Assembly (NCBI RefSeq): GCF_004010195.1
Contig: NC_057718.1
Location: 45,300,717 to 45,364,716, forward strand
DNA: 64,000 nucleotides
From: Chiloscyllium plagiosum
Taxonomy: Eukaryota
Reading direction: 5' to 3'
The position numbers were made by a program, and so were the translations under genes. The notes under the pieces are model-generated. The model saw only the letters and a program-made list of their open reading frames with translations. It made no database searches and was not told the origin of the DNA. Every line of letters starts with the position of its first letter. The stretch's first letter is position 1. Of this stretch, positions 1-64,000 are shown piece after piece.

Positions 1-81
1 AGGCACTACTGAGGCTGCAAAATCGGTTTTAAAAAAATAACATCTTTTTTGTTAGCTTTACAAGACAGGAATCAAGGTTGT

Positions 82-362
82 AGAGTCATAGATGTTCAAC
101 ATGGAAACAGACTCTTCAGTCCAATTTATCCATACTGACCAGATATCCTAAATTAACCTAGACCCATTTGCTAGCATTTAGCCCATATCCCTCAACCCTT
201 CCTATTCATGTACCCATCAAGATACCTTTCTAAATATAATTGTGCCAGCCTCTGGCAGCTCATTCCATATGCTCACCACCTTCTGTGTGAAAACGTTGCC
301 CCTTACATCGCTTTTAAATCTTTCCCCTCTCACCTTTAAACCTGTGCCCTTTAGTTCTGGAC
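82..362 (-). mobile_element. CR1 LINE 3' end fragment
   Basis: Reverse complement matches the 3' end of the CR1 copy at 13199-13978. Confidence 0.85.
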
Positions 363-421
363 ACATTGAAGAAGTCTGAAGGATTACTGTAGCAGAAAGT
401 CACACTGGTTACATATTACTG

Positions 422-705
422 GAGCGGCATGGTGGCTCAGTGGTTAGCAGGGACCTGGGTTCGATTCCAGCCTCGGGTGACTGTCTGTGTAGAGTCTGCA
501 CATTCTCCCAGTGTCTGCGTGGGTTTCCTCCGGGTGCTCTGGTTTCCTCCCACAGTCCAAAGACGTGCAGTTCAGGTGAATTGGCCATGCTAAATTGCCC
601 ATTAGTCAAAGGGAATGGGTCTGGGTGGGTTACTCTTTGGAGGGTCGGTATGGGCTTGTTGGGCTGAAGGGCCTGTTTCCATACTGTAGGGAATCTAATC
701 TCATC
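422..705 (+). mobile_element. HE1/V-type tRNA-derived SINE with short deletions
   Basis: A-box TGGCTCAGTGG, B-box GGTTCGATTCC, V-domain (TTCTCCCAGTGTCTGCGTGGGTTTCCTCCGGGTGCTCTGGTTTCCTCCCACAGTCCAAAG), CR1-like tail ending AATCTAATCT. Confidence 0.9.
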
Positions 706-754
706 TATCAGCAGCTATGGCAACTTGCTGTGAATGCACAATCCACCTTTTACC

Positions 755-862
755 TTGAACATTAACTCTGTTTCTCTTTCCATAGATACTACTGGACCTG
801 CTGAATATTTCCAACATTTCTGTTTTATTTCAGATTTCCGCATTTGCAGTGTTTTGCTTTGC
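755..862 (+). mobile_element. PLE terminal-repeat half (family B)
   Basis: Similar to the right arm of the 32203-32435 palindrome. Confidence 0.65.
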
Positions 863-3504
863 AGTACATAACATATTTGGTTAAGAAAACTACTTCTAAT
901 GGGCCTGTGTTGAGCTGTGTTCTGCAGTTTTACATAAAAATAGCTTAATTTGAAAAAAAATTCAGGATTGCATAGTTGTGATTGTAAAGCATTTTAAGCA
1001 AAATTTGGTAATGAATTGGCCAAGCCAAACTGCACTTAAATCTCCACCTCAAAGCCTCTGGATTGTTAGCCTGTGAAATTTTACACCGCTGCAAAATTAT
1101 TAGTTTCTAGTCCAATTGTAATTGAAAAATTCTCTCATTTGAAGATGTGAATAGAGTCAAAATTCATAGCATTTTTAATTAACAGCCATACTCCTGATAT
1201 TACGACTGGCAGATCATTGATGTAGCTGAAAATAATTAGGCGTGAAGACATTCTTGAGAGGTCATATCATGCAATTCAAGTCCTGCAATGTTTGGCTTCC
1301 AAACATTGACAGCTATTCTCCAGCTGGTGATGATAGAGGATTAGTGCTATCGCACTAGAAATTGTACTTTTTATGTATAATTCTGCAGAAGCTGCATGGA
1401 TGTCAATTATGAGTTGCAAGCTCTGTTCTTTGCCTGACATCATAATATCATATTTCTTTGTCTTCAAAAGATTTATATGATGATTACTCCTTTATAATGT
1501 TGTGGACCAAAGGATTTCCAAACAGCCAAATGGTTGAGGATGAGATCAAATAGGCATTTCCTCAAGTTGGATCCTTCTTTACTTGAGACAGGTATGATCT
1601 TGCAGTACTACGCTTCAAGATTGGGCCAGTTTTTAGTTCGTGGTGGTTCGGCAGTCTGGGCTGTAAACATTTGAAGTCTGATTTACACCCTGTGCCTTTG
1701 CTTTTCACAATTCTTCTTCTAAATGGAATGCTACCAAACAATGGGTACTGAGAACAGCAGGTTTTCTTAGTCTTGTTCAACAACCCAGAAAGCTTCAAAG
1801 AATCCAGTGTCCATATTGCAGACTTTGAGGTCCAAGGCTGGCCAACTACATACTGCTGTGTCCTCCCCTTTGTCTATTCATCAAATAGGACGACACCTAA
1901 CCAAGGTATTTTGTTCACTGGGAAATACTCTGCAGAATTCACAAAAGCTCCAGGAATCAATAGGTTAAATGTTGGGTGGGTGGTGGACTGGGACCATGAA
2001 AACGAAGTCTTTTTTTTTCTATAGCTTAAAAATGTTAATTTATTTTTCTTTGATAAAAGATACTTTTTCCAATCTTCAAACCACATAATATGTTGGAAAA
2101 GAGAAAGGAAATAAAGGAGGAGTTGACAGACAAATGCTATTTGAAATGGGTTGTCTCTGGTAATGAAAGGCAGCTCTATCACATCAAAGAGGACTGTTCA
2201 TTTCTTTCAGAAGTTGTAAATTGGGCAACTATTTGTAATGGTGAACAGACCTTCTTCACCCACAGTTGGATGTGCTGTCGCTCATTGTGACTGTGCTTTA
2301 TCCCTAATGACCTTTCTTCATATTTGTTGCATTCACACAGCTTCCGCTCGTGGCCACAGGTGTTTTAATTTTGTTTTGTTCAGCCATGCTGATGTGGCCC
2401 AATATTTTCTTCTCTGAAGATTATAGCTTGTTTTTGTATAACTAGTTTAGATCTTTTAGGTCATAAGCTATTCAGCCTGATGTTTCAGCACTGTGTAGAC
2501 CTCCATTCCTAATTGCTGATCAAATCTTAATGATCTTTCTGCAACAAACACTCATTAATCTAGGAACCGTAGTTCTGAAGGTTGTTTAAAAGTTTTATAT
2601 TCTGTAAGGAGAGCTGTATCCCAATTTAGAAAAGGGAATTTTTGGACATTCTGACAATATACCTGTTGCTATCAATCCAGCACAAAACCTAATCATTTGC
2701 CTTGCTTAAGTGAATTAAACTGGACTTTTGATCAAGGATTTGTCTGCGTACCAGCAAACTGTGTTTTAAACACACACTGTGTTGCAATTAACAAAGATAT
2801 TAAGGATTGTGTGAAATACTTCAGCATGATTTGCATGTGGTCAACCATGAGCTTCACCTTCAGCAAGACTAACTCCAAACAGCATGGGCATCATCATTAT
2901 GTTTTCTATTGCTATTCACCTTGTCATGATGATGATTTGCTGAGCAGTTGATCATCCAGGATTGATCAATGCCATGGTTAGTTTGTTTACAATAGTAAAA
3001 CACATTAAAAATTATGAAACAAGCATTACATTACAAGTTCCACACACAAAAATCAGTGGTAGATGACCTCCATGAAGAGTTGGAACATTGTATGCACAAA
3101 GCATGTGGGGAGCTGATAGAGGCATTACCACTGTGCTACATGTCTGAGCCAGGAGGCCCTAGTTCAAGTTTGATTTCCTCTAGAGATGTGTATTAACATC
3201 TCTGAAAGATGATTAGAAAATATCTACGGGCAAACTCTCTCTTAAACAGAACTCATCCTTCATTTTTTTTCTCCGTGAAGTATTATCTTGCTCAGTTGCA
3301 TTAAGCAAATATTGCTGTGGTTTCCTTTGCTCCCCCTCAGTTTCACTGAGCTGTTAATGGCATGTGGCCTCTGCTGAGTGCCCACAGCTCCCAGGAATTT
3401 TTTTGGAGCCCTGGCTCAAACACTTGAGGTCTGAAGTTCCAGGACTTAGTAGACAATTCAATCTTACCAGCACAGCCCTCAACAAACTGTGCTTGACCTA
3501 TCAT

Positions 3505-3810
3505 CGAGTCATAGAGCCATAGAGATTTACAGCATGGAAACAGACCCTTTGGACCAACTTGACCATGCTGACCAGATATCCTAAACTGATTTATTCCCAT
3601 TTGCCAGCACTTGGTCCACTCCCTCCAAATCCTTCCTATTCATGTATCCATCCAGATGCCTTTTAAATGTTGGAACTGTCCCAGCCTCTACCACCTCCCC
3701 TGGCAGCTCATTCCATACATGTACCACCCTCTGTGAAAAAGTTGCTCCTTAGACCCCTTTTAAATCTTTCCCCTCTCACCCTAAACCTATGCCGTCTAGT
3801 TCTGGACCCC
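3505..3810 (-). mobile_element. CR1 LINE 3' end fragment
   Basis: GAGTCATAGAG tail and body matching the reverse complement of roughly 13690-13978. Confidence 0.88.
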
Positions 3811-4774
3811 AACCAGACAGACAATGTGCTCCATTTGCAGACACAGACTTAGTTTTGTCTCTTCTTGTGGAAACACTTACTCTCAACTGCGCTGCGCCTT
3901 CTGTAAAATGTTAATGTTACTAAGTTTCTGTATCCATGGTCTTGAGCAAAGCATTAGAAAAATGATGTAGTTTTAGAAGTTAGCAAGAATTCTGCACCCT
4001 TTTGAAAATAGAAGCTCAGACTTTTTCTTCATTAGCACATAAAAGAACTGAGCATTTTTAACTTCCGTTATCATGGAAAGCTGTAGTGTTGTGTGGTTTT
4101 GGGGTGAAGGAAAAGCAAAGGTGGATGAAAATTTGAGCAGTAACTGGACCTCTCTTTGAATTGCATTTTTTAAAAAAAGGTTGCTTTCTTCAATCAACTT
4201 AAGTTGTTTTCTTACAGTCAATTCAAATTGGTAATTCTACTGGTATCAAATCTTCTCTTAGTTTTAAGGTATGCTGCTCCATCAAGGGTGTTATTCTTTT
4301 GATGCTTTCTCTTTTGATGTTTCTGTGTTCATTTTTGGTTTCCAAAAAAGAGGTGTCTCAGTAAAGTTAGTGCTCCCTGTTCAAAGGAGGGCCAAGAACA
4401 TCAAAGGAAGAGCTTCAAAGGATTTGCAAGCTAGACCCAACTGTTCGCTCATCCCTACAATTGTGGCTGTTCTTGTGAAATTATTGCATTATTTTAACTT
4501 AACTAAATCTAAAGCCACAACATTGCTAATTTAGTTTCTGCAGGCTAACAAAACCATTTAATTAACATTCTCTTTTTCTAGGGTATGATGGCATTTCTAA
4601 ATGAAGGACAGGATAACTGTCAAATTGTTTTCACTCTACTTAAATAAGTCTTTATGAGACTGGTAGAAGTCTGTTATCAAATCACATCTTGTTTCAGAAA
4701 TGTGGTACAATGGTACTTTAAATCATTCTTTTAAAGTAGCATTTTATTTATTGAGTAAAAGGTTAAAAGCGATA

Positions 4775-4885
4775 TAAAAACAAAATACTGTGGGTGCTGG
4801 AACTCAGAAACAGAAAATGTCAGAGAAACTGAGTACGTCTGGCAGCATCTATAGAATGAGAAAATAGTTAATGTTTTGAGTCCAA
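4775..4885 (-). mobile_element. PLE terminal-repeat half (family B)
   Basis: Similar to the left arm of the 32203-32435 palindrome (GAGAAACTGAG...TCTGGCAGCATCT...GTTAATGTTTTGAGTCC). Confidence 0.6.
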
Positions 4886-5329
4886 CATGTTTTGACTGTC
4901 AGTCATCACCAAGATTGAAAAGAATCTGATGAATCAAGAAGTGATTTCAGTGTTTGCTGTTAAATGCCTTTAGATTGGAGAAGATGGGGAAGCTTGACAG
5001 ACTTAAAAATTCTACAGTTTTGAAGTTCTGGACAGCAATGAGTTAAACTTCAGACTTCTTTTCAGAGAGGCAAATAGATGAAATGTGAGTAGAATGGCAA
5101 ATTTGGAGTCTGGAAAGAACAGAATATTCAGATAAACTAAACAGTGATGTATCTCGCCCTCATCCCACTAAATTTTGAGGTAAATTTACTTTTGTCACAG
5201 TTATAACATATACTGTTGTATTTAAACAGTGGCCCATAGATACAGAAAATGTTTATGACATTTGTTTTATTATTAAATTGATTTTAATGGGAAACCTGTT
5301 TTTAATATTGTTTAACTGGCCAGCAGAAG

Positions 5330-5665
5330 ACCTTAGAGCAGCTTTTATTTTACATGCTTACATAGTCTATATTGAAGGTCGAAGAGATTGCAATTTGTCC
5401 TGAACCTCATCAATCTTCAAAGGCTGAAGGTCTTGCTTGTCAATGATTGAATACTATGGCATGTACTCTATATGAAATCTATGCTTGTTGGCTGGTGCAC
5501 TGAGGCCTTAAAACATGTTGACCTGCCAACAAATTTGAAAAAAGAACTATTCAGCCACAAAACTCCACATTCATAATCAAACATACATCCATCAATTCAG
5601 TCCAAACGTTTGGCTATCTTGGGGAATATTGTCTCCAACGATGTTCTGTTGGATGTTGAAACAAT
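5330..5665 (+). mobile_element. Very degraded non-LTR RT remnant (RTE-like)
   Basis: With a frameshift, reads VQTFGYLG/NIVSNDVLLDVE, resembling the RT C-terminal 'F.YLGS.IS' motif. Confidence 0.35.
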
Positions 5666-5729
5666 GGGCCAGGAGGAATTTCCAAACTCCTGGACACATT
5701 TAGATAGCTAATCCATGTGCACAATGCTT

Positions 5730-6655
5730 CAGGAATTGGAGTAGGCCATTCAGCTTGCCAAGCCTGTTCTGCCATTCAGTGTAATCGCGGCTGATTGAAC
5801 ACTTCAGTGCTTCCTACTCATCTCACTCCCATAACCCTGTACACAGCTGCTAATCACAAATAGGTTGATCTCCATTTTAAACATATTTGAAGACTGAGCC
5901 TCTACAGCCCTCTATGGTAGAGAATTCCAAAGGTTCAAAAACCTCTGAGTAGAAATATTTCTCCTCATCTTGGACAAAAGGTTGCATCCCCCTGAATTTT
6001 TAAATTGTGTTCCTTGGTGTTAGACTCCCCAACTAGGGAAGCATCTTAGCTGAAACTACCCTGTCTATCATAGAGTCTTAGTGATGTACAGCATGGAAAC
6101 AGATCCTTCGGTCCAACCTGTCAATGCAAACCAGATATCCTAAATTAATCCAGTCGTATTTGCCAGTGTTTGGCCCATATCCTTCTAAATTCTTCCTATT
6201 CATAACTTGAAAGGGTTTTGAAAAGATTTACAAGGATGTTGTCAGGGTTGGAGGGTTTGAACCATAGGGAGAAGCTGAATAGGCTGAGGCTGTTTTCCCT
6301 GGAGCATCAAAGGCTGAGGGGTGACCTTTTGGAAGTTTATAAAATCACAAGGGGTATGGATAGAGTAAATAGACAAGGTATTTTCTCTGGCGTGAGGGAG
6401 TCAAAAACTACAGGGCATAAGTTTAGGATAAGAGGGAAAAGATTTGAAAAGGACCTAAGGGGCAACGTTTTCACTTTTTAAAAAAAAAAAGTATTTTGTA
6501 AGTTTCAATGGGATCACTTATCATTCATCAAAACAGTGGAGAATGCAGGCCCAATTTTCCCATATTCTTCATAGCACACTCCCATCTTGTGAACCTTTGT
6601 TGCAATCCCTCAATGATGCTGATACCTTTCATAAATAAGGACAAAAATGTAGATA
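5730..6655 (-). mobile_element. Older CR1 3' fragment, interrupted by the 6069-6475 insertion
   Basis: Typical CR1 tail (AGGAATTGGAGTAGGCCATTCAG on +); minus-strand IIEGLQQRFTR...KLGLHS resembles the CR1 ORF2 C-terminus; sequence resumes after the nested insert. Confidence 0.75.
6069..6475 (-). mobile_element. Young-family CR1 insertion with inverted 5' segment
   Basis: 6069-6204 is the antisense 3' end; 6205-6475 is sense ORF2 C-terminus (KRFTRMLSGLEGL...DLRGNVFT). Confidence 0.85.
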
Positions 6656-8435
6656 GGACATGGGGCCTTGAAGAGGCAAATGTCCCAGACTCAATTTTAG
6701 GTAATGAAGGCAGCCAAGTGGTTGAAGTATTAGTGGGGAAAGTTTTGCAGACAGTGATCATAACTCTGTTAGATTCAAGATTCATTTTGGAAAAGGATAA
6801 AGATGGGCCTGAAATTGAAGTTCTAAACCGGCGGATGGCTGATTTTTAATAAGATCAGACATAATTTTGACTAGAGTAGACTGGAATCAGATGCTTTTGG
6901 GTAAATCTGTGTCAGAGTAGTGGGATACATTCAAGAGGGAATAGGAGAGCACAGGGCCAGCATCATCTAATAAGGACAATTCCAGTAAACCCTGGATATC
7001 GAAGGATTGGATCAAGAGAAAAAGGGAGGCTTATGGCACATGCCAAGGGTTCAAAAAAGTTGAAAGCCGAGAGAAATACAGAATGTGCAAAGGGAAACTT
7101 TAAAAGGAAATTGAGAGAGCAAAGTGGGGACATGAAAAAATATTGGCAGGTAAAATGAAAGGAAATTCTAAGTTATTTTACAGGTACATTAATGTAAAAG
7201 GATAATAGGAAAGTGCCTATTAAGAGCCACAGTGGTGATTTGTGCATTGAGTCAGAGGACATAGGGTAATGAATACTTTGAGTTGGTGTTCACTGGTGAG
7301 AGGAATAATAGGGGCATAGAAATCGGGCAGAAAGACTGATATAATTTGAAAAATTAGCATGCACAGGAGGTTCTGTGTAGTTTGATGGGCTTAAAAGTAG
7401 ATAAATCAGCAGGGCCAGATGAAATGTACCCCAGGCTATTGAGTGAGGCAAGGGAGGAAATAGCAGGAATGCTAGCAATAATTTTCAATTCCCTTTGGCC
7501 ACAGGAGAGCTACTGAATGACTGGAGCACAGCCAATGGAGGGAACAAGGCATAAACCAATAAATTACAGGCCACTCCATTTAAAATCACTGTTGGGGAAA
7601 CTATTGGAAGCAATTCTGAGGGATGAAATTAATCCCTTTCTCTCCAAGTGCAGATTAACAAAGCTATGCTGACTATTTTTGATTAAAGAGATGTCCTGTC
7701 TGACCAGGTTGACTTGAATTCTTTTGAAGAGACCAGGTTTGTAGTTGAGGGTTGTGTATCCAATGTTATCTAACTGGACTTCATCAAGGCTTTTGATAGG
7801 GTCCTACATGGAAGACTGATAATGAAAGCAAGAATCCATGGGATCTAAGAAATTTTGAGTAATTAGTTCTAGGATGTGCAGAAAGCAGGGGATGATGGTG
7901 GTGGGAGTGTTTTTGTGACCCAAGATCTATGTCCAGCCAGGTTCTGCAGGGTTCAGACTTGGGGCTTTGCTGTTTGCAGTAAATATAAACTATTTTGACT
8001 TGAATGTAGGAGTGTTGATTAATACGTTTGTGGATGATATAATAATTGGTGGGTTGACAAATAATGAGGAAGATAGCCTTAGCTTTAGATAAGAGGATAT
8101 ACATGGGCAGGTCAGATGGGCTTATCAGTGGCAAATGGAATTCAGTCCAGATAGGCCTGAGGTGATAAAATGGGACAGACAAACCAGGCAAACAAATAGT
8201 TGATGAATGGTAGGATGCTGGGAAGTATTGAAGATCAGATGGACCTTAGTGTGCTTGTCCATTAGTCCCTTAAGGTAACAGGATAGGCAGATAAAAGTGG
8301 TTAAGCAGGCATATAGGATACTTGCTTTTATTACTGAGGCATAAGGTTTAAAAGCAGGAAGGCTGTGCTAAAACTGTATAAAAAGTTGGTTAGACCACAG
8401 CTAGAGTATTATGTGCAGTTCTATAATCCATATTA

Positions 8436-8596
8436 GAAGAGAAAATGAGGTCTGCAGATGCTGGAGATCAGAGATGCTCTTAGCCTGCTGGACAAACTTT
8501 CCTCATTCCTGAAGAAGGGCTAATGCCCGAAACGTCGATTCTCCTGTTCCCTAGATGCTGCCTGACCTGCTGCGCTTCTCCAGCAACACATTTCCA
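8436..8596. mobile_element. PLE terminal-repeat mini-insertion (family A) with 16-bp TSD
   Basis: TCTATAATCCATATTA at 8420-8435 and 8597-8612; body matches the PLE end at 51985-52104. Confidence 0.88.
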
Positions 8597-8850
8597 TCTA
8601 TAATCCATATTACATGAGGCATATGATTGCACTAGATACGGTGTAGAGGAAATTTATCAAGATGTTGAATAGGCTGGAGATTTTCCATTATGAAGAGATT
8701 AGGTAGACTTGGGTTTGTTTTCCTTGCTGCAGAGGAGTGTGGAGGGGGAGGTAACAGGATTGAGATGCATATAATTGAGAGACAGAGAGGATAGACCAGA
8801 AGGAACTTTTTTTCCCTTTTGTGGAGAAATCAATGACTGGGCACATAGAT

Positions 8851-9205
8851 TTAGAATTTAGAATCCCTTCAGTGTGGAAACAGGCCATTGTCCCAACAAG
8901 TCCCCGCTGATCCTCTGAAAAGTAACCCACCCAGACCCATTCCCCTACCTTACTACTGTACATTTATCCCTTATCAATGCACCTAACCTACAGATCATTG
9001 AACACTGGGCAATTTAGTATGACCAGTTCACCTAATCTGTACGTCTTTTGGATTGTGGGAGGAAAGTGAAGCACCCGGAGGAAACCCATGCAGACACAGG
9101 GCGAATCTGCAAACTCCGCACAGACAGTAGTCCGAAGCTGGAATTGAACCCCGGTCCCTGGCACTGTGAAGCAGCAGTGCAAACTAATGAGCAACCATGC
9201 CACCC
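8851..9205 (-). mobile_element. HE1/V-type SINE nested in CR1
   Basis: Full-length reverse-complement match to the other HE1-like copies. Confidence 0.9.
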
Positions 9206-9360
9206 ATAAGGTTAGGGTCCAGAGGTTTAGAGGAAACATTTTCCATGGAGTGGTGAGAATCTGTTTCAACCCCAAACTCAATGCCGTAAGGGCGGTAGAG
9301 GCAGAAACAATCAACATTTTAAGTATTTATATATGTGTTTTCATTGCCAAGACATACAAA

Positions 9361-9617
9361 GGGAAAAACCACTGTCTGAGGTCTTCCTACTGAACTAAAT
9401 TGGGGGTTCGTCCAGTTATTGGAACCTCCTAGTGCCTCAATGCATATAAATATAGTCTTGCTTGTAGGAGATGCCTTGGATTTGTTGGGATAAAGTCAAA
9501 TTGAAATGTTTGTTTGTTTACTTGATCTGCAACTCTTCAGAGCTGAACTGCATTTGTGAATATGTATATATGCAAAGACATTTTGTAAAGAATAAAGTAT
9601 ATTTTTAAATATAAAAA
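9361..9617 (+). mobile_element. Tx1/L1-like LINE 3' end nested in CR1
   Basis: Begins GGAAAAACCACTGTCTGA (GKTTV-stop), similar to 19725-19980; ends AATAAA plus an A-rich tail. Confidence 0.7.
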
Positions 9618-10396
9618 GCTATGGATCGAGTGCTAGAAAATCACGTTAGAATAGTTCGGGTTTTTCTTTTGACCAGTGCAGACTCAACAGGCCAAAGGGC
9701 CTTTCTCCTGTGCTATAGACCTCTCTGACCCTGTTTTGAACAGGTAGGGTTCAAGTATTGATGCTTGGAGAGCCCCACCAGTCTCAGTCTGCCATGACCC
9801 TTTTAGTCTTATGTAAACCTATGGGAATATTATTCATGGAAAAAAATTCAACCCCAAACATTTTGCAAAACATAGTCTCAAGGAAATCAACATTTACAAA
9901 GTAAATTGCAGTCAACAAAAGTGATCATCTGGGGTGTGGGAGAATGTATTGCATATTTCTACAGACCATACTGCCTGAGAACATAATATTTCCAAACTGA
10001 AGTTTGTACTACTCCCCTTGTGCAAATGTCATCTTATGTGCAGTGCAAGTTTAAATAAGCATTTGGCTTTTTTCAAACCTGTGCTAATTGTGGCTGGTAA
10101 CTTAGTAAGATTTGCTGAGGCATGTTAAAGCCATTACTGTAACCAACCACACACATTGCAGAACACCTGTTAGGATAATAATAGATGCACTTTAAAGCTG
10201 TTAATTAGGATGGTCCCAGTAAAAGTTGATTTATCTGATCGTTTCAAGGCAATTCAAAATGCAAGACATGTAAACTGTTTTTCAGGAACAGGCCCATGTT
10301 GATTCATGAGTGAAAATCAAGAAAATACAGGTTCATGCAAGAACTTGAGCTGAAAAAGTGATTAGTACCATCCTAATGTACATACTGAGTTGTGAT

Positions 10397-10522
10397 AAAC
10401 AAAAACAAATTGCTGGAGAAACTCAATATTTCAGGCAGCATCTGCAGAGAGAAAACAATTAACATTTCAAGTCCAGTGACCCTTTTTCAGAACACTGCTC
10501 CTGCAGTTTTATTTTTGTTTTA
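10397..10522 (-). mobile_element. PLE terminal-repeat fragment (family B)
   Basis: Similar to the left arm of the 32203-32435 palindrome. Confidence 0.65.
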
Positions 10523-13198
10523 TGATACGACCTGCGCTTTTTAAATTATTGAGTTCAAATTGAGGTTGTACTGGGGCCACGATATTGATGATTAAATTTT
10601 ATTACTTAAAAAGCTTTGAATAATGGATTGTAAGCAAGCTTTAGTCAGGAAGTGGGGTCAGATGTGAGACCGATCAGTTTTATATGTTAGTTTGAATAGT
10701 GAGAATTTAAAAATGTACATCTGCAATATAGCTGTCAGAATCCCTGGAGCTGGCAGACAAAATGTTCTGCCATTATTCAAACTAAATCAGCACTGATGTA
10801 AAAATATTTTTATTGCATGTACAGTTATTTGGATTAAATTGGAGGTTGGTAAATTGAGTGAATAGCAAAGATAAAATAGAGGCCCTATGTCATTGAGTTA
10901 TATGTATGAAAATAAATTATTGACTTTGATTTCAATTAAATTATTTATCCATAATACAATCAAGACTTCAATGCTAATGCAAGTATCACAGTTTTTTCCC
11001 ACCACAGTTACATTTCTTCTGATTTTTCTTGCAACTAATCTGAAAATCATATATGGACCCAACTTAACTGGAAGTGGCTCTTCCAAACTAATGCCACTTA
11101 ATTTTGAAAATCTTGTCTCCATCCTCTTCCGTTTCCCACTAGCTGTCTTTTCTATTGTTACGATGCCCTCCGAGACCATTTTGTTTGTTTTAAAAGATGA
11201 ATTTCCCAGCAAGTGAAGACAAGATTTCTCTTTTGACAACACTTGTACGATAACTAACAAACTAAAATCAACAAATCCAACATCATTTAACAGGATAGAA
11301 TTTCCCGAGAGGCTCCTGAATGAGCAAGATGATCGTGAACAGCACTTGAGTGTTTAATTGTTTGGTCTTATGAACTTTCTTGCTGATAGGGATGGGATTT
11401 TCACTTGAAGTTGCCCACCCTGACACTTTATGCACAGAGCAATAAATTCCATCACTTGCAAATAGAAAACAAACTTTTCCAAGAATTATACTTGTTTGCT
11501 AACATAAAAACAATTTACCATGCTCTTCACAGCAGAAGCTGCTTTCCCAGAATCATTTTATTTTTTCTTACCTTGTCTCAGTGTCCAAAAAGTATTTGTT
11601 TCTCTTTGCATCAAGGTGAAAACTGTCACTTGATTTTCAATAAAAAAATCACCTCGATCCATCTATGATAGAATGATCACCATCCTCTCCACATGAAATT
11701 CTGCTTTTTCTTACTTAAAAGAAACATTTTAGAGTATACCAGTTTTGTAAAGCCGAACAGTCATAACACCTTACTATCTTCTTTTGCTCTCCCAATCATT
11801 ATTAATTTTTTGCATTGTGTCTCTGCATCTCCTTCTCCCTGATCTTAGCTTGCCTGCCTATTTATATTACTATATTATTCTAATGTTTTCAGAGCTATGG
11901 GTGTGATTTTTATTTTCTCTTTCTTTTCTCCGCCCCCGCCCGCGCCCCCGCCCGGAAAGAGCAAGAGATGTGGCATGATGGACAAATAATTGTTGGGTGG
12001 CCCAGAGTGATCACCACCTTCTTACACCACCACTCCATTTGAATTCTAGATAAGCCAATCCATGGGCAACCCTCTCAATAAGCCACAATAATCGCCCTTC
12101 AGTATTCAATTAATGGCAATTTAGGGACTTCAAAATGTCTCTGGCTCAATTACATGTCTCCCTGGCAGATGAGAGAAGTGGCCTTGTGTCCCAGCAGGTA
12201 AACCAGGGTGCCTGCCTGCTGGTTGCGCTTCACTTGCTTCAACCTGAGTGCAATAAGGGCAGAAGGATGGTGACCGAAAGCCACTATCTGCTCTTATGTC
12301 CAATCCATCCTCATGATAAAGAGCAAGCTGTTCACTGGCGCAATTGGAGGGGGAAATAAAGCAATGTATTCCCAAAGTGCCCACTTTTTGTGTTAGAAAA
12401 GAAAGAAGTATGTCGGTGAGTGTTGCTTAGTCGTCTTGGGTTAATGTGGTTGTCATGAAACCTCAGATGTGAGTATGAAGCATGAAGCAATTCTGTGTGT
12501 GGATGAGATGAAGTATGCAAATGTAATTGAATTTGTTTGTATGCAGTGAACTGAGCTGGGGCTAAAACTACTGGTGCAAAGATAGGGCAATTGAAGTTGC
12601 CTTTTGCCTTGACTACTCATTCGAGATTGTTGAACACCTTTTGTAGTTCTACATCCAAGTCCTTGGGGCACAGTTCCTAGTAATGGCCTGTACAGTTAGC
12701 TGCTCCCACTGCTTGATCATGTGAGTGATGAGCCTCTTGGTTTTCTGTGGACCTCCCACCTTCTTTTCAACTTCTCTATCAGACCTCCAGTACAATATCT
12801 GAAAACCTTTGGATGTGCTCTGAATGTTGTACCATTTCCAAACTGTTTCCCAATATAGATTAATTCCTGAATGACTCCCATTAGCTATTTCAGCCACACT
12901 CTGTCACCCATTTCAGCAGTACAAAGTAACTTCCTAGCATGACATGAAGATATGATTTTGGGCCCTATGCTGTGTGCAGCCAATGAATAGCACATGATAT
13001 ATGTAGAAATCATTATAATGAGCAGCAGTGCAAAGTGGCAGTGTGCCTGTAATTGATTCAATAGATGCAGTTTAATTACAGTATGTTATTTTTGAAGGAT
13101 GTCCACTTTAATGTTTCTAGTTTTGCTGAAAGTACTGGTGAGCTGGAGCAAGATTGATTACATTTGGAATCAGAATTGTTACTTTTTAAAAATTTAGT

Positions 13199-13978
13199 TT
13201 GAGGGTGCATTTTTGGAAAGCAAATCTTCGCAGGACTTATACACTTAATGGTAAGGTCCTAGGGAGTGTTGCTGAACAAAGAGATCTTGGAGTACAAGTT
13301 CATAGCTCCTTGAAAGTGGAGTCGCAGGTAGATCGGATAGTGAAGAAGGCGTTTTGTATGCTTTCCTTTATTGGTCAGAGTATTGAGTACAGGAGTTGGG
13401 AGGTCATGTTGTGGCTGTACAGGGCATTGGTTAGGCCACTGGAATATTGCGTGCAATTCTGGTCACCTTCCTATCGGAAAGATGTTGTGAAACCTGAAAG
13501 GGTTCAGAAAAGATTTACAAGGATGTTGCCAGGGTTGAAGGATTTGAGCTAAAGGGAGAGATTGAATAGGCTAGGGCTGTTTTCCCTGGAGCGTCGAAGG
13601 CTGAGGGGTGACCTTATAGAAGTTTATAGAATCATGAGGGGCATGGATAGGATAAATAGACAAAGTCTTTTCCCTGGGGTGCGGGGAGTCCAGAATTAGA
13701 GGGCATAGGTTTAGGGTGAGAGGGGGAAGATATCAAAGAGACCTAAGGGCAACCTTTTCACACAGAGGGTGGTACGTGTATGGAATGAGCTGCCAGAGGA
13801 AGTGGTGGAGGCTAGTACAATTGCAACATTTAAAAGGCACCTGGATGGGTATATGAATAGGAAGGGACTGGAGGGATATGGGCCAGGTGCTGACAAGTGG
13901 GACTAGATTGGGTTGGGATATCTGGACGAGTTGGACCGAAGTTTCTGTTTCCATGCTGTACATCTCTATGACTCTATG
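13199..13978 (+). mobile_element. Young 5'-truncated CR1 LINE (ORF2 C-terminus and 3' UTR)
   Basis: RDLGVQVHSSLKVESQVDRIVKKA...LVRPLEYCVQFWSPSYRKDV...RFTRMLPGL; premature TAA at 13550; tail CTCTATGACTCTATGA. Confidence 0.95.
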
Positions 13979-14090
13979 AAACACAACTGAAAATGACATG
14001 GCATCTGCGTTTAATAGCTTGTATCAAAATTGTGATACCTGCTTTCTGGACCTTTTTTTACATGATCTAATTGAAAATTTACAATATATA

Positions 14091-14783
14091 CAGAGGAACC
14101 TTAATTATTCGAATATCGGATTATCCAAAGGGGATCTCTCAAGGTCCTGACAAAAAACATTACGTCAAAGAGCTGTTTCAACCCTGATCGCGTCTTTTGT
14201 TTACAGGTAAAGTGATTAAAAACAAACTCAGTTCACTGAAATGCTGCCGAGAACAGTCCTGGACCGACCAGTCACCGTCTCTCACTCTCTCCCTCCACAC
14301 TTCTTCCCTGGAGTTTTACGCAGGGGTGAACGCTAAACCCCACTTCCCCAGATAATCTCGCCAACATTTGTCCTGCACAAGGTGGAGGTTGAACCTGTCA
14401 AAAAGGGGTGTGTGTGTATGCGTGCGCTATTTGGAGACTTACCCCACAAAGGCAGCAGTGGTCTTACTGTTGGTGAACAGTCCGGCTGTCCGGGGTGGGG
14501 GGGGAGGGGTTAGCAGATGGGGTTCGGGTGTTTGGAGGGGATGGGCAGACAGGGCATGGTGTTGGACAGGGTTGTGGGCGGGGGGGCGGGGGTGGGAGTG
14601 GATGGGTTTGTGGGTGGGCAGGCGGGGGCGGGCGGGGTCTGGAGTGGGAACGGGTGGGGTCTTGCGCGCAATGTGCTTTTGCCTAGTCTCCTGAACGGGG
14701 AGCAGACTTCACAGAAAACTCCAAGACCCTGAGGAAATCAATTAGTGCCTGCCCATCTCACTCGGATACTTGAGGTTCCTCTA
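14091..14783. mobile_element. Non-autonomous Tc1/mariner-pogo (Tigger-like) DNA transposon
   Basis: Imperfect terminal inverted repeats CAGAGGAACCTTAATTATTCGA and TCGGATACTTGAGGTTCCTCTA, flanked by TA on both sides; no transposase ORF. Confidence 0.75.
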
Positions 14784-15099
14784 TATTGCCAAAGCAATAT
14801 TATTCCATTGAATATCTGCAGTTTTTTTAATCAATCAATATTTCTTGGCAAGCATTGTATACATTAATCACCTAACTTCTTACCAGCTATAGTCATCCTT
14901 GATTTGACTTCATCATTGCGACACTGTTCTGTCTTTATCAATGAATACTCATCACCTTGTTTGCTTAAACATCTGCAGGTATTTTGTGGAATCACAGAAT
15001 ACTTGTCTAGTAATGTGCCATGCTACCGCATAGAACATTGCATATTGTAATGATTTGCTTAGGTTGTGAATTTCCTGTTTTAACTGGTGATGAGATTAA

Positions 15100-15395
15100 G
15101 GAAAGAAAGAAATGGCATGCATTAATACAGCACCTTGCACATCTTAAGCATGTTGCAAAGTGTTTTATATTTTATTATTTTAATATATAATAAAAATATC
15201 CCACTGACTACAAGACATCTATTTCATGTTGATTTACGATAAAATATTTGCTGGGGTACTGGAAAATGGCTTGTTCTTCTTTTGAATGTTTCTGTATTAT
15301 TTTTAGTATATCTCTAAGGGGGCACTCCACTTTGATTCAATGCCCCGTCAATGCACAACTCCTTTTAGTATTCCATAGAACTGTCAACCTAGAAT
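15100..15395 (-). mobile_element. Degraded Deu-type SINE
   Basis: Antisense L2-like tail (AAAGAAAGAAAT-GCAT..TAATACAGCACCTT) and body similar to 47205-47545. Confidence 0.5.
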
Positions 15396-15429
15396 TTAAA
15401 CTGGTTGATAAAATAACCAGAGACAAAGT

Positions 15430-15620
15430 GAATGCAATACCTGAGAGTGTGATTGTGGCAGATTCAGTTGCAGCTTTCAAATGGGAATTAGATAATTAAC
15501 TGTGTCTGAGACATTTCTACGTCTGAGGAAAAGATGGGGGAGTGGGAGAAATGAGTTGCTGTTACAGAGAGCTGGCACAGACACAATCAGCTGAATAGTC
15601 TCATGTTGTGCTGTGTAACC
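15430..15620 (+). mobile_element. Old CR1 3' end
   Basis: NAIPESVIVADSVAAFKWELD matches the CR1 ORF2 terminal motif pattern. Confidence 0.65.
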
Positions 15621-16499
15621 ACTCTTATTATATATGTTGAAGTCTTGAAGTAGAGTTTAAATCTATGTTCTCCTTACTCAAGTGAAAGCTGACACGATGT
15701 CAACATGATACATTATTCACACACAGACTGGGGCAATTCTGCACATTATAGAAACACCAGAAAGATTACACTAGTGACTGACCATTGTCTGCTGAGCAGT
15801 GAACATGTACATGCCTTTCAAGTCAGCCATGGATGCATTTTTGACTCTGGAAATAGTGAAACATTTTTATTGAAACAGTTTATGGTGGAAAATTGGATTC
15901 TCAGGACCCTTTTGAATGTGGTTCTGTGGATCAATAAATTAGAGATTTTCATCAATTCAGTCTGCTTTCAAAAGTAATATTGTTCCACAGAAAAGGAAAC
16001 CAGCCATAAATATTTTTGAATCAATGAACCTGGGCCTCTTGGCTCTGAGGTAAGGATGCTATCAATGTGCTACAAAAACCCTCTCTCAAACCATAAGAAT
16101 AAATAATGTTATCTGGTGTATCTGTCCAAACTCATTAAGTCTCATTCATCCATCACCTTTTTGATCTTTTACGCATACTGACCATTTGCTTCTGGTCTGG
16201 CAATATCTCCATTTTGCTAATCTCATCCTCCAAATTAAATCCCTGTCTTATCTTACTCACTTTAGCCCAAGAATTTCTCCTCCCATCCCCATTCTCAAGT
16301 TTTACCTCCTGTATCCCCTGATTTTTATTTCTCCATTTGATACTCATTCGTAAAATCGGTTCCTTTCCCTATACCTCTTCAACTCTTTAGCCACTTTCCT
16401 CCTTTTGAGTTGTTTGAGTTGATGGCTGGTGCTTAAATGCAGCTTGGTTCAAGAGAGCAATTTACAAGTATTCAATATTTCCCAAGATTGCATATTAGC

Positions 16500-16612
16500 A
16501 GTCATAGAGCATGGAAACAGACCCTTCAGTCCAAGTGATCCATGCTGACCAGCTTACCCAAACTAATCCCATTTTCCTGCATTTGACCCATATCGTATCT
16601 GAAGTTTTCCTA
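16500..16612 (-). mobile_element. CR1 3' end fragment
   Basis: AGTCATAGAGCATGGAAACAGACCCTTCAGTCC, as in the other copies. Confidence 0.8.
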
Positions 16613-17254
16613 ATTATTTTTAAAAATGCATCAATGCTTCAACAATCCTTGACTTTTGAAATATTGTTTTTCCCATTTTAGTCCACAATAAAAAAAAAGA
16701 AAAATAAGAAATAATAGTATTTACGCTAAGGAGTGCAAAACTTTTATATTCTTATAGTATAGTGACATCTAGCATGTTCAGAATAGCCTCCCAGCACATA
16801 CTGTGAGGGTTTCTAGAAGAACTGTGGCCACTTTGGACTACTGGTACATTGTGGAACAGAACAACACCATGAGTCAAAAGGCACAGGAGGTATCCAATTC
16901 AGAACATTCTCGAGCTTCAATGAACAGATTTGTCTTCTATTTTAAAGAGAGGTTCCTTTCTTTCCCTTTTACTAAAATTATTATAATGGAGAAAAAAATA
17001 CTTGATTCACGATTCATTGGTGCATCACGAAATGAGCATTATTATCCTGTGTTGCAACCATTTAAAGCTTCTGATTTAACCTGTGAACTAGGATAGTAAA
17101 TGTTTTACAGGCAGATGGTTTACAAAACATTAATTTGTGTGTTAGTTATTCTGAATATTCAGTAACTCTTATGTGTTAAATATTGTTGTGTCCTGTTTTC
17201 AAGGATCAGGTATAGAACCTTAAGTTTGAATATCAAATACCAGAATAATCCTAA

Positions 17255-17490
17255 GCATGTTAATGTAAAAGATTCCATGCACTCTTTTGAAGCCTTCTGC
17301 CTGGTGCCCTGGCCTATATTTATCCCTGAATCAACATTACAAAAACAGATTGGTCGATGGTTAGTAAGTTGCTATTTATTGGAGTGCTGTGTGCAAAATT
17401 GATTGTACTTCAAAAATACTTCATTTAATGAAGTGCTTTGAAACCTTTGGTAGTCTTGACCAATGGTGTACAATGCAAGTCTTTTTATTT
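17255..17490 (+). mobile_element. Degraded Deu-type SINE (SacSINE1/AmnSINE-like)
   Basis: GGTGCCCTGGCCTATATTTATCCCTGAATCAACAT...TGCTGTGTGCAAAATTG...AAGTGCTTTG...AATGCAAGTCTTT. Confidence 0.65.
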
Positions 17491-18026
17491 TTCATTTAAT
17501 TGTGTTTAGGTATTTCACAGGAGAAATTGAGGATGCAGTGAGGACTGGGTGGCAGAGGACATTTAAAGTATCGGAAGCAAAATAGATCTGGTCAGTGGGA
17601 GGAATGCTGCTGTGACCTTGAATTTGGTGACAAATATTAGGAGATAGAAAATCAAATGGAAGAGAAATAAATCCAAGAATAATGCAGATTGACCTTTTTA
17701 AAAAAAGTTGGCTGTCTTCCCAGTTTTAGGAATGAGCCTCAAGTTTTTCCATATTTTTGTAACAAGAATCTCAATTTGGTGTGGTTTACATTTTACACAA
17801 GTTTCCTGTGGAAAATTTATAGTCATATTTCCCACAGACTTTTTTTCTCCCAGACTCAATACTGAGTATAACATTAAAAAACTCTTATGATTCATTCCAT
17901 TCAATGACCCCAATGCCTTTTCATTGCAAAGCATCAAACTGTTGTACTACATCCATTTCTTCAGATTACATGCAAAGTAACTGAATTTTACCAGAAATTG
18001 ACTAGGTGTCAATTTTGGTGAGTTTT

Positions 18027-18356
18027 CATAGAATCATTGAATCGTTACAGTGTGGAAACAGGCCATTTGGCCTAACAAGTCCACATCGACCCTCCGAAGA
18101 GTAATCTACTCCGACCCATTCCCCTACTCTTACCCAAATTAATGCGCGTAACCAACACATTCCTGAACATTCTGGGCAATCCACGTAACCTGCACATCTT
18201 TGAACACCGGGATGAAACTGGAGCACCTGGAGGAAACCCATACACACATGGGGAGAATGTGCAAACACCACACAGACAATCACCTGAGGCTGGAATCGAA
18301 CCCGAGTCCCTGGCACTGTGAGGCATCAGTGCTAACCACTGAGCTAGTGTGCCACC
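18027..18356 (-). mobile_element. HE1/V-type SINE
   Basis: Full-length reverse-complement copy with tRNA-like head and V-domain. Confidence 0.9.
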
Positions 18357-18589
18357 ATGGAGGAATTTTTGAGTCCTAGTGAGTTTTCTTGTAGTCTCTT
18401 CCGAAACCCACCTCATGGCCTATGCACCACAACCCTCTGGCACCCTGTTTGTTGTGTCCACCCTTTTGTCACGGGCAGAAGTTCTTGCCACTGCCAGGAT
18501 CTCTGGGGATTCCTGCCGCCTGTGCACAGTCAAGCATTGCCATTCCAGAGCTGTCGTGCACTGTTCATTTGTATTGCTCCAAACATGTT

Positions 18590-18795
18590 GGAGGAGGGAA
18601 ATTGGCGTAACGTTTGCCAACAGGGATTTGAAGGTCCTGGTGAATGATTTAATACAGAGGAGAACCATCCTTTTTCCACAAATACAGGAGACACTACCAG
18701 CCTGGGCTGAGGCATTCATTTAGGTCAGTGATGTTTCCCTGAGCTGGACGAATGCCCAGCGAGGCAGGCAGAAGATCTGTAATCATCTCTGCTGT
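18590..18795 (+). mobile_element. PIF/Harbinger transposon remnant, Myb/SANT-like DNA-binding ORF
   Basis: FANRDLKVLVNDLIQRRTILFP...PAWAEAFI*VSDVS..TNAQ fits the Myb/SANT-like pattern (F...E/DL.VLV....RR..LF....AW..I...V.AVS); contains a stop. Confidence 0.55.
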
Positions 18796-19261
18796 GCAGA
18801 AATAAGTGCCACCATCCTATTTCTGCTACTTCACAGTCACTTCACCTCTCCTGCTGTGTACATTTCCCACAAAGGCTCACAAGATTGTATTCAACATATT
18901 CCCTTGTTCGCTCTGATCCATCCAGTTACCCCACAACACTAATCCTACCTGCACTCCATGGTGCCCATTTACTCACTTACCACTTTTGTCCCATCTGCAC
19001 CTAACAGCTGTGCCAGACACTTCCACCTCACTCATTCCCTCTTTTTGTCTTATTCTGGAAAAGAAGGGCCACAACAGAGCACAAAGAACCAAAACATGTG
19101 ACGGGTGCCCAGCATTTTGCTCCTCTTCTCCTAAGAGGAGAGCAACCTGACCCTAAGCACGCCAAGTAACTGAATGACCATGTCCAACAAAATGGATTGT
19201 TATCAGAAACGACCCCCGACTTTGTATTGGGATCCCCATGACTGAAGAATGTCTCCCTTGA

Positions 19262-19342
19262 CTTGACTGAACTGCTGTGCTCTTCCAGCACCACTAATCC
19301 AGAATCTGGTTTCCAGCATGTGCAGTCATTGTTTTTACCACC
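19262..19342 (+). mobile_element. PLE terminal-repeat fragment
   Basis: CTGCTGTGCTCTTCCAGCACCACT...TCCAGCATGTGCAGTC, similar to family A ends. Confidence 0.6.
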
Positions 19343-19479
19343 TTGAAGACTACTTGCCTTAGTCCTTGATGCATGACCATTTGGTTGATACATGTGCATG
19401 GTGCAGGTATGAGATCATCAGGTGTGAGGCACTTGTGTCTGTTGTACGTGGTGCAGGTCTGGCCCATTCGTCCCGAGCT

Positions 19480-19980
19480 GCTCCATGACGCAGGACTCCA
19501 TGCTTATGGTCTGTTCCCGAGGACATACACCGAGACAGACATCAACTGCATCTGGTGAAACATCAACTTGGTGAAAAGCACGCTTTGGTCTGCCCAAAAC
19601 TTGTTAGTCTTCCAGAACAGGGAATTCACCTTGACCAAGTGTTGCAGACTGGCACATTCCAAGGTCCATGACTATGTGCTGTTGGATACACTAAAGCTTT
19701 GGGCATTGCTGGCAAGGCGCAGTGGACAAAGACCACGGTCTGATGTCTTCCTGCTTAAGTTAATCGGGAGTCTGTGTTCTGCTATCAGACCCTCCTAGTG
19801 CCTAAGTGCATGTAAATATAATCTTGTGCATGTAAGAGATGTCTTTTGTTTTCTCTGGTTGAGTGAAACTGAAATGTTTGTTTGTATACTTGATATTCTA
19901 CTGTACAGAACCAAATTGCATTTTTGACAATGGATATTCAAAGGGACTTATGAGTAAAGCATATTTCTGAAATTTAAAAA
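19480..19980 (+). mobile_element. Tx1/L1-like LINE ORF2 C-terminus and 3' UTR
   Basis: YGLFPRTYTETDINCIW*NINLVKSTLWSAQNLLVFQNREFTLTKCCRLAHSKVHDYVL resembles Tx1-clade ORF2 ends; 3' UTR shared with 9361-9617. Confidence 0.7.
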
Positions 19981-22900
19981 GGTATGAGATTGATGTAATG
20001 CAACAATGTATAGCAACATGTGCACTCCTTGACTTGCTACTGACAACTATGTGTAAGCTGCCTGAATTTGTGTTTGTGCTAAGAGGCAAGTCAACACAAG
20101 TACCATGGACCTTTTTAAGCTCTAGTTGAGGGGCAAAATGGCAAAGCAAAGCAAGGACGCTGTAAACATCCAATTAGGTGCAAAATGTGTGAAAGTGAAG
20201 AGAGCATTGTAAGGAATGCTCAAATCTTTAAATTGGTGCTTATCCCTGGAAACCAAGTGTCTTGGGAGCAGCATTTCAATGTAAGCTGCCTATGTGCTCC
20301 AAAATGCAATGTTGAAGTGCAGAATTATGTTGTTTGTGAATCAGAGATGTATGTTGAGGCTGTTACATATCCAGTGCCACTGTATGTGGATGGGAGTGCT
20401 TGTGGTTGCTGCTTATGGAGAGTGTCCTGAGATGTTAGTAACTGGTATCAAGATGGAGAGTTGGAATGGCCAGGTTGTCACTCCAATTGTCATGTTTGAA
20501 TTGCCACCTAGTCCTAGCTGGAGGATAAGAAATTATGTGTAAATGAGATGAGATTAATTTATAGTAAGACATGTAAAGAGGCCTCTCTCCATTCTGTAGT
20601 GAGATTCTCACCTCGGTATTCAACACCTGGTTGGCAAATAGAACATTTTGCTCTTGATGGCAAGAAACTCCCTACTGCTGATTTTTTTCCCCATTTTCTT
20701 GCAAATCCCATGTTATTCAGAACCTAGGAAAACTCCATCCAGGAACATCAGTTTATGCAGTATTCAAAAATTAAATCTCCATCCGCTGCTTTATTCTTCT
20801 GTCAAAGTAGATAAACTATCTGCTAATAGTACACAATTGAAATTTGACATGTCATCTTGCCATGATGATGCTTGTCCATGAATATCAACTGCTTCTTTAT
20901 TTATGAACCTCTTTTCAGGCCTACACACATTCACTGCACTTTAAACTCTAAATCATTCTGATTCCCAATTCTTGTGCATCTCCCCATTGGTTATTCTATT
21001 GTCAATGGCTGAGGCCTCACTGACTTTCTTTTACTACTTCTTTTTATTCTTTAAGCTCTTTTTCCTGAAAGGGAATGTCTCACGCATCCTCCTGATTTTT
21101 TTTTGGCAAACACACCAACATATTGCCTGTGTCATCAATAAAAATGAGTTAACAAGGCAGGGACAGTGTAACAATAACAAAACAGGAGGATAGAGAACTG
21201 TTCTTTGGATCAATTTTTTTTCAATGTGCTTGTTTGCAACAAAAATGCATATTATTGCTTTTTCACGCAAATGGCTGTCAGTGCCTTTTTATGAAGAGAA
21301 ACTTGGAGTGGAACAGGATTGCATGTGCTTTTAGCACAAAGGCTTGCATTTTCACCTTTGAAACAGGTAGTGGGAGTTGAGAAAATTCCATGCCAGATTA
21401 ACAAATGTAGTGTATTGATTCGTAATAAGGTGTTACTTTCATCTGTATCATTCTCTCATGAACGTCAGCATAGAATGTCTGTTTATCCTTATGCTCTCAA
21501 TCATTTTTAACAAGGCATTCTTGAAGTTAGGATTATTAAACACACTAAACTGTAGCCAGACTTTAGTGAGTCATGATTACACCAACTTAATGAATATTTT
21601 GTTGTGTAGATGGAGCTAAATGACATGCCTATACTTGACACGTTTGAATTCTTTTATGAAATTTTTAAAAAGTTATTTGTGGTTAAAGTATTGTGTACTT
21701 TTTTTTATTCATATCTGTTTTGGTTTTAATTGTGTTGCAATCTTTATTTTAGTTAAAAACATTTCTCGTCATTCAAAAGGAAATGGCCAGTTTCTGGTTG
21801 TCTTTTTTTTTGTGAACTAAAGGCTGGATGGTAACCTTCCCTTGAAGACAAGGGGATTGTAAAGTCCAGTGGGATGTCTTCTTGCCATCTATCTTCCCAC
21901 TCTCTGTCTGATGTTTTACACAAGGCATGAGCGTCAGCCCATTCTTGGACCTATAGAAGCCATTAAGCAGCCAGTTCCAATTGCAGGTCTCATCCTACTG
22001 CTGTGAGTCTCTTTTCTTTCATTGGGAGAGCCCACTTCATCGTTTTAGTCACACTAAATGATTCCAGTGATGGTGGGGATGGGATTTGTTCTACAGTGCC
22101 CCTGGGGCCTCTTCTGATGCAGGCCCCTCACCCCACATCACTGACACACTAATTCTGTTCTTAACAGGGTTCTTAGGTATTGTGGGCCTACATCCGGTCC
22201 TAGCATTGGTCAGCACTCCTCCCAGGATAGGATCATTAAATTGTGGTAGGGCTGGCTTCAGAATGGTAGATGACAACTCCAACTCTCATACACACTTAGC
22301 TATTGGGATGAAGACTGTAGTGCCCCATAATACTCAGCTTTGAGTCTAAAATTGCAGTCAGAAGATATTGGAGTGAAATTGAAAATGGGCTAGAATAAAC
22401 CTAGAGAATGGAGTTGGGGGATAGTAGTACAATACAATCAACATCCAGTTTTACCACAGTCACTGGCACCAACTGGCTATCAGATTGTAAAAGAGATGAA
22501 TGTGATATCTTGTTTCATATTCCTGCTAATGCCCAGTTTCACCCTGATTTTATAGTTTATTTTAAATAGTACTTTAGATAAACTTTGAGAATTTAATAAT
22601 TTTAGTTTTAACTTGTTAGTGATATTTATGTTTATCCTTTTAAAAGAAAGGTATTCTTTACTCACTTCAGATAATGCTGTTTATATAGAATTGTAAGTTT
22701 TCTCCCTGTGAAAGTAGTAAGTTTCCTGACATTGTAGAGTGCTGTAATAGTTTTGTATTTCTTTGCTTTGTTCTTATGTCTTCATTTTCTTTGTAATTTT
22801 CTTCACTTCTCTTTGTTTGGATATGGTTTGAGCTGAATGGTGGGAAGTCATTTGTCAGATGATGAGAGGTACAGCCAACTTTGATGTCCATGCACATGTC

Positions 22901-25479
22901 ATCAGAATTGGTAATCTTCCTGATTTTTGTTTTTCTTCCTCATGGACTTTGGCCAGATGAAACCACTTATTTTAGCACAGGTTAGGGATGGCAGCAATGT
23001 TTTCCCAAGTCTATAGGCATAGTTACTGTAAATTTAGCTCGGCCTCTCTATTATATTCATAAGCAGAATAATACCCTTCTCAACGTTGAATGGGTCGCCA
23101 TCCTGTCACTTTTAATGATTCTTTTAAATGTGAATTACACTTATTACAAACCTATTGATCTGAATAATAGTGCCATACCACAATGGTGTGGGCATTCAAG
23201 TGAGAATGGGCAGCCCACGTTTTGGTACGGTTTGTTTTTAGAAGGACAAGAAGAAAGCAGATACAGTACTATAATTTGGAGGATTGTTCTTTGCACATCA
23301 TGGGTAAGACCTCCTCTCTCCTTCCTTCCCACCTGCCTGGTCTCCAAAGCCTACTCTCCCACCCCCTTCCCTAACATGACCAAACGTTCCTTACCCACTT
23401 CACGTGGGACTGTTTGAATTTCTGTCATCACCACTAATGATCTCTTGAAGACTGACTGACTGTTGCTTAACTTTAAGTTTGCTCCCCTTGCCCTGGGATC
23501 TTCAGTTCAGAGGATTTTTTTTTCAATATCTAGTCAAATCTCTTGCTGATTTTATATACCTCAGTTAGATCTTGCCTTAATTATCTAAACTCAAGAGAAT
23601 ATCAGAGAGTGGGTGGAGAAATCGATTAGCAAGAACATTAGTATGAAGAAACTGTTAATGGATAAACAAGGTGAACCTTTTGTTGGTTGATTGGGTTAAT
23701 AATTCTTTCTGTAACAGTGTATGCTGGTAAAATGTAAACAGATCAAAATTATTTAGTTTTTCTTACAATGTTCTGCTTCAGGACTTTAATTTATGTTTTG
23801 ATTAAACAAATCTTTTGAATAAATATGACAGGCATACATTAACTGTGTGTAGATTATGCAGTATACTGCTATGTATGTCTCCTAATGGTAGTGATGCAGA
23901 GGCTTCTTTTATCATGTCCCTCATAAGATTTACCATCTTCACTATGACAAAATATTACACAAAAAGTAATTTAAAAAAAAAGTTTACTCTGACTAGTGCA
24001 CCATGGAAACTTTGTTTTATTAGTTAATAAGGTGTGTTGTTATTAACCTTTTGCAGAGATTAGGAACTTGTGCAAAAGATTGCAAGCTTAATTATAGACT
24101 CAGATTTTTCAGTTTTTTGCATCACCAATTATTCCTGAAGGAATAAGCCATGTATATGTTTACCAGAATAACATGATTAGAAATGTAAACGCTAATCTGA
24201 TGGTTTTATAAAGTGATTAAATAATCTGACAATTTTTATTACCATCTGCAATTGTTGGGTTTCACACAATTTACTCTCAGGGCCGTAAACAGCTATCATC
24301 TCCATTGCACCCACAAGAGCTCAGGAATGGAAGTGGTTAAGAAATGGCGATCTATCAAAATTTGAAACTTGTCAAATATATTGGAATGCGATTAATCTAA
24401 AATTCTTGCTTTATTAACTGGCTGCAGTTGAGTTTGTTTTCCTAATAGACTTTGCAAGCATTAAAGTAATTATTAGTTGTCTCACTGTCTGCTTAAATAA
24501 GGCAAGTTTCTTTTGGAAACTGAGCAATAATCTAAGTGACATGTACTGCCTTCGAATTTTTCTTGATGTGTCTCAGTACACTCTGCACCACCACCACCAA
24601 TGTACAGGCTATTTAAGTGCCAAGAATCTGGGATATTTTACAGGGTAGGCTTTAAAAGCAGAACCCTTCAATTATTTTTTTTTCTCTTCTACATGTAGTA
24701 TTATCAATTGTGAAGCTTTTGAAGTGATATTCAAAGTAATTACACCCTCATAAGGTTTTGTGTTATTCTTCACGTCCATCTAACAGAAAGATGGTCAAAC
24801 AGTCTATTTCAAAGCCCATATTACGTCTATTACTGAGTCACCAAAGTGTGAAGTTCCATAGAGTGTCTTCTAAACTCTTTTTGGTTCGATGAGCAAGAAT
24901 GCAACTTGCGAGAAATTGCACAAATGAATCTATATTCATATGCCCTGTAGGGTAATGTGGTCAACTACATTGCTGTGCTTGTGTTTAGTTTGTTTTAAAA
25001 ATCCTAAGCACCTCCAGTAGTGAATCTGTATGTGTCATGTAACTGAACCTTTCAGACCAACAGCGTTCTGAGTTGGTTCCCATATGAATTGGTTGAAGGA
25101 AAATCACACCCAATTCTTTTTTTCCTCTGAGGGTTGTGCCAAGATCCCTGATGGAAAATGTGTGAACCCTAATTGAACGCAAGTTGATTACGTGAGATCC
25201 ATTCATCCCCTGCACATTTGTAGGGGTTCAAACTCTGATTTAAGGTACTCCTGAAGTCTTGCTTACTTGACATTCTGACCATGTGACATATGATTATATG
25301 GAGGTTGGGTCTCTTGTAGTTGAATATCTTCAATAGGGGATTTGTGGTATCATATGTGTGAGAAATTTCAAGAACCCAGGAAGCAGGCAAAGTAGAGGAA
25401 GGCAGGATAAGAGATGGGGTGGGGAAGGTTTGAATCTTTTTTTTTGTACAGGCCTTCCATTCCACAACTTCTTCCAGCA

Positions 25480-25715
25480 AGATGAATGAAACCAGTAGGT
25501 GCATGGAACACTACATTATCCCCATGCTCACACACCATTTTGACTTTCACTGGATCAAAATCTTGAAATTTCCTCCCTCATATCTCTCTAGATGTTTCTA
25601 CACAACCTCCACTGCAGCAGTTGAAGAAAGCTCACCATGACCACCTTGAGGGCAGTTAGGGATGGGCAATAAATACTAATCTTGCCAGCAATGCTCACAT
25701 CCCAGAAACACAAAA
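25480..25715 (+). mobile_element. Old CR1/L2-group LINE 3' end
   Basis: GGGCAGTTAGGGATGGGCAATAAAT...GCCAGCAATGCTCACATCCC; similar to 40250-40520. Confidence 0.6.
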
Positions 25716-26250
25716 AGTCAATAATGACTTACCAAAATTCTGCCCCTAACCAAGACTAATATTGGTAACACACAGATTTCGCCAAAAGTAGTAAAATAAC
25801 TCAGCCATATGTAAATGGTAATCTTAGGTGTAAAACATTGATATTCTACCTGTAACTCATAATGCTGAAACTTGGTAGTATTTATTTTGGAACTACTGTC
25901 ACATTGGTCTGCACTATCCAAAGCACACTTAGGCTCCCAAGAGTGCTGCATTTTCAAGGGTCCGATCTCTCTTTCTTTATCCTTAGAAGTCTAGTTTGGG
26001 TTCAGGTTTTGTGTGAAGGTGATGAAGCTAAATTGGGAGCTTTAGTTGGGGTCCCTTCACATGTTCGGTCTACTATCACATGTAAAAGTGAATTGAGCCA
26101 GAGATTGCACAAGGAATCAGTGAGTTAAGTGTTGGGGGAACCTACCAAAAAATATATCATCCTAAACTCAGACCAGTATTAACAATTCCAAAACACTCCC
26201 AAGGTCACACTTGATAATCAAAATATATTATATATAATGAAGACAATTAA

Positions 26251-26375
26251 NNNNNNNNNNNNNNNNNNNNNNNNNNNNNNNNNNNNNNNNNNNNNNNNNN
26301 NNNNNNNNNNNNNNNNNNNNNNNNNNNNNNNNNNNNNNNNNNNNNNNNNNNNNNNNNNNNNNNNNNNNNNNNNNN
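26251..26375. other. Assembly gap (N run)
   Basis: 125 Ns. Confidence 1.
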
Positions 26376-29300
26376 ATCATCTTGGAAGTGGAGTCAATTT
26401 TCTCAAGTAAAGGTGTAGCAAATTGGCACAGTATTTTTTTCTGAGTCTTGTGTAAAATGCCTGGTTTCATATCGGAAAGTATCCCACCTGTCTTGACTTG
26501 ATTGACGACCTACCATATAAAGAAAATATTTTTCCTCTAAAGAATTTTGATGAAGAAATATATGATTAGAGAAAATAACCTTATGCATTGTTGTATTCCT
26601 TAAAAAAGATGTAAAATGTTCAGAGACAACATCCTCGACAGGGCCTCCGTGTCATATGCTGTAAAAGATTTGGTGCTGCAGAGAAATCAGCTACTTTGGT
26701 GGTTTTTAAACTATTACATGCAAAATATTTGCACACTTTCATTTCTCAATGAAAAGAAGGAAAATTGAAAGTGCAATTGTGGTGCTGCATAGAAGAGGGG
26801 GGAGGATAGAATTGTATTTTTAGAAGCCACTATTAATATACAAATGCCAAATTATTGTATTAATTCAATGTTATGGCAGGGAAAATGTCACTTTCCTCAT
26901 GAGAGGAGAAAAGTATGAGGAAACATCACTTTGGAGGAGGGGATGACTTTTGGAGAATGTAATTGATGAGATGTGTCTGGAAACATAGGAAATTGAAGTA
27001 CCTTCCACTTTGTTGAAACTTCAGAAACTATAGTTCCTCCAGGTGGTTAGATATCGGACCCGTTCTTTTTGTGGTATCATATGAATGAAAGTTGCACACA
27101 GCACAAATATCACTGAATGTTTACATTTGGTCTCACCGGTTGCTTTTCCAAATTGTCTGTTGCAGGATGACACATTACCTTTAGTTGCTGTTCTGTTTGT
27201 TTTGACTGAAGTGGAATGCTGGACTGTATCCAGAGCAGCATTCCATTAACAGAAGGTACAACAAGAACAGGCACGACACCTGAAACTGGATCGTTTTTCC
27301 CCCTAGGAGAGAGAAATTGTAAAACTGCTCATTGCAGAGACATACAGTAACAGGCATAAGTTAACTGCAACTAGCCATGGACCAAGTTGTGCTACTGGTG
27401 TTATTCGATTAGACTGTTACTTCCTGGCTAAATCTCTGCATACCGATTGGTGTTAACGTTTTTAAGGAGCCAGCTATGCTGTAGCTTTGAGGAGTTTCCT
27501 GTGGAATAACATAATTGCGTTGCTCAGGCAGTTGCTCGCAAGGTGAGAGGTTGCCAGTCCACACCCCTGAGAAGGTATTGAAATTGTTTGCTACAGAATC
27601 TCTGTATTGACATCAGTTTACTAGCATTGCGATCTGCCACAGCATGTGAGGTCCAAGTGCATGAACAGAATTGTTGATTTCTTTGGTGCGGCATGTATTT
27701 TACTTCTGATTTATGTTTTGCATACAAACAGAATTACTTTTGAAGTAACGACATAAATACTTTGTGCAACAGATCAGAATTAAAGCACTGTAATAAAAAG
27801 GCAGATTCCAAACAGAAGGAATCATGTAAATTGCAGCTGCATATACATGTATGTATATTCACTTTTTTGTTTTATTAAAAATCACAAAAGTGTAAGATCT
27901 TTGTCTACAGTGTTACTTCAACCTTTCTATTAGAAATATTTTACTTTCTATGGTTGTGGTATAAGTACAGAAATTACATGCACTATCGAGTACTAATTGG
28001 GAGATTACAATTTGATTTATGTATTTGTTTAGAGGAGTTATTGAAAATTATAACTGTCATGCAGACTATTTATTTTAATGCTCTGGATATTCTGCTTTGT
28101 ATGATATAGTTGCCTGTACCACTGTAATAGAGCATTATGTGCACCAGCAGAGAGATTCTGAAAAATTGTAACACAGATGATTCAAGCCATTATTTACAAG
28201 ACACAAATGTCTTGACATCCTCTGCATTGGTCTGGTCTGAATCTTGATGAAACAGTGTAACATTGATTTTCTGAGCTCTGCTCCTTGATATATTTAATGT
28301 CCAATTTTCTGAATTAACTTTGAAAATTAATTCTTCGGATGTTGCTGGCAAGGAAGAGGATAGAGCCAAAGGTGGCATTGTAGAATTAGTCGTAAATTTC
28401 AAACCAATTAAAGATGGTAAGTCTCTTTCCATAAAGGACCTTTATTAACTGGTTGGCTTTTTACTGTATTTCGATCTCCCTTTCTACATTTTGTTTTCAC
28501 TGAATGCAAATTCTAATATTCCTATCATGGAATTTGAACATTCACTCGTTTTTCAGATTTTTAGGCTAGAGTTCTGGGTTATTAATGACTTTGATTGCTA
28601 CTGCCACTTAGACCAAACTATAACTATGACCTGTCAGTTGGGTGACTTATGGTTCCAGGTTTGCTTTCGCTTAAACAAATATCTTTTTATTGAACTTTCC
28701 CAATTTATTTGACTGATTCAAAATAACAATGGCTTTCGACATTTTAAATGCTGGCTGAAATGCTTCTTACATCGGAATGTAGGAGCAGGCCATTCAGCCT
28801 GTTGGGCCAGCACCACCATTCAGTTAGATTGTGGTTGAACATTACTTGGATGGAATTGAAATTTTTGATAGCTATTTATTGCTTCTGTACATTCACCAAT
28901 CTCTTGTTTCTTTAACAATATTGGCCACTAATTTAAAATATTTACCTTTTTGAAGAGTTAGGATGACCGTTTGAGACAGTTTCATCTGCTCTGAATCCAA
29001 AGACTGTCTGAAAAATTAGTTCAGAAAACATTTAGTTAATAGATCTTTGGATTGAGTTTTCAATATATTTCTCCAGTAAAACACAGCTTTATGTGAATTT
29101 CCAATCACCATTTGAGAACAATTACAACATAGATGCCTTTAGTTAGCACAATTGCCTGTCATTTGTGTTGCTTATATTGTATGCAGACGATGCATTCCTC
29201 TTAAGTTAGAAAACAAAATAAATAACAGATTTGTGGAAATTTAACTTGCCAAAAATGCATGATAAAAAGTGAAAGAATGTCTGTTCATATGATCAAAATC

Positions 29301-31114
29301 AGGATTGATAGACGTTGCTGCCTTATTGGGGTTCTCCATCAAACATTGACATAAATCTGCCAAGGTGCTTAACTACATAATGGTGCTTGGTGTGAAATGC
29401 AGTTTCTGATCAGGACTTGCACATGTGTAGGAAGGGGCAACAGTCTTTACAGCTGTTATTGATTAAATTCGTTATTTTTAAAGGTCAATATAGCCTCCAA
29501 CTTGTGAGTTACTGGCTGCTGAAGAAAGCTCATCTTGTGTGAGACATTGAAAACTATAACCAAGTACTTCCTGCATAATTACATTGGTTTTCCCTGATGA
29601 CTGCTATGTCAACTGCAATTTTTATAATTGGCTTCCTCCAGACGCAGGCAGGGATCCGTAATTACTTATGAAGTTTGGTCCTAAGATGTCATTTGGCCAT
29701 CACAAAGTAGCACGAGTTCTGCCCAAGTCTCCAATCCGCTATTAAAACTGAGACTGTGGCGAGTGTGTAGGGCTTGTGCATCTGCTGAGATCTAGAGAGA
29801 AAAAAAATGGTGGTGCATTACCACTTGAAAATAGGCTCTTGAAATGAGTAGCTCGCCAACATTGCAGAATATAATTGGTGGGCAGCCCATTCCTGATAGA
29901 ATTGCTTTGAAATCGCATCAGGCTTAGTCCAGTGGTTACAATGTTGAAGGATTTGTTTTGCATGCCCAATTTCTACTCAAACTTAACACTATCTTTTGTG
30001 AAATGCTGCACAAGATTCTATGCACGTCTCCAAATTGATCAGAAAGAATGTAGCCTAAATATTTTATTTTCTCTTTCTAATCTCCTTTAAAAAGTTTGAC
30101 TGGTATCCTATCATTGTTTTTTTCCACATCCATGTTCTTTGGACAAGCCATCTGTTCTCCACCGAAATATTTTTAATAAGTGCGGATGCTTGTGCTGTTT
30201 GAGTACTCTGAATTGACAACACAATTTTATATAGTACATTGCAGAGTGCTTGGTTCCAAGTTTGAAATTCCTAGGTGTCTAATGTGCCAACGGCAATGGA
30301 AAAGAAAACCTGTTCTGGGTGTGTTAGAACCAAACCTTCATATTTGAATGAATTGTAGACAAACAAAAAAAAAATCTATGTCTTGATGGCAGTGGATTGA
30401 AAGCATTTTTAATTTGCTGTGCTGATAAAAATTCTGGAGCATCTCAGCAAAATGTACCTCAAATTTTAAGTGAAAGTATTTGTTGTGTCATGTTCTAACT
30501 AAATGTGATGGTTATATAATATGTACAGATGCTCATTAGAGCTCATGTTAGAACATAGTTACATCGTACATACTATGCAGTGAAAGATTCTGTTCACAAA
30601 AACCTTTCTGAAGAGGCTGCATTTTATAGTGTTCAGCTGGGGTAATAAGATTTTTTTTTTAAAGTGTGTGTGTGTATACAGGTATTTAATCTGAAGATGC
30701 TTCTCTGTTCAGAGGGAGTAAGGCAAAATATCCCTTGGATAGGTAATTACAATGCTAGTGAGTTAAGTATTAATACATTTTTCTAGACAATATTTGTAGG
30801 GGTTTTTGTGGAATACTTGAAGTAAGGGAGCTAGAGTTTTTCTTGTTGACAAATGCCTAAATTACAATCTGTCCTGTGAAAAATCTGCCTTTGAGTAATG
30901 TCAATGTGCTATGGAACTTAGTAGTTCATATATTCAGACTGTGTACCATTGTAACTACTTGTTCAACAATGAACATAATCTCAGCTCCAAAACTAAGTAT
31001 TTCAGAGATCAAAGCCTTTGATTTAAATGTATTGGAGGAATGCATAGGTATAATGAACGATTCCACAGTTAAATTTATTCTCAACATTTTTACTGGTATA
31101 TCACAGTTTTGCTA

Positions 31115-31590
31115 CATAGGAGGAGACCATTCAGCCTATCAAGTCTGCGCCAACTCTTCAAATGAGATTCTCACTTAGTGCCATTGCTTACATTATTCTT
31201 CCTGTAATCTTCAAATTTCTTGAATGCATCAATTGAACATGCTTGGACAGTGCCATCCAGATACTCACACACAGTACCTCTTGCATTTTTCAACCATTAC
31301 TTTAAATATGTACCCTCTGTTTCTTAATAATTTCATGAGTGGGAACATTCTTTCCCTAGTTACTGTGACTAAATTGCTCCTAAGTTTGAATACTTTAATC
31401 AGATCTCTGCTCTGTTCTCCTCAAAGAAGAGAAGATTATCTATCTTCATAACTGGCTCCAAAGATGAGAAGCTTCACTGTTGTAAACCTCTACTGCATGT
31501 TCCCTAACAGCTTCATATCCTTTTTGAAAATGCAATGCCTAGAACTGGATGCAGTACAACAGCTGAAGCTGATTTATTATCTTGTCAGTT
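31115..31590 (-). mobile_element. Degraded CR1 3' region
   Basis: CATAGGAGGAGACCATTCAGCC tail-like start; TGTAAACCTCTACTGCA and CTAGAACTGGATGCAGTAC (antisense YCIQF). Confidence 0.6.
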
Positions 31591-32202
31591 CAGCTTAATT
31601 ACCTTGTTATTGATTTTCTAACTTGAATTGGTTGTGTGTAAATCCTGTTCTTCAATTCCCCTGTAAAATGAATTTCTAAAGATATACTACTATTAGTCCA
31701 GGACTAGAAATTTACTACATTGTCTCTACTGAGATTTGACTGTGGATAAAACCAGTCATTTGTCTAAAGGGAGGAAAAATAATCAAAATATTTGCAATTG
31801 TAAAGGTTAGTTCACCCATTTACTTACCATTTTATTTGATGGTTGTTGGTTTTCATTTCCTACTGCTTAATGATGTATATCTAGCTGTGATCAGACGTTG
31901 TTTTGTGAAATAAAATGGAACATAATCACTGCAACAAATTTCATGCAATATGACATTGAAACATGCAACAGAAAACATGCTAAAATGTATTGATATGCCA
32001 CTTAATATGTAATGTTTTCTGTATAAAGTAAATTTATATGGTTTTAGAATTGCAGTGGTAGTTTGCTATATTTGAATCGTACTAGTTTACGAAACATAAT
32101 GCATAGTGCTGCCAACCTGGAGCACAAGATGGCCGTTATTTAAGCTAGCAAATCTAATTGCTGAAAGTAAACATAGCCTGAGGTTAGGTTAATCACTTGT
32201 TG

Positions 32203-32435
32203 CAAAAACAGAAATTGTTGGAGAAACTCGGCAGGTCTGGTAGCATCTGTGGAGAGAAAACAGAGTTATCATTGAGTCCAGTGAACCCCTTCTTCAGAAC
32301 ACTTCTGAAGAAGGGTCAGTGGACCTGAAATGTTCACTCTGCTTTCTCCACAAAGATGCTGCCAGACCTGCTGAGTTTCTCCAGGAATTACTGTTTATGT
32401 TTCTGATTTCCAGCATCCACAGATCTTTGTTTTTG
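32203..32435. mobile_element. Palindromic PLE terminal-repeat element (family B)
   Basis: Roughly 95-bp inverted arms around ~32301 (..CCTTCTTCAGAA CAC TTCTGAAGAAGG..), plus a one-sided extension. Confidence 0.8.
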
Positions 32436-33482
32436 TTGTTTAATTGATTGTTGTATGGTCAAATAATTTTGCAGATTGAAATTGAAGTTTCAGATTGCGC
32501 CTGATATTTTAAAGTTGTCTGTCACCTGTATGAAGTGTGCAAAGTCAAATTGGATGCCATGATGTACTCTAATTTCATTTTAATATATAATCAAACAAAT
32601 GGCAATTTTGTATACAAAGTATCCAATCTAAAAGCCCTAGTTGTAGAATGCAAAGCACAGATTGTAAGATGAGTTTTTGTGTCATGCAGGACAACTATGA
32701 TAAAAGAGTATAAGAATAGAACTTGATAATCATCTTGCATAGTACAGGGCACCCAGCCCAGTTCACCTTGTGAAATCCTCCACATTGTAAGTTTTAGACT
32801 ACAATTTAGAATCAAATCCCATTTTTTATATATGTCTGGCTGGGACTAATTATTCAGGCAACAAAAGACAGTCTAATGAGGTAACTCAGGAATTGTTACT
32901 TAATTTCATAAAGTAACATTTAACAGAGCAGGACTCTTTGGGTGTACTGTGGTTCTTGCTTTCCAGTTTGGCTTAAGATGCAGGGTTGACACAACCTCTG
33001 GTCTGTTCCAATTCCTCTGGGCAGTTCTGCTTTTTAATTGGATAGCAAATTCAAACTAGGTGTGCACCTTTGCACTGGAAGTTACAGTTGCTAACTCTTT
33101 CCACACCACACCCGCAACATGATCAATGACTTTATTGCATTCTGAATGGCCTAGGTGAGACAAAACTCCTTTCTAATTAGGTTAGGAGTGCAGGATCAAT
33201 CTGTAATGGTCCCTTTAAGATGATGTTGTCATCCCCCAACCTATCCTGATAGGTTCCCTTTTGAAGCTCCATTACTCAGGACCACATTTCTCATTTATAG
33301 TCAGTCTCTATTCTTTTATGATTGCTTGCTAAAGTAAAAGATATTTTATGATCTCTTTGCCCATTTGTTTCGGTTACTGAAGTATGTTGTCATGTCCTCA
33401 TGATTGATACTCTGAAGTCATAGTCTCAGGGTTTGCTTAATTAGTGCAAGCCTTTCTTTAAATCAAATTTAAGAAGTCATTT

Positions 33483-33785
33483 GATTAGATTAGATTAGAT
33501 TCCCCTACAGTGTGGAAACAGGCCCTTCGGCCCAACCAATCCACACCGACCCTCCGAAGAGTAACCCACCAAGACCCATTTCCCTCTGACTAATGCAGCT
33601 AACACTATGGGCAATTTAGCAGAGCCAATTCACCTGACCTGCGCATCTTTGGACTATGGGAGGAAACTGGAGCACCCGGAGGAACCCACGCAGACACGGG
33701 GAAAATGTGCAAACTCCACACAGTCACCTGAGGCTGGAATCGAACCTGGGACCCAGTGCTAATCACTGAGCCATTATGCCGCCCC
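33483..33785 (-). mobile_element. HE1/V-type SINE
   Basis: (GATTA)n tail on +, V-domain, tRNA-like head. Confidence 0.92.
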
Positions 33786-35649
33786 AATTGTTAGGCAATT
33801 TTATTTTTGCTGTCTGGAATGGGTTACTTTTCTTTTTAAAACCAAGAACGTAGCAAAAAATGTTGTTTGTAGTCTTAATCCTATAAAACACAATTACAAA
33901 AGTCTACGAAGGACAAATGAAGACAAATTACGAAGTAGATACTACTTAGGTTCTACAAAGTATGTGTAAAGTAATGTTACATAATAAACAATGTATAAAT
34001 GTTGAGGTAGTGAGATGCTATACATTTAGTCACTACATCGACTTAAGTAATAAAAGGATTACAATTACAAATTAAACTATTGTTACAAAGTTAACTCTAA
34101 TACAAAGATTACAATCAGTTAACTGTAACCTCTTCTCTTCTAAAACATTGAATTTAAAACAAAGATAATGCACAATACAGCTGCTACTTACTTTTTCTTG
34201 CCTTATGGCAGTAATACCACTTCTAGCTCTCCTTTTATTGATTACCAAAAACTTGGTGTTTAGATTTAATGGGTTGAGCGCATATGAATGTGAAGCTCTC
34301 AGTGTAGCTCTCTGAAATGAAAATCGGCTAAAATAGGATCTCTTGGCATTTGCCCTGTACTTAACCCATGAGTGTGTTCCTTCTGTTCAAACTCTGTGTA
34401 TTTCTTTGTCAAATTGAGCTAAGTTGAGCCACGTATTACAGTACTAACATCTCCAGGAACAAGTAAGCAAAATATAATAGGTTAATTGATGAGTGTACTT
34501 CAGTTGCATAGTTATAAGTAAAATAAACTAATCGTGAGAACCAATCCCACTAGTAGTCCTCCAACAATAATGATTGGACACGTGTGCCAATATTCGGAGA
34601 GCTGTCCCATGTAGTAATACTGTATCATACCTTTCAACTAATATCCTGGATTCTGCCAATTTTTGTCTGGAAATGTCTTGGCCGACCAGCAAGTTGGACC
34701 ACAACAATTGGTGCCAGAATGGTTTACAACCAGGTGAGTATGGCTTCAGGAATCCTCTACGTTGACTGTAAACCCAATGAAGCCACATGGTATCAGAGCA
34801 AACATCAGTAAGGAAAGCTTCTGTTGTTAACCAACACATGCATGCACATCCAAAAACTGATTAATCATTACTCCTTCATATTGAATATAAATTTAAGGAA
34901 TCACTGATGATGGGAGGGCACAGAATGTACTCTTGGTGGTGAATTTCATACACCATGAATGGCTCAAGATCAGTGCTGTTGACCTAGCCGGTTAAATCCT
35001 GTAAATCTGCTGAACTGGGTCTGCAGTAAATGTTGAGATAACCAACAGGAGGGAAAAATCTACATGATTTCATCTTCTGCAACCTGCCTGTCACAGCTGA
35101 ACCATACAGGACAAGGCCAGTAGCAGTGACCACCATACTTTCCTTGATGAATTTCCATTTTTGCACTGAGATTGCATGCCATTATGTTCTATACAAAAAG
35201 AAAGAATAGGTTTTGAACAGATTTGTGGTTCAAAACTGTGAATCTGAGTTACTATGGACCATGAACAGTGGAATGATTGTTGAATTACAGTCTGTAACCA
35301 CCTGGAGCAGCATGTCCATCACTTTACCATTCCCATCCATTTTCTTTTGAGTTATAAGTTATTTGTTGTAACATTTATATTTAGAAAAATACAGTGGTGT
35401 TTTTTTTATCATAATACAGTCCCATTTTGAGCTACAAAAGAATGAAAAGAAATTACATTAATAGAGTTCATCTTCTGTGCAAGGGATCTTCAAAACCAGC
35501 TCCAGGGCTTTTGCAAGGTGACCCGGGCCTCAAGGAATTCATGCTTCAGGACTACCAGAGTTAGGAGTCCCCGCACTCTGACTTATTCCATTACCAAAAA
35601 TGAGTTGTAACTTGATGAACACAGAATCATGTGCATGCTAAACAGCTGT

Positions 35650-37217
35650 AGTGGATTGTTGTGGACTGAGCCAAGAAATCCCACAATTAATGGACCAGCT
35701 CCGAATTCTGCATTCCTGTCTGGTGCAGCCAGTCATGAGTGGTGATGAATAATTGAATAGTTGATGGAGGAGGTTTCATTAACATCCTTATCCTCAAAAT
35801 TGGAAGTCAGTAAACACCTGACTACTGCATTTTCAGCTGTCTTCAGCCACAACTGCCAAATCAATGATGCATCTCTGCCATCTTCCAACTTCTCTTTCAT
35901 CACAGATACCAGTCTTTATCCAATTCTATTTGCTGCACTTGATCTTAACAAACTGCTAAGCACACTTATTTTGAAAAGACTATCAGTCCTGACAGCAACC
36001 TAGCTGTAAGTGCTGGAGATTTGAATGCCAGAACCAGTTTCCATTTCCAGCTAAGCTGTTCCAGTACACTACAACACTGGCATCTAGACAGCAAAGTGGA
36101 AAATCACCAACTTCTATCCTAGCCACAAAAAAAAGGGCAAATCCAAAATGGCCAATTTCTGCCCCATCAGTCTACTCAGTCATCAAGAAGGCAGTGGAAG
36201 GTGTTATTGACACAGTTGTTTAGGACCAGGAACTTAGTGATAATTTGCTCATCATTGCTCATTTTGGATTCTGCCTAGACCACAGGATTGCAGACCTTGA
36301 AAATACTTTGGTCCAAACATTGAAAAAGGAGCTTAATTCCATAGATAAGTGAGATTGGAGTGTCTGCCCAGGATAAAGTGAGGACTGCAGATGCTGGAGT
36401 ACCAGAGTTGAAAAATGTGGTGCTGGAAAAACACAGCAGGCCAGGCAGCATCCAAGGAGCAGGAGAATCGACGTTTCGGGCATAAGCCCTTCTTCAGGAA
36501 GCCCTTCTTCAATGGTACTACTATTGTTGAATTTCCACATCATCAACATCTGGAGTTCACTGTTGACTTGGAACTTGGCTGACTAGCCACATAAACAGAG
36601 TCATAGAGATGTACAGCATGGAAACAGACCCTTCGGTCCAACCCTCATCCCTGAAGAAGGGCTTATGCCCGAAACGTCGATTCTCCTGCTCCTCCGATGC
36701 TGCCTGGCCTGCTGTGTCTGCCCAGGATGTCAAGGCAATATTTGACCCCAATGGGGCAATGAGGAGACCTTGTAAAATTGAAGTCAATGAGAATCACCAA
36801 GGAAAATTTCTCAACTGGTTGGAATTATAGCCAATACAAAAACAATTCTGGTTGTTACAGGTCAATCATCTCAATCCCAGGACATCACGCTGAGGAACTT
36901 TATGCAGTTGGTGACCGAGATTCAATCAGCTTATTTTCTTCCATCAATGATTTCTCAGTCACAATTTCAGAGTGTTTGGTTCCATTTACAACTTCTCAGA
37001 CACTGAAGCAGTCTGTACAGAAATGTAACACATTCTAGTTTGGGCTGGCAAGTGACCAATTACATTTGTATTGCAGAAATGCCTAGTCATGACCATTTTC
37101 ATTGAGGGAATATAACCATTTCCCTTGATGTTCAATGGTATTACTATTGTTGAATTACCACATCAACATCTGGAGTTCACTGTTGACTTGGAACTTAGCT
37201 GACGAGCCACATAAACA
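35650..37217 (+). mobile_element. Old CR1/L2-group LINE RT remnant, interrupted at 36375-36713
   Basis: Remnants of AKLFQY..NTGI...WKI...P.HKK..KS..ANFCPISLLS. Confidence 0.75.
36375..36713. mobile_element. Palindromic PLE terminal-repeat insertion (family A) with 15-bp TSD and captured local DNA
   Basis: GTGTCTGCCCAGGAT at 36360-36374 and 36714-36728; inverted arms enclose a copy of 37131-37264. Confidence 0.9.
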
Positions 37218-38005
37218 AAGTCATAGAGATGTACAGCATGGAAACAGACCCTTCGGTCCAACCCGTCCATGCCGACCAGATATCCCAACCCAATCTAGTC
37301 CCACCTGCCAGCATCTGGCCCATATCCCTCCAAACCCTTCCTATTCATATACCCATCCAAATGCCTCTTAAATGCTGCAATTGTATCAGCCTCCACCACG
37401 TACCACCCTCTGCGTGAAAAAGTTTCCCCTTAGGTCACTTTTTTTTTATCTTTCCCCTCTCACCCTAAACCTATGCCCTCTAGTTCTGGACTCCCCTACC
37501 CCAGGGAAAAGACTCCGTCTATTTATCCTATCCAAGTCCCTCATAATTTTGTAAACCTCTATAAGGTCACTCCTCCGCTTCCGACGCTCCAGGGAAAACA
37601 GCCCCAGCCTGTTCAGCCTCTCCCTATAGCTCAAATCCTCCAACCCTGGCAACATCCTTGTAAATCTTTTCTGAATCCTTTCAAGTTTCACAACATCTTT
37701 CCAATAGGAAGAAGACCAGAATTGCACGCAATATTTCAACAGCGGTCTAACCAATGTCCTGTACAGCTGCAACATGACCTCCCAACTCCTGTACTCAGTA
37801 TTCTGACCAATAAAGGAAAGCAAACCAAACGCTGCATTCACTATCCTATCTACCTGTGACTCTACTTTCAAGGAGCTATGACCCTGCACTCTAAGGTCTC
37901 TTTGTTCAGCAACACTCCCTAGGGCCTTCCTGACCTGCTGCGCTTTTCCAGCAACACATTTCCATTATGTGTATAAGCCCTGCTAAGATTTGCTTTCCCA
38001 AAATG
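37218..38005 (-). mobile_element. Young 5'-truncated CR1 LINE
   Basis: 147-aa ORF 37446-37889 is closely similar to the 13199 copy. Confidence 0.95.
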
Positions 38006-38009
38006 GTCA

Positions 38010-38400
38010 GAGGCACTTAGTGTGCATGAATCTTGGAGAGGCACAAGTTGAGAAAGGACCTGATAGAGATTTATACGATTGAGAGACATGGTGTTGATAG
38101 GAAAGCATTTTTTCTATTAGTAGAGAGTTAATAATCAGAGGGTATGGATTTAGAGTAAGATGTAGAAGGCTTAGAGTTCAGAAATACTTTCACTGAGGGT
38201 GGTGAGAGGCTAGAACTCACTGCTTGAAAACGTGGTTGAATCAGAAACACTTTCAACATTTACGCAGCACTTAGATCTTCACTTGTGTTGCCATACCCTC
38301 CAGCACTATAGGCCAAAAACTGGAAAACGGGATTAGTGTGTTCAGATCTTTTGGTAACCAGCATGGACATGATGGGCCAAAGGGCCACCACCTGAGCTAT
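38010..38400 (+). mobile_element. Older CR1 3' end
   Basis: DLIEIY motif (GACCTGATAGAGATTTAT) and tail GGACATGATGGGCCAAAGGGCC. Confidence 0.7.
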
Positions 38401-38869
38401 CAAATCGGAGTTAATAATCTAATGCCATACCATTGTTGGCAATTGAAGATTTGCAGACAGAAAATAATTCCTGATAAATCATTTATTCAAGCTAGCTTAC
38501 CCCAAATTCATTAAATACACAATAGTATTTTAAAAATCCTTTGATGGTATTGTAACATTTCTCAACATCTAACAGGACTTTATAATGGACTTCTTATAGC
38601 TTTATGATATGCAGTTAATATGATAGGTTACTAGAATGCATAAAGAATGTGGGTTAAGAATGGAACATGTTTACACAGGAATGTGCTTTATAACCCTAGT
38701 TAATGGATCGGTTTTGAATCATTTAAAATCTTGCCCTACTGTTAATATCAACATTAAACCAGTCTACTACCTTTTGGCTCTGACTACAACCAATACATCA
38801 GATCTAAGCTTAGCACCCCTGCCACCTCCGGTTGTGAGTGGTGGTAGACAATTTAAATAAATAACTAAC

Positions 38870-40520
38870 AGAAGGAACAGACTTCACAAGTAGTCCCCAT
38901 TCATCAGTGATGGAGGAACCCTGTGTCAGCTCAAAAGATGAGATGAGATTCAATTTATTTACATCCACCTTCAGCAAGTATGCTGAGTGGATGATCCATC
39001 TCCGTCTCCTCCTGAGGTCAATTGCCTCAGAGGCCAGTCTTTAATCAATTTGATGCATGCCATGTGACATCAAGGAAAAGCTGAGGGCACTAAATACTTG
39101 AAGGGTACATGTCTTGACAACATTCTGGCAATTGCGCTCAAAATGTGTATGGCAGACGTGCTTCTAGCCAAACTTTGTTTTTAACCTAAAGCCCAACACC
39201 TATCTGGGAATGTGGAAAATTGCCTGACTTGTCCACAAAAAGTGGGATAAATCCGACCTGACCAATCACTGTTCTGTCTCTCGATCATCTGCAAAGTGAT
39301 AGAAGAATATGCCAACAGTGCAATCTAGCTGTACTTGCTCAGGAATAACCTGCTCATTGATGTTAATTTAGGTTCCAGCAGGGCCACTCAGCTCCTGGCC
39401 TCATTACAGTTTGGTCCAAGTCTTGACAATTTGAAAGCAAGACAATATTTGAGTGAGTTTGACATAGAGGAGCTCTAGAAAAACTGGAATCAATGGGAAT
39501 TGAAGGGAAAATTCTCTTTTGGTTGGTCTCCTATCTGACCAAAGAAAGATAGTTATTGTTGAAGTTAGTTATCTCAGCTCTAGGGCAGCTCTGCAAGAAT
39601 TCCACAGGGCAGTGTTCTCGGCCCAACTATCTTCAACTGCTTTATCAGTGACCTTCCCTCCATCATAAGGTCAGACTTTGGGATGTTCCCTGATAATTGT
39701 AGAATATACAGCATCATTCATGACTCCTTAGCTACTGAAGCAGTTATGTCCAATTGCAGCAAGATCTGAACAACATCCAGGCTTGGGGTGATTAAATGGC
39801 AAGTAGCTACATATTTTCCAGGTAATGGCCATCTCCAGAAAGAGAACCCAACAATTGTCCTTGGTTGCTAAATATTCCAGGATCGGCATCTTGAGGATTT
39901 CCATTGATCAGGAGAACTGAATTGAGCCAGCCATGTAAACAGTGGTTGTATGAGATGATGGCCTGTCCATCATCTGCAGAGTTCAAGTGTGCTGGAAAAC
40001 TCTCAATGTACCTGGATGGATGTAGCTGTAAAAGCACTCCAGAAACTCAGCACTATTTATGACACAGCAACCTCACCCCCTATTTCCCCCCCCCCCCCCT
40101 CACCAAACTGATTGGCATCCCATCCAACATGATTGGCATCATCGACACAGTGGCAGCAGTGTGTGCAAGCAAAAGGTTGCAGAGCAGTAACTCATCAAGA
40201 CAAATTTGTCAGCACCTTCCAATTCTGTCAGCTCCGACCTAGAAGGGCAACAGATAAATGACAACAGTGCCACCTATGAGTTCACTTCCAAGCCTCCTAC
40301 TGCCTTGACTTGGAACTTTATTGCTGTTTCTTCACTGTTGTTGGGTCAAAATCCTGGAACTGCCTTCTTAATAGCACTTTATGTATCTCTACACTGTAAG
40401 GATGGCAGTGGTTTAAGAAGCTGACTGTCCATCTGTCTCTGTCTGTCTCTGTCTCTCTCTGTGTCTCTTGAGCAGTTAGAAATGAGCAACAGCTGCTGGC
40501 TTAGCTGGTGAAACCAAGTT
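38870..40520 (+). mobile_element. Old CR1/L2-group LINE RT and 3' end (same family as 35650-37217)
   Basis: PQGSVLGPTIFNCFISDLPS (39600-39660) RT motif; degraded MFPD for the catalytic motif. Confidence 0.8.
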
Positions 40521-41018
40521 CTTTTGAACAATAAAAAGCTATCTTGTCTTATTGAGACATCACTACAATATTAGTGAATATTCTTCCCCCTCAAAAGCTG
40601 ACCTCCAGTGACTTTCCCTGATTGCTGTTGCCAATTTATACTGCCCTGCGATTGATTTGGGGTGAGACAAACATCTTCGAGTGCTGAAGTGCCCTGATAA
40701 TTCTCCAAACTGACTGTTAAGTGCATTAAATTCTACACCTGATTCAAAAAGTGCTCAAGAAATGAATTCTCCGGAATTGATTACCTTTTCTGAAAGCAAC
40801 CTGTACTTGTTCGTAAACTATCTTATGGCACACGTATGTATTGAGTTTATATGTTCATTATGAAAGAAAGATCTATTTTCATTGCAAGAATTGGATTTCC
40901 CTGTATTAAGATGAGTCTTGTAGATGTTTCAATATTCTTTGTTTCTAGCTTTAACATTATGTTCAAAACTGCCCTTTCAAACATGATTCTAACCTTATCC
41001 CAATCTTGTTGTTCACAG

Positions 41019-41154
41019 GAAGTCTGAAATATTTAAATGTCACCAGGAAAGGGGTAGCTGTTTTCACCCTCAGCAGGACAGGAGCTGTGAGACAACAGGC
41101 AAACAGTTTGAAGGATTCCATTCTGGGAGAGGCAGTTTTGGAGGCTAGTGAGCC
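41019..41154 (+). other. PTPN14: Putative 5' UTR portion of the PTPN14 first coding exon
   Basis: Branch-point-like CTAAC at 40989-40993, then pyrimidine-rich TCTTGTTGTTCACAG|G acceptor ending at 41018. Confidence 0.7.
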
Positions 41155-41328
41155 ATGCCTTTCAGGCTGAAATTGAGGAGGACCAGACGGTACAATGTTC
41201 TGAGCAAGAACTGCTTTGTGACACGCATACAGCTGCTGGATAGCAGTGTCATTGAATGCACGTTCTCCATGGAGAGTACTGGACAGGAATGCTTGGAGGC
41301 AGTGTCTCAACGGTTGGAGTTGCGTGAG
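41155..41328 (+). CDS. PTPN14: PTPN14 (FERM-domain non-receptor tyrosine phosphatase) first coding exon, 58 codons, phase-0 end
   Basis: Translates [58 protein letters not shown], near-identical to the PTPN14 N-terminus as I recall it ([35 protein letters not shown]...) and distinct from paralogue PTPN21 ([22 protein letters not shown]...). ATG context GCCATG; donor GAG|GTAGGT after 41328. Confidence 0.95.
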
Positions 41329-41697
41329 GTAGGTGAATTTAATGTGTGAATCATGTAATAATAAAACATAACTTTGTAATTCGTAAATAAAGGAACTCCT
41401 TGGAATTATACACCAGGCTTTTTCAGAACTTGATAAAATGTGAATGATGTGTCTGTCAGATGTAATGAATCATCATGTATGTCAATTCTATTTTGCATGA
41501 TGGTAATACAGTAATTTCTCAACATCAACACATTTGTAAGGGAAGTTTTTGCTTCTAAGGAGGAGAAATTTGAGTGAAGGTGTTGGGAGAGGAACTGCAA
41601 GCATAGAAGTAAAATATTAATTAGAAGTCTTGGTATTTGTATGCACCCAACTGTTTTTTTTTACTCATTCATTCTTCCAGTAAATATATTTCATATA

Positions 41698-41892
41698 ATC
41701 ATTGAATCCCCACAGTGCAGATAGAGGCTATTTGGCCCATTAGGTCTGCACTGACCCTCCAAAGAGCATCCCACTCAGACTCCCAACCTGTCTCCATAAC
41801 CCCACACTTACTATGGCACTTAGCCTGCACAACCCTGCATAGTACAGGGCAATTTAGCATGTCCAATCCAGCTAACTGCACATTTCTGGACT
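41698..41892 (-). mobile_element. HE1/V-type SINE 3' half
   Basis: Tail and GGGCAATTTAGCATG match the other copies. Confidence 0.75.
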
Positions 41893-42772
41893 CTGTTTAC
41901 TTTGATTTGTTTTATTATGGAATTATGTTTGACTTTTCAAATTTGTGCTGGATGCTAATTTACTACTATCCTGGATAACAATTATTGATATTTTTAGTCA
42001 ACCTGTTTAAGCATGTTGTAACATGTCTCCTGGAACAGTGGGACTTGAAAGCCAGACCTTTTGATCCAGCGCAAGGGAATTACCACTGCACCACAGGAGC
42101 GCTTGTTAAATAAGCATTCTATTTCTGGTTATTCTTAATCAACCTGTTCAGGCATCTGTCTAAGGCAGGTGGAACTTGTACCTGGATCTTTTGGCCCATG
42201 ATTAAAGTTTTGTCTGTAAGTCTCAGGCCAACTATATGCATTGAGAGTAGTCTTTTGTTTGCCATCCATAATCTGTGTCGCAGCCTCCTTGGAAAACAAA
42301 GCACAAACTTCTGTTCTCCCTACTTTTCATGACCAGCTCCAGTTAACTTTTGGCCACCTCATCTGTTTAACTTGGCAAAACAAGGTGAAAAATCATTTAA
42401 AGTCCCTTTTTTGTCAGACTTTTAGAGGTCTTGCACAAATTGATACAGTTTCCTGCTACGTTTTGGGTTGCCCTTACATTCTGCCCCATTAGGGAATGTT
42501 CTTGAGCTTAAGACATTCAGCTTTTTCTTTTTGAGCTTTCTAAGCAGGTATTCCCTTTCTCTTTCCTGCCTCGCTTCTTCGTTTTCCTTTCTCTTCCTTT
42601 CATAATTCCAATTTCAGCCTTTTAAGCACTTTCCTTTTTCTTTCCCCCATTCATTTCTCTTAAATTCTCTACTTTTTCCATATTTAAGGTTTTTAAATTT
42701 ATTTTTTCATTTTTTAATTCAAGCTCCTTCATCAGCAACTGAATTCTGTCTAATTTGATTCAATTTTCCTGT

Positions 42773-42949
42773 AGGCAAAAGTGAGGCCTGCAGATGCTGG
42801 AAATTAGAGTCAAGATGAGAGTGGTGCTGGAAATGTACAGCAGGTCAGGCAGCATCCTGATGAAGGGCTCCTGCCTGATACGTCGATTTTCCTGCTCCTC
42901 GGATGCTGCCTGACCTGCTGTACATTTCCAGCACCACTCTAATCTTGAC
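42773..42949. mobile_element. Palindromic PLE terminal-repeat insertion (family A)
   Basis: Inverted arms; flanking direct repeats TTGATTCAATTTTCCTGT and TTGACTCAATTTTCTTGT. Confidence 0.85.
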
Positions 42950-43109
42950 TCAATTTTCTTGTCCCTAGCCAATTTCAAATGCTATGTAAATATTCCAGTG
43001 TCTGCTTTCTTTACCTCTTTTTAAAATTCAAACTTCAACTAGTCTGCTAATGCTAATAGCTTAGCTTTGGTTACTTTTCATAAATCACTCCAGGATAGGT
43101 CTTCCATTC

Positions 43110-44085
43110 TCACAGAATCACAAAGTGTTTTACTTTCGAAGGAGGTTATTCAGCTTCTGTTTCTGCACTCTCCAGAGGAACACCATCACTTACTAACTTT
43201 TTTTGTTTTTTTCATACTCTTACACAGTGATTATTTAATGTGACCTAACCAAAGTGCTGTACAGTTCTCACATAACCTCCCTGTTTTTGTAAATTGTACA
43301 GCATGGACAAGGCCCCGCAAGGTTCTTCCGTTTCTCTGAGCTTTCCAGTGCCCTGCCATCCATTTGACTATTCCCTGTTCCTTCTTCCAAAATGCATCAC
43401 CTTATGCTTCAATGCTATGTGTCAGTTATCTGTTCATCTGACTTCAGATCAATCTGCCCCCATGCTTGTGTAACCTAAGGCCACTTGCTCACTTTCAACC
43501 ACCCAGCTAACTGTTGTGTCATCTACAAACTTGACACCTCTCTTTGCTTAATCCCCAACCCCATTAGTTTCTTCTATTTCATTTACACATATCACAATTA
43601 GAAATACTGTACACTGGACTCCTATCACACAAATAGCCTTCTATTAGCACACTCCATGTTCTACCACAAAAAGCCAATTTGGATCCAACTTGCTAAGTAC
43701 ACCAGATGTTATATGTTTTTACTTTCTTTTTCAGTCTCCTCTGTGGGGCCTTGTCAAAGGCTAATCTGAAATCCACATAAAATACTTCAACTTCATTTCT
43801 CTTATCTGCACACCTGCTCACCTCCCATTCAATTAAACATGTTCGGTGTGATCTCCCCCTGACAAAGCCATGCTTAGTTATCCCTGATCAAACCTTGCCT
43901 CTCCAAGTGGACATTAATTCTTTCCTTCAGTTTCCTTCACTAGTTTACCTACCAATGATGTGAGACACACGAGTCTGTAATTCCTGGTTAATCTCTACCG
44001 CCTGTTTTGAAAAGTGGAACCATCTTAGCTAACCACTAGTGCAATGGCACCTCCTCTGTGGTAAGAGAGTAATTAAAAATTATTA
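43110..44085 (-). mobile_element. Degraded CR1 RT region
   Basis: GCCTTGTCAAAGGCTAATCTGAAATCCACATA reads antisense YVDFRLAFDKA; TCATCTACAAA reads antisense FVDD. Confidence 0.75.
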
Positions 44086-44595
44086 AACATGAGGCCTTCA
44101 TAACAGTTGGTGTGCCTATCAGGAAGCTGATTTAAATGGTTTAAAACTAGCTATGAAAATCATGAGGTGAATCTATGGATTCAACCCTTGGTTGATATGA
44201 ACATTAAACAGAGGACCCTGTGGTGGATATTTGATGCAATGGTTAAAAGCAGAGTGATGAGTGGGCATAATGCAGAGGTGGATTGTGGTAGCAATAGGTT
44301 GAGGATAGTGGTGTGGTTGTCTCCACCAGTGGTGATCATGTTTTTAGTTACCGAGAGTTTAAACTTGGAACTTTCTGACTCTCTATCTTTGTTATCTACT
44401 TTCTTTAAAACCTACCCCTTTAATTAAGCTTTTTGACTGTGTGAAATTTTGATTTATAAAGCATCTGAGAGGTGCCTAACAATTAAAGGTGCTTTATTTT
44501 TACAAGTGTCCATGTTGAAGACAGATGAAAGGTCAGGAAGAGTCAGTGAGCCATGCCTCTTGGGCATGTGCTGTGACTGACGATTGCAGTTTTAA

Positions 44596-44812
44596 GGCAA
44601 AAGTGAGGACTGCAGATACTGGAGATCAGAGTCGAGATTAGAGTGGTGCTGGAAAAGCTCAGCAGGTCAGGCGGCATCTGAGAAGCAGGAAAATCGACGT
44701 TTTGGACAGCAACGTTTTCTGATGAAGGGCTTTTACCTGAAACGTTGATTTTCTTGCTCCTCAGATGTTGTCTGACCTGCTGTGCTTTTCTAGCACCACT
44801 CTAATCTTGACT
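44596..44812. mobile_element. Palindromic PLE terminal-repeat insertion (family A) with 14-bp TSD
   Basis: GATTGCAGTTTTAA at 44582-44595 and 44813-44826. Confidence 0.88.
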
Positions 44813-45177
44813 GATTGCAGTTTTAATGTGTGAGGTAGGCTGAAAAATTGATGAAATGTTGATGATAGATGCAAGTATTTTTCCAAATTAAAATACAAAT
44901 TTTCAATACTAAATCAGCTGTGTTTACAGATTGTGAGTAGGGTTTTTCCCATGCCTCACTGCTTATGTCAGTGTACACTTTTTGATTTGTGCTGTCTCTT
45001 CAACAAATAAGATTTTCTGATTGTGACATGGTCGCATTTTCTAATTTTAATAATCCTTTTGAATAGTTTTTAAAACATGTTTTATTTAAAGTTTTTCCCT
45101 CCGATCAGGAGAGTTTACTTTCAATAACCAGCAATTGAAACTATTTGTGCATTTATAACCATTAAAGTACATGGTCA

Positions 45178-45378
45178 AAGAGTGTAGTGCTAGAAAAGGC
45201 TCCGATGAGCAGGAGAATTGACGTTTCAAGCATAAGCTCTTTATCAGCATTCCTGATGATGGGCTTATGCTTGAAGCGTTGATTCTCCTGCTCATCAGAT
45301 GCTGCCTGATCGGCTGTGCTTTTCCAGCACCACACTCTCGACTCTGATCTCCAGCATCTGCAGTCCTCACTTCCTCCT
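45178..45378. mobile_element. Palindromic PLE terminal-repeat insertion (family A)
   Basis: Inverted arms around ~45250 with a full right terminus (...CTGCAGTCCTCACTTCCTCCT). Confidence 0.82.
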
Positions 45379-47204
45379 TAAAACTCATGGTGTCAGCATC
45401 CTGGTAATGGATCTGCTAATGTCTTCTCCGTAAAAACTGTTGACAAACATCATGTTGTGATATTTTACAAATGGTGGTGGCTTGAGAATGATTGATTGAT
45501 TATGATTTCCTTTTTTTCAACCTACCGTTGACCTTTCTTTAGACATCATGCTATTGGGTGCTCATAGACATTAAATCTCTCCCGAAAAGAGATTTTATGT
45601 AGTTGGCCTATTTAGATTGAATGTATCAAATGGAATGTTCCTAACAATAGCATCAGAATTTGAATTTGCAGTTATGCAAGATATATTAATATAGTAAAGC
45701 TGATTTTTGTCATTGCATATCTTGAACATAGTTATTATTGTAGTTTGTGGAAACATGATCTACCGAAATAAGCACATTTTTAGATACTTTACTCAAGAAC
45801 AAAATTTTGTTTGAAAGTTAATTTCTTGTGGTTATAAACACATAGACAATATAAATGGTGACTATATGTTCCTATAACTCAAATTTGCCAGAGGTAAGCT
45901 GATACTGCTAATTATTCATCACAGTTACACTTGGCCATAAACTGTCCATAGGCTTAATTTTTAACTAGAATTCTTTGATTATAAAGCTGTTTTAACACAG
46001 TACCCTCTACAGGAGATTTGATGTCAGTGCAAACAATCTACTGAACCAATCAGATTAATGAATCCTTGCAGAGGCAGACCCTCAAAACTGGGAAATGTAA
46101 ACTAAAATAGTTAACTCATTGCCAGGTTATGTGCAGAAAGTCAAAGGAAGAGATCGAAAAGAATGATGGGAGAGAAATAAAATATGCAAAGACTTGAAGC
46201 TTATTTCAACTCATTTATACAATTTTCTATCAATAATTAAAATGTGAAGGAATGAGACTCCGATAATTTTCCATCCAGAGAGTTTGCTTGTCAGAAATTC
46301 AGACTCCATTGTACTGCTAATATTTATTCATTCCAATGAATAACTCCCAACTTTTTCTGGTGAGTTCAGTTGTAAAGTTTTGCAACTTCACACTGTTTCA
46401 GTGCCAAGTCTCTCTGCGAGTTAAAAGTGTAAAAACGTGTGTGGAGAAGCAGGCTAACTCAAGACAGTGACTTCCTGATATCTGCATTTAATAATGCTTA
46501 GATAAATGAAGGAAGTTCCTGTCCAATTTATACTTTAATGAGTGCTAATAGTCTCACTGATATGTTTACCATGAAACCTGGACCATTGCTGTTTCCTTTC
46601 AAATTTTTATTTCAGTGAATGGAATCTACTTTTTTTTTTCTTATAGCTGATACAGATAAAGTAAACTTATATATAATCTTTTGTCTGACGACATCCTTCG
46701 GGAAAATGTTTTTGCTTTGGCTTTTTTTTAGAAGAGGTCATTAATATTTTTATCAACTGCAGTCACAGCACGCCCAGTGGATTCCTCAATATGTCCAGCG
46801 TTAACCGATTTATTGAGTAAGTAAACACAGTGTGGGGCTTGTTCATTATTGGAAATGCCCAAATTTAATCTTTTGTTGTGCTGAGTAACCTGACAACTGC
46901 CTGGTTGGAGTACATTTTGATCCAGTGTCATCTGTCAAGGAAAGAAATAATGCTTTGAGGTTGCCACTCTGGATCACTAGTGAATGGCATGTGCTGGGAA
47001 GTGCAGGCATAGTTATCAGGGTTGATTATGCTGTGATGCCCTTGGAGACAGACAGGTTCCAGCTACTCAACTAGCTATTAGGTGTAGTAGTGGGTAGGTG
47101 GTGGTCTGAAGGGTGGGCTCTCTGGGATCTTTTGAATTCTGTCCAGATGGGAGGAAGCAACTGGAGTTTTTCAAGAATAGGACGTGGATCTCCTGCTCAA
47201 TGCA

Positions 47205-47545
47205 AAGAATGAACTTGCATCAGTTTTTGTGATTTATTATGACCTCAAGACATCACAGGGCATTCCGTGTATATAAAATTACTCTATAACGTATTAGTCT
47301 GTATAGGCAAATGCAACAGTCAGTTTGCATGCACCACAAACAGTAAAGGAATGAGTGATGATTGAATTAAGACCAAGAAAGTAAATTGAGTTTGCTAGCC
47401 AGGACACAGGGAAGTATTCCAACTCTTTTGTTTAGATTGTGTTATTGGGTGTTTTTACATCTGACTGATCAGGCAGGAAGGATTTTGGTTTAATATGTGT
47501 TCTGAAAGATAAGAATCCAGACATTGCAGCATTTCTGCATTAATA
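47205..47545 (-). mobile_element. Degraded Deu-type SINE
   Basis: Antisense tail AAGAATGAACTTGCAT, GCCAGGACAC and body motifs shared with 17255-17490. Confidence 0.6.
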
Positions 47546-49629
47546 GACTGATGTGTTCATTCGACCGTTTGTTTAAATTCATGAATCCTTGATCATTTGA
47601 GTCATGGAGAAAATACCACTCTAGCACAGTTTCTAGAGAAGCAGGGCAGCTTAACAGCAGCTTCCTCAGTTCTGTGCTTAACTGTGATTTCTGTGGTTTC
47701 TGGAATTTGCTGTTCAACCTCACCTTAAGCTAGCATGGACACATTGAAATCAGTATTTTTGTGAAAAAAGCACTTCTTTCAACTATGTACTTTCTTCCCA
47801 TGCCAACCTATCCCCACTATCCATTCCACACCTGTCTAGCTGGAGGTCAATGATCAACACTTGGGAGTAGCATGGGACATAGTGCAGTAACTGAGGGGAA
47901 GTAGCCTTGAGGCCAGAAGTCAGTAACCTGAGCCCAATGAGCAGCCAGTGCCCAAGTCCACAGAGTAGTAAGGGTCAGTACCAAAGCACAGGAAATAACA
48001 AGCAATGAAAACCAGTAATTAGGACTAGAGAGTGACAAACGGTGATGACCAATACATGAGCTGAGGTTGCAATGAGAGACAAGTGCCAATATCTGCGCTA
48101 AGAGAACAACGAGAGGGCCAGTAACTTTGACTAGAGTGTGTCAAGAGCTAGAGCCCAACCAGTTCTGTGCTACGGTGTCAAACTATCTAAAAACCTATGC
48201 AGTGCAGAGTGCCAAGTATAATTCCTGTCCCGTTGTGGTATTTATAAATGTGGTTTTTTTCTCTTTTTCTCCAGCACTACAGTTGTGCAGTACACTCCCC
48301 AGTCTCTCAACCCTTGCCAATACAAGCACTTGGAAAGCCCATAGGATTTCAGCCACGGTTGTTGCTATGATCATTCTGTGGTTAACGAACAGCAGCCAGG
48401 ATTCAAATAGGTTTAGTGTCTGAATACTTTACTTTTCTCTCATACGGCAATGCCAGAATGCATTGTCATTGCACAGTACTCGATGCAGCAATGGAGCAGA
48501 ATACTAAAAGAAAATCAAACTGGCCGATACCCTTTCAGGATGGAATTTCCTGTGGGGAAGTATTCGGGAAACCACACCTGGAATTATTTATTTTGTCAAC
48601 TCAATTTGGCTGCCAATTCTATTAGACACACCTGAAAGGAATATTCAGCGTAAACAATTATGTGAGCCTTCACCAAATAAAAAATACTTCAGGCAATTGA
48701 TGGGAGTCAGATGATAATCATGAAACCATCTTGTTGTTCATAACTTTACAGTTTGAACTATATAATGAAATTAACGTTTAGACATTACAACCATGTATTT
48801 TAGTCAATTTAACAATGCAGACTTTGAATTTACTTGACTAACTTTAGTTAGATTCACTCAGCTTTTGCAATGGTTGATAGTGGTGACCAGGCACTCCATA
48901 CAGTCAACACACCATGGTATCCTTATAAGAGATTAGGATTAGAAGATATTCAGCTATAAACTCTCAGTAATTCACTCAGTGATTGCCAAGAGATACCATT
49001 TGTATCATGTAATTTCATCTATGTCAAGTACTATTTTCAGCCTGTAAACATTCTCGAGTTGCTCTACGCATTCCCAAAGGAGCTGCTGAAAGTTTTCTTC
49101 ACCAATTGCTTATTTGTTGAAAAAACACTCATTCTTGCCTTGAGGCAGTTAAATGTTTAACTGAGTAAGCTATCCAGTGTCAGAGTAATGGTCTTTTTTG
49201 CAATGATTAAATTGTAGTAATCATTCTGTTTAGCTGTTATTTCCCTTTTCTAATTCCATCTTGTGGCATTTGAGGTATTTGCTCCAGGCCTGTTTTCTTC
49301 AGGCAGGGGAGAAAGTGATCAGATTAGACCTCATTGTGATTGTGCATACAGCTCTGTTATGGATATTATTAACTGGGTGAATCTATTGTAGAAATTGATA
49401 AATCCTCCTCTAAGAAGTGACAAAGTGCACAGAATTCTCTTTACTGTGAAATTGTTGGCTTGGTCACTTGAAGAATCATAAGTTAAGGCGCCTGGGCTAT
49501 GAGGTTACTTAACCTTGCTTCAACAATTAAGTTATTAGTGATTTTTTTTCTGTTAGTTAACATGTGTATCAAGGAGAAAGTGAGGACTGCAGATGCTGGA
49601 GATCAGAGCTGAAAATGTGTTGCTGGAAA

Positions 49630-49751
49630 NNNNNNNNNNNNNNNNNNNNNNNNNNNNNNNNNNNNNNNNNNNNNNNNNNNNNNNNNNNNNNNNNNNNNNN
49701 NNNNNNNNNNNNNNNNNNNNNNNNNNNNNNNNNNNNNNNNNNNNNNNNNNN
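49630..49751. other. Assembly gap (N run)
   Basis: 122 Ns within the PLE. Confidence 1.
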
Positions 49752-51342
49752 CTTGTGGTTGGAGTGTTCCTAGGCGGAAGATGAGGCGCTCTTCCTCCAG
49801 CTGTTGTGTTGCTATGGTCTGGCGATGGAGGAGTCCAAGGACCTGCATGTCCTTGGTGGAGTGGGAGGGGGAGTTGAAGTGTTGAGCCACGGGGTGGTTG
49901 GGTTGGTTGGTCCGGGTGTCCCAGAGGTGTTCTCTGAAACATTCGCAAGTAGGCCGCCTGTCTCCCCAATATAGAGGAGGCCACATCAGACAAGGGAGGC
50001 GCGGTAGTAGTTTGGCGCACCGACCTTTACACCGCTGAGGCTAAACGCCAGCTCGCGGACACCTCCTCCTACTGGAGGGAAGTAAGGGGGGAGGTGTGGG
50101 TGCAAGTTTTGCATTTCTTGCGGTTGCAGGGGAAGGTGCCAGGAGTGGAGGTTGGGTTGGTGAGAGGTGTCGACCTGACAAGGAAGTCACGGAAGGAGGA
50201 AAATAAGGGGGGAGGTGTGGGCGCAAGTTTTGCATTTCTTGAGGTTGCAGGGGAAGGTTTCAGAAAAAATCTCTGGGACACCCGGACCAACCAATCCAAC
50301 CACCCCGTGGCTCAACACTTCAACTCCCCCTCCCACTCCACCAAGGACATGCAGGTCCTTGGACTCCTCCTACTGCCCCCTTGACCATGACCCCACCTCC
50401 CACCACCAAACCATCATCTCCCAGACCATCCATAACCTCATCACCTCAGGGGATCTCCCATCCACTGCCTCCAACCTCATAGTCCCACAACCCCGCACCG
50501 CCCATATCTACCTCCTGCCCAAAATCCACAAACCTGACTGCCCCGCCCGACCCATTGTCTCAGCCTGCTCCTGCCCCACCTAACACATCTCTGCATACCT
50601 CAACACAGTCCTGTCCCCCTTATTCCAAGAGCACCCCACCTACGCTTGGGACACCACCCACGCTCTCCGCCTCCTTCATGATTTTCGCTTCCCCGGGCCC
50701 CAATGCCTTATCTTTACCATGGACATCCAGTCCCTGTACACCTCCATCCCACATCACGAAGGACTCAAAGCCCTCCGCTTCTTCCTTTCCCGCCGTACCA
50801 ACCAGTATCCTTCCACTGACGCCCTCCTTTGACTGACTGAACTGGTCCTCACTCTGAACAACTTCTCTTTCCAATCCTCCCACTTCCTCCAAACGAAAGG
50901 ACCCGCATGGGCCCCAGGTATGCCTGCCTCTTCGTCGGATATGTGGAACAGTCCATCTTCCGCAGCTACACTGGCACCACCCCCCACCTTTTCCTCCGCT
51001 ACATCAATGACTGTATCGGCGCTGCCTCGTGCTCCCTCAAGGAGGTTGAACAGTTCATCCACTTTACCAACACCTTCCACCCCGACCTCAAATTTACCTG
51101 GACCGTGTCAGACTCCTCCCTCCCCTTCCTAGACGTCTCCATTTCTATCTCGGGCGACTGAATCAACACGGACATTTACTATGAACCAACCAACTCCCAC
51201 AGCTACCTAGACTACACCTCCTCCCACCCTGCCCCCTGTAAAAACCCCATCCCATATTCCCAATTCCTTCGTCTCCGCCGCATCTGCTCCCAGGAGGACC
51301 AGTTCCAATACCGAACAACCCAGATGGCCACCTTCTTCAAAG

Positions 51343-51929
51343 NNNNNNNNNNNNNNNNNNNNNNNNNNNNNNNNNNNNNNNNNNNNNNNNNNNNNNNNNN
51401 NNNNNNNNNNNNNNNNNNNNNNNNNNNNNNNNNNNNNNNNNNNNNNNNNNNNNNNNNNNNNNNNNNNNNNNNNNNNNNNNNNNNNNNNNNNNNNNNNNNN
51501 NNNNNNNNNNNNNNNNNNNNNNNNNNNNNNNNNNNNNNNNNNNNNNNNNNNNNNNNNNNNNNNNNNNNNNNNNNNNNNNNNNNNNNNNNNNNNNNNNNNN
51601 NNNNNNNNNNNNNNNNNNNNNNNNNNNNNNNNNNNNNNNNNNNNNNNNNNNNNNNNNNNNNNNNNNNNNNNNNNNNNNNNNNNNNNNNNNNNNNNNNNNN
51701 NNNNNNNNNNNNNNNNNNNNNNNNNNNNNNNNNNNNNNNNNNNNNNNNNNNNNNNNNNNNNNNNNNNNNNNNNNNNNNNNNNNNNNNNNNNNNNNNNNNN
51801 NNNNNNNNNNNNNNNNNNNNNNNNNNNNNNNNNNNNNNNNNNNNNNNNNNNNNNNNNNNNNNNNNNNNNNNNNNNNNNNNNNNNNNNNNNNNNNNNNNNN
51901 NNNNNNNNNNNNNNNNNNNNNNNNNNNNN
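51343..51929. other. Assembly gap (N run)
   Basis: 587 Ns within the PLE. Confidence 1.
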
Positions 51930-52017
51930 TAACCTCCTTCCACCTATCGCATTTCCAACGCCCCTCCCCCAAGTCCCTACCTTTTATCTTAGCCTGCTTG
52001 GCACACTCTCCTCATTC

Positions 52018-52045
52018 CTGAAGAAGGGCTCATGCCCGAAACGTC
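52018..52045 (+). ncRNA. Minimal hammerhead ribozyme motif (family A PLE)
   Basis: CUGAAGA-A-GGGC-UCAU-GCCC-GAAA-CG-UC; same core at 8509-8536 (+), 36651-36678 (+) and 36470-36497 (-). Confidence 0.6.
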
Positions 52046-55000
52046 GATTCTCCTGCTCCTTGGATGCTGCCTGACCTGCTGTGCTTTTCCAGCAACACAT
52101 TTTCAACATGTGTTTCAAGCCAATGTGTGACAGCAACTCCAGTACAGAGGTTTCTCTGTTTGAAGTGTGTTCTGATAGCACATTTTTGTTTTAGAATGAT
52201 TTTTAAATTTCCATGATTACTGTGCATAGTTAACCTGTTTTCATTTAAACACTCGTTGCTACTTCACATTGCTTCTATCAACCCCCTCCTCTCCCTCTCT
52301 TAATCCCTTTCGTCTCTTTTCCCCTCTCCCAACTCCCTCTCACTTGCTTTTTTATCTGCATTGCTACTTCTCACTTGCCTCTTCTCTTCACCCCCCCCCA
52401 CCCCCACGCCATAAAGCCTAATTTCTTGCTGCTTGTTTCTCCCTACTCCTGACTTCCCCCTTCCTACTCGCTGTTGAGGATAGAGGCATTTGTCTTAGCA
52501 TCATGTTTTCCTGTGTGTTAGCAATAAGTGCAGTTTGCATGACATGTAAGGCATAATTAGTAAGGACTATTAGTAGCTCTATAGAAAATAGCTGCTTCCT
52601 GTGAAGGTTGGTGTAAAATTCCCTAACTCCAAAAGACTCTGACGTCCACAGATTGTGTGTGGAGCAAATGCAAGTTCAACATTCACTCTTTTAAAACCAT
52701 TATTTTAAAAGGCAACAAGTAGAAAAAGGCTTATTTAGATGAATGAGAAGCTTTTTTTGGTGGAGTCAGAGTCAGACAGCCAATCGGTTTTTAATGTAAA
52801 AACTATAGGTCAGCATGGTAACCCATCCTCCTTGTATGTGTTTTATTGGGGGAGGTGCTATGATTTTTCTACAGCGCATTTCCATTCAGCATGGTGCTAT
52901 TTAGGAATACATTAGCTCTCCTGAACAAGGGACAATTAACACCAAAGGAGGACAGGATTGTGTTTAAAGTGTTTGCTGAAAGAGTGAGAAAAAAATTGTT
53001 AACCAAAAATCTTGGTATCCAGCAAAGAATGGTAGTTATAACAAAAACTATTTGTGCCCTAAAAAACATGAGCATTCTCAAGATTTTCATTCTGAACTTG
53101 GCATAATTTGTGAAGAGAAACTTTTTTTCCATCTTCAAGAAATGAATAACATTTGTAATTTCTCTGGCAAAGACATTGGCTACAATAACCTCATCATTCT
53201 GACCAAAGAGGATAGTGTCGATACAATGAATAATTCTTGGTGCAAAGGTGAAATTCCGAAGGAGAGGGAAGTCAAGAATAATCATTGAGAACAATTGTAT
53301 AAGTGATTTTGGCAAGTAGCCATATTCAAAACTTTGATCTCTGCTTATTTAGGGGTTCCACAAATTTGCTGTTGTGTTTTATCAAAAACAGCATTCAATC
53401 CCTTGAGGGAAGAATTACCACAGGGATCCTGTAATTTTAAGGTGGACATTGATAACATGAAAAAAATGTCTTATTCATTGTAATTTGTAACAACTTTTAA
53501 TAAAGCTCTACTTTTCCTTTTCAAAATAAAATCAATACACTTACCAACGCCTGGCCCAGCCTCATTGTTTTCATGTGTCAAAAAATAAAATTTCTGCATT
53601 TTCAACCTTATGGTCTTCAAATGATTACAGTTAAATTAAGCTGACTATTGTTCCCTTCCTTTCCCTTGATTAAGAGCTCATTATGTGAGAACAAAAAGCA
53701 GATTATTTGATATAATTCATTTAAGAAGAGAGAAGCTTTATTCTACACATTAAAGTTAGGTTTGTGGCACCAAATGTTTCACCAAAAGGTGGGTGCATAA
53801 GTCAATACCCTGCTATTTTCAAGGGGTTGACATCTACATTTTCCCATCATCTTATTACCTAACTGTTTATGGTGGTACATCAGCTGGCTGTGAAGATGGC
53901 AGTTTGGGGATTTAGTTTTCGCTAACACTGTCCCCAAAACTAGCTTTGCATCATGGTCAGTTTGACAAGATTTGTTAGTAAACTTTGTCTTTTTGACCAT
54001 GGGTCAGTTATCAACAATTTGGACAAGGGAGAGGAATCTCACCACAGTCTGCTTCATTGTGCTGGATTAGTTGATAATGCATTCTTCCATATTTCAATAT
54101 TTGATAGAATAATTTTCTTGTCTTTAGTTTAAAAAAGTCAACTTCAAGAAATTAATCAGCAGGCAGTTTATAAACTGTTGGTCTGCCAAAGCTTCAACTA
54201 TCTTGACTCTATGAAAATTAATTTCACTCTGAATGCAGTTGTCTAATAGTGATCCATAGCATAACTGAGAGGTAAATGTTAGCTTACAGTATATTATGAA
54301 TACATCCTTCTCTCACCTGTGCTTATGATAATGGCTCGCACTGTAACAATACTATTTGTGTAATTTCATTAATTAATCCTTCTTATTACACGGTAGCAAA
54401 TCTTGGATTCCTTGTACTGCAGTTGGTTCATCAATGGTCTAAAAAACTTGAACACCATCTAGGAATGCATTTGCCACCATATTATTGCAATGTGGATGCC
54501 CAATTTATATGCAAATTCGAATCATCACTGTAGTAGCTTTATTACCTGCAAATCTAATTTTGCATTTTCTGCCATTCTCCACACTAGCAAGAGACAAATA
54601 CTCATTAATATTTTCGGCACCTTATAATTTCTTGCATTCACTCACTGATTCTATATCTGGGCTTTCCAAACCAATACCCTTTCTCATTATTGCACTGATG
54701 TCATCTTTACTAACAATGATATGCCTCCTTCCTAAACATTCAGTACCCTTAAATCCAGTCCTATTGGTCACCATACGGTACTGAGTAACCCAATGATCAA
54801 TACGTCCAGTTCTTGCTTTTAAATTTATTTGCTAGTTCCTGTATTGTGTACACAGGATTTCATCCCTCTTTTTACTCATGTTACTGTGTCTGACATGGAT
54901 CATGACCTCTAACTATTTGCTCTTCTCCTTCATAATGTCCTGCAACTGCTTAGTGATGTGCTTGAGCCTGGAACATGGAAAGCAACATATCAAGCTGGCC

Positions 55001-56737
55001 TTAAGCAGCTGCAGAAACAGCTAGCTTTTCTCCTTACAGGAGAATATACTACTGTTTTTCCACATGCTTCCCCCCCACCACCCTGCCAACCATTTTCTTC
55101 AGTTTGTAAAGCCTGTCTGCATAAGTGAACTATTGCAATGTAGGGCATGAGATATGAACTTTGTATTCACATGCAGTTTCATACATTTATTTAGCAAACA
55201 ATTCAGTGTTAATCATAAAGGCATTAGAAATGATATATCACAAACAGCTGTGTGCACTGCTACCTTTGCAGCATCTGCTTGACAAGGTCCATGGATATGA
55301 CTGAAGTAAGATATAAGCCAGGTACCAGGATGATTACATCTGACATGCTATGAAGATTATGCAACCCTCTCAAAGCCCAAGATATTTCTCTTGATAGACA
55401 TGCCGTGGTCTTTGTATTTGCTGTTGGCCCTCACCCCTGAATCTGTATTATCTTTTACATTACCCTTACTCCAAAAACCATATTGTTTAAGCATTTTCTG
55501 CTGGGATGAGTTAATAACTTATTTGCAATGTTTTTAGGAAGATATTTTTCAGTTGTATAAAAAATAAGGCATCATTGTTATTAAAGGGAAAAATACAGTA
55601 GTTTTCTGTTTATTTCTGTTGATACAATTTTTTTTAAACTAAATTATCTTTTACATTGAGAGCAGATCTCTGCATGTCCCTATTTCATTTAGTGTCAAAG
55701 TAGTGATCAGGAGCTGGACGTTTATTATAGAAGTGGGTAGTAGGAGTTCAGAAATTTCCCGGCTTGATGCTCCCATCTTGGGAGCAGGACTTTTCTTCCA
55801 GGAATTCAAGTGATAATCAGAGTTGGGCCCAATCCCCTAGAAAGTGTTCATATACTTGGTATTCTAAGATTTTGTCCCAGTTGGAATATGGTAATTAAAC
55901 ACACAACAGCATCTAGCTCTTACACCTTCCCCACAGAGTCCCTTTACCAACTCATGAAACCCACTGTGTTTAATGAGGTTTAGTTGAGAGGCCAGACCTC
56001 CATTAGTCTGTTAAAATCAGTTCTATTTAAATTCTGCACCCATAGGAAAATGCTGTTCATTGACAATTCCTGTTAATTGCACATTATTTATTTTCAAAAG
56101 GTAGACACCTATTGAGTATCACTAGATTTGCTATTGAGACTTCACTAAAGGTCCAGATGATTGACATGTTTTTAGGGATCTAGGAGAAGCAGTTTTTTCC
56201 GGAAGGAAATAAAACAAAGTAATGACTGATTTGAAATTTTCCCATACATGTAGTTGATTTGATAAGACTAATTGTTTCTGTAAACTGCTTAATGGACATG
56301 GAAGTGCATTGACATGGAGGATGTGGGTGGACAATAACTGATGGGTGGAGGTACAAAGATGTCATGTGTAAGACCTTTAAAGAACATCCCTTTCCAATGG
56401 TTCCCTCAGCCATGACATCAGAGGTCCACTGAACCACAATTCTTTGAGAAGCTGGCCCTGTTGTACATTCATTATGAAGAGTTTGCCTTTAAGGACATTG
56501 GGCATACCATGTTGAACATCTTCCTGGCAATTAGTCTGACTTGCGTTTACAAGTTGCTCATACATTATCAGTTGCTTTGCTGGAATAGTTGCTTCAGAGC
56601 TTGCAATGTGTTTTATTGTTTCAAATGAATTAGACCATAGATATAACCCCTAATGAGTGGTTGAGTTATTAGACCATTTTTATTAACACATACAATGAAC
56701 AGTGGTGGGAACCTTCATGCTGGTGAGGCCTATTATA

Positions 56738-57091
56738 GTTAGAATTCCTACATTGTGGAAACAGACCCTTTGGCCCAACAAGTCCACAACAACCCTCCAA
56801 AGAGTAACCCACCCAGACCCATTCCCTTACATTTATCCCTGACTAATGCACCCAGCCTACACATCCCTGAACACTATGGGCAATTTAGCACAGGCACTCT
56901 AAATCTAAATTTAATTCACCTATCGTGCACATCTTTGAATTGTGGGAGGAAACCGGAGCACCCGGAGGAAGCCCATGCAGACACTGGGAGAATGTGCAAG
57001 CTCCACACGTACAGTCACCCGAAGGTGGGATTGAACCTGGGCCCCGGTGCTGTGAGGTAGCAGTGCTAACCACTGAGCCATCGTGCCACCC
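56738..57091 (-). mobile_element. HE1/V-type SINE
   Basis: Full-length reverse-complement copy. Confidence 0.9.
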
Positions 57092-58142
57092 TCCATGGTC
57101 GAGTTATTAGAATGAAGAGTCATTATTGTGAATGAAAAGTCAGAATAAGTAATTTGCAAGTGAAATACTTGATTGACAGTCTTAAACTGTGCTAAACTAT
57201 ATGGAACAATACTGGATATCTTTGTTCCTTGTAGAGAGTATTGAAAACGCAGCTCACTGGTAAGCTGACAGTTCCCTATTGAGAGACCAGATGAATTCAC
57301 TTGAAAAAGGCAACTGATGAGGTTTTGTGCTAGATTGGTAGTAGTCAAGGAAAGATCAAAAACGTATTGTCAAAATGTCCATAACATTCCCTTGTTTAAA
57401 TTGGGACACAGAATACTTCCCAACAGAATGTGGTATGGTTAAACAGCCTTAAAAACTATGTTTTTTTTTTAGATTCAGGTCTGTCCAATACAGAAAAGCA
57501 AGCCATTAAGATTTTCTTAGCAGTTGGGAACAAAGGTCTATACAGACTCATGCCAACATTAACAGTCAAAAAGAGCTGAAATGCCTCTAAAATTAGAAGA
57601 TTAATCCAGAGTCAGATTAAACTTTTATTTTCATTAACCAGAATTCATGTAATTTTGATAGAAGCCTACAGAATATGTATATCACTTCATTAGCTGATGC
57701 ACAGAAAGAGGCTGATTGTTATTTTTCAGTTGGGAAACAAGCAAACAGAATTATTGGGTTGATAATTGTATGTACATTCATGGAAGCTTTACGGTAAAAT
57801 TTTCTAAACAAACCAAGGACTTCTAGCAGTGAAGAGCTAGTGAATGAATGTAAGTATAAAGTAATCTTTGCAGATTGACTAAGCTTGGAGATCCTGATTC
57901 AAAAGTTGACGCAATCACTAGAACTCCCAAATCTAGCAAGACAAGTGGAAGTTGCAGCCTTTTGCACGCATAGGAAATGCCAACTTTCAAACAATTTTGT
58001 ATGGCTTTGGCAGAGGCGATGCACTAAGAGCAAAGATTGATAATGCTACAAATACTTGTATGTTGACCGAAACAAATGGTGTGCAATCAGTATCTTCAAT
58101 CTACAGTAAAGATATCCCACTCAGGAGGAATACATAAATGCC

Positions 58143-58348
58143 CTCCTGATGAAGGGCTTTTGCCAAAAACATCGATTTACCTGCTCCTTGGATGCTGCCT
58201 GACCTGCTGTGCTTTTCCAGCACCACTCTAATCTCCAGCATCTGCAGTACCCACTTTCACTTAGTTGATTTTAACTTTACTGCAAAACCTCTTCCAAGGA
58301 TGCCTACCTTGAAGAAGTTCTCCTCCTCTTTCTACAATGATCTCATTG

Positions 58349-58393
<45 letters not shown>

Positions 58394-58398
58394 CTCTC

Positions 58399-58430
<32 letters not shown>

Positions 58431-58580
58431 ACACTGCAACCCCCAGGACATCTTCTCTGCTCTAAGCTGACCAACCACATCCTGAAGCACACTAGCTACA
58501 ACAGCCACACCTCCCTCCTCAGTGCCTGCCTACAGAATGGACTGATCCCACATGGGGTCTGGACTACATTCAGACAGTGC
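58143..58580 (+). mobile_element. PLE pseudo-LTR followed by the start of a PLE ORF
   Basis: Family A repeat, then MPTLKKFSSS...SHTSLLSACLQNGLIPHG (resembles the PLE N-terminal H..FL..C....LIP.G pattern). Confidence 0.7.
58350..58430. repeat. Compound (TC)n(TG)n(TCTG)n microsatellite
   Basis: Directly visible. Confidence 0.95.
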
Positions 58581-58599
58581 ATTCCAGGCAACTACCCCA

Positions 58600-59660
58600 A
58601 CCCTCTCAGTGCGGGGGGATAAAACGTTCCTTGCACATCTATTTTAACATTTTTTTTCTCCTCTCGTTTTAGACCTGTGCCCCCTAGTATTTGACATTTC
58701 TACCCTGGCAAAAAAACACAAACTATCCACCCTGTCTATGCCTCTCATAATTTTATATAACTATATCAGGCTCTGATGCTCTAGCAGAAACAATCCAAGT
58801 TTGTCCAAGCTCTCCTTATAGCAAATGAACTTTAATCCAGGCAACATCCTCATAAGCATTTTTTTGCACCCTCTCCAATGCCTCCATATCTTTCATATAG
58901 TGCGGTAACCAGAACTGTGTACATACTCAAATTGTGGTCTAAGTAAAATTTTATAAAGCTGCAACATGACTTGGCAACTTCTATACTCAGTACTGCGCAT
59001 GATGAAGACAAGCATGCTTTGTTTTCTTTACCACCTTATCTGCTTGAGTTGTCACGTTCAGGGTGCTATGAACTTGCCCCATAAAAATCCCTCTAAATAT
59101 CAATATTCCAGAGGGTACTGTCATTTACTGTATATATTTCACTTGTATTTGACCTTCCAAAATGCATCACTTTATACTTATCCAGATAAACTCCATCTGC
59201 CATTTCTTCACCCAACTTTCCAACTGATCTATATCTTGCTGTAATCATCTTCACTATCCACAACTCCTCCAACTTTCGTCGATTCTGCAAACTTATTAAT
59301 CAGACTATCTACATTTTCATTCAAATCATTTATATATATTCTAAGCAACAGAGGTTCCATCTCTGATCTTTGCATAACACCACTGATCTCAGATCTCTAA
59401 TCAGAAAATGTCCTTCTGCAACTAACCGCTGTCTCCAATGACCAAGCCAATTTTGTATCCAACTTATCAACTCACTGTGGATCCTATGGTGACTTAATTT
59501 TCTGAACCAGCCTACCATGAGGGACCTTGTTATATGTTTTGTAAAGTCCATGTAGACACTTCCCTCACTAATCATCTTCGCCACATCCTCAAAAACCGCT
59601 CAAATTTATGAGATAAGACCTCCCCCACAACAATCCCTAATAATTTTTTTTTCCCAAATG
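58600..59660 (-). mobile_element. Degraded CR1 RT C-terminal region
   Basis: Antisense VYMDFTK, ISWIQNWLGHWRQR, DKYKVMHFGRSN. Confidence 0.85.
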
Positions 59661-59674
59661 TGACTAAATTTATG

Positions 59675-59940
59675 AAATAGGAGCAGAAATAGATAATTTG
59701 GCCCCTAGTCTGCTCTGCCATTTGGAAAGATCATACTGATCTATTTGTGTTTCAAATTCCACATCCTCATCTACCTTTGATTACCCTTGATTTTCCATGC
59801 TTGTAAAATTCAATCAAATCACCTGCACTCTTGTAAACTCCAGTAGAGATGAGCCATCCATGTGTAATCTATCCTAATAAAACAATCTGTTCATTCCATA
59901 TCTCAATCCAGTAAGTCTCCTCTGAACCACCTCCAATGTA
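59675..59940 (-). mobile_element. Older CR1 3' end
   Basis: GAAATAGGAGCAGAAATAG tail-like start, as in old CR1 copies. Confidence 0.55.
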
Positions 59941-60575
59941 CGTCTTATGATTCATCTCCATTCAGCTCCTAAATCTGAATGAAGAATTGAAAGAGCAAGA
60001 AAGGAAACAGGTTAGGCACCAAACTCTGTATCACTAATCCAATGAAAGGAATGTGAGATTATAGGATGGTCTGGAGCAACTTGCATGTGAAAAATCCAGC
60101 ACAGCAAAAGCAACTACAGTTCATGCTCAAAGGAATACTCAAGAAAATGTGAGACATGCAAAAACATGCATTAGCACAACACAAAAAATGTCAGTGCTTT
60201 CAGAAAAAAATGCTAATAATGTTACTCTAGTAAAAAAAACTGTAACAGAACTTGGAAGAAACCAAACAAGCAGGGGAACAGCGAGTGGAAGAGGTTTGGT
60301 CTTCAAGGAATTCAAAAAAAAAGTTGGAGAGACTGACAGTTATTAAGGCTGGTTCTGAAAGAGCAAATATACTAGTCCACCAGAGAGCTAAAGTTTGATA
60401 GAATTTGAAGAAACCAGGCTACAAAACCAGAAACTTCAAAATGAACTGGAAGCTTTCAAGGGACAAGACAGTAAATGCCATTAACGTTTGCTTCCATTTG
60501 TAAAAGAAGAACAGTCTGTGACTAATCTGAAACCAAAACTGGCTGTGGTGCATCAGGAGAAACAAATTCTGGAAA

Positions 60576-61286
60576 TCGCACAGCACCAGGTTATAGTCCA
60601 ACAGGTTTACTTGGAAGCACTAGTTTTTGGAGCGCCGCTCCTTCTTCAGGTTATTGTAGAGTAGGACCATAAGACATAGAATTTATAGCAAAAGCTTGCA
60701 GTGTCATGCAAGTAAAATGATATATTTAACAAACCTCGATTGTTGTTAAGTCTTTCATCTTTTGGAATGGATTACAGGTTTAGGTTCAATAATGTGTAAG
60801 TCCCAGAACTTCTTTTAAGTCACATTCTCAAGATAAGGTTTTATATTTTTAAAAAGTGACGTCTTAGCTCAGACAATGCCGTAACGGTGTGAGTCTGTCT
60901 GTATCCCAATCTTGACTCAGACTGGTTCTATTTCCAAAGTGGAAATCACAAAATATTATATGGATTAACTGTTTGCACTGACTACCTACCAATTGTGTAT
61001 TTTTTGAGCAAAGTAGAATGTATCTGTAAATATAATTCAGCAAATACAGATTCTAAAAAATGAAAGGCTTAACAACAATCGAGGTTTGTTAAATATATCA
61101 TTTTACTTGCATGACACTGTAATCTTTTGCCATAAATTCTGTGTCTTATGGTCCTACTCCACAACCACCTGATGAAGGAGCAGCAGTCTGAAAGCTAGTG
61201 CTTTCAAATAAACCTGTTGGACTATAACCTGGTGTTGTGTGATTTTTAACTTTGTCTACCCCAGTCCAACACTGGCTCCTCCATAT
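60576..61286. mobile_element. Palindromic PLE terminal-repeat insertion (family C) with 13-bp TSD
   Basis: Inverted arms of about 190 bp; CAAATTCTGGAAA at 60563-60575 and 61287-61299. Confidence 0.88.
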
Positions 61287-62740
61287 CAAATTCTGGAAAG
61301 CAATTGCAATCCATTGGTTGGGGGGTGGAACTTGACAACAAAGTGATCATCACGAGAGCTGCTCACGAGCAAATCACGCACATTTTGTAAAGACTCATAG
61401 GTTCTCTTATAAAAAGTTAGACATTTCCTTTTGGAAAGGAAGGGATGCTGTGTGTGTACCGTTCTTTTTCCTTTAAAAAGAGCTTATCTTGAAGGACTTC
61501 ATGTTTATGTGTATGCAATGTTGAGATTGTTGCTGACAGTCTAACTTTGAGTTTGCAGCTGCTAAAAAGAAATCAGTTGATTTACCTCAATGTCTGGTTC
61601 ATAACTTGTATTGTGCTTTGCTGTTTTCACAAAACTAGCCCAGGGAATTAATTGATCCTTGATAAGTGATTATTACATTACTATCATTAACATGACAGCC
61701 CCCTGCAATTTTCATGAATTTGGCACTAGCGGATGGCTTTTCTCTGCAGTGGAGCTACTCAGATCAGGAATGCAGGATGCAAACACATAACCCAACAAAG
61801 GAACTTAGTTCAAAAGTGAATCAGGTGGGGCTTCTAGCAAAATTTTAATATGAGAAAGATGTCAATTCATAAGATGTCAATCTACATATAAAACCGTTGT
61901 GTAACAACTAGATTTTGAAATTGTTGGGACATTATGTCAGCAGTGTAGAGGATGTCACACAGACAGAATCACTATAGTACCAGCCCTCACCTTCATCCCA
62001 CCTTGAATCCCAGATTCTACTCTGGGACTCCATTTATGGATCTGTGGAGTCTCACTAATTCTGCAAAAGTGTAGCCTGATATCTTTCATGGGAAACAAAG
62101 TTTTAATTTTTTTTTAAAATGGGTATTAAAGGCATTGACAACTGTTTCAGCATTGTTTTAATTTCTCGTCTTTCCCTTTCACCTTTTTTCTTCTACCTTT
62201 CAGTGAATTAATCCAGGTAACCTAAAAATGTGTGATTGCTGATCTACTTTTCAGCACCTAAATCAGGGAGCAGCTTTTTCCTTCAAATCTCACCTTCCTC
62301 CAGAGGTTTACTTGAAGGGTTAATTTTAAACTCAGACCCATTAGGTTAAATGTCATTGAAGCAAATAGGGAGGAGCATTGGGTCATTAACACAACAAAGC
62401 CAGTACCACAATGTCAATGGCACTGGATCAATCTTCATACATTTCCTCGGGGTCCTCCTTCCTTCCCCTGCCCTTCAAGCTATGTATAATCAATTGTGTA
62501 TGTCCCTCTCTCTAATGGAGAGGAATGCCTATGGTTATTTGTGGACTGTGGCTAATAATTTACCTAATCCTGTGTTTCAAAATGTTTAAAATGTTTTTAT
62601 TGTCCCATTGCACTCCACACAAGTCACACATGCAACTAACTCAGCTTCTCTTGAGATGTAAACAATTTGTCTGAAAAATTACTATTTGTTCATTATTTGG
62701 AGGTGCCAGTGTTGGACTGGGGTTGGCAAAGTTAAAAATC

Positions 62741-62860
62741 CAGGGCTTATGCCCGAAACGTCGATTCTCCTGTTCCCTGGATGCTGCCCGACCTGCTGCG
62801 CTTTTCCCGCAACACATTTTCAGCTCTGATCTCCAGCATCTGCAGACCTCACTTTCTCCT
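62741..62860 (+). mobile_element. Family A PLE end nested in the family C element, 14-bp TSD
   Basis: CAAAGTTAAAAATC at 62727-62740 and 62861-62874. Confidence 0.9.
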
Positions 62861-62913
62861 CAAAGTTAAAAATCACACAACACCGGGTTATAGTCCAATA
62901 GGTTTATTTGTGG

Positions 62914-62948
62914 CACTAGCTTTCGAAGCATTGCTCCTTCCTCAGGTG
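62914..62948 (-). ncRNA. Minimal type-I hammerhead ribozyme motif (family C PLE)
   Basis: Minus strand: CAC-CUGAGGA-A-GGAGC-AAU-GCUUC-GAAA-GC-UA-GUG. Confidence 0.7.
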
Positions 62949-64000
62949 GTTGTGAAGCAGGACCATAAGACATAGAATTTATAGTAAAAGATTACAGTGT
63001 CATGCAACTGAAATGATATGTTGAGCAAAACTAAATTCAGTCTTTCATCTTTTAGAATGGATTTGTTAGTTTTGGTTTTTTAATATTTAAATCCCAGAAC
63101 TTCTTTTACGTCGCATTCTCAAGATAGCTTTAAGTTTTATTACAAAAGATGTCATATCTCAGCTCAGACAATGCATTAAATGTGTGAGGTTAAAGTCTGC
63201 CTGTCTCCCAATCTTGATTCAGACTGGTTCTAAAGTGGAATTTTCACAATATTACATGGATTGACTGCCTGTAGGTTATGTATTTTTTGAGCAAAATAGG
63301 ATGTATATGCAAATATAATTCTGCAAATATAAATTCACCCCATAAACGTGTGTGTGTGTGCACAGGAGAGAGAGAGAGACAGAGTGAATGTGTGTGTGTG
63401 AATGTGAGTACATGTGAGAGAGTGTGTACTTGCGAGTGTGCAAGCTTGGCAAAGTATATGTATGCATGTGTTGAGGTATAAGCTTGTGAGAGGGTACGTG
63501 CATGGGTGAATGTGTGGGGACAATGGGCATCAACACAAAGTGGCCGAGCAGAGACTGATAGCCAAGTTTGGTACCCATGAGGATGGCCTCAAGCGGGTTC
63601 ATGTCACACTACAGGTGACCCCACTGCACTATTTCCCCTCTCCCTCTCTTCTCACTCTCTCTCCTCACTCTCTCACTTTCTCTCACACACACACTTACTT
63701 TCTCACACACTTGTGCAGATCCTCTCTCATATGTACACATGTACACCCCCATACTCACATCCACACAGGCACCTCTCTCAGGCTTATACCCCATCACATC
63801 CACACACATCCTTTACCAAGCTTGTACACATGAAGCATACTCTCACATGCACTCATGCGCACGCACACGTTTATGGGGTGAATTTATATTTGCAGAATTA
63901 TATTTGCGTATACATCCTATTTTGCTCAAAAAAATACATAACCTACAGGCAGTGAATCCATGTAATATTGTGTAAATTCCATTTTAGAACCAGTCTGAGT

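Follow-up and report, generated by a model that had tools for sequence, protein, structure and literature searches.

Minimal hammerhead ribozymes were described by Cervera and De la Peña (2014, PMC4209133) in the pLTRs of metazoan PLEs. As reported there, they have a type-I topology with the core CUGANGA, an extra base, a stem II closed by a G-C pair, GAAA, a two-base palindrome and a UH cleavage site. Helix I is short, the copies are mostly dispersed and single, several families occur per genome, and opposite-strand pairs lie 100-700 bp apart. Cartilaginous fish are missing from Table S1 of that paper and from the 56 motifs shown in its Fig. S3, and the word 'shark' is absent from its main text. 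Published dimers mostly show weak cleavage or none: those of a Schistosoma motif cut weakly, and its monomers did not cut at all (PMC4209133). One of nine Xenopus retrozyme dimers is reported to cut, and retrozymes with a type-I motif are known from one cartilaginous fish (bioRxiv 10.64898/2026.07.22.740005); the supplements of that preprint may list the family described below.

Three further systems are close. In the anole Poseidon element PAc (Frangieh et al. 2024, PMC11167929), the hammerhead precedes the two start sites of reverse transcription by which the tail is defined, and two genomic 3' ends are the signature tied to these two internal starts. Its genomic copies are described as coming from uncut RNA, and no RNA-seq ends are reported at the cut. 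The ORF of PAc starts inside the hammerhead, and PAc is the one element for which cleavage assisted by protein is shown. The EN+ PLE units (Craig et al. 2021, PMC8557442) have inverted arms, a tail of 30-40 bp and heavy 5' truncation. Finally, in the Clec2 3' UTR hammerhead (PMC6765202, PMC6155905) a poly(A) signal follows the cut site and would be removed by cutting.

Here, we analysed a window of 64,000 nucleotides of Chiloscyllium plagiosum, in which a sequence-only reading had pointed to an intact minimal hammerhead in the ends of a PLE family, called family C. The motif at 62.9 kb is, very probably, a sequence-intact minimal hammerhead motif in the pLTR of a very abundant PLE family. Selection likely kept the motif in the active parent elements, in which it would cut RNA weakly, as a dimer or aided by the protein of the element; the truncated fold-back copy here is likely inert.

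The 62.9 kb motif and its insertion

The features of the motif, its insertion and its sister copies are as follows.
62914-62948, minus strand: minimal type-I hammerhead motif, sequence-intact, with the predicted cut after A17 at 62917
62696-63514, minus strand: left arm of a family C PLE insertion with a fold-back structure; it holds the 3' UTR/pLTR, the hammerhead and the tail, contains a nested insertion and has approximate ends
63515-64000, plus strand: right arm of the same insertion, which runs off the window
62741-62860, plus strand: short family D PLE insertion nested in the family C tail and flanked by a target-site duplication of 14 bp (62727 and 62861)
63528-63618, plus strand: frameshifted C-terminal remnant of a PLE endonuclease-domain ORF, near the centre of the fold-back insertion
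61166-61200, plus strand: sister motif with an intact core, N7=U and a broken stem II
60618-60652, minus strand: sister motif with N7=A, an A in place of G12 and a broken palindrome, on the same strand as the 62.9 kb motif and 2.3 kb downstream
60576-61286, no strand assigned: single head-to-head family C insertion containing both sister motifs, with a 13-bp target-site duplication at 60563 and 61287

From 62948 to 62914 the minus strand reads CAC, CUGAGGA, A, GGAGC-AAU-GCUUC, GAAA, GC, UA and GUG, with C3 of the core at 62945. When the letters were read again, the placement and every part named earlier (stem I CAC/GUG, CUGAGGA, the extra A, stem II, AGCU and UA) agreed. The core CUGANGA, GAAA and the UH site are present in type-I order, and stem II consists of four Watson-Crick pairs and one G.U pair. 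Four traits reported in PMC4209133 for which we had not selected are all present: the unpaired extra base after A9, between 9 and 10.1, the G10.1-C11.1 pair, which forms with a probability of 0.23 in a 55-nt context, the palindromic 15.2-16.2 (AGCU), which replaces helix III, and families that covary. The general layout, short helix I, dispersed single copies, several families and opposite-strand pairs described there also recur here; the stem sequences are specific to each family.

A descriptor search and a covariance search had been proposed as checks, and their outcomes differed. The strict type-I descriptor matched twice in the window (62945 minus and 61169 plus); across 60 dinucleotide shuffles of the window the average was 0.05 matches, and no shuffle had more than one. 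When the palindrome was required, none of the 60 shuffles was matched, and the bare hammerhead pattern was found 16 times against 7.2 +/- 2.9 expected. With Rfam, no match reached the gathering score anywhere in the window, and no hammerhead was among the three matches at E <= 10 in 59500-64000. The 35-mer folded no better than its shuffles (z -0.20). The motif therefore lacks the stable helix III and the match to a curated Rfam model of canonical type-I hammerheads. Both the Rfam miss and the unremarkable fold would be expected when helix III is absent, and neither lends support.

The sequence-only reading had named two sister copies with N7=U and N7=A. Both letters are as stated, but both copies are damaged, and they are the two arms of one insertion. 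The copy at 61169 (plus) has a G.G and a C.A mismatch in stem II, and in the copy at 60649 (minus) the third stem I pair is broken as well. Since the arms are 89% complementary across 196 nt, motif included, a transcript spanning both would likely bury the motif in a long hairpin. In the best fold of the 61.1 kb arm, GAAAGC pairs with the bases right after stem I (61190-61205) and the cut site is looped; this competing hairpin is absent from the 62.9 kb copy.

The 62.9 kb motif lies in a PLE pLTR, as seen from the ORF end, the inverted arms, the tail and the duplications. The fold-back arms are 96% alike between 63219-63356 and 63860-63998 and 75% alike between 63405-63514 and 63756-63855. The ORF remnant is identical in 10 of 20 residues to the C-terminus of the endonuclease domain of L002, a marine relative (pairwise E 1e-5), and it resembles the ends of P0001 and P0002, the latter of which has an RT Pfam domain. 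The remnant is about 30 residues long, and a window-wide tblastn gave weak matches (E 0.01-0.02). Pfam returned no family for the family C ORF end and six other window fragments. Pieces of both RT and endonuclease are seen in the relatives L001 and L002, and L002 has a Cys-rich linker of the Neptune/Nematis type (PMC8557442), unlike the Poseidon element PAc. The RT of family C, which would fix its clade, is absent from the window.

The nested family D copy begins inside its own hammerhead and misses the 5' part of the core. It lies in opposite orientation to the family C tail (62727-62874 with its AT-rich 14-bp duplication) and sits near the first 3'-end site of family C.

Family C in sequence data and beside other PLE families

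Four runs were matched to the reference 61090-61295 (the 61.1 kb arm) at 80% likeness. The DNA-type runs of organisms A and B gave 103,998 and 95,163 contigs that match family C, and a possible RNA run of organism C gave 12,245. From organism A, 4,143 raw poly(A) reads of single cells matched as well (X21). The family is very abundant; these contig and read counts are not copy numbers.

The letter frequencies were taken from depth-weighted contigs and carry a reference bias, with some differences left uncounted. The majority letters give a fully paired stem II (in X1, 61185 is G in 63%, 61186 C in 94% and 61189 C in 50%), and the split of letters at 61184-85 and 61189-90 would fit CpG decay. 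It had been claimed that position 7 varies between copies. This is so among the three window copies, which have G, U and A, but it does not extend to the family: N7 (61173) is mostly U, and no alternative letter reached 8% in the DNA runs X1 and X6. None of the seven T>C and three T>A places in X1, or of the six and three in X6, is at N7, and T>G places are absent from both. Since no alternative reached this level, the window copies with G or A probably changed at N7 once they had inserted, and N7 variation was rejected as evidence of selection. At H17 (61197), A was replaced by U in 15-22% in each of the four runs, and no A>G place was found there in X6. In X1, 28 changes of at least 8% were counted over 206 bases, of which three to four have no assigned position and possibly fall on G12. 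Within family C, the core positions are not demonstrably more conserved than the flanks.

A change of C to A at 61201 (10-19%) occurs at a rate similar to that of A to U at H17, and some C to T is seen at 61165. The three changes may mark a subfamily whose stem I has a fourth pair (U-A), which L002 has too. The contig depth was higher over the tail than over the motif; we did not read this as truncation at the cut, because the reference departs from the majority at three stem II positions.

The matched sequences also placed the ends of family C.
61250-61288, plus strand: PLE tail with two genomic 3' ends, at 61250-61253 and 61283-61288

Family C thus has the 30-40 bp tail at one end, and its insertions have an inverted, 5'-truncated copy beside the main copy. 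Its hammerhead stands upstream of the tail, as in PAc. The inverted truncated arm, the 3' ends about 35 nt apart and the 13- and 14-bp duplications agree with the PLE anatomy given in PMC8557442 and PMC11167929, and from the EN+ units as described in the former we found no structural difference.

For a comparison across families, 15 motifs were anchored by hand, 13 from the window together with those of L001 and L002; B_32297, whose GAAA region is disrupted, was left out. The core is intact in 10 of the 15; at H17 every motif has A, C or U and never G. Between families C, D and B, changes on both sides of a pair were found at I.2, II.3, II.4 and in the palindrome (AGCU in family C, ACGU in family D), a comparison of three families made without a phylogenetic null.

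L001 and L002 are overlapping contigs of one marine element and were the two loci found by the pattern scan of metagenome contigs; the scans of viral contigs and genome contigs gave none. L002 has 30 of the 35 motif letters in common with each family C copy, an identity that is selected since L002 was retrieved with the motif as query. Independent of this selection are its ORF end, its AAUAAA and its unrelated flanks, which are 43-50% alike to family C against a random baseline of 45% (95th percentile 51-54%). The RT fragment of L001 scored E 1.4e-5, below the cut-off of Pfam. Together, L002 1-1470 and L001 1-1050 outline a PLE with a motif nearly identical to that of family C, a 5-bp stem I and an AAUAAA after the site.

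Family D motifs lie at 8509+, 36497-, 36651+, 42857+, 44719+, 45253+, 52018+ and 58146+, and the core is kept in five of the eight. They have a GGGC/GCCC stem II, the ACGU palindrome and a UC or UU site, and several resemble head-to-head pairs that begin at the upstream edge of the motif. Family B, with a 5-bp stem II, is found at 32297-/32305+ and 10490-; the pair at 32.3 kb is back-to-back, with the cores seven bases apart.

At the level of sequence and structure, the earlier proposal that family C carries a minimal hammerhead motif of the dimer type holds. It would extend the class described in 2014 to another lineage and would change no model.

We considered that the hammerhead shape is conserved for a main role other than self-cleavage, as a folded binding or start signal for the protein of the element or for transcription. 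Nine of the 15 joints among the matches listed are opposite-strand fold-back joints with one side at 61161-61174, which maps to the upstream edge of the motif and not to the cut site. In the anole PLE, hammerhead mutants are reported still to insert in vitro, and RNA-seq reads ending at the site are absent from the data described (PMC11167929). Naiad PLEs are described as thriving without canonical hammerheads (PMC8557442). Against such a role, the catalytic bases and H17 (A, C or U in the 15 motifs) are what stays constant while the stems covary, and the anole motif is reported to cut once protein is added, with a C3G/G8C rescue (PMC11167929). We regard a signal in place of a ribozyme as rather unlikely, though it is the strongest of the alternatives.

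The poly(A) signal after the predicted cut

Downstream of the predicted cut, two of the three family C copies in the window carry a poly(A) signal.
62903-62908, minus strand: AAUAAA, 8 nt past the predicted cut and followed by a GU/U-rich tract; use of the signal was seen for family C, not for this copy
61207-61247, plus strand: family C poly(A) module with AAUAAA at 61207-61212, poly(A) addition at 61224-61227 (family reads) and a GU-rich tract downstream

The AAUAAA lies 8 nt past the predicted cut in the 62.9 kb copy, 9 nt in the 61.1 kb arm and 18 nt in L002; in the 60.6 kb arm it is mutated. By chance, AAUAAA would occur in 1.6% of 25-nt windows. None of the ten family D and B motifs has one within about 60 bases after the site.

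The use of the signal was seen in X21, which is one sample of which about 2 in 100 of the run was read. A loose poly(A) end was found behind 61224 in 745 reads and behind 61227 in 920, together 1,665 of 4,143. These positions are +27 to +30 from the cut, 12-15 nt past AAUAAA and before the GU-rich tract, and the reference has no A-run there. On the RNA strand the depth drops from 2,793 to 594 at the poly(A) site, whereas the DNA depth does not drop there. From the poly(A) ends and this drop we conclude that, at least in this sample, real poly(A) sites are provided by copies of family C. In sense-strand order, the predicted cut (0) comes first, AAUAAA follows at +8 to +9, poly(A) is added at +27 to +30, and the genomic ends lie at +53 to +56 and about +91. 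With the cut, the signal, the poly(A) site and the two integration ends within about 90 nt, the idea that cutting and polyadenylation oppose each other becomes testable. If cutting competes with polyadenylation or undoes it, this very abundant repeat would provide host RNAs with conditional 3' ends.

By eye, AAUAAA stands just past the site in 9 of the 56 rows of Fig. S3 of PMC4209133, a count made without a null model. The main text of that paper has no mention of a poly(A) signal after the site, and the strings 'polyadenyl' and 'AATAAA' are absent from PMC2377424. A literature search, mostly of titles and abstracts and with few subscription papers, returned no report of a poly(A) signal beside PLE hammerheads.

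These observations bear on the possibility that hammerhead and poly(A) signal form one switch, in which cutting would strip the signal or the tail from element RNA, or from host RNAs with a family C copy at their end, by analogy to Clec2. The Clec2 ribozyme, whose activity is shown, is discontinuous, of type III and part of a host gene (PMC6765202, PMC6155905), whereas the candidate ribozyme of family C is a compact type-I motif in a mobile repeat. The likeness, a predicted cut upstream of a used poly(A) signal, is found at the family level only and in one RNA run. The short distance of AAUAAA in two of three window copies and in L002, its rarity by chance, the poly(A) ends with the drop in depth and the rows of Fig. 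S3 would fit such a switch. Opposed to it are the families D and B, from which the signal is absent, and the A-rich flanks in Fig. S3, which may simply pair with U-rich upstream flanks. The polyadenylated X21 reads themselves pass uncut through the motif. As 2,733 of the 4,143 fall short of 90% likeness to the reference and most may stem from a few loci, they are no test of an intact ribozyme, and the poly(A) result as a whole comes from a small part of one sample. Molecule ends showed no pile-up at the cut site, which is uninformative because the 5' product escapes an oligo-dT library and the product on the 3' side would measure, tail aside, about 30 nt.

We consider a switch of this kind improbable. 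Less probable still is its fuller form, a compact 3'-end switch in which a hammerhead activated by a dimer or by protein precedes a working poly(A) signal by 8-9 nt, and host RNA ends with an intact core could lose their tails whenever a partner copy or the protein of the element is at hand. If it were true, dispersed copies would lend poly(A) sites to host transcripts and the activity of the transposon would be coupled to host RNA decay at many loci.

Predicted activity of the parent elements and of the 62.9 kb copy

The reading we prefer remains that of a sequence-intact hammerhead motif that most likely serves the parent elements as a weak, conditional cutter. In these parents, two copies would pair through the AGCU palindrome and exchange their stem I strands, and each core would cut its partner after UA. 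Alternatively, the protein of the element would assist the folding, as reported for the anole element (PMC11167929). In a tandem parent, dimer cutting would trim the RNA of the element. Since the genomic copies reach past the poly(A) site as well as the cut, their RNA template would have been neither cut nor polyadenylated at that repeat; the anole element is described likewise (PMC11167929).

For the 62.9 kb copy, the calculated energy of the dimer was -10.5 kcal/mol; two monomers gave -12.4 and the best co-fold -21.4. The sole family C partner on the same strand in the window (60649-) carries A at G12, and its palindrome is broken. The unfavourable dimer energy, the neighbour with its broken core and the low probability of the G10.1-C11.1 pair (0.23) suggest that the 62.9 kb copy is likely inert; nearest-neighbour energies omit the tertiary contacts of the core, which makes the dimer estimate weak evidence.

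That this copy is active, or co-opted by the host, at its own locus is very improbable. It alone of the three family C motifs in the window has the core, the stems and the palindrome all intact, though it is the most diverged copy (83% alike to the 61.1 kb arm). Among many copies some will be intact by chance, and the core is kept in 8 of the 13 scored window motifs. The window holds no intact partner on the same strand, and by inspection of the ORFs of at least 75 aa in 44000-64000 no host gene was recognised around the site. Its G.U pair and N7=G also differ from the family majority. Least credible of all is a non-LTR retrozyme unit, tandem, non-coding and with a circular RNA, which has the type-I motif in common with family C and is known from a cartilaginous fish (bioRxiv 10.64898/2026.07.22.740005); we disfavour it at this locus since the copies are inverted arms with no head-to-tail tandem and the insertion carries a PLE ORF end.

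Other repeats were seen elsewhere in the window. A decayed and rearranged PLE at 49570-52110 has RT, Cys-rich linker and endonuclease pieces in both orientations and two assembly gaps, and family D ends flank both sides. Its RT pieces at 50620-51338 (E 1e-13 to 1e-22) are upstream of the family D motif at 52018, with an assembly gap between. Pfam returned no family for 13190-13549. The fragments at 13190-13552 and 37446-37964 read like the 3' end of what we take to be a LINE reverse-transcriptase ORF, and several dispersed repeats of the window are presumably SINE-like.
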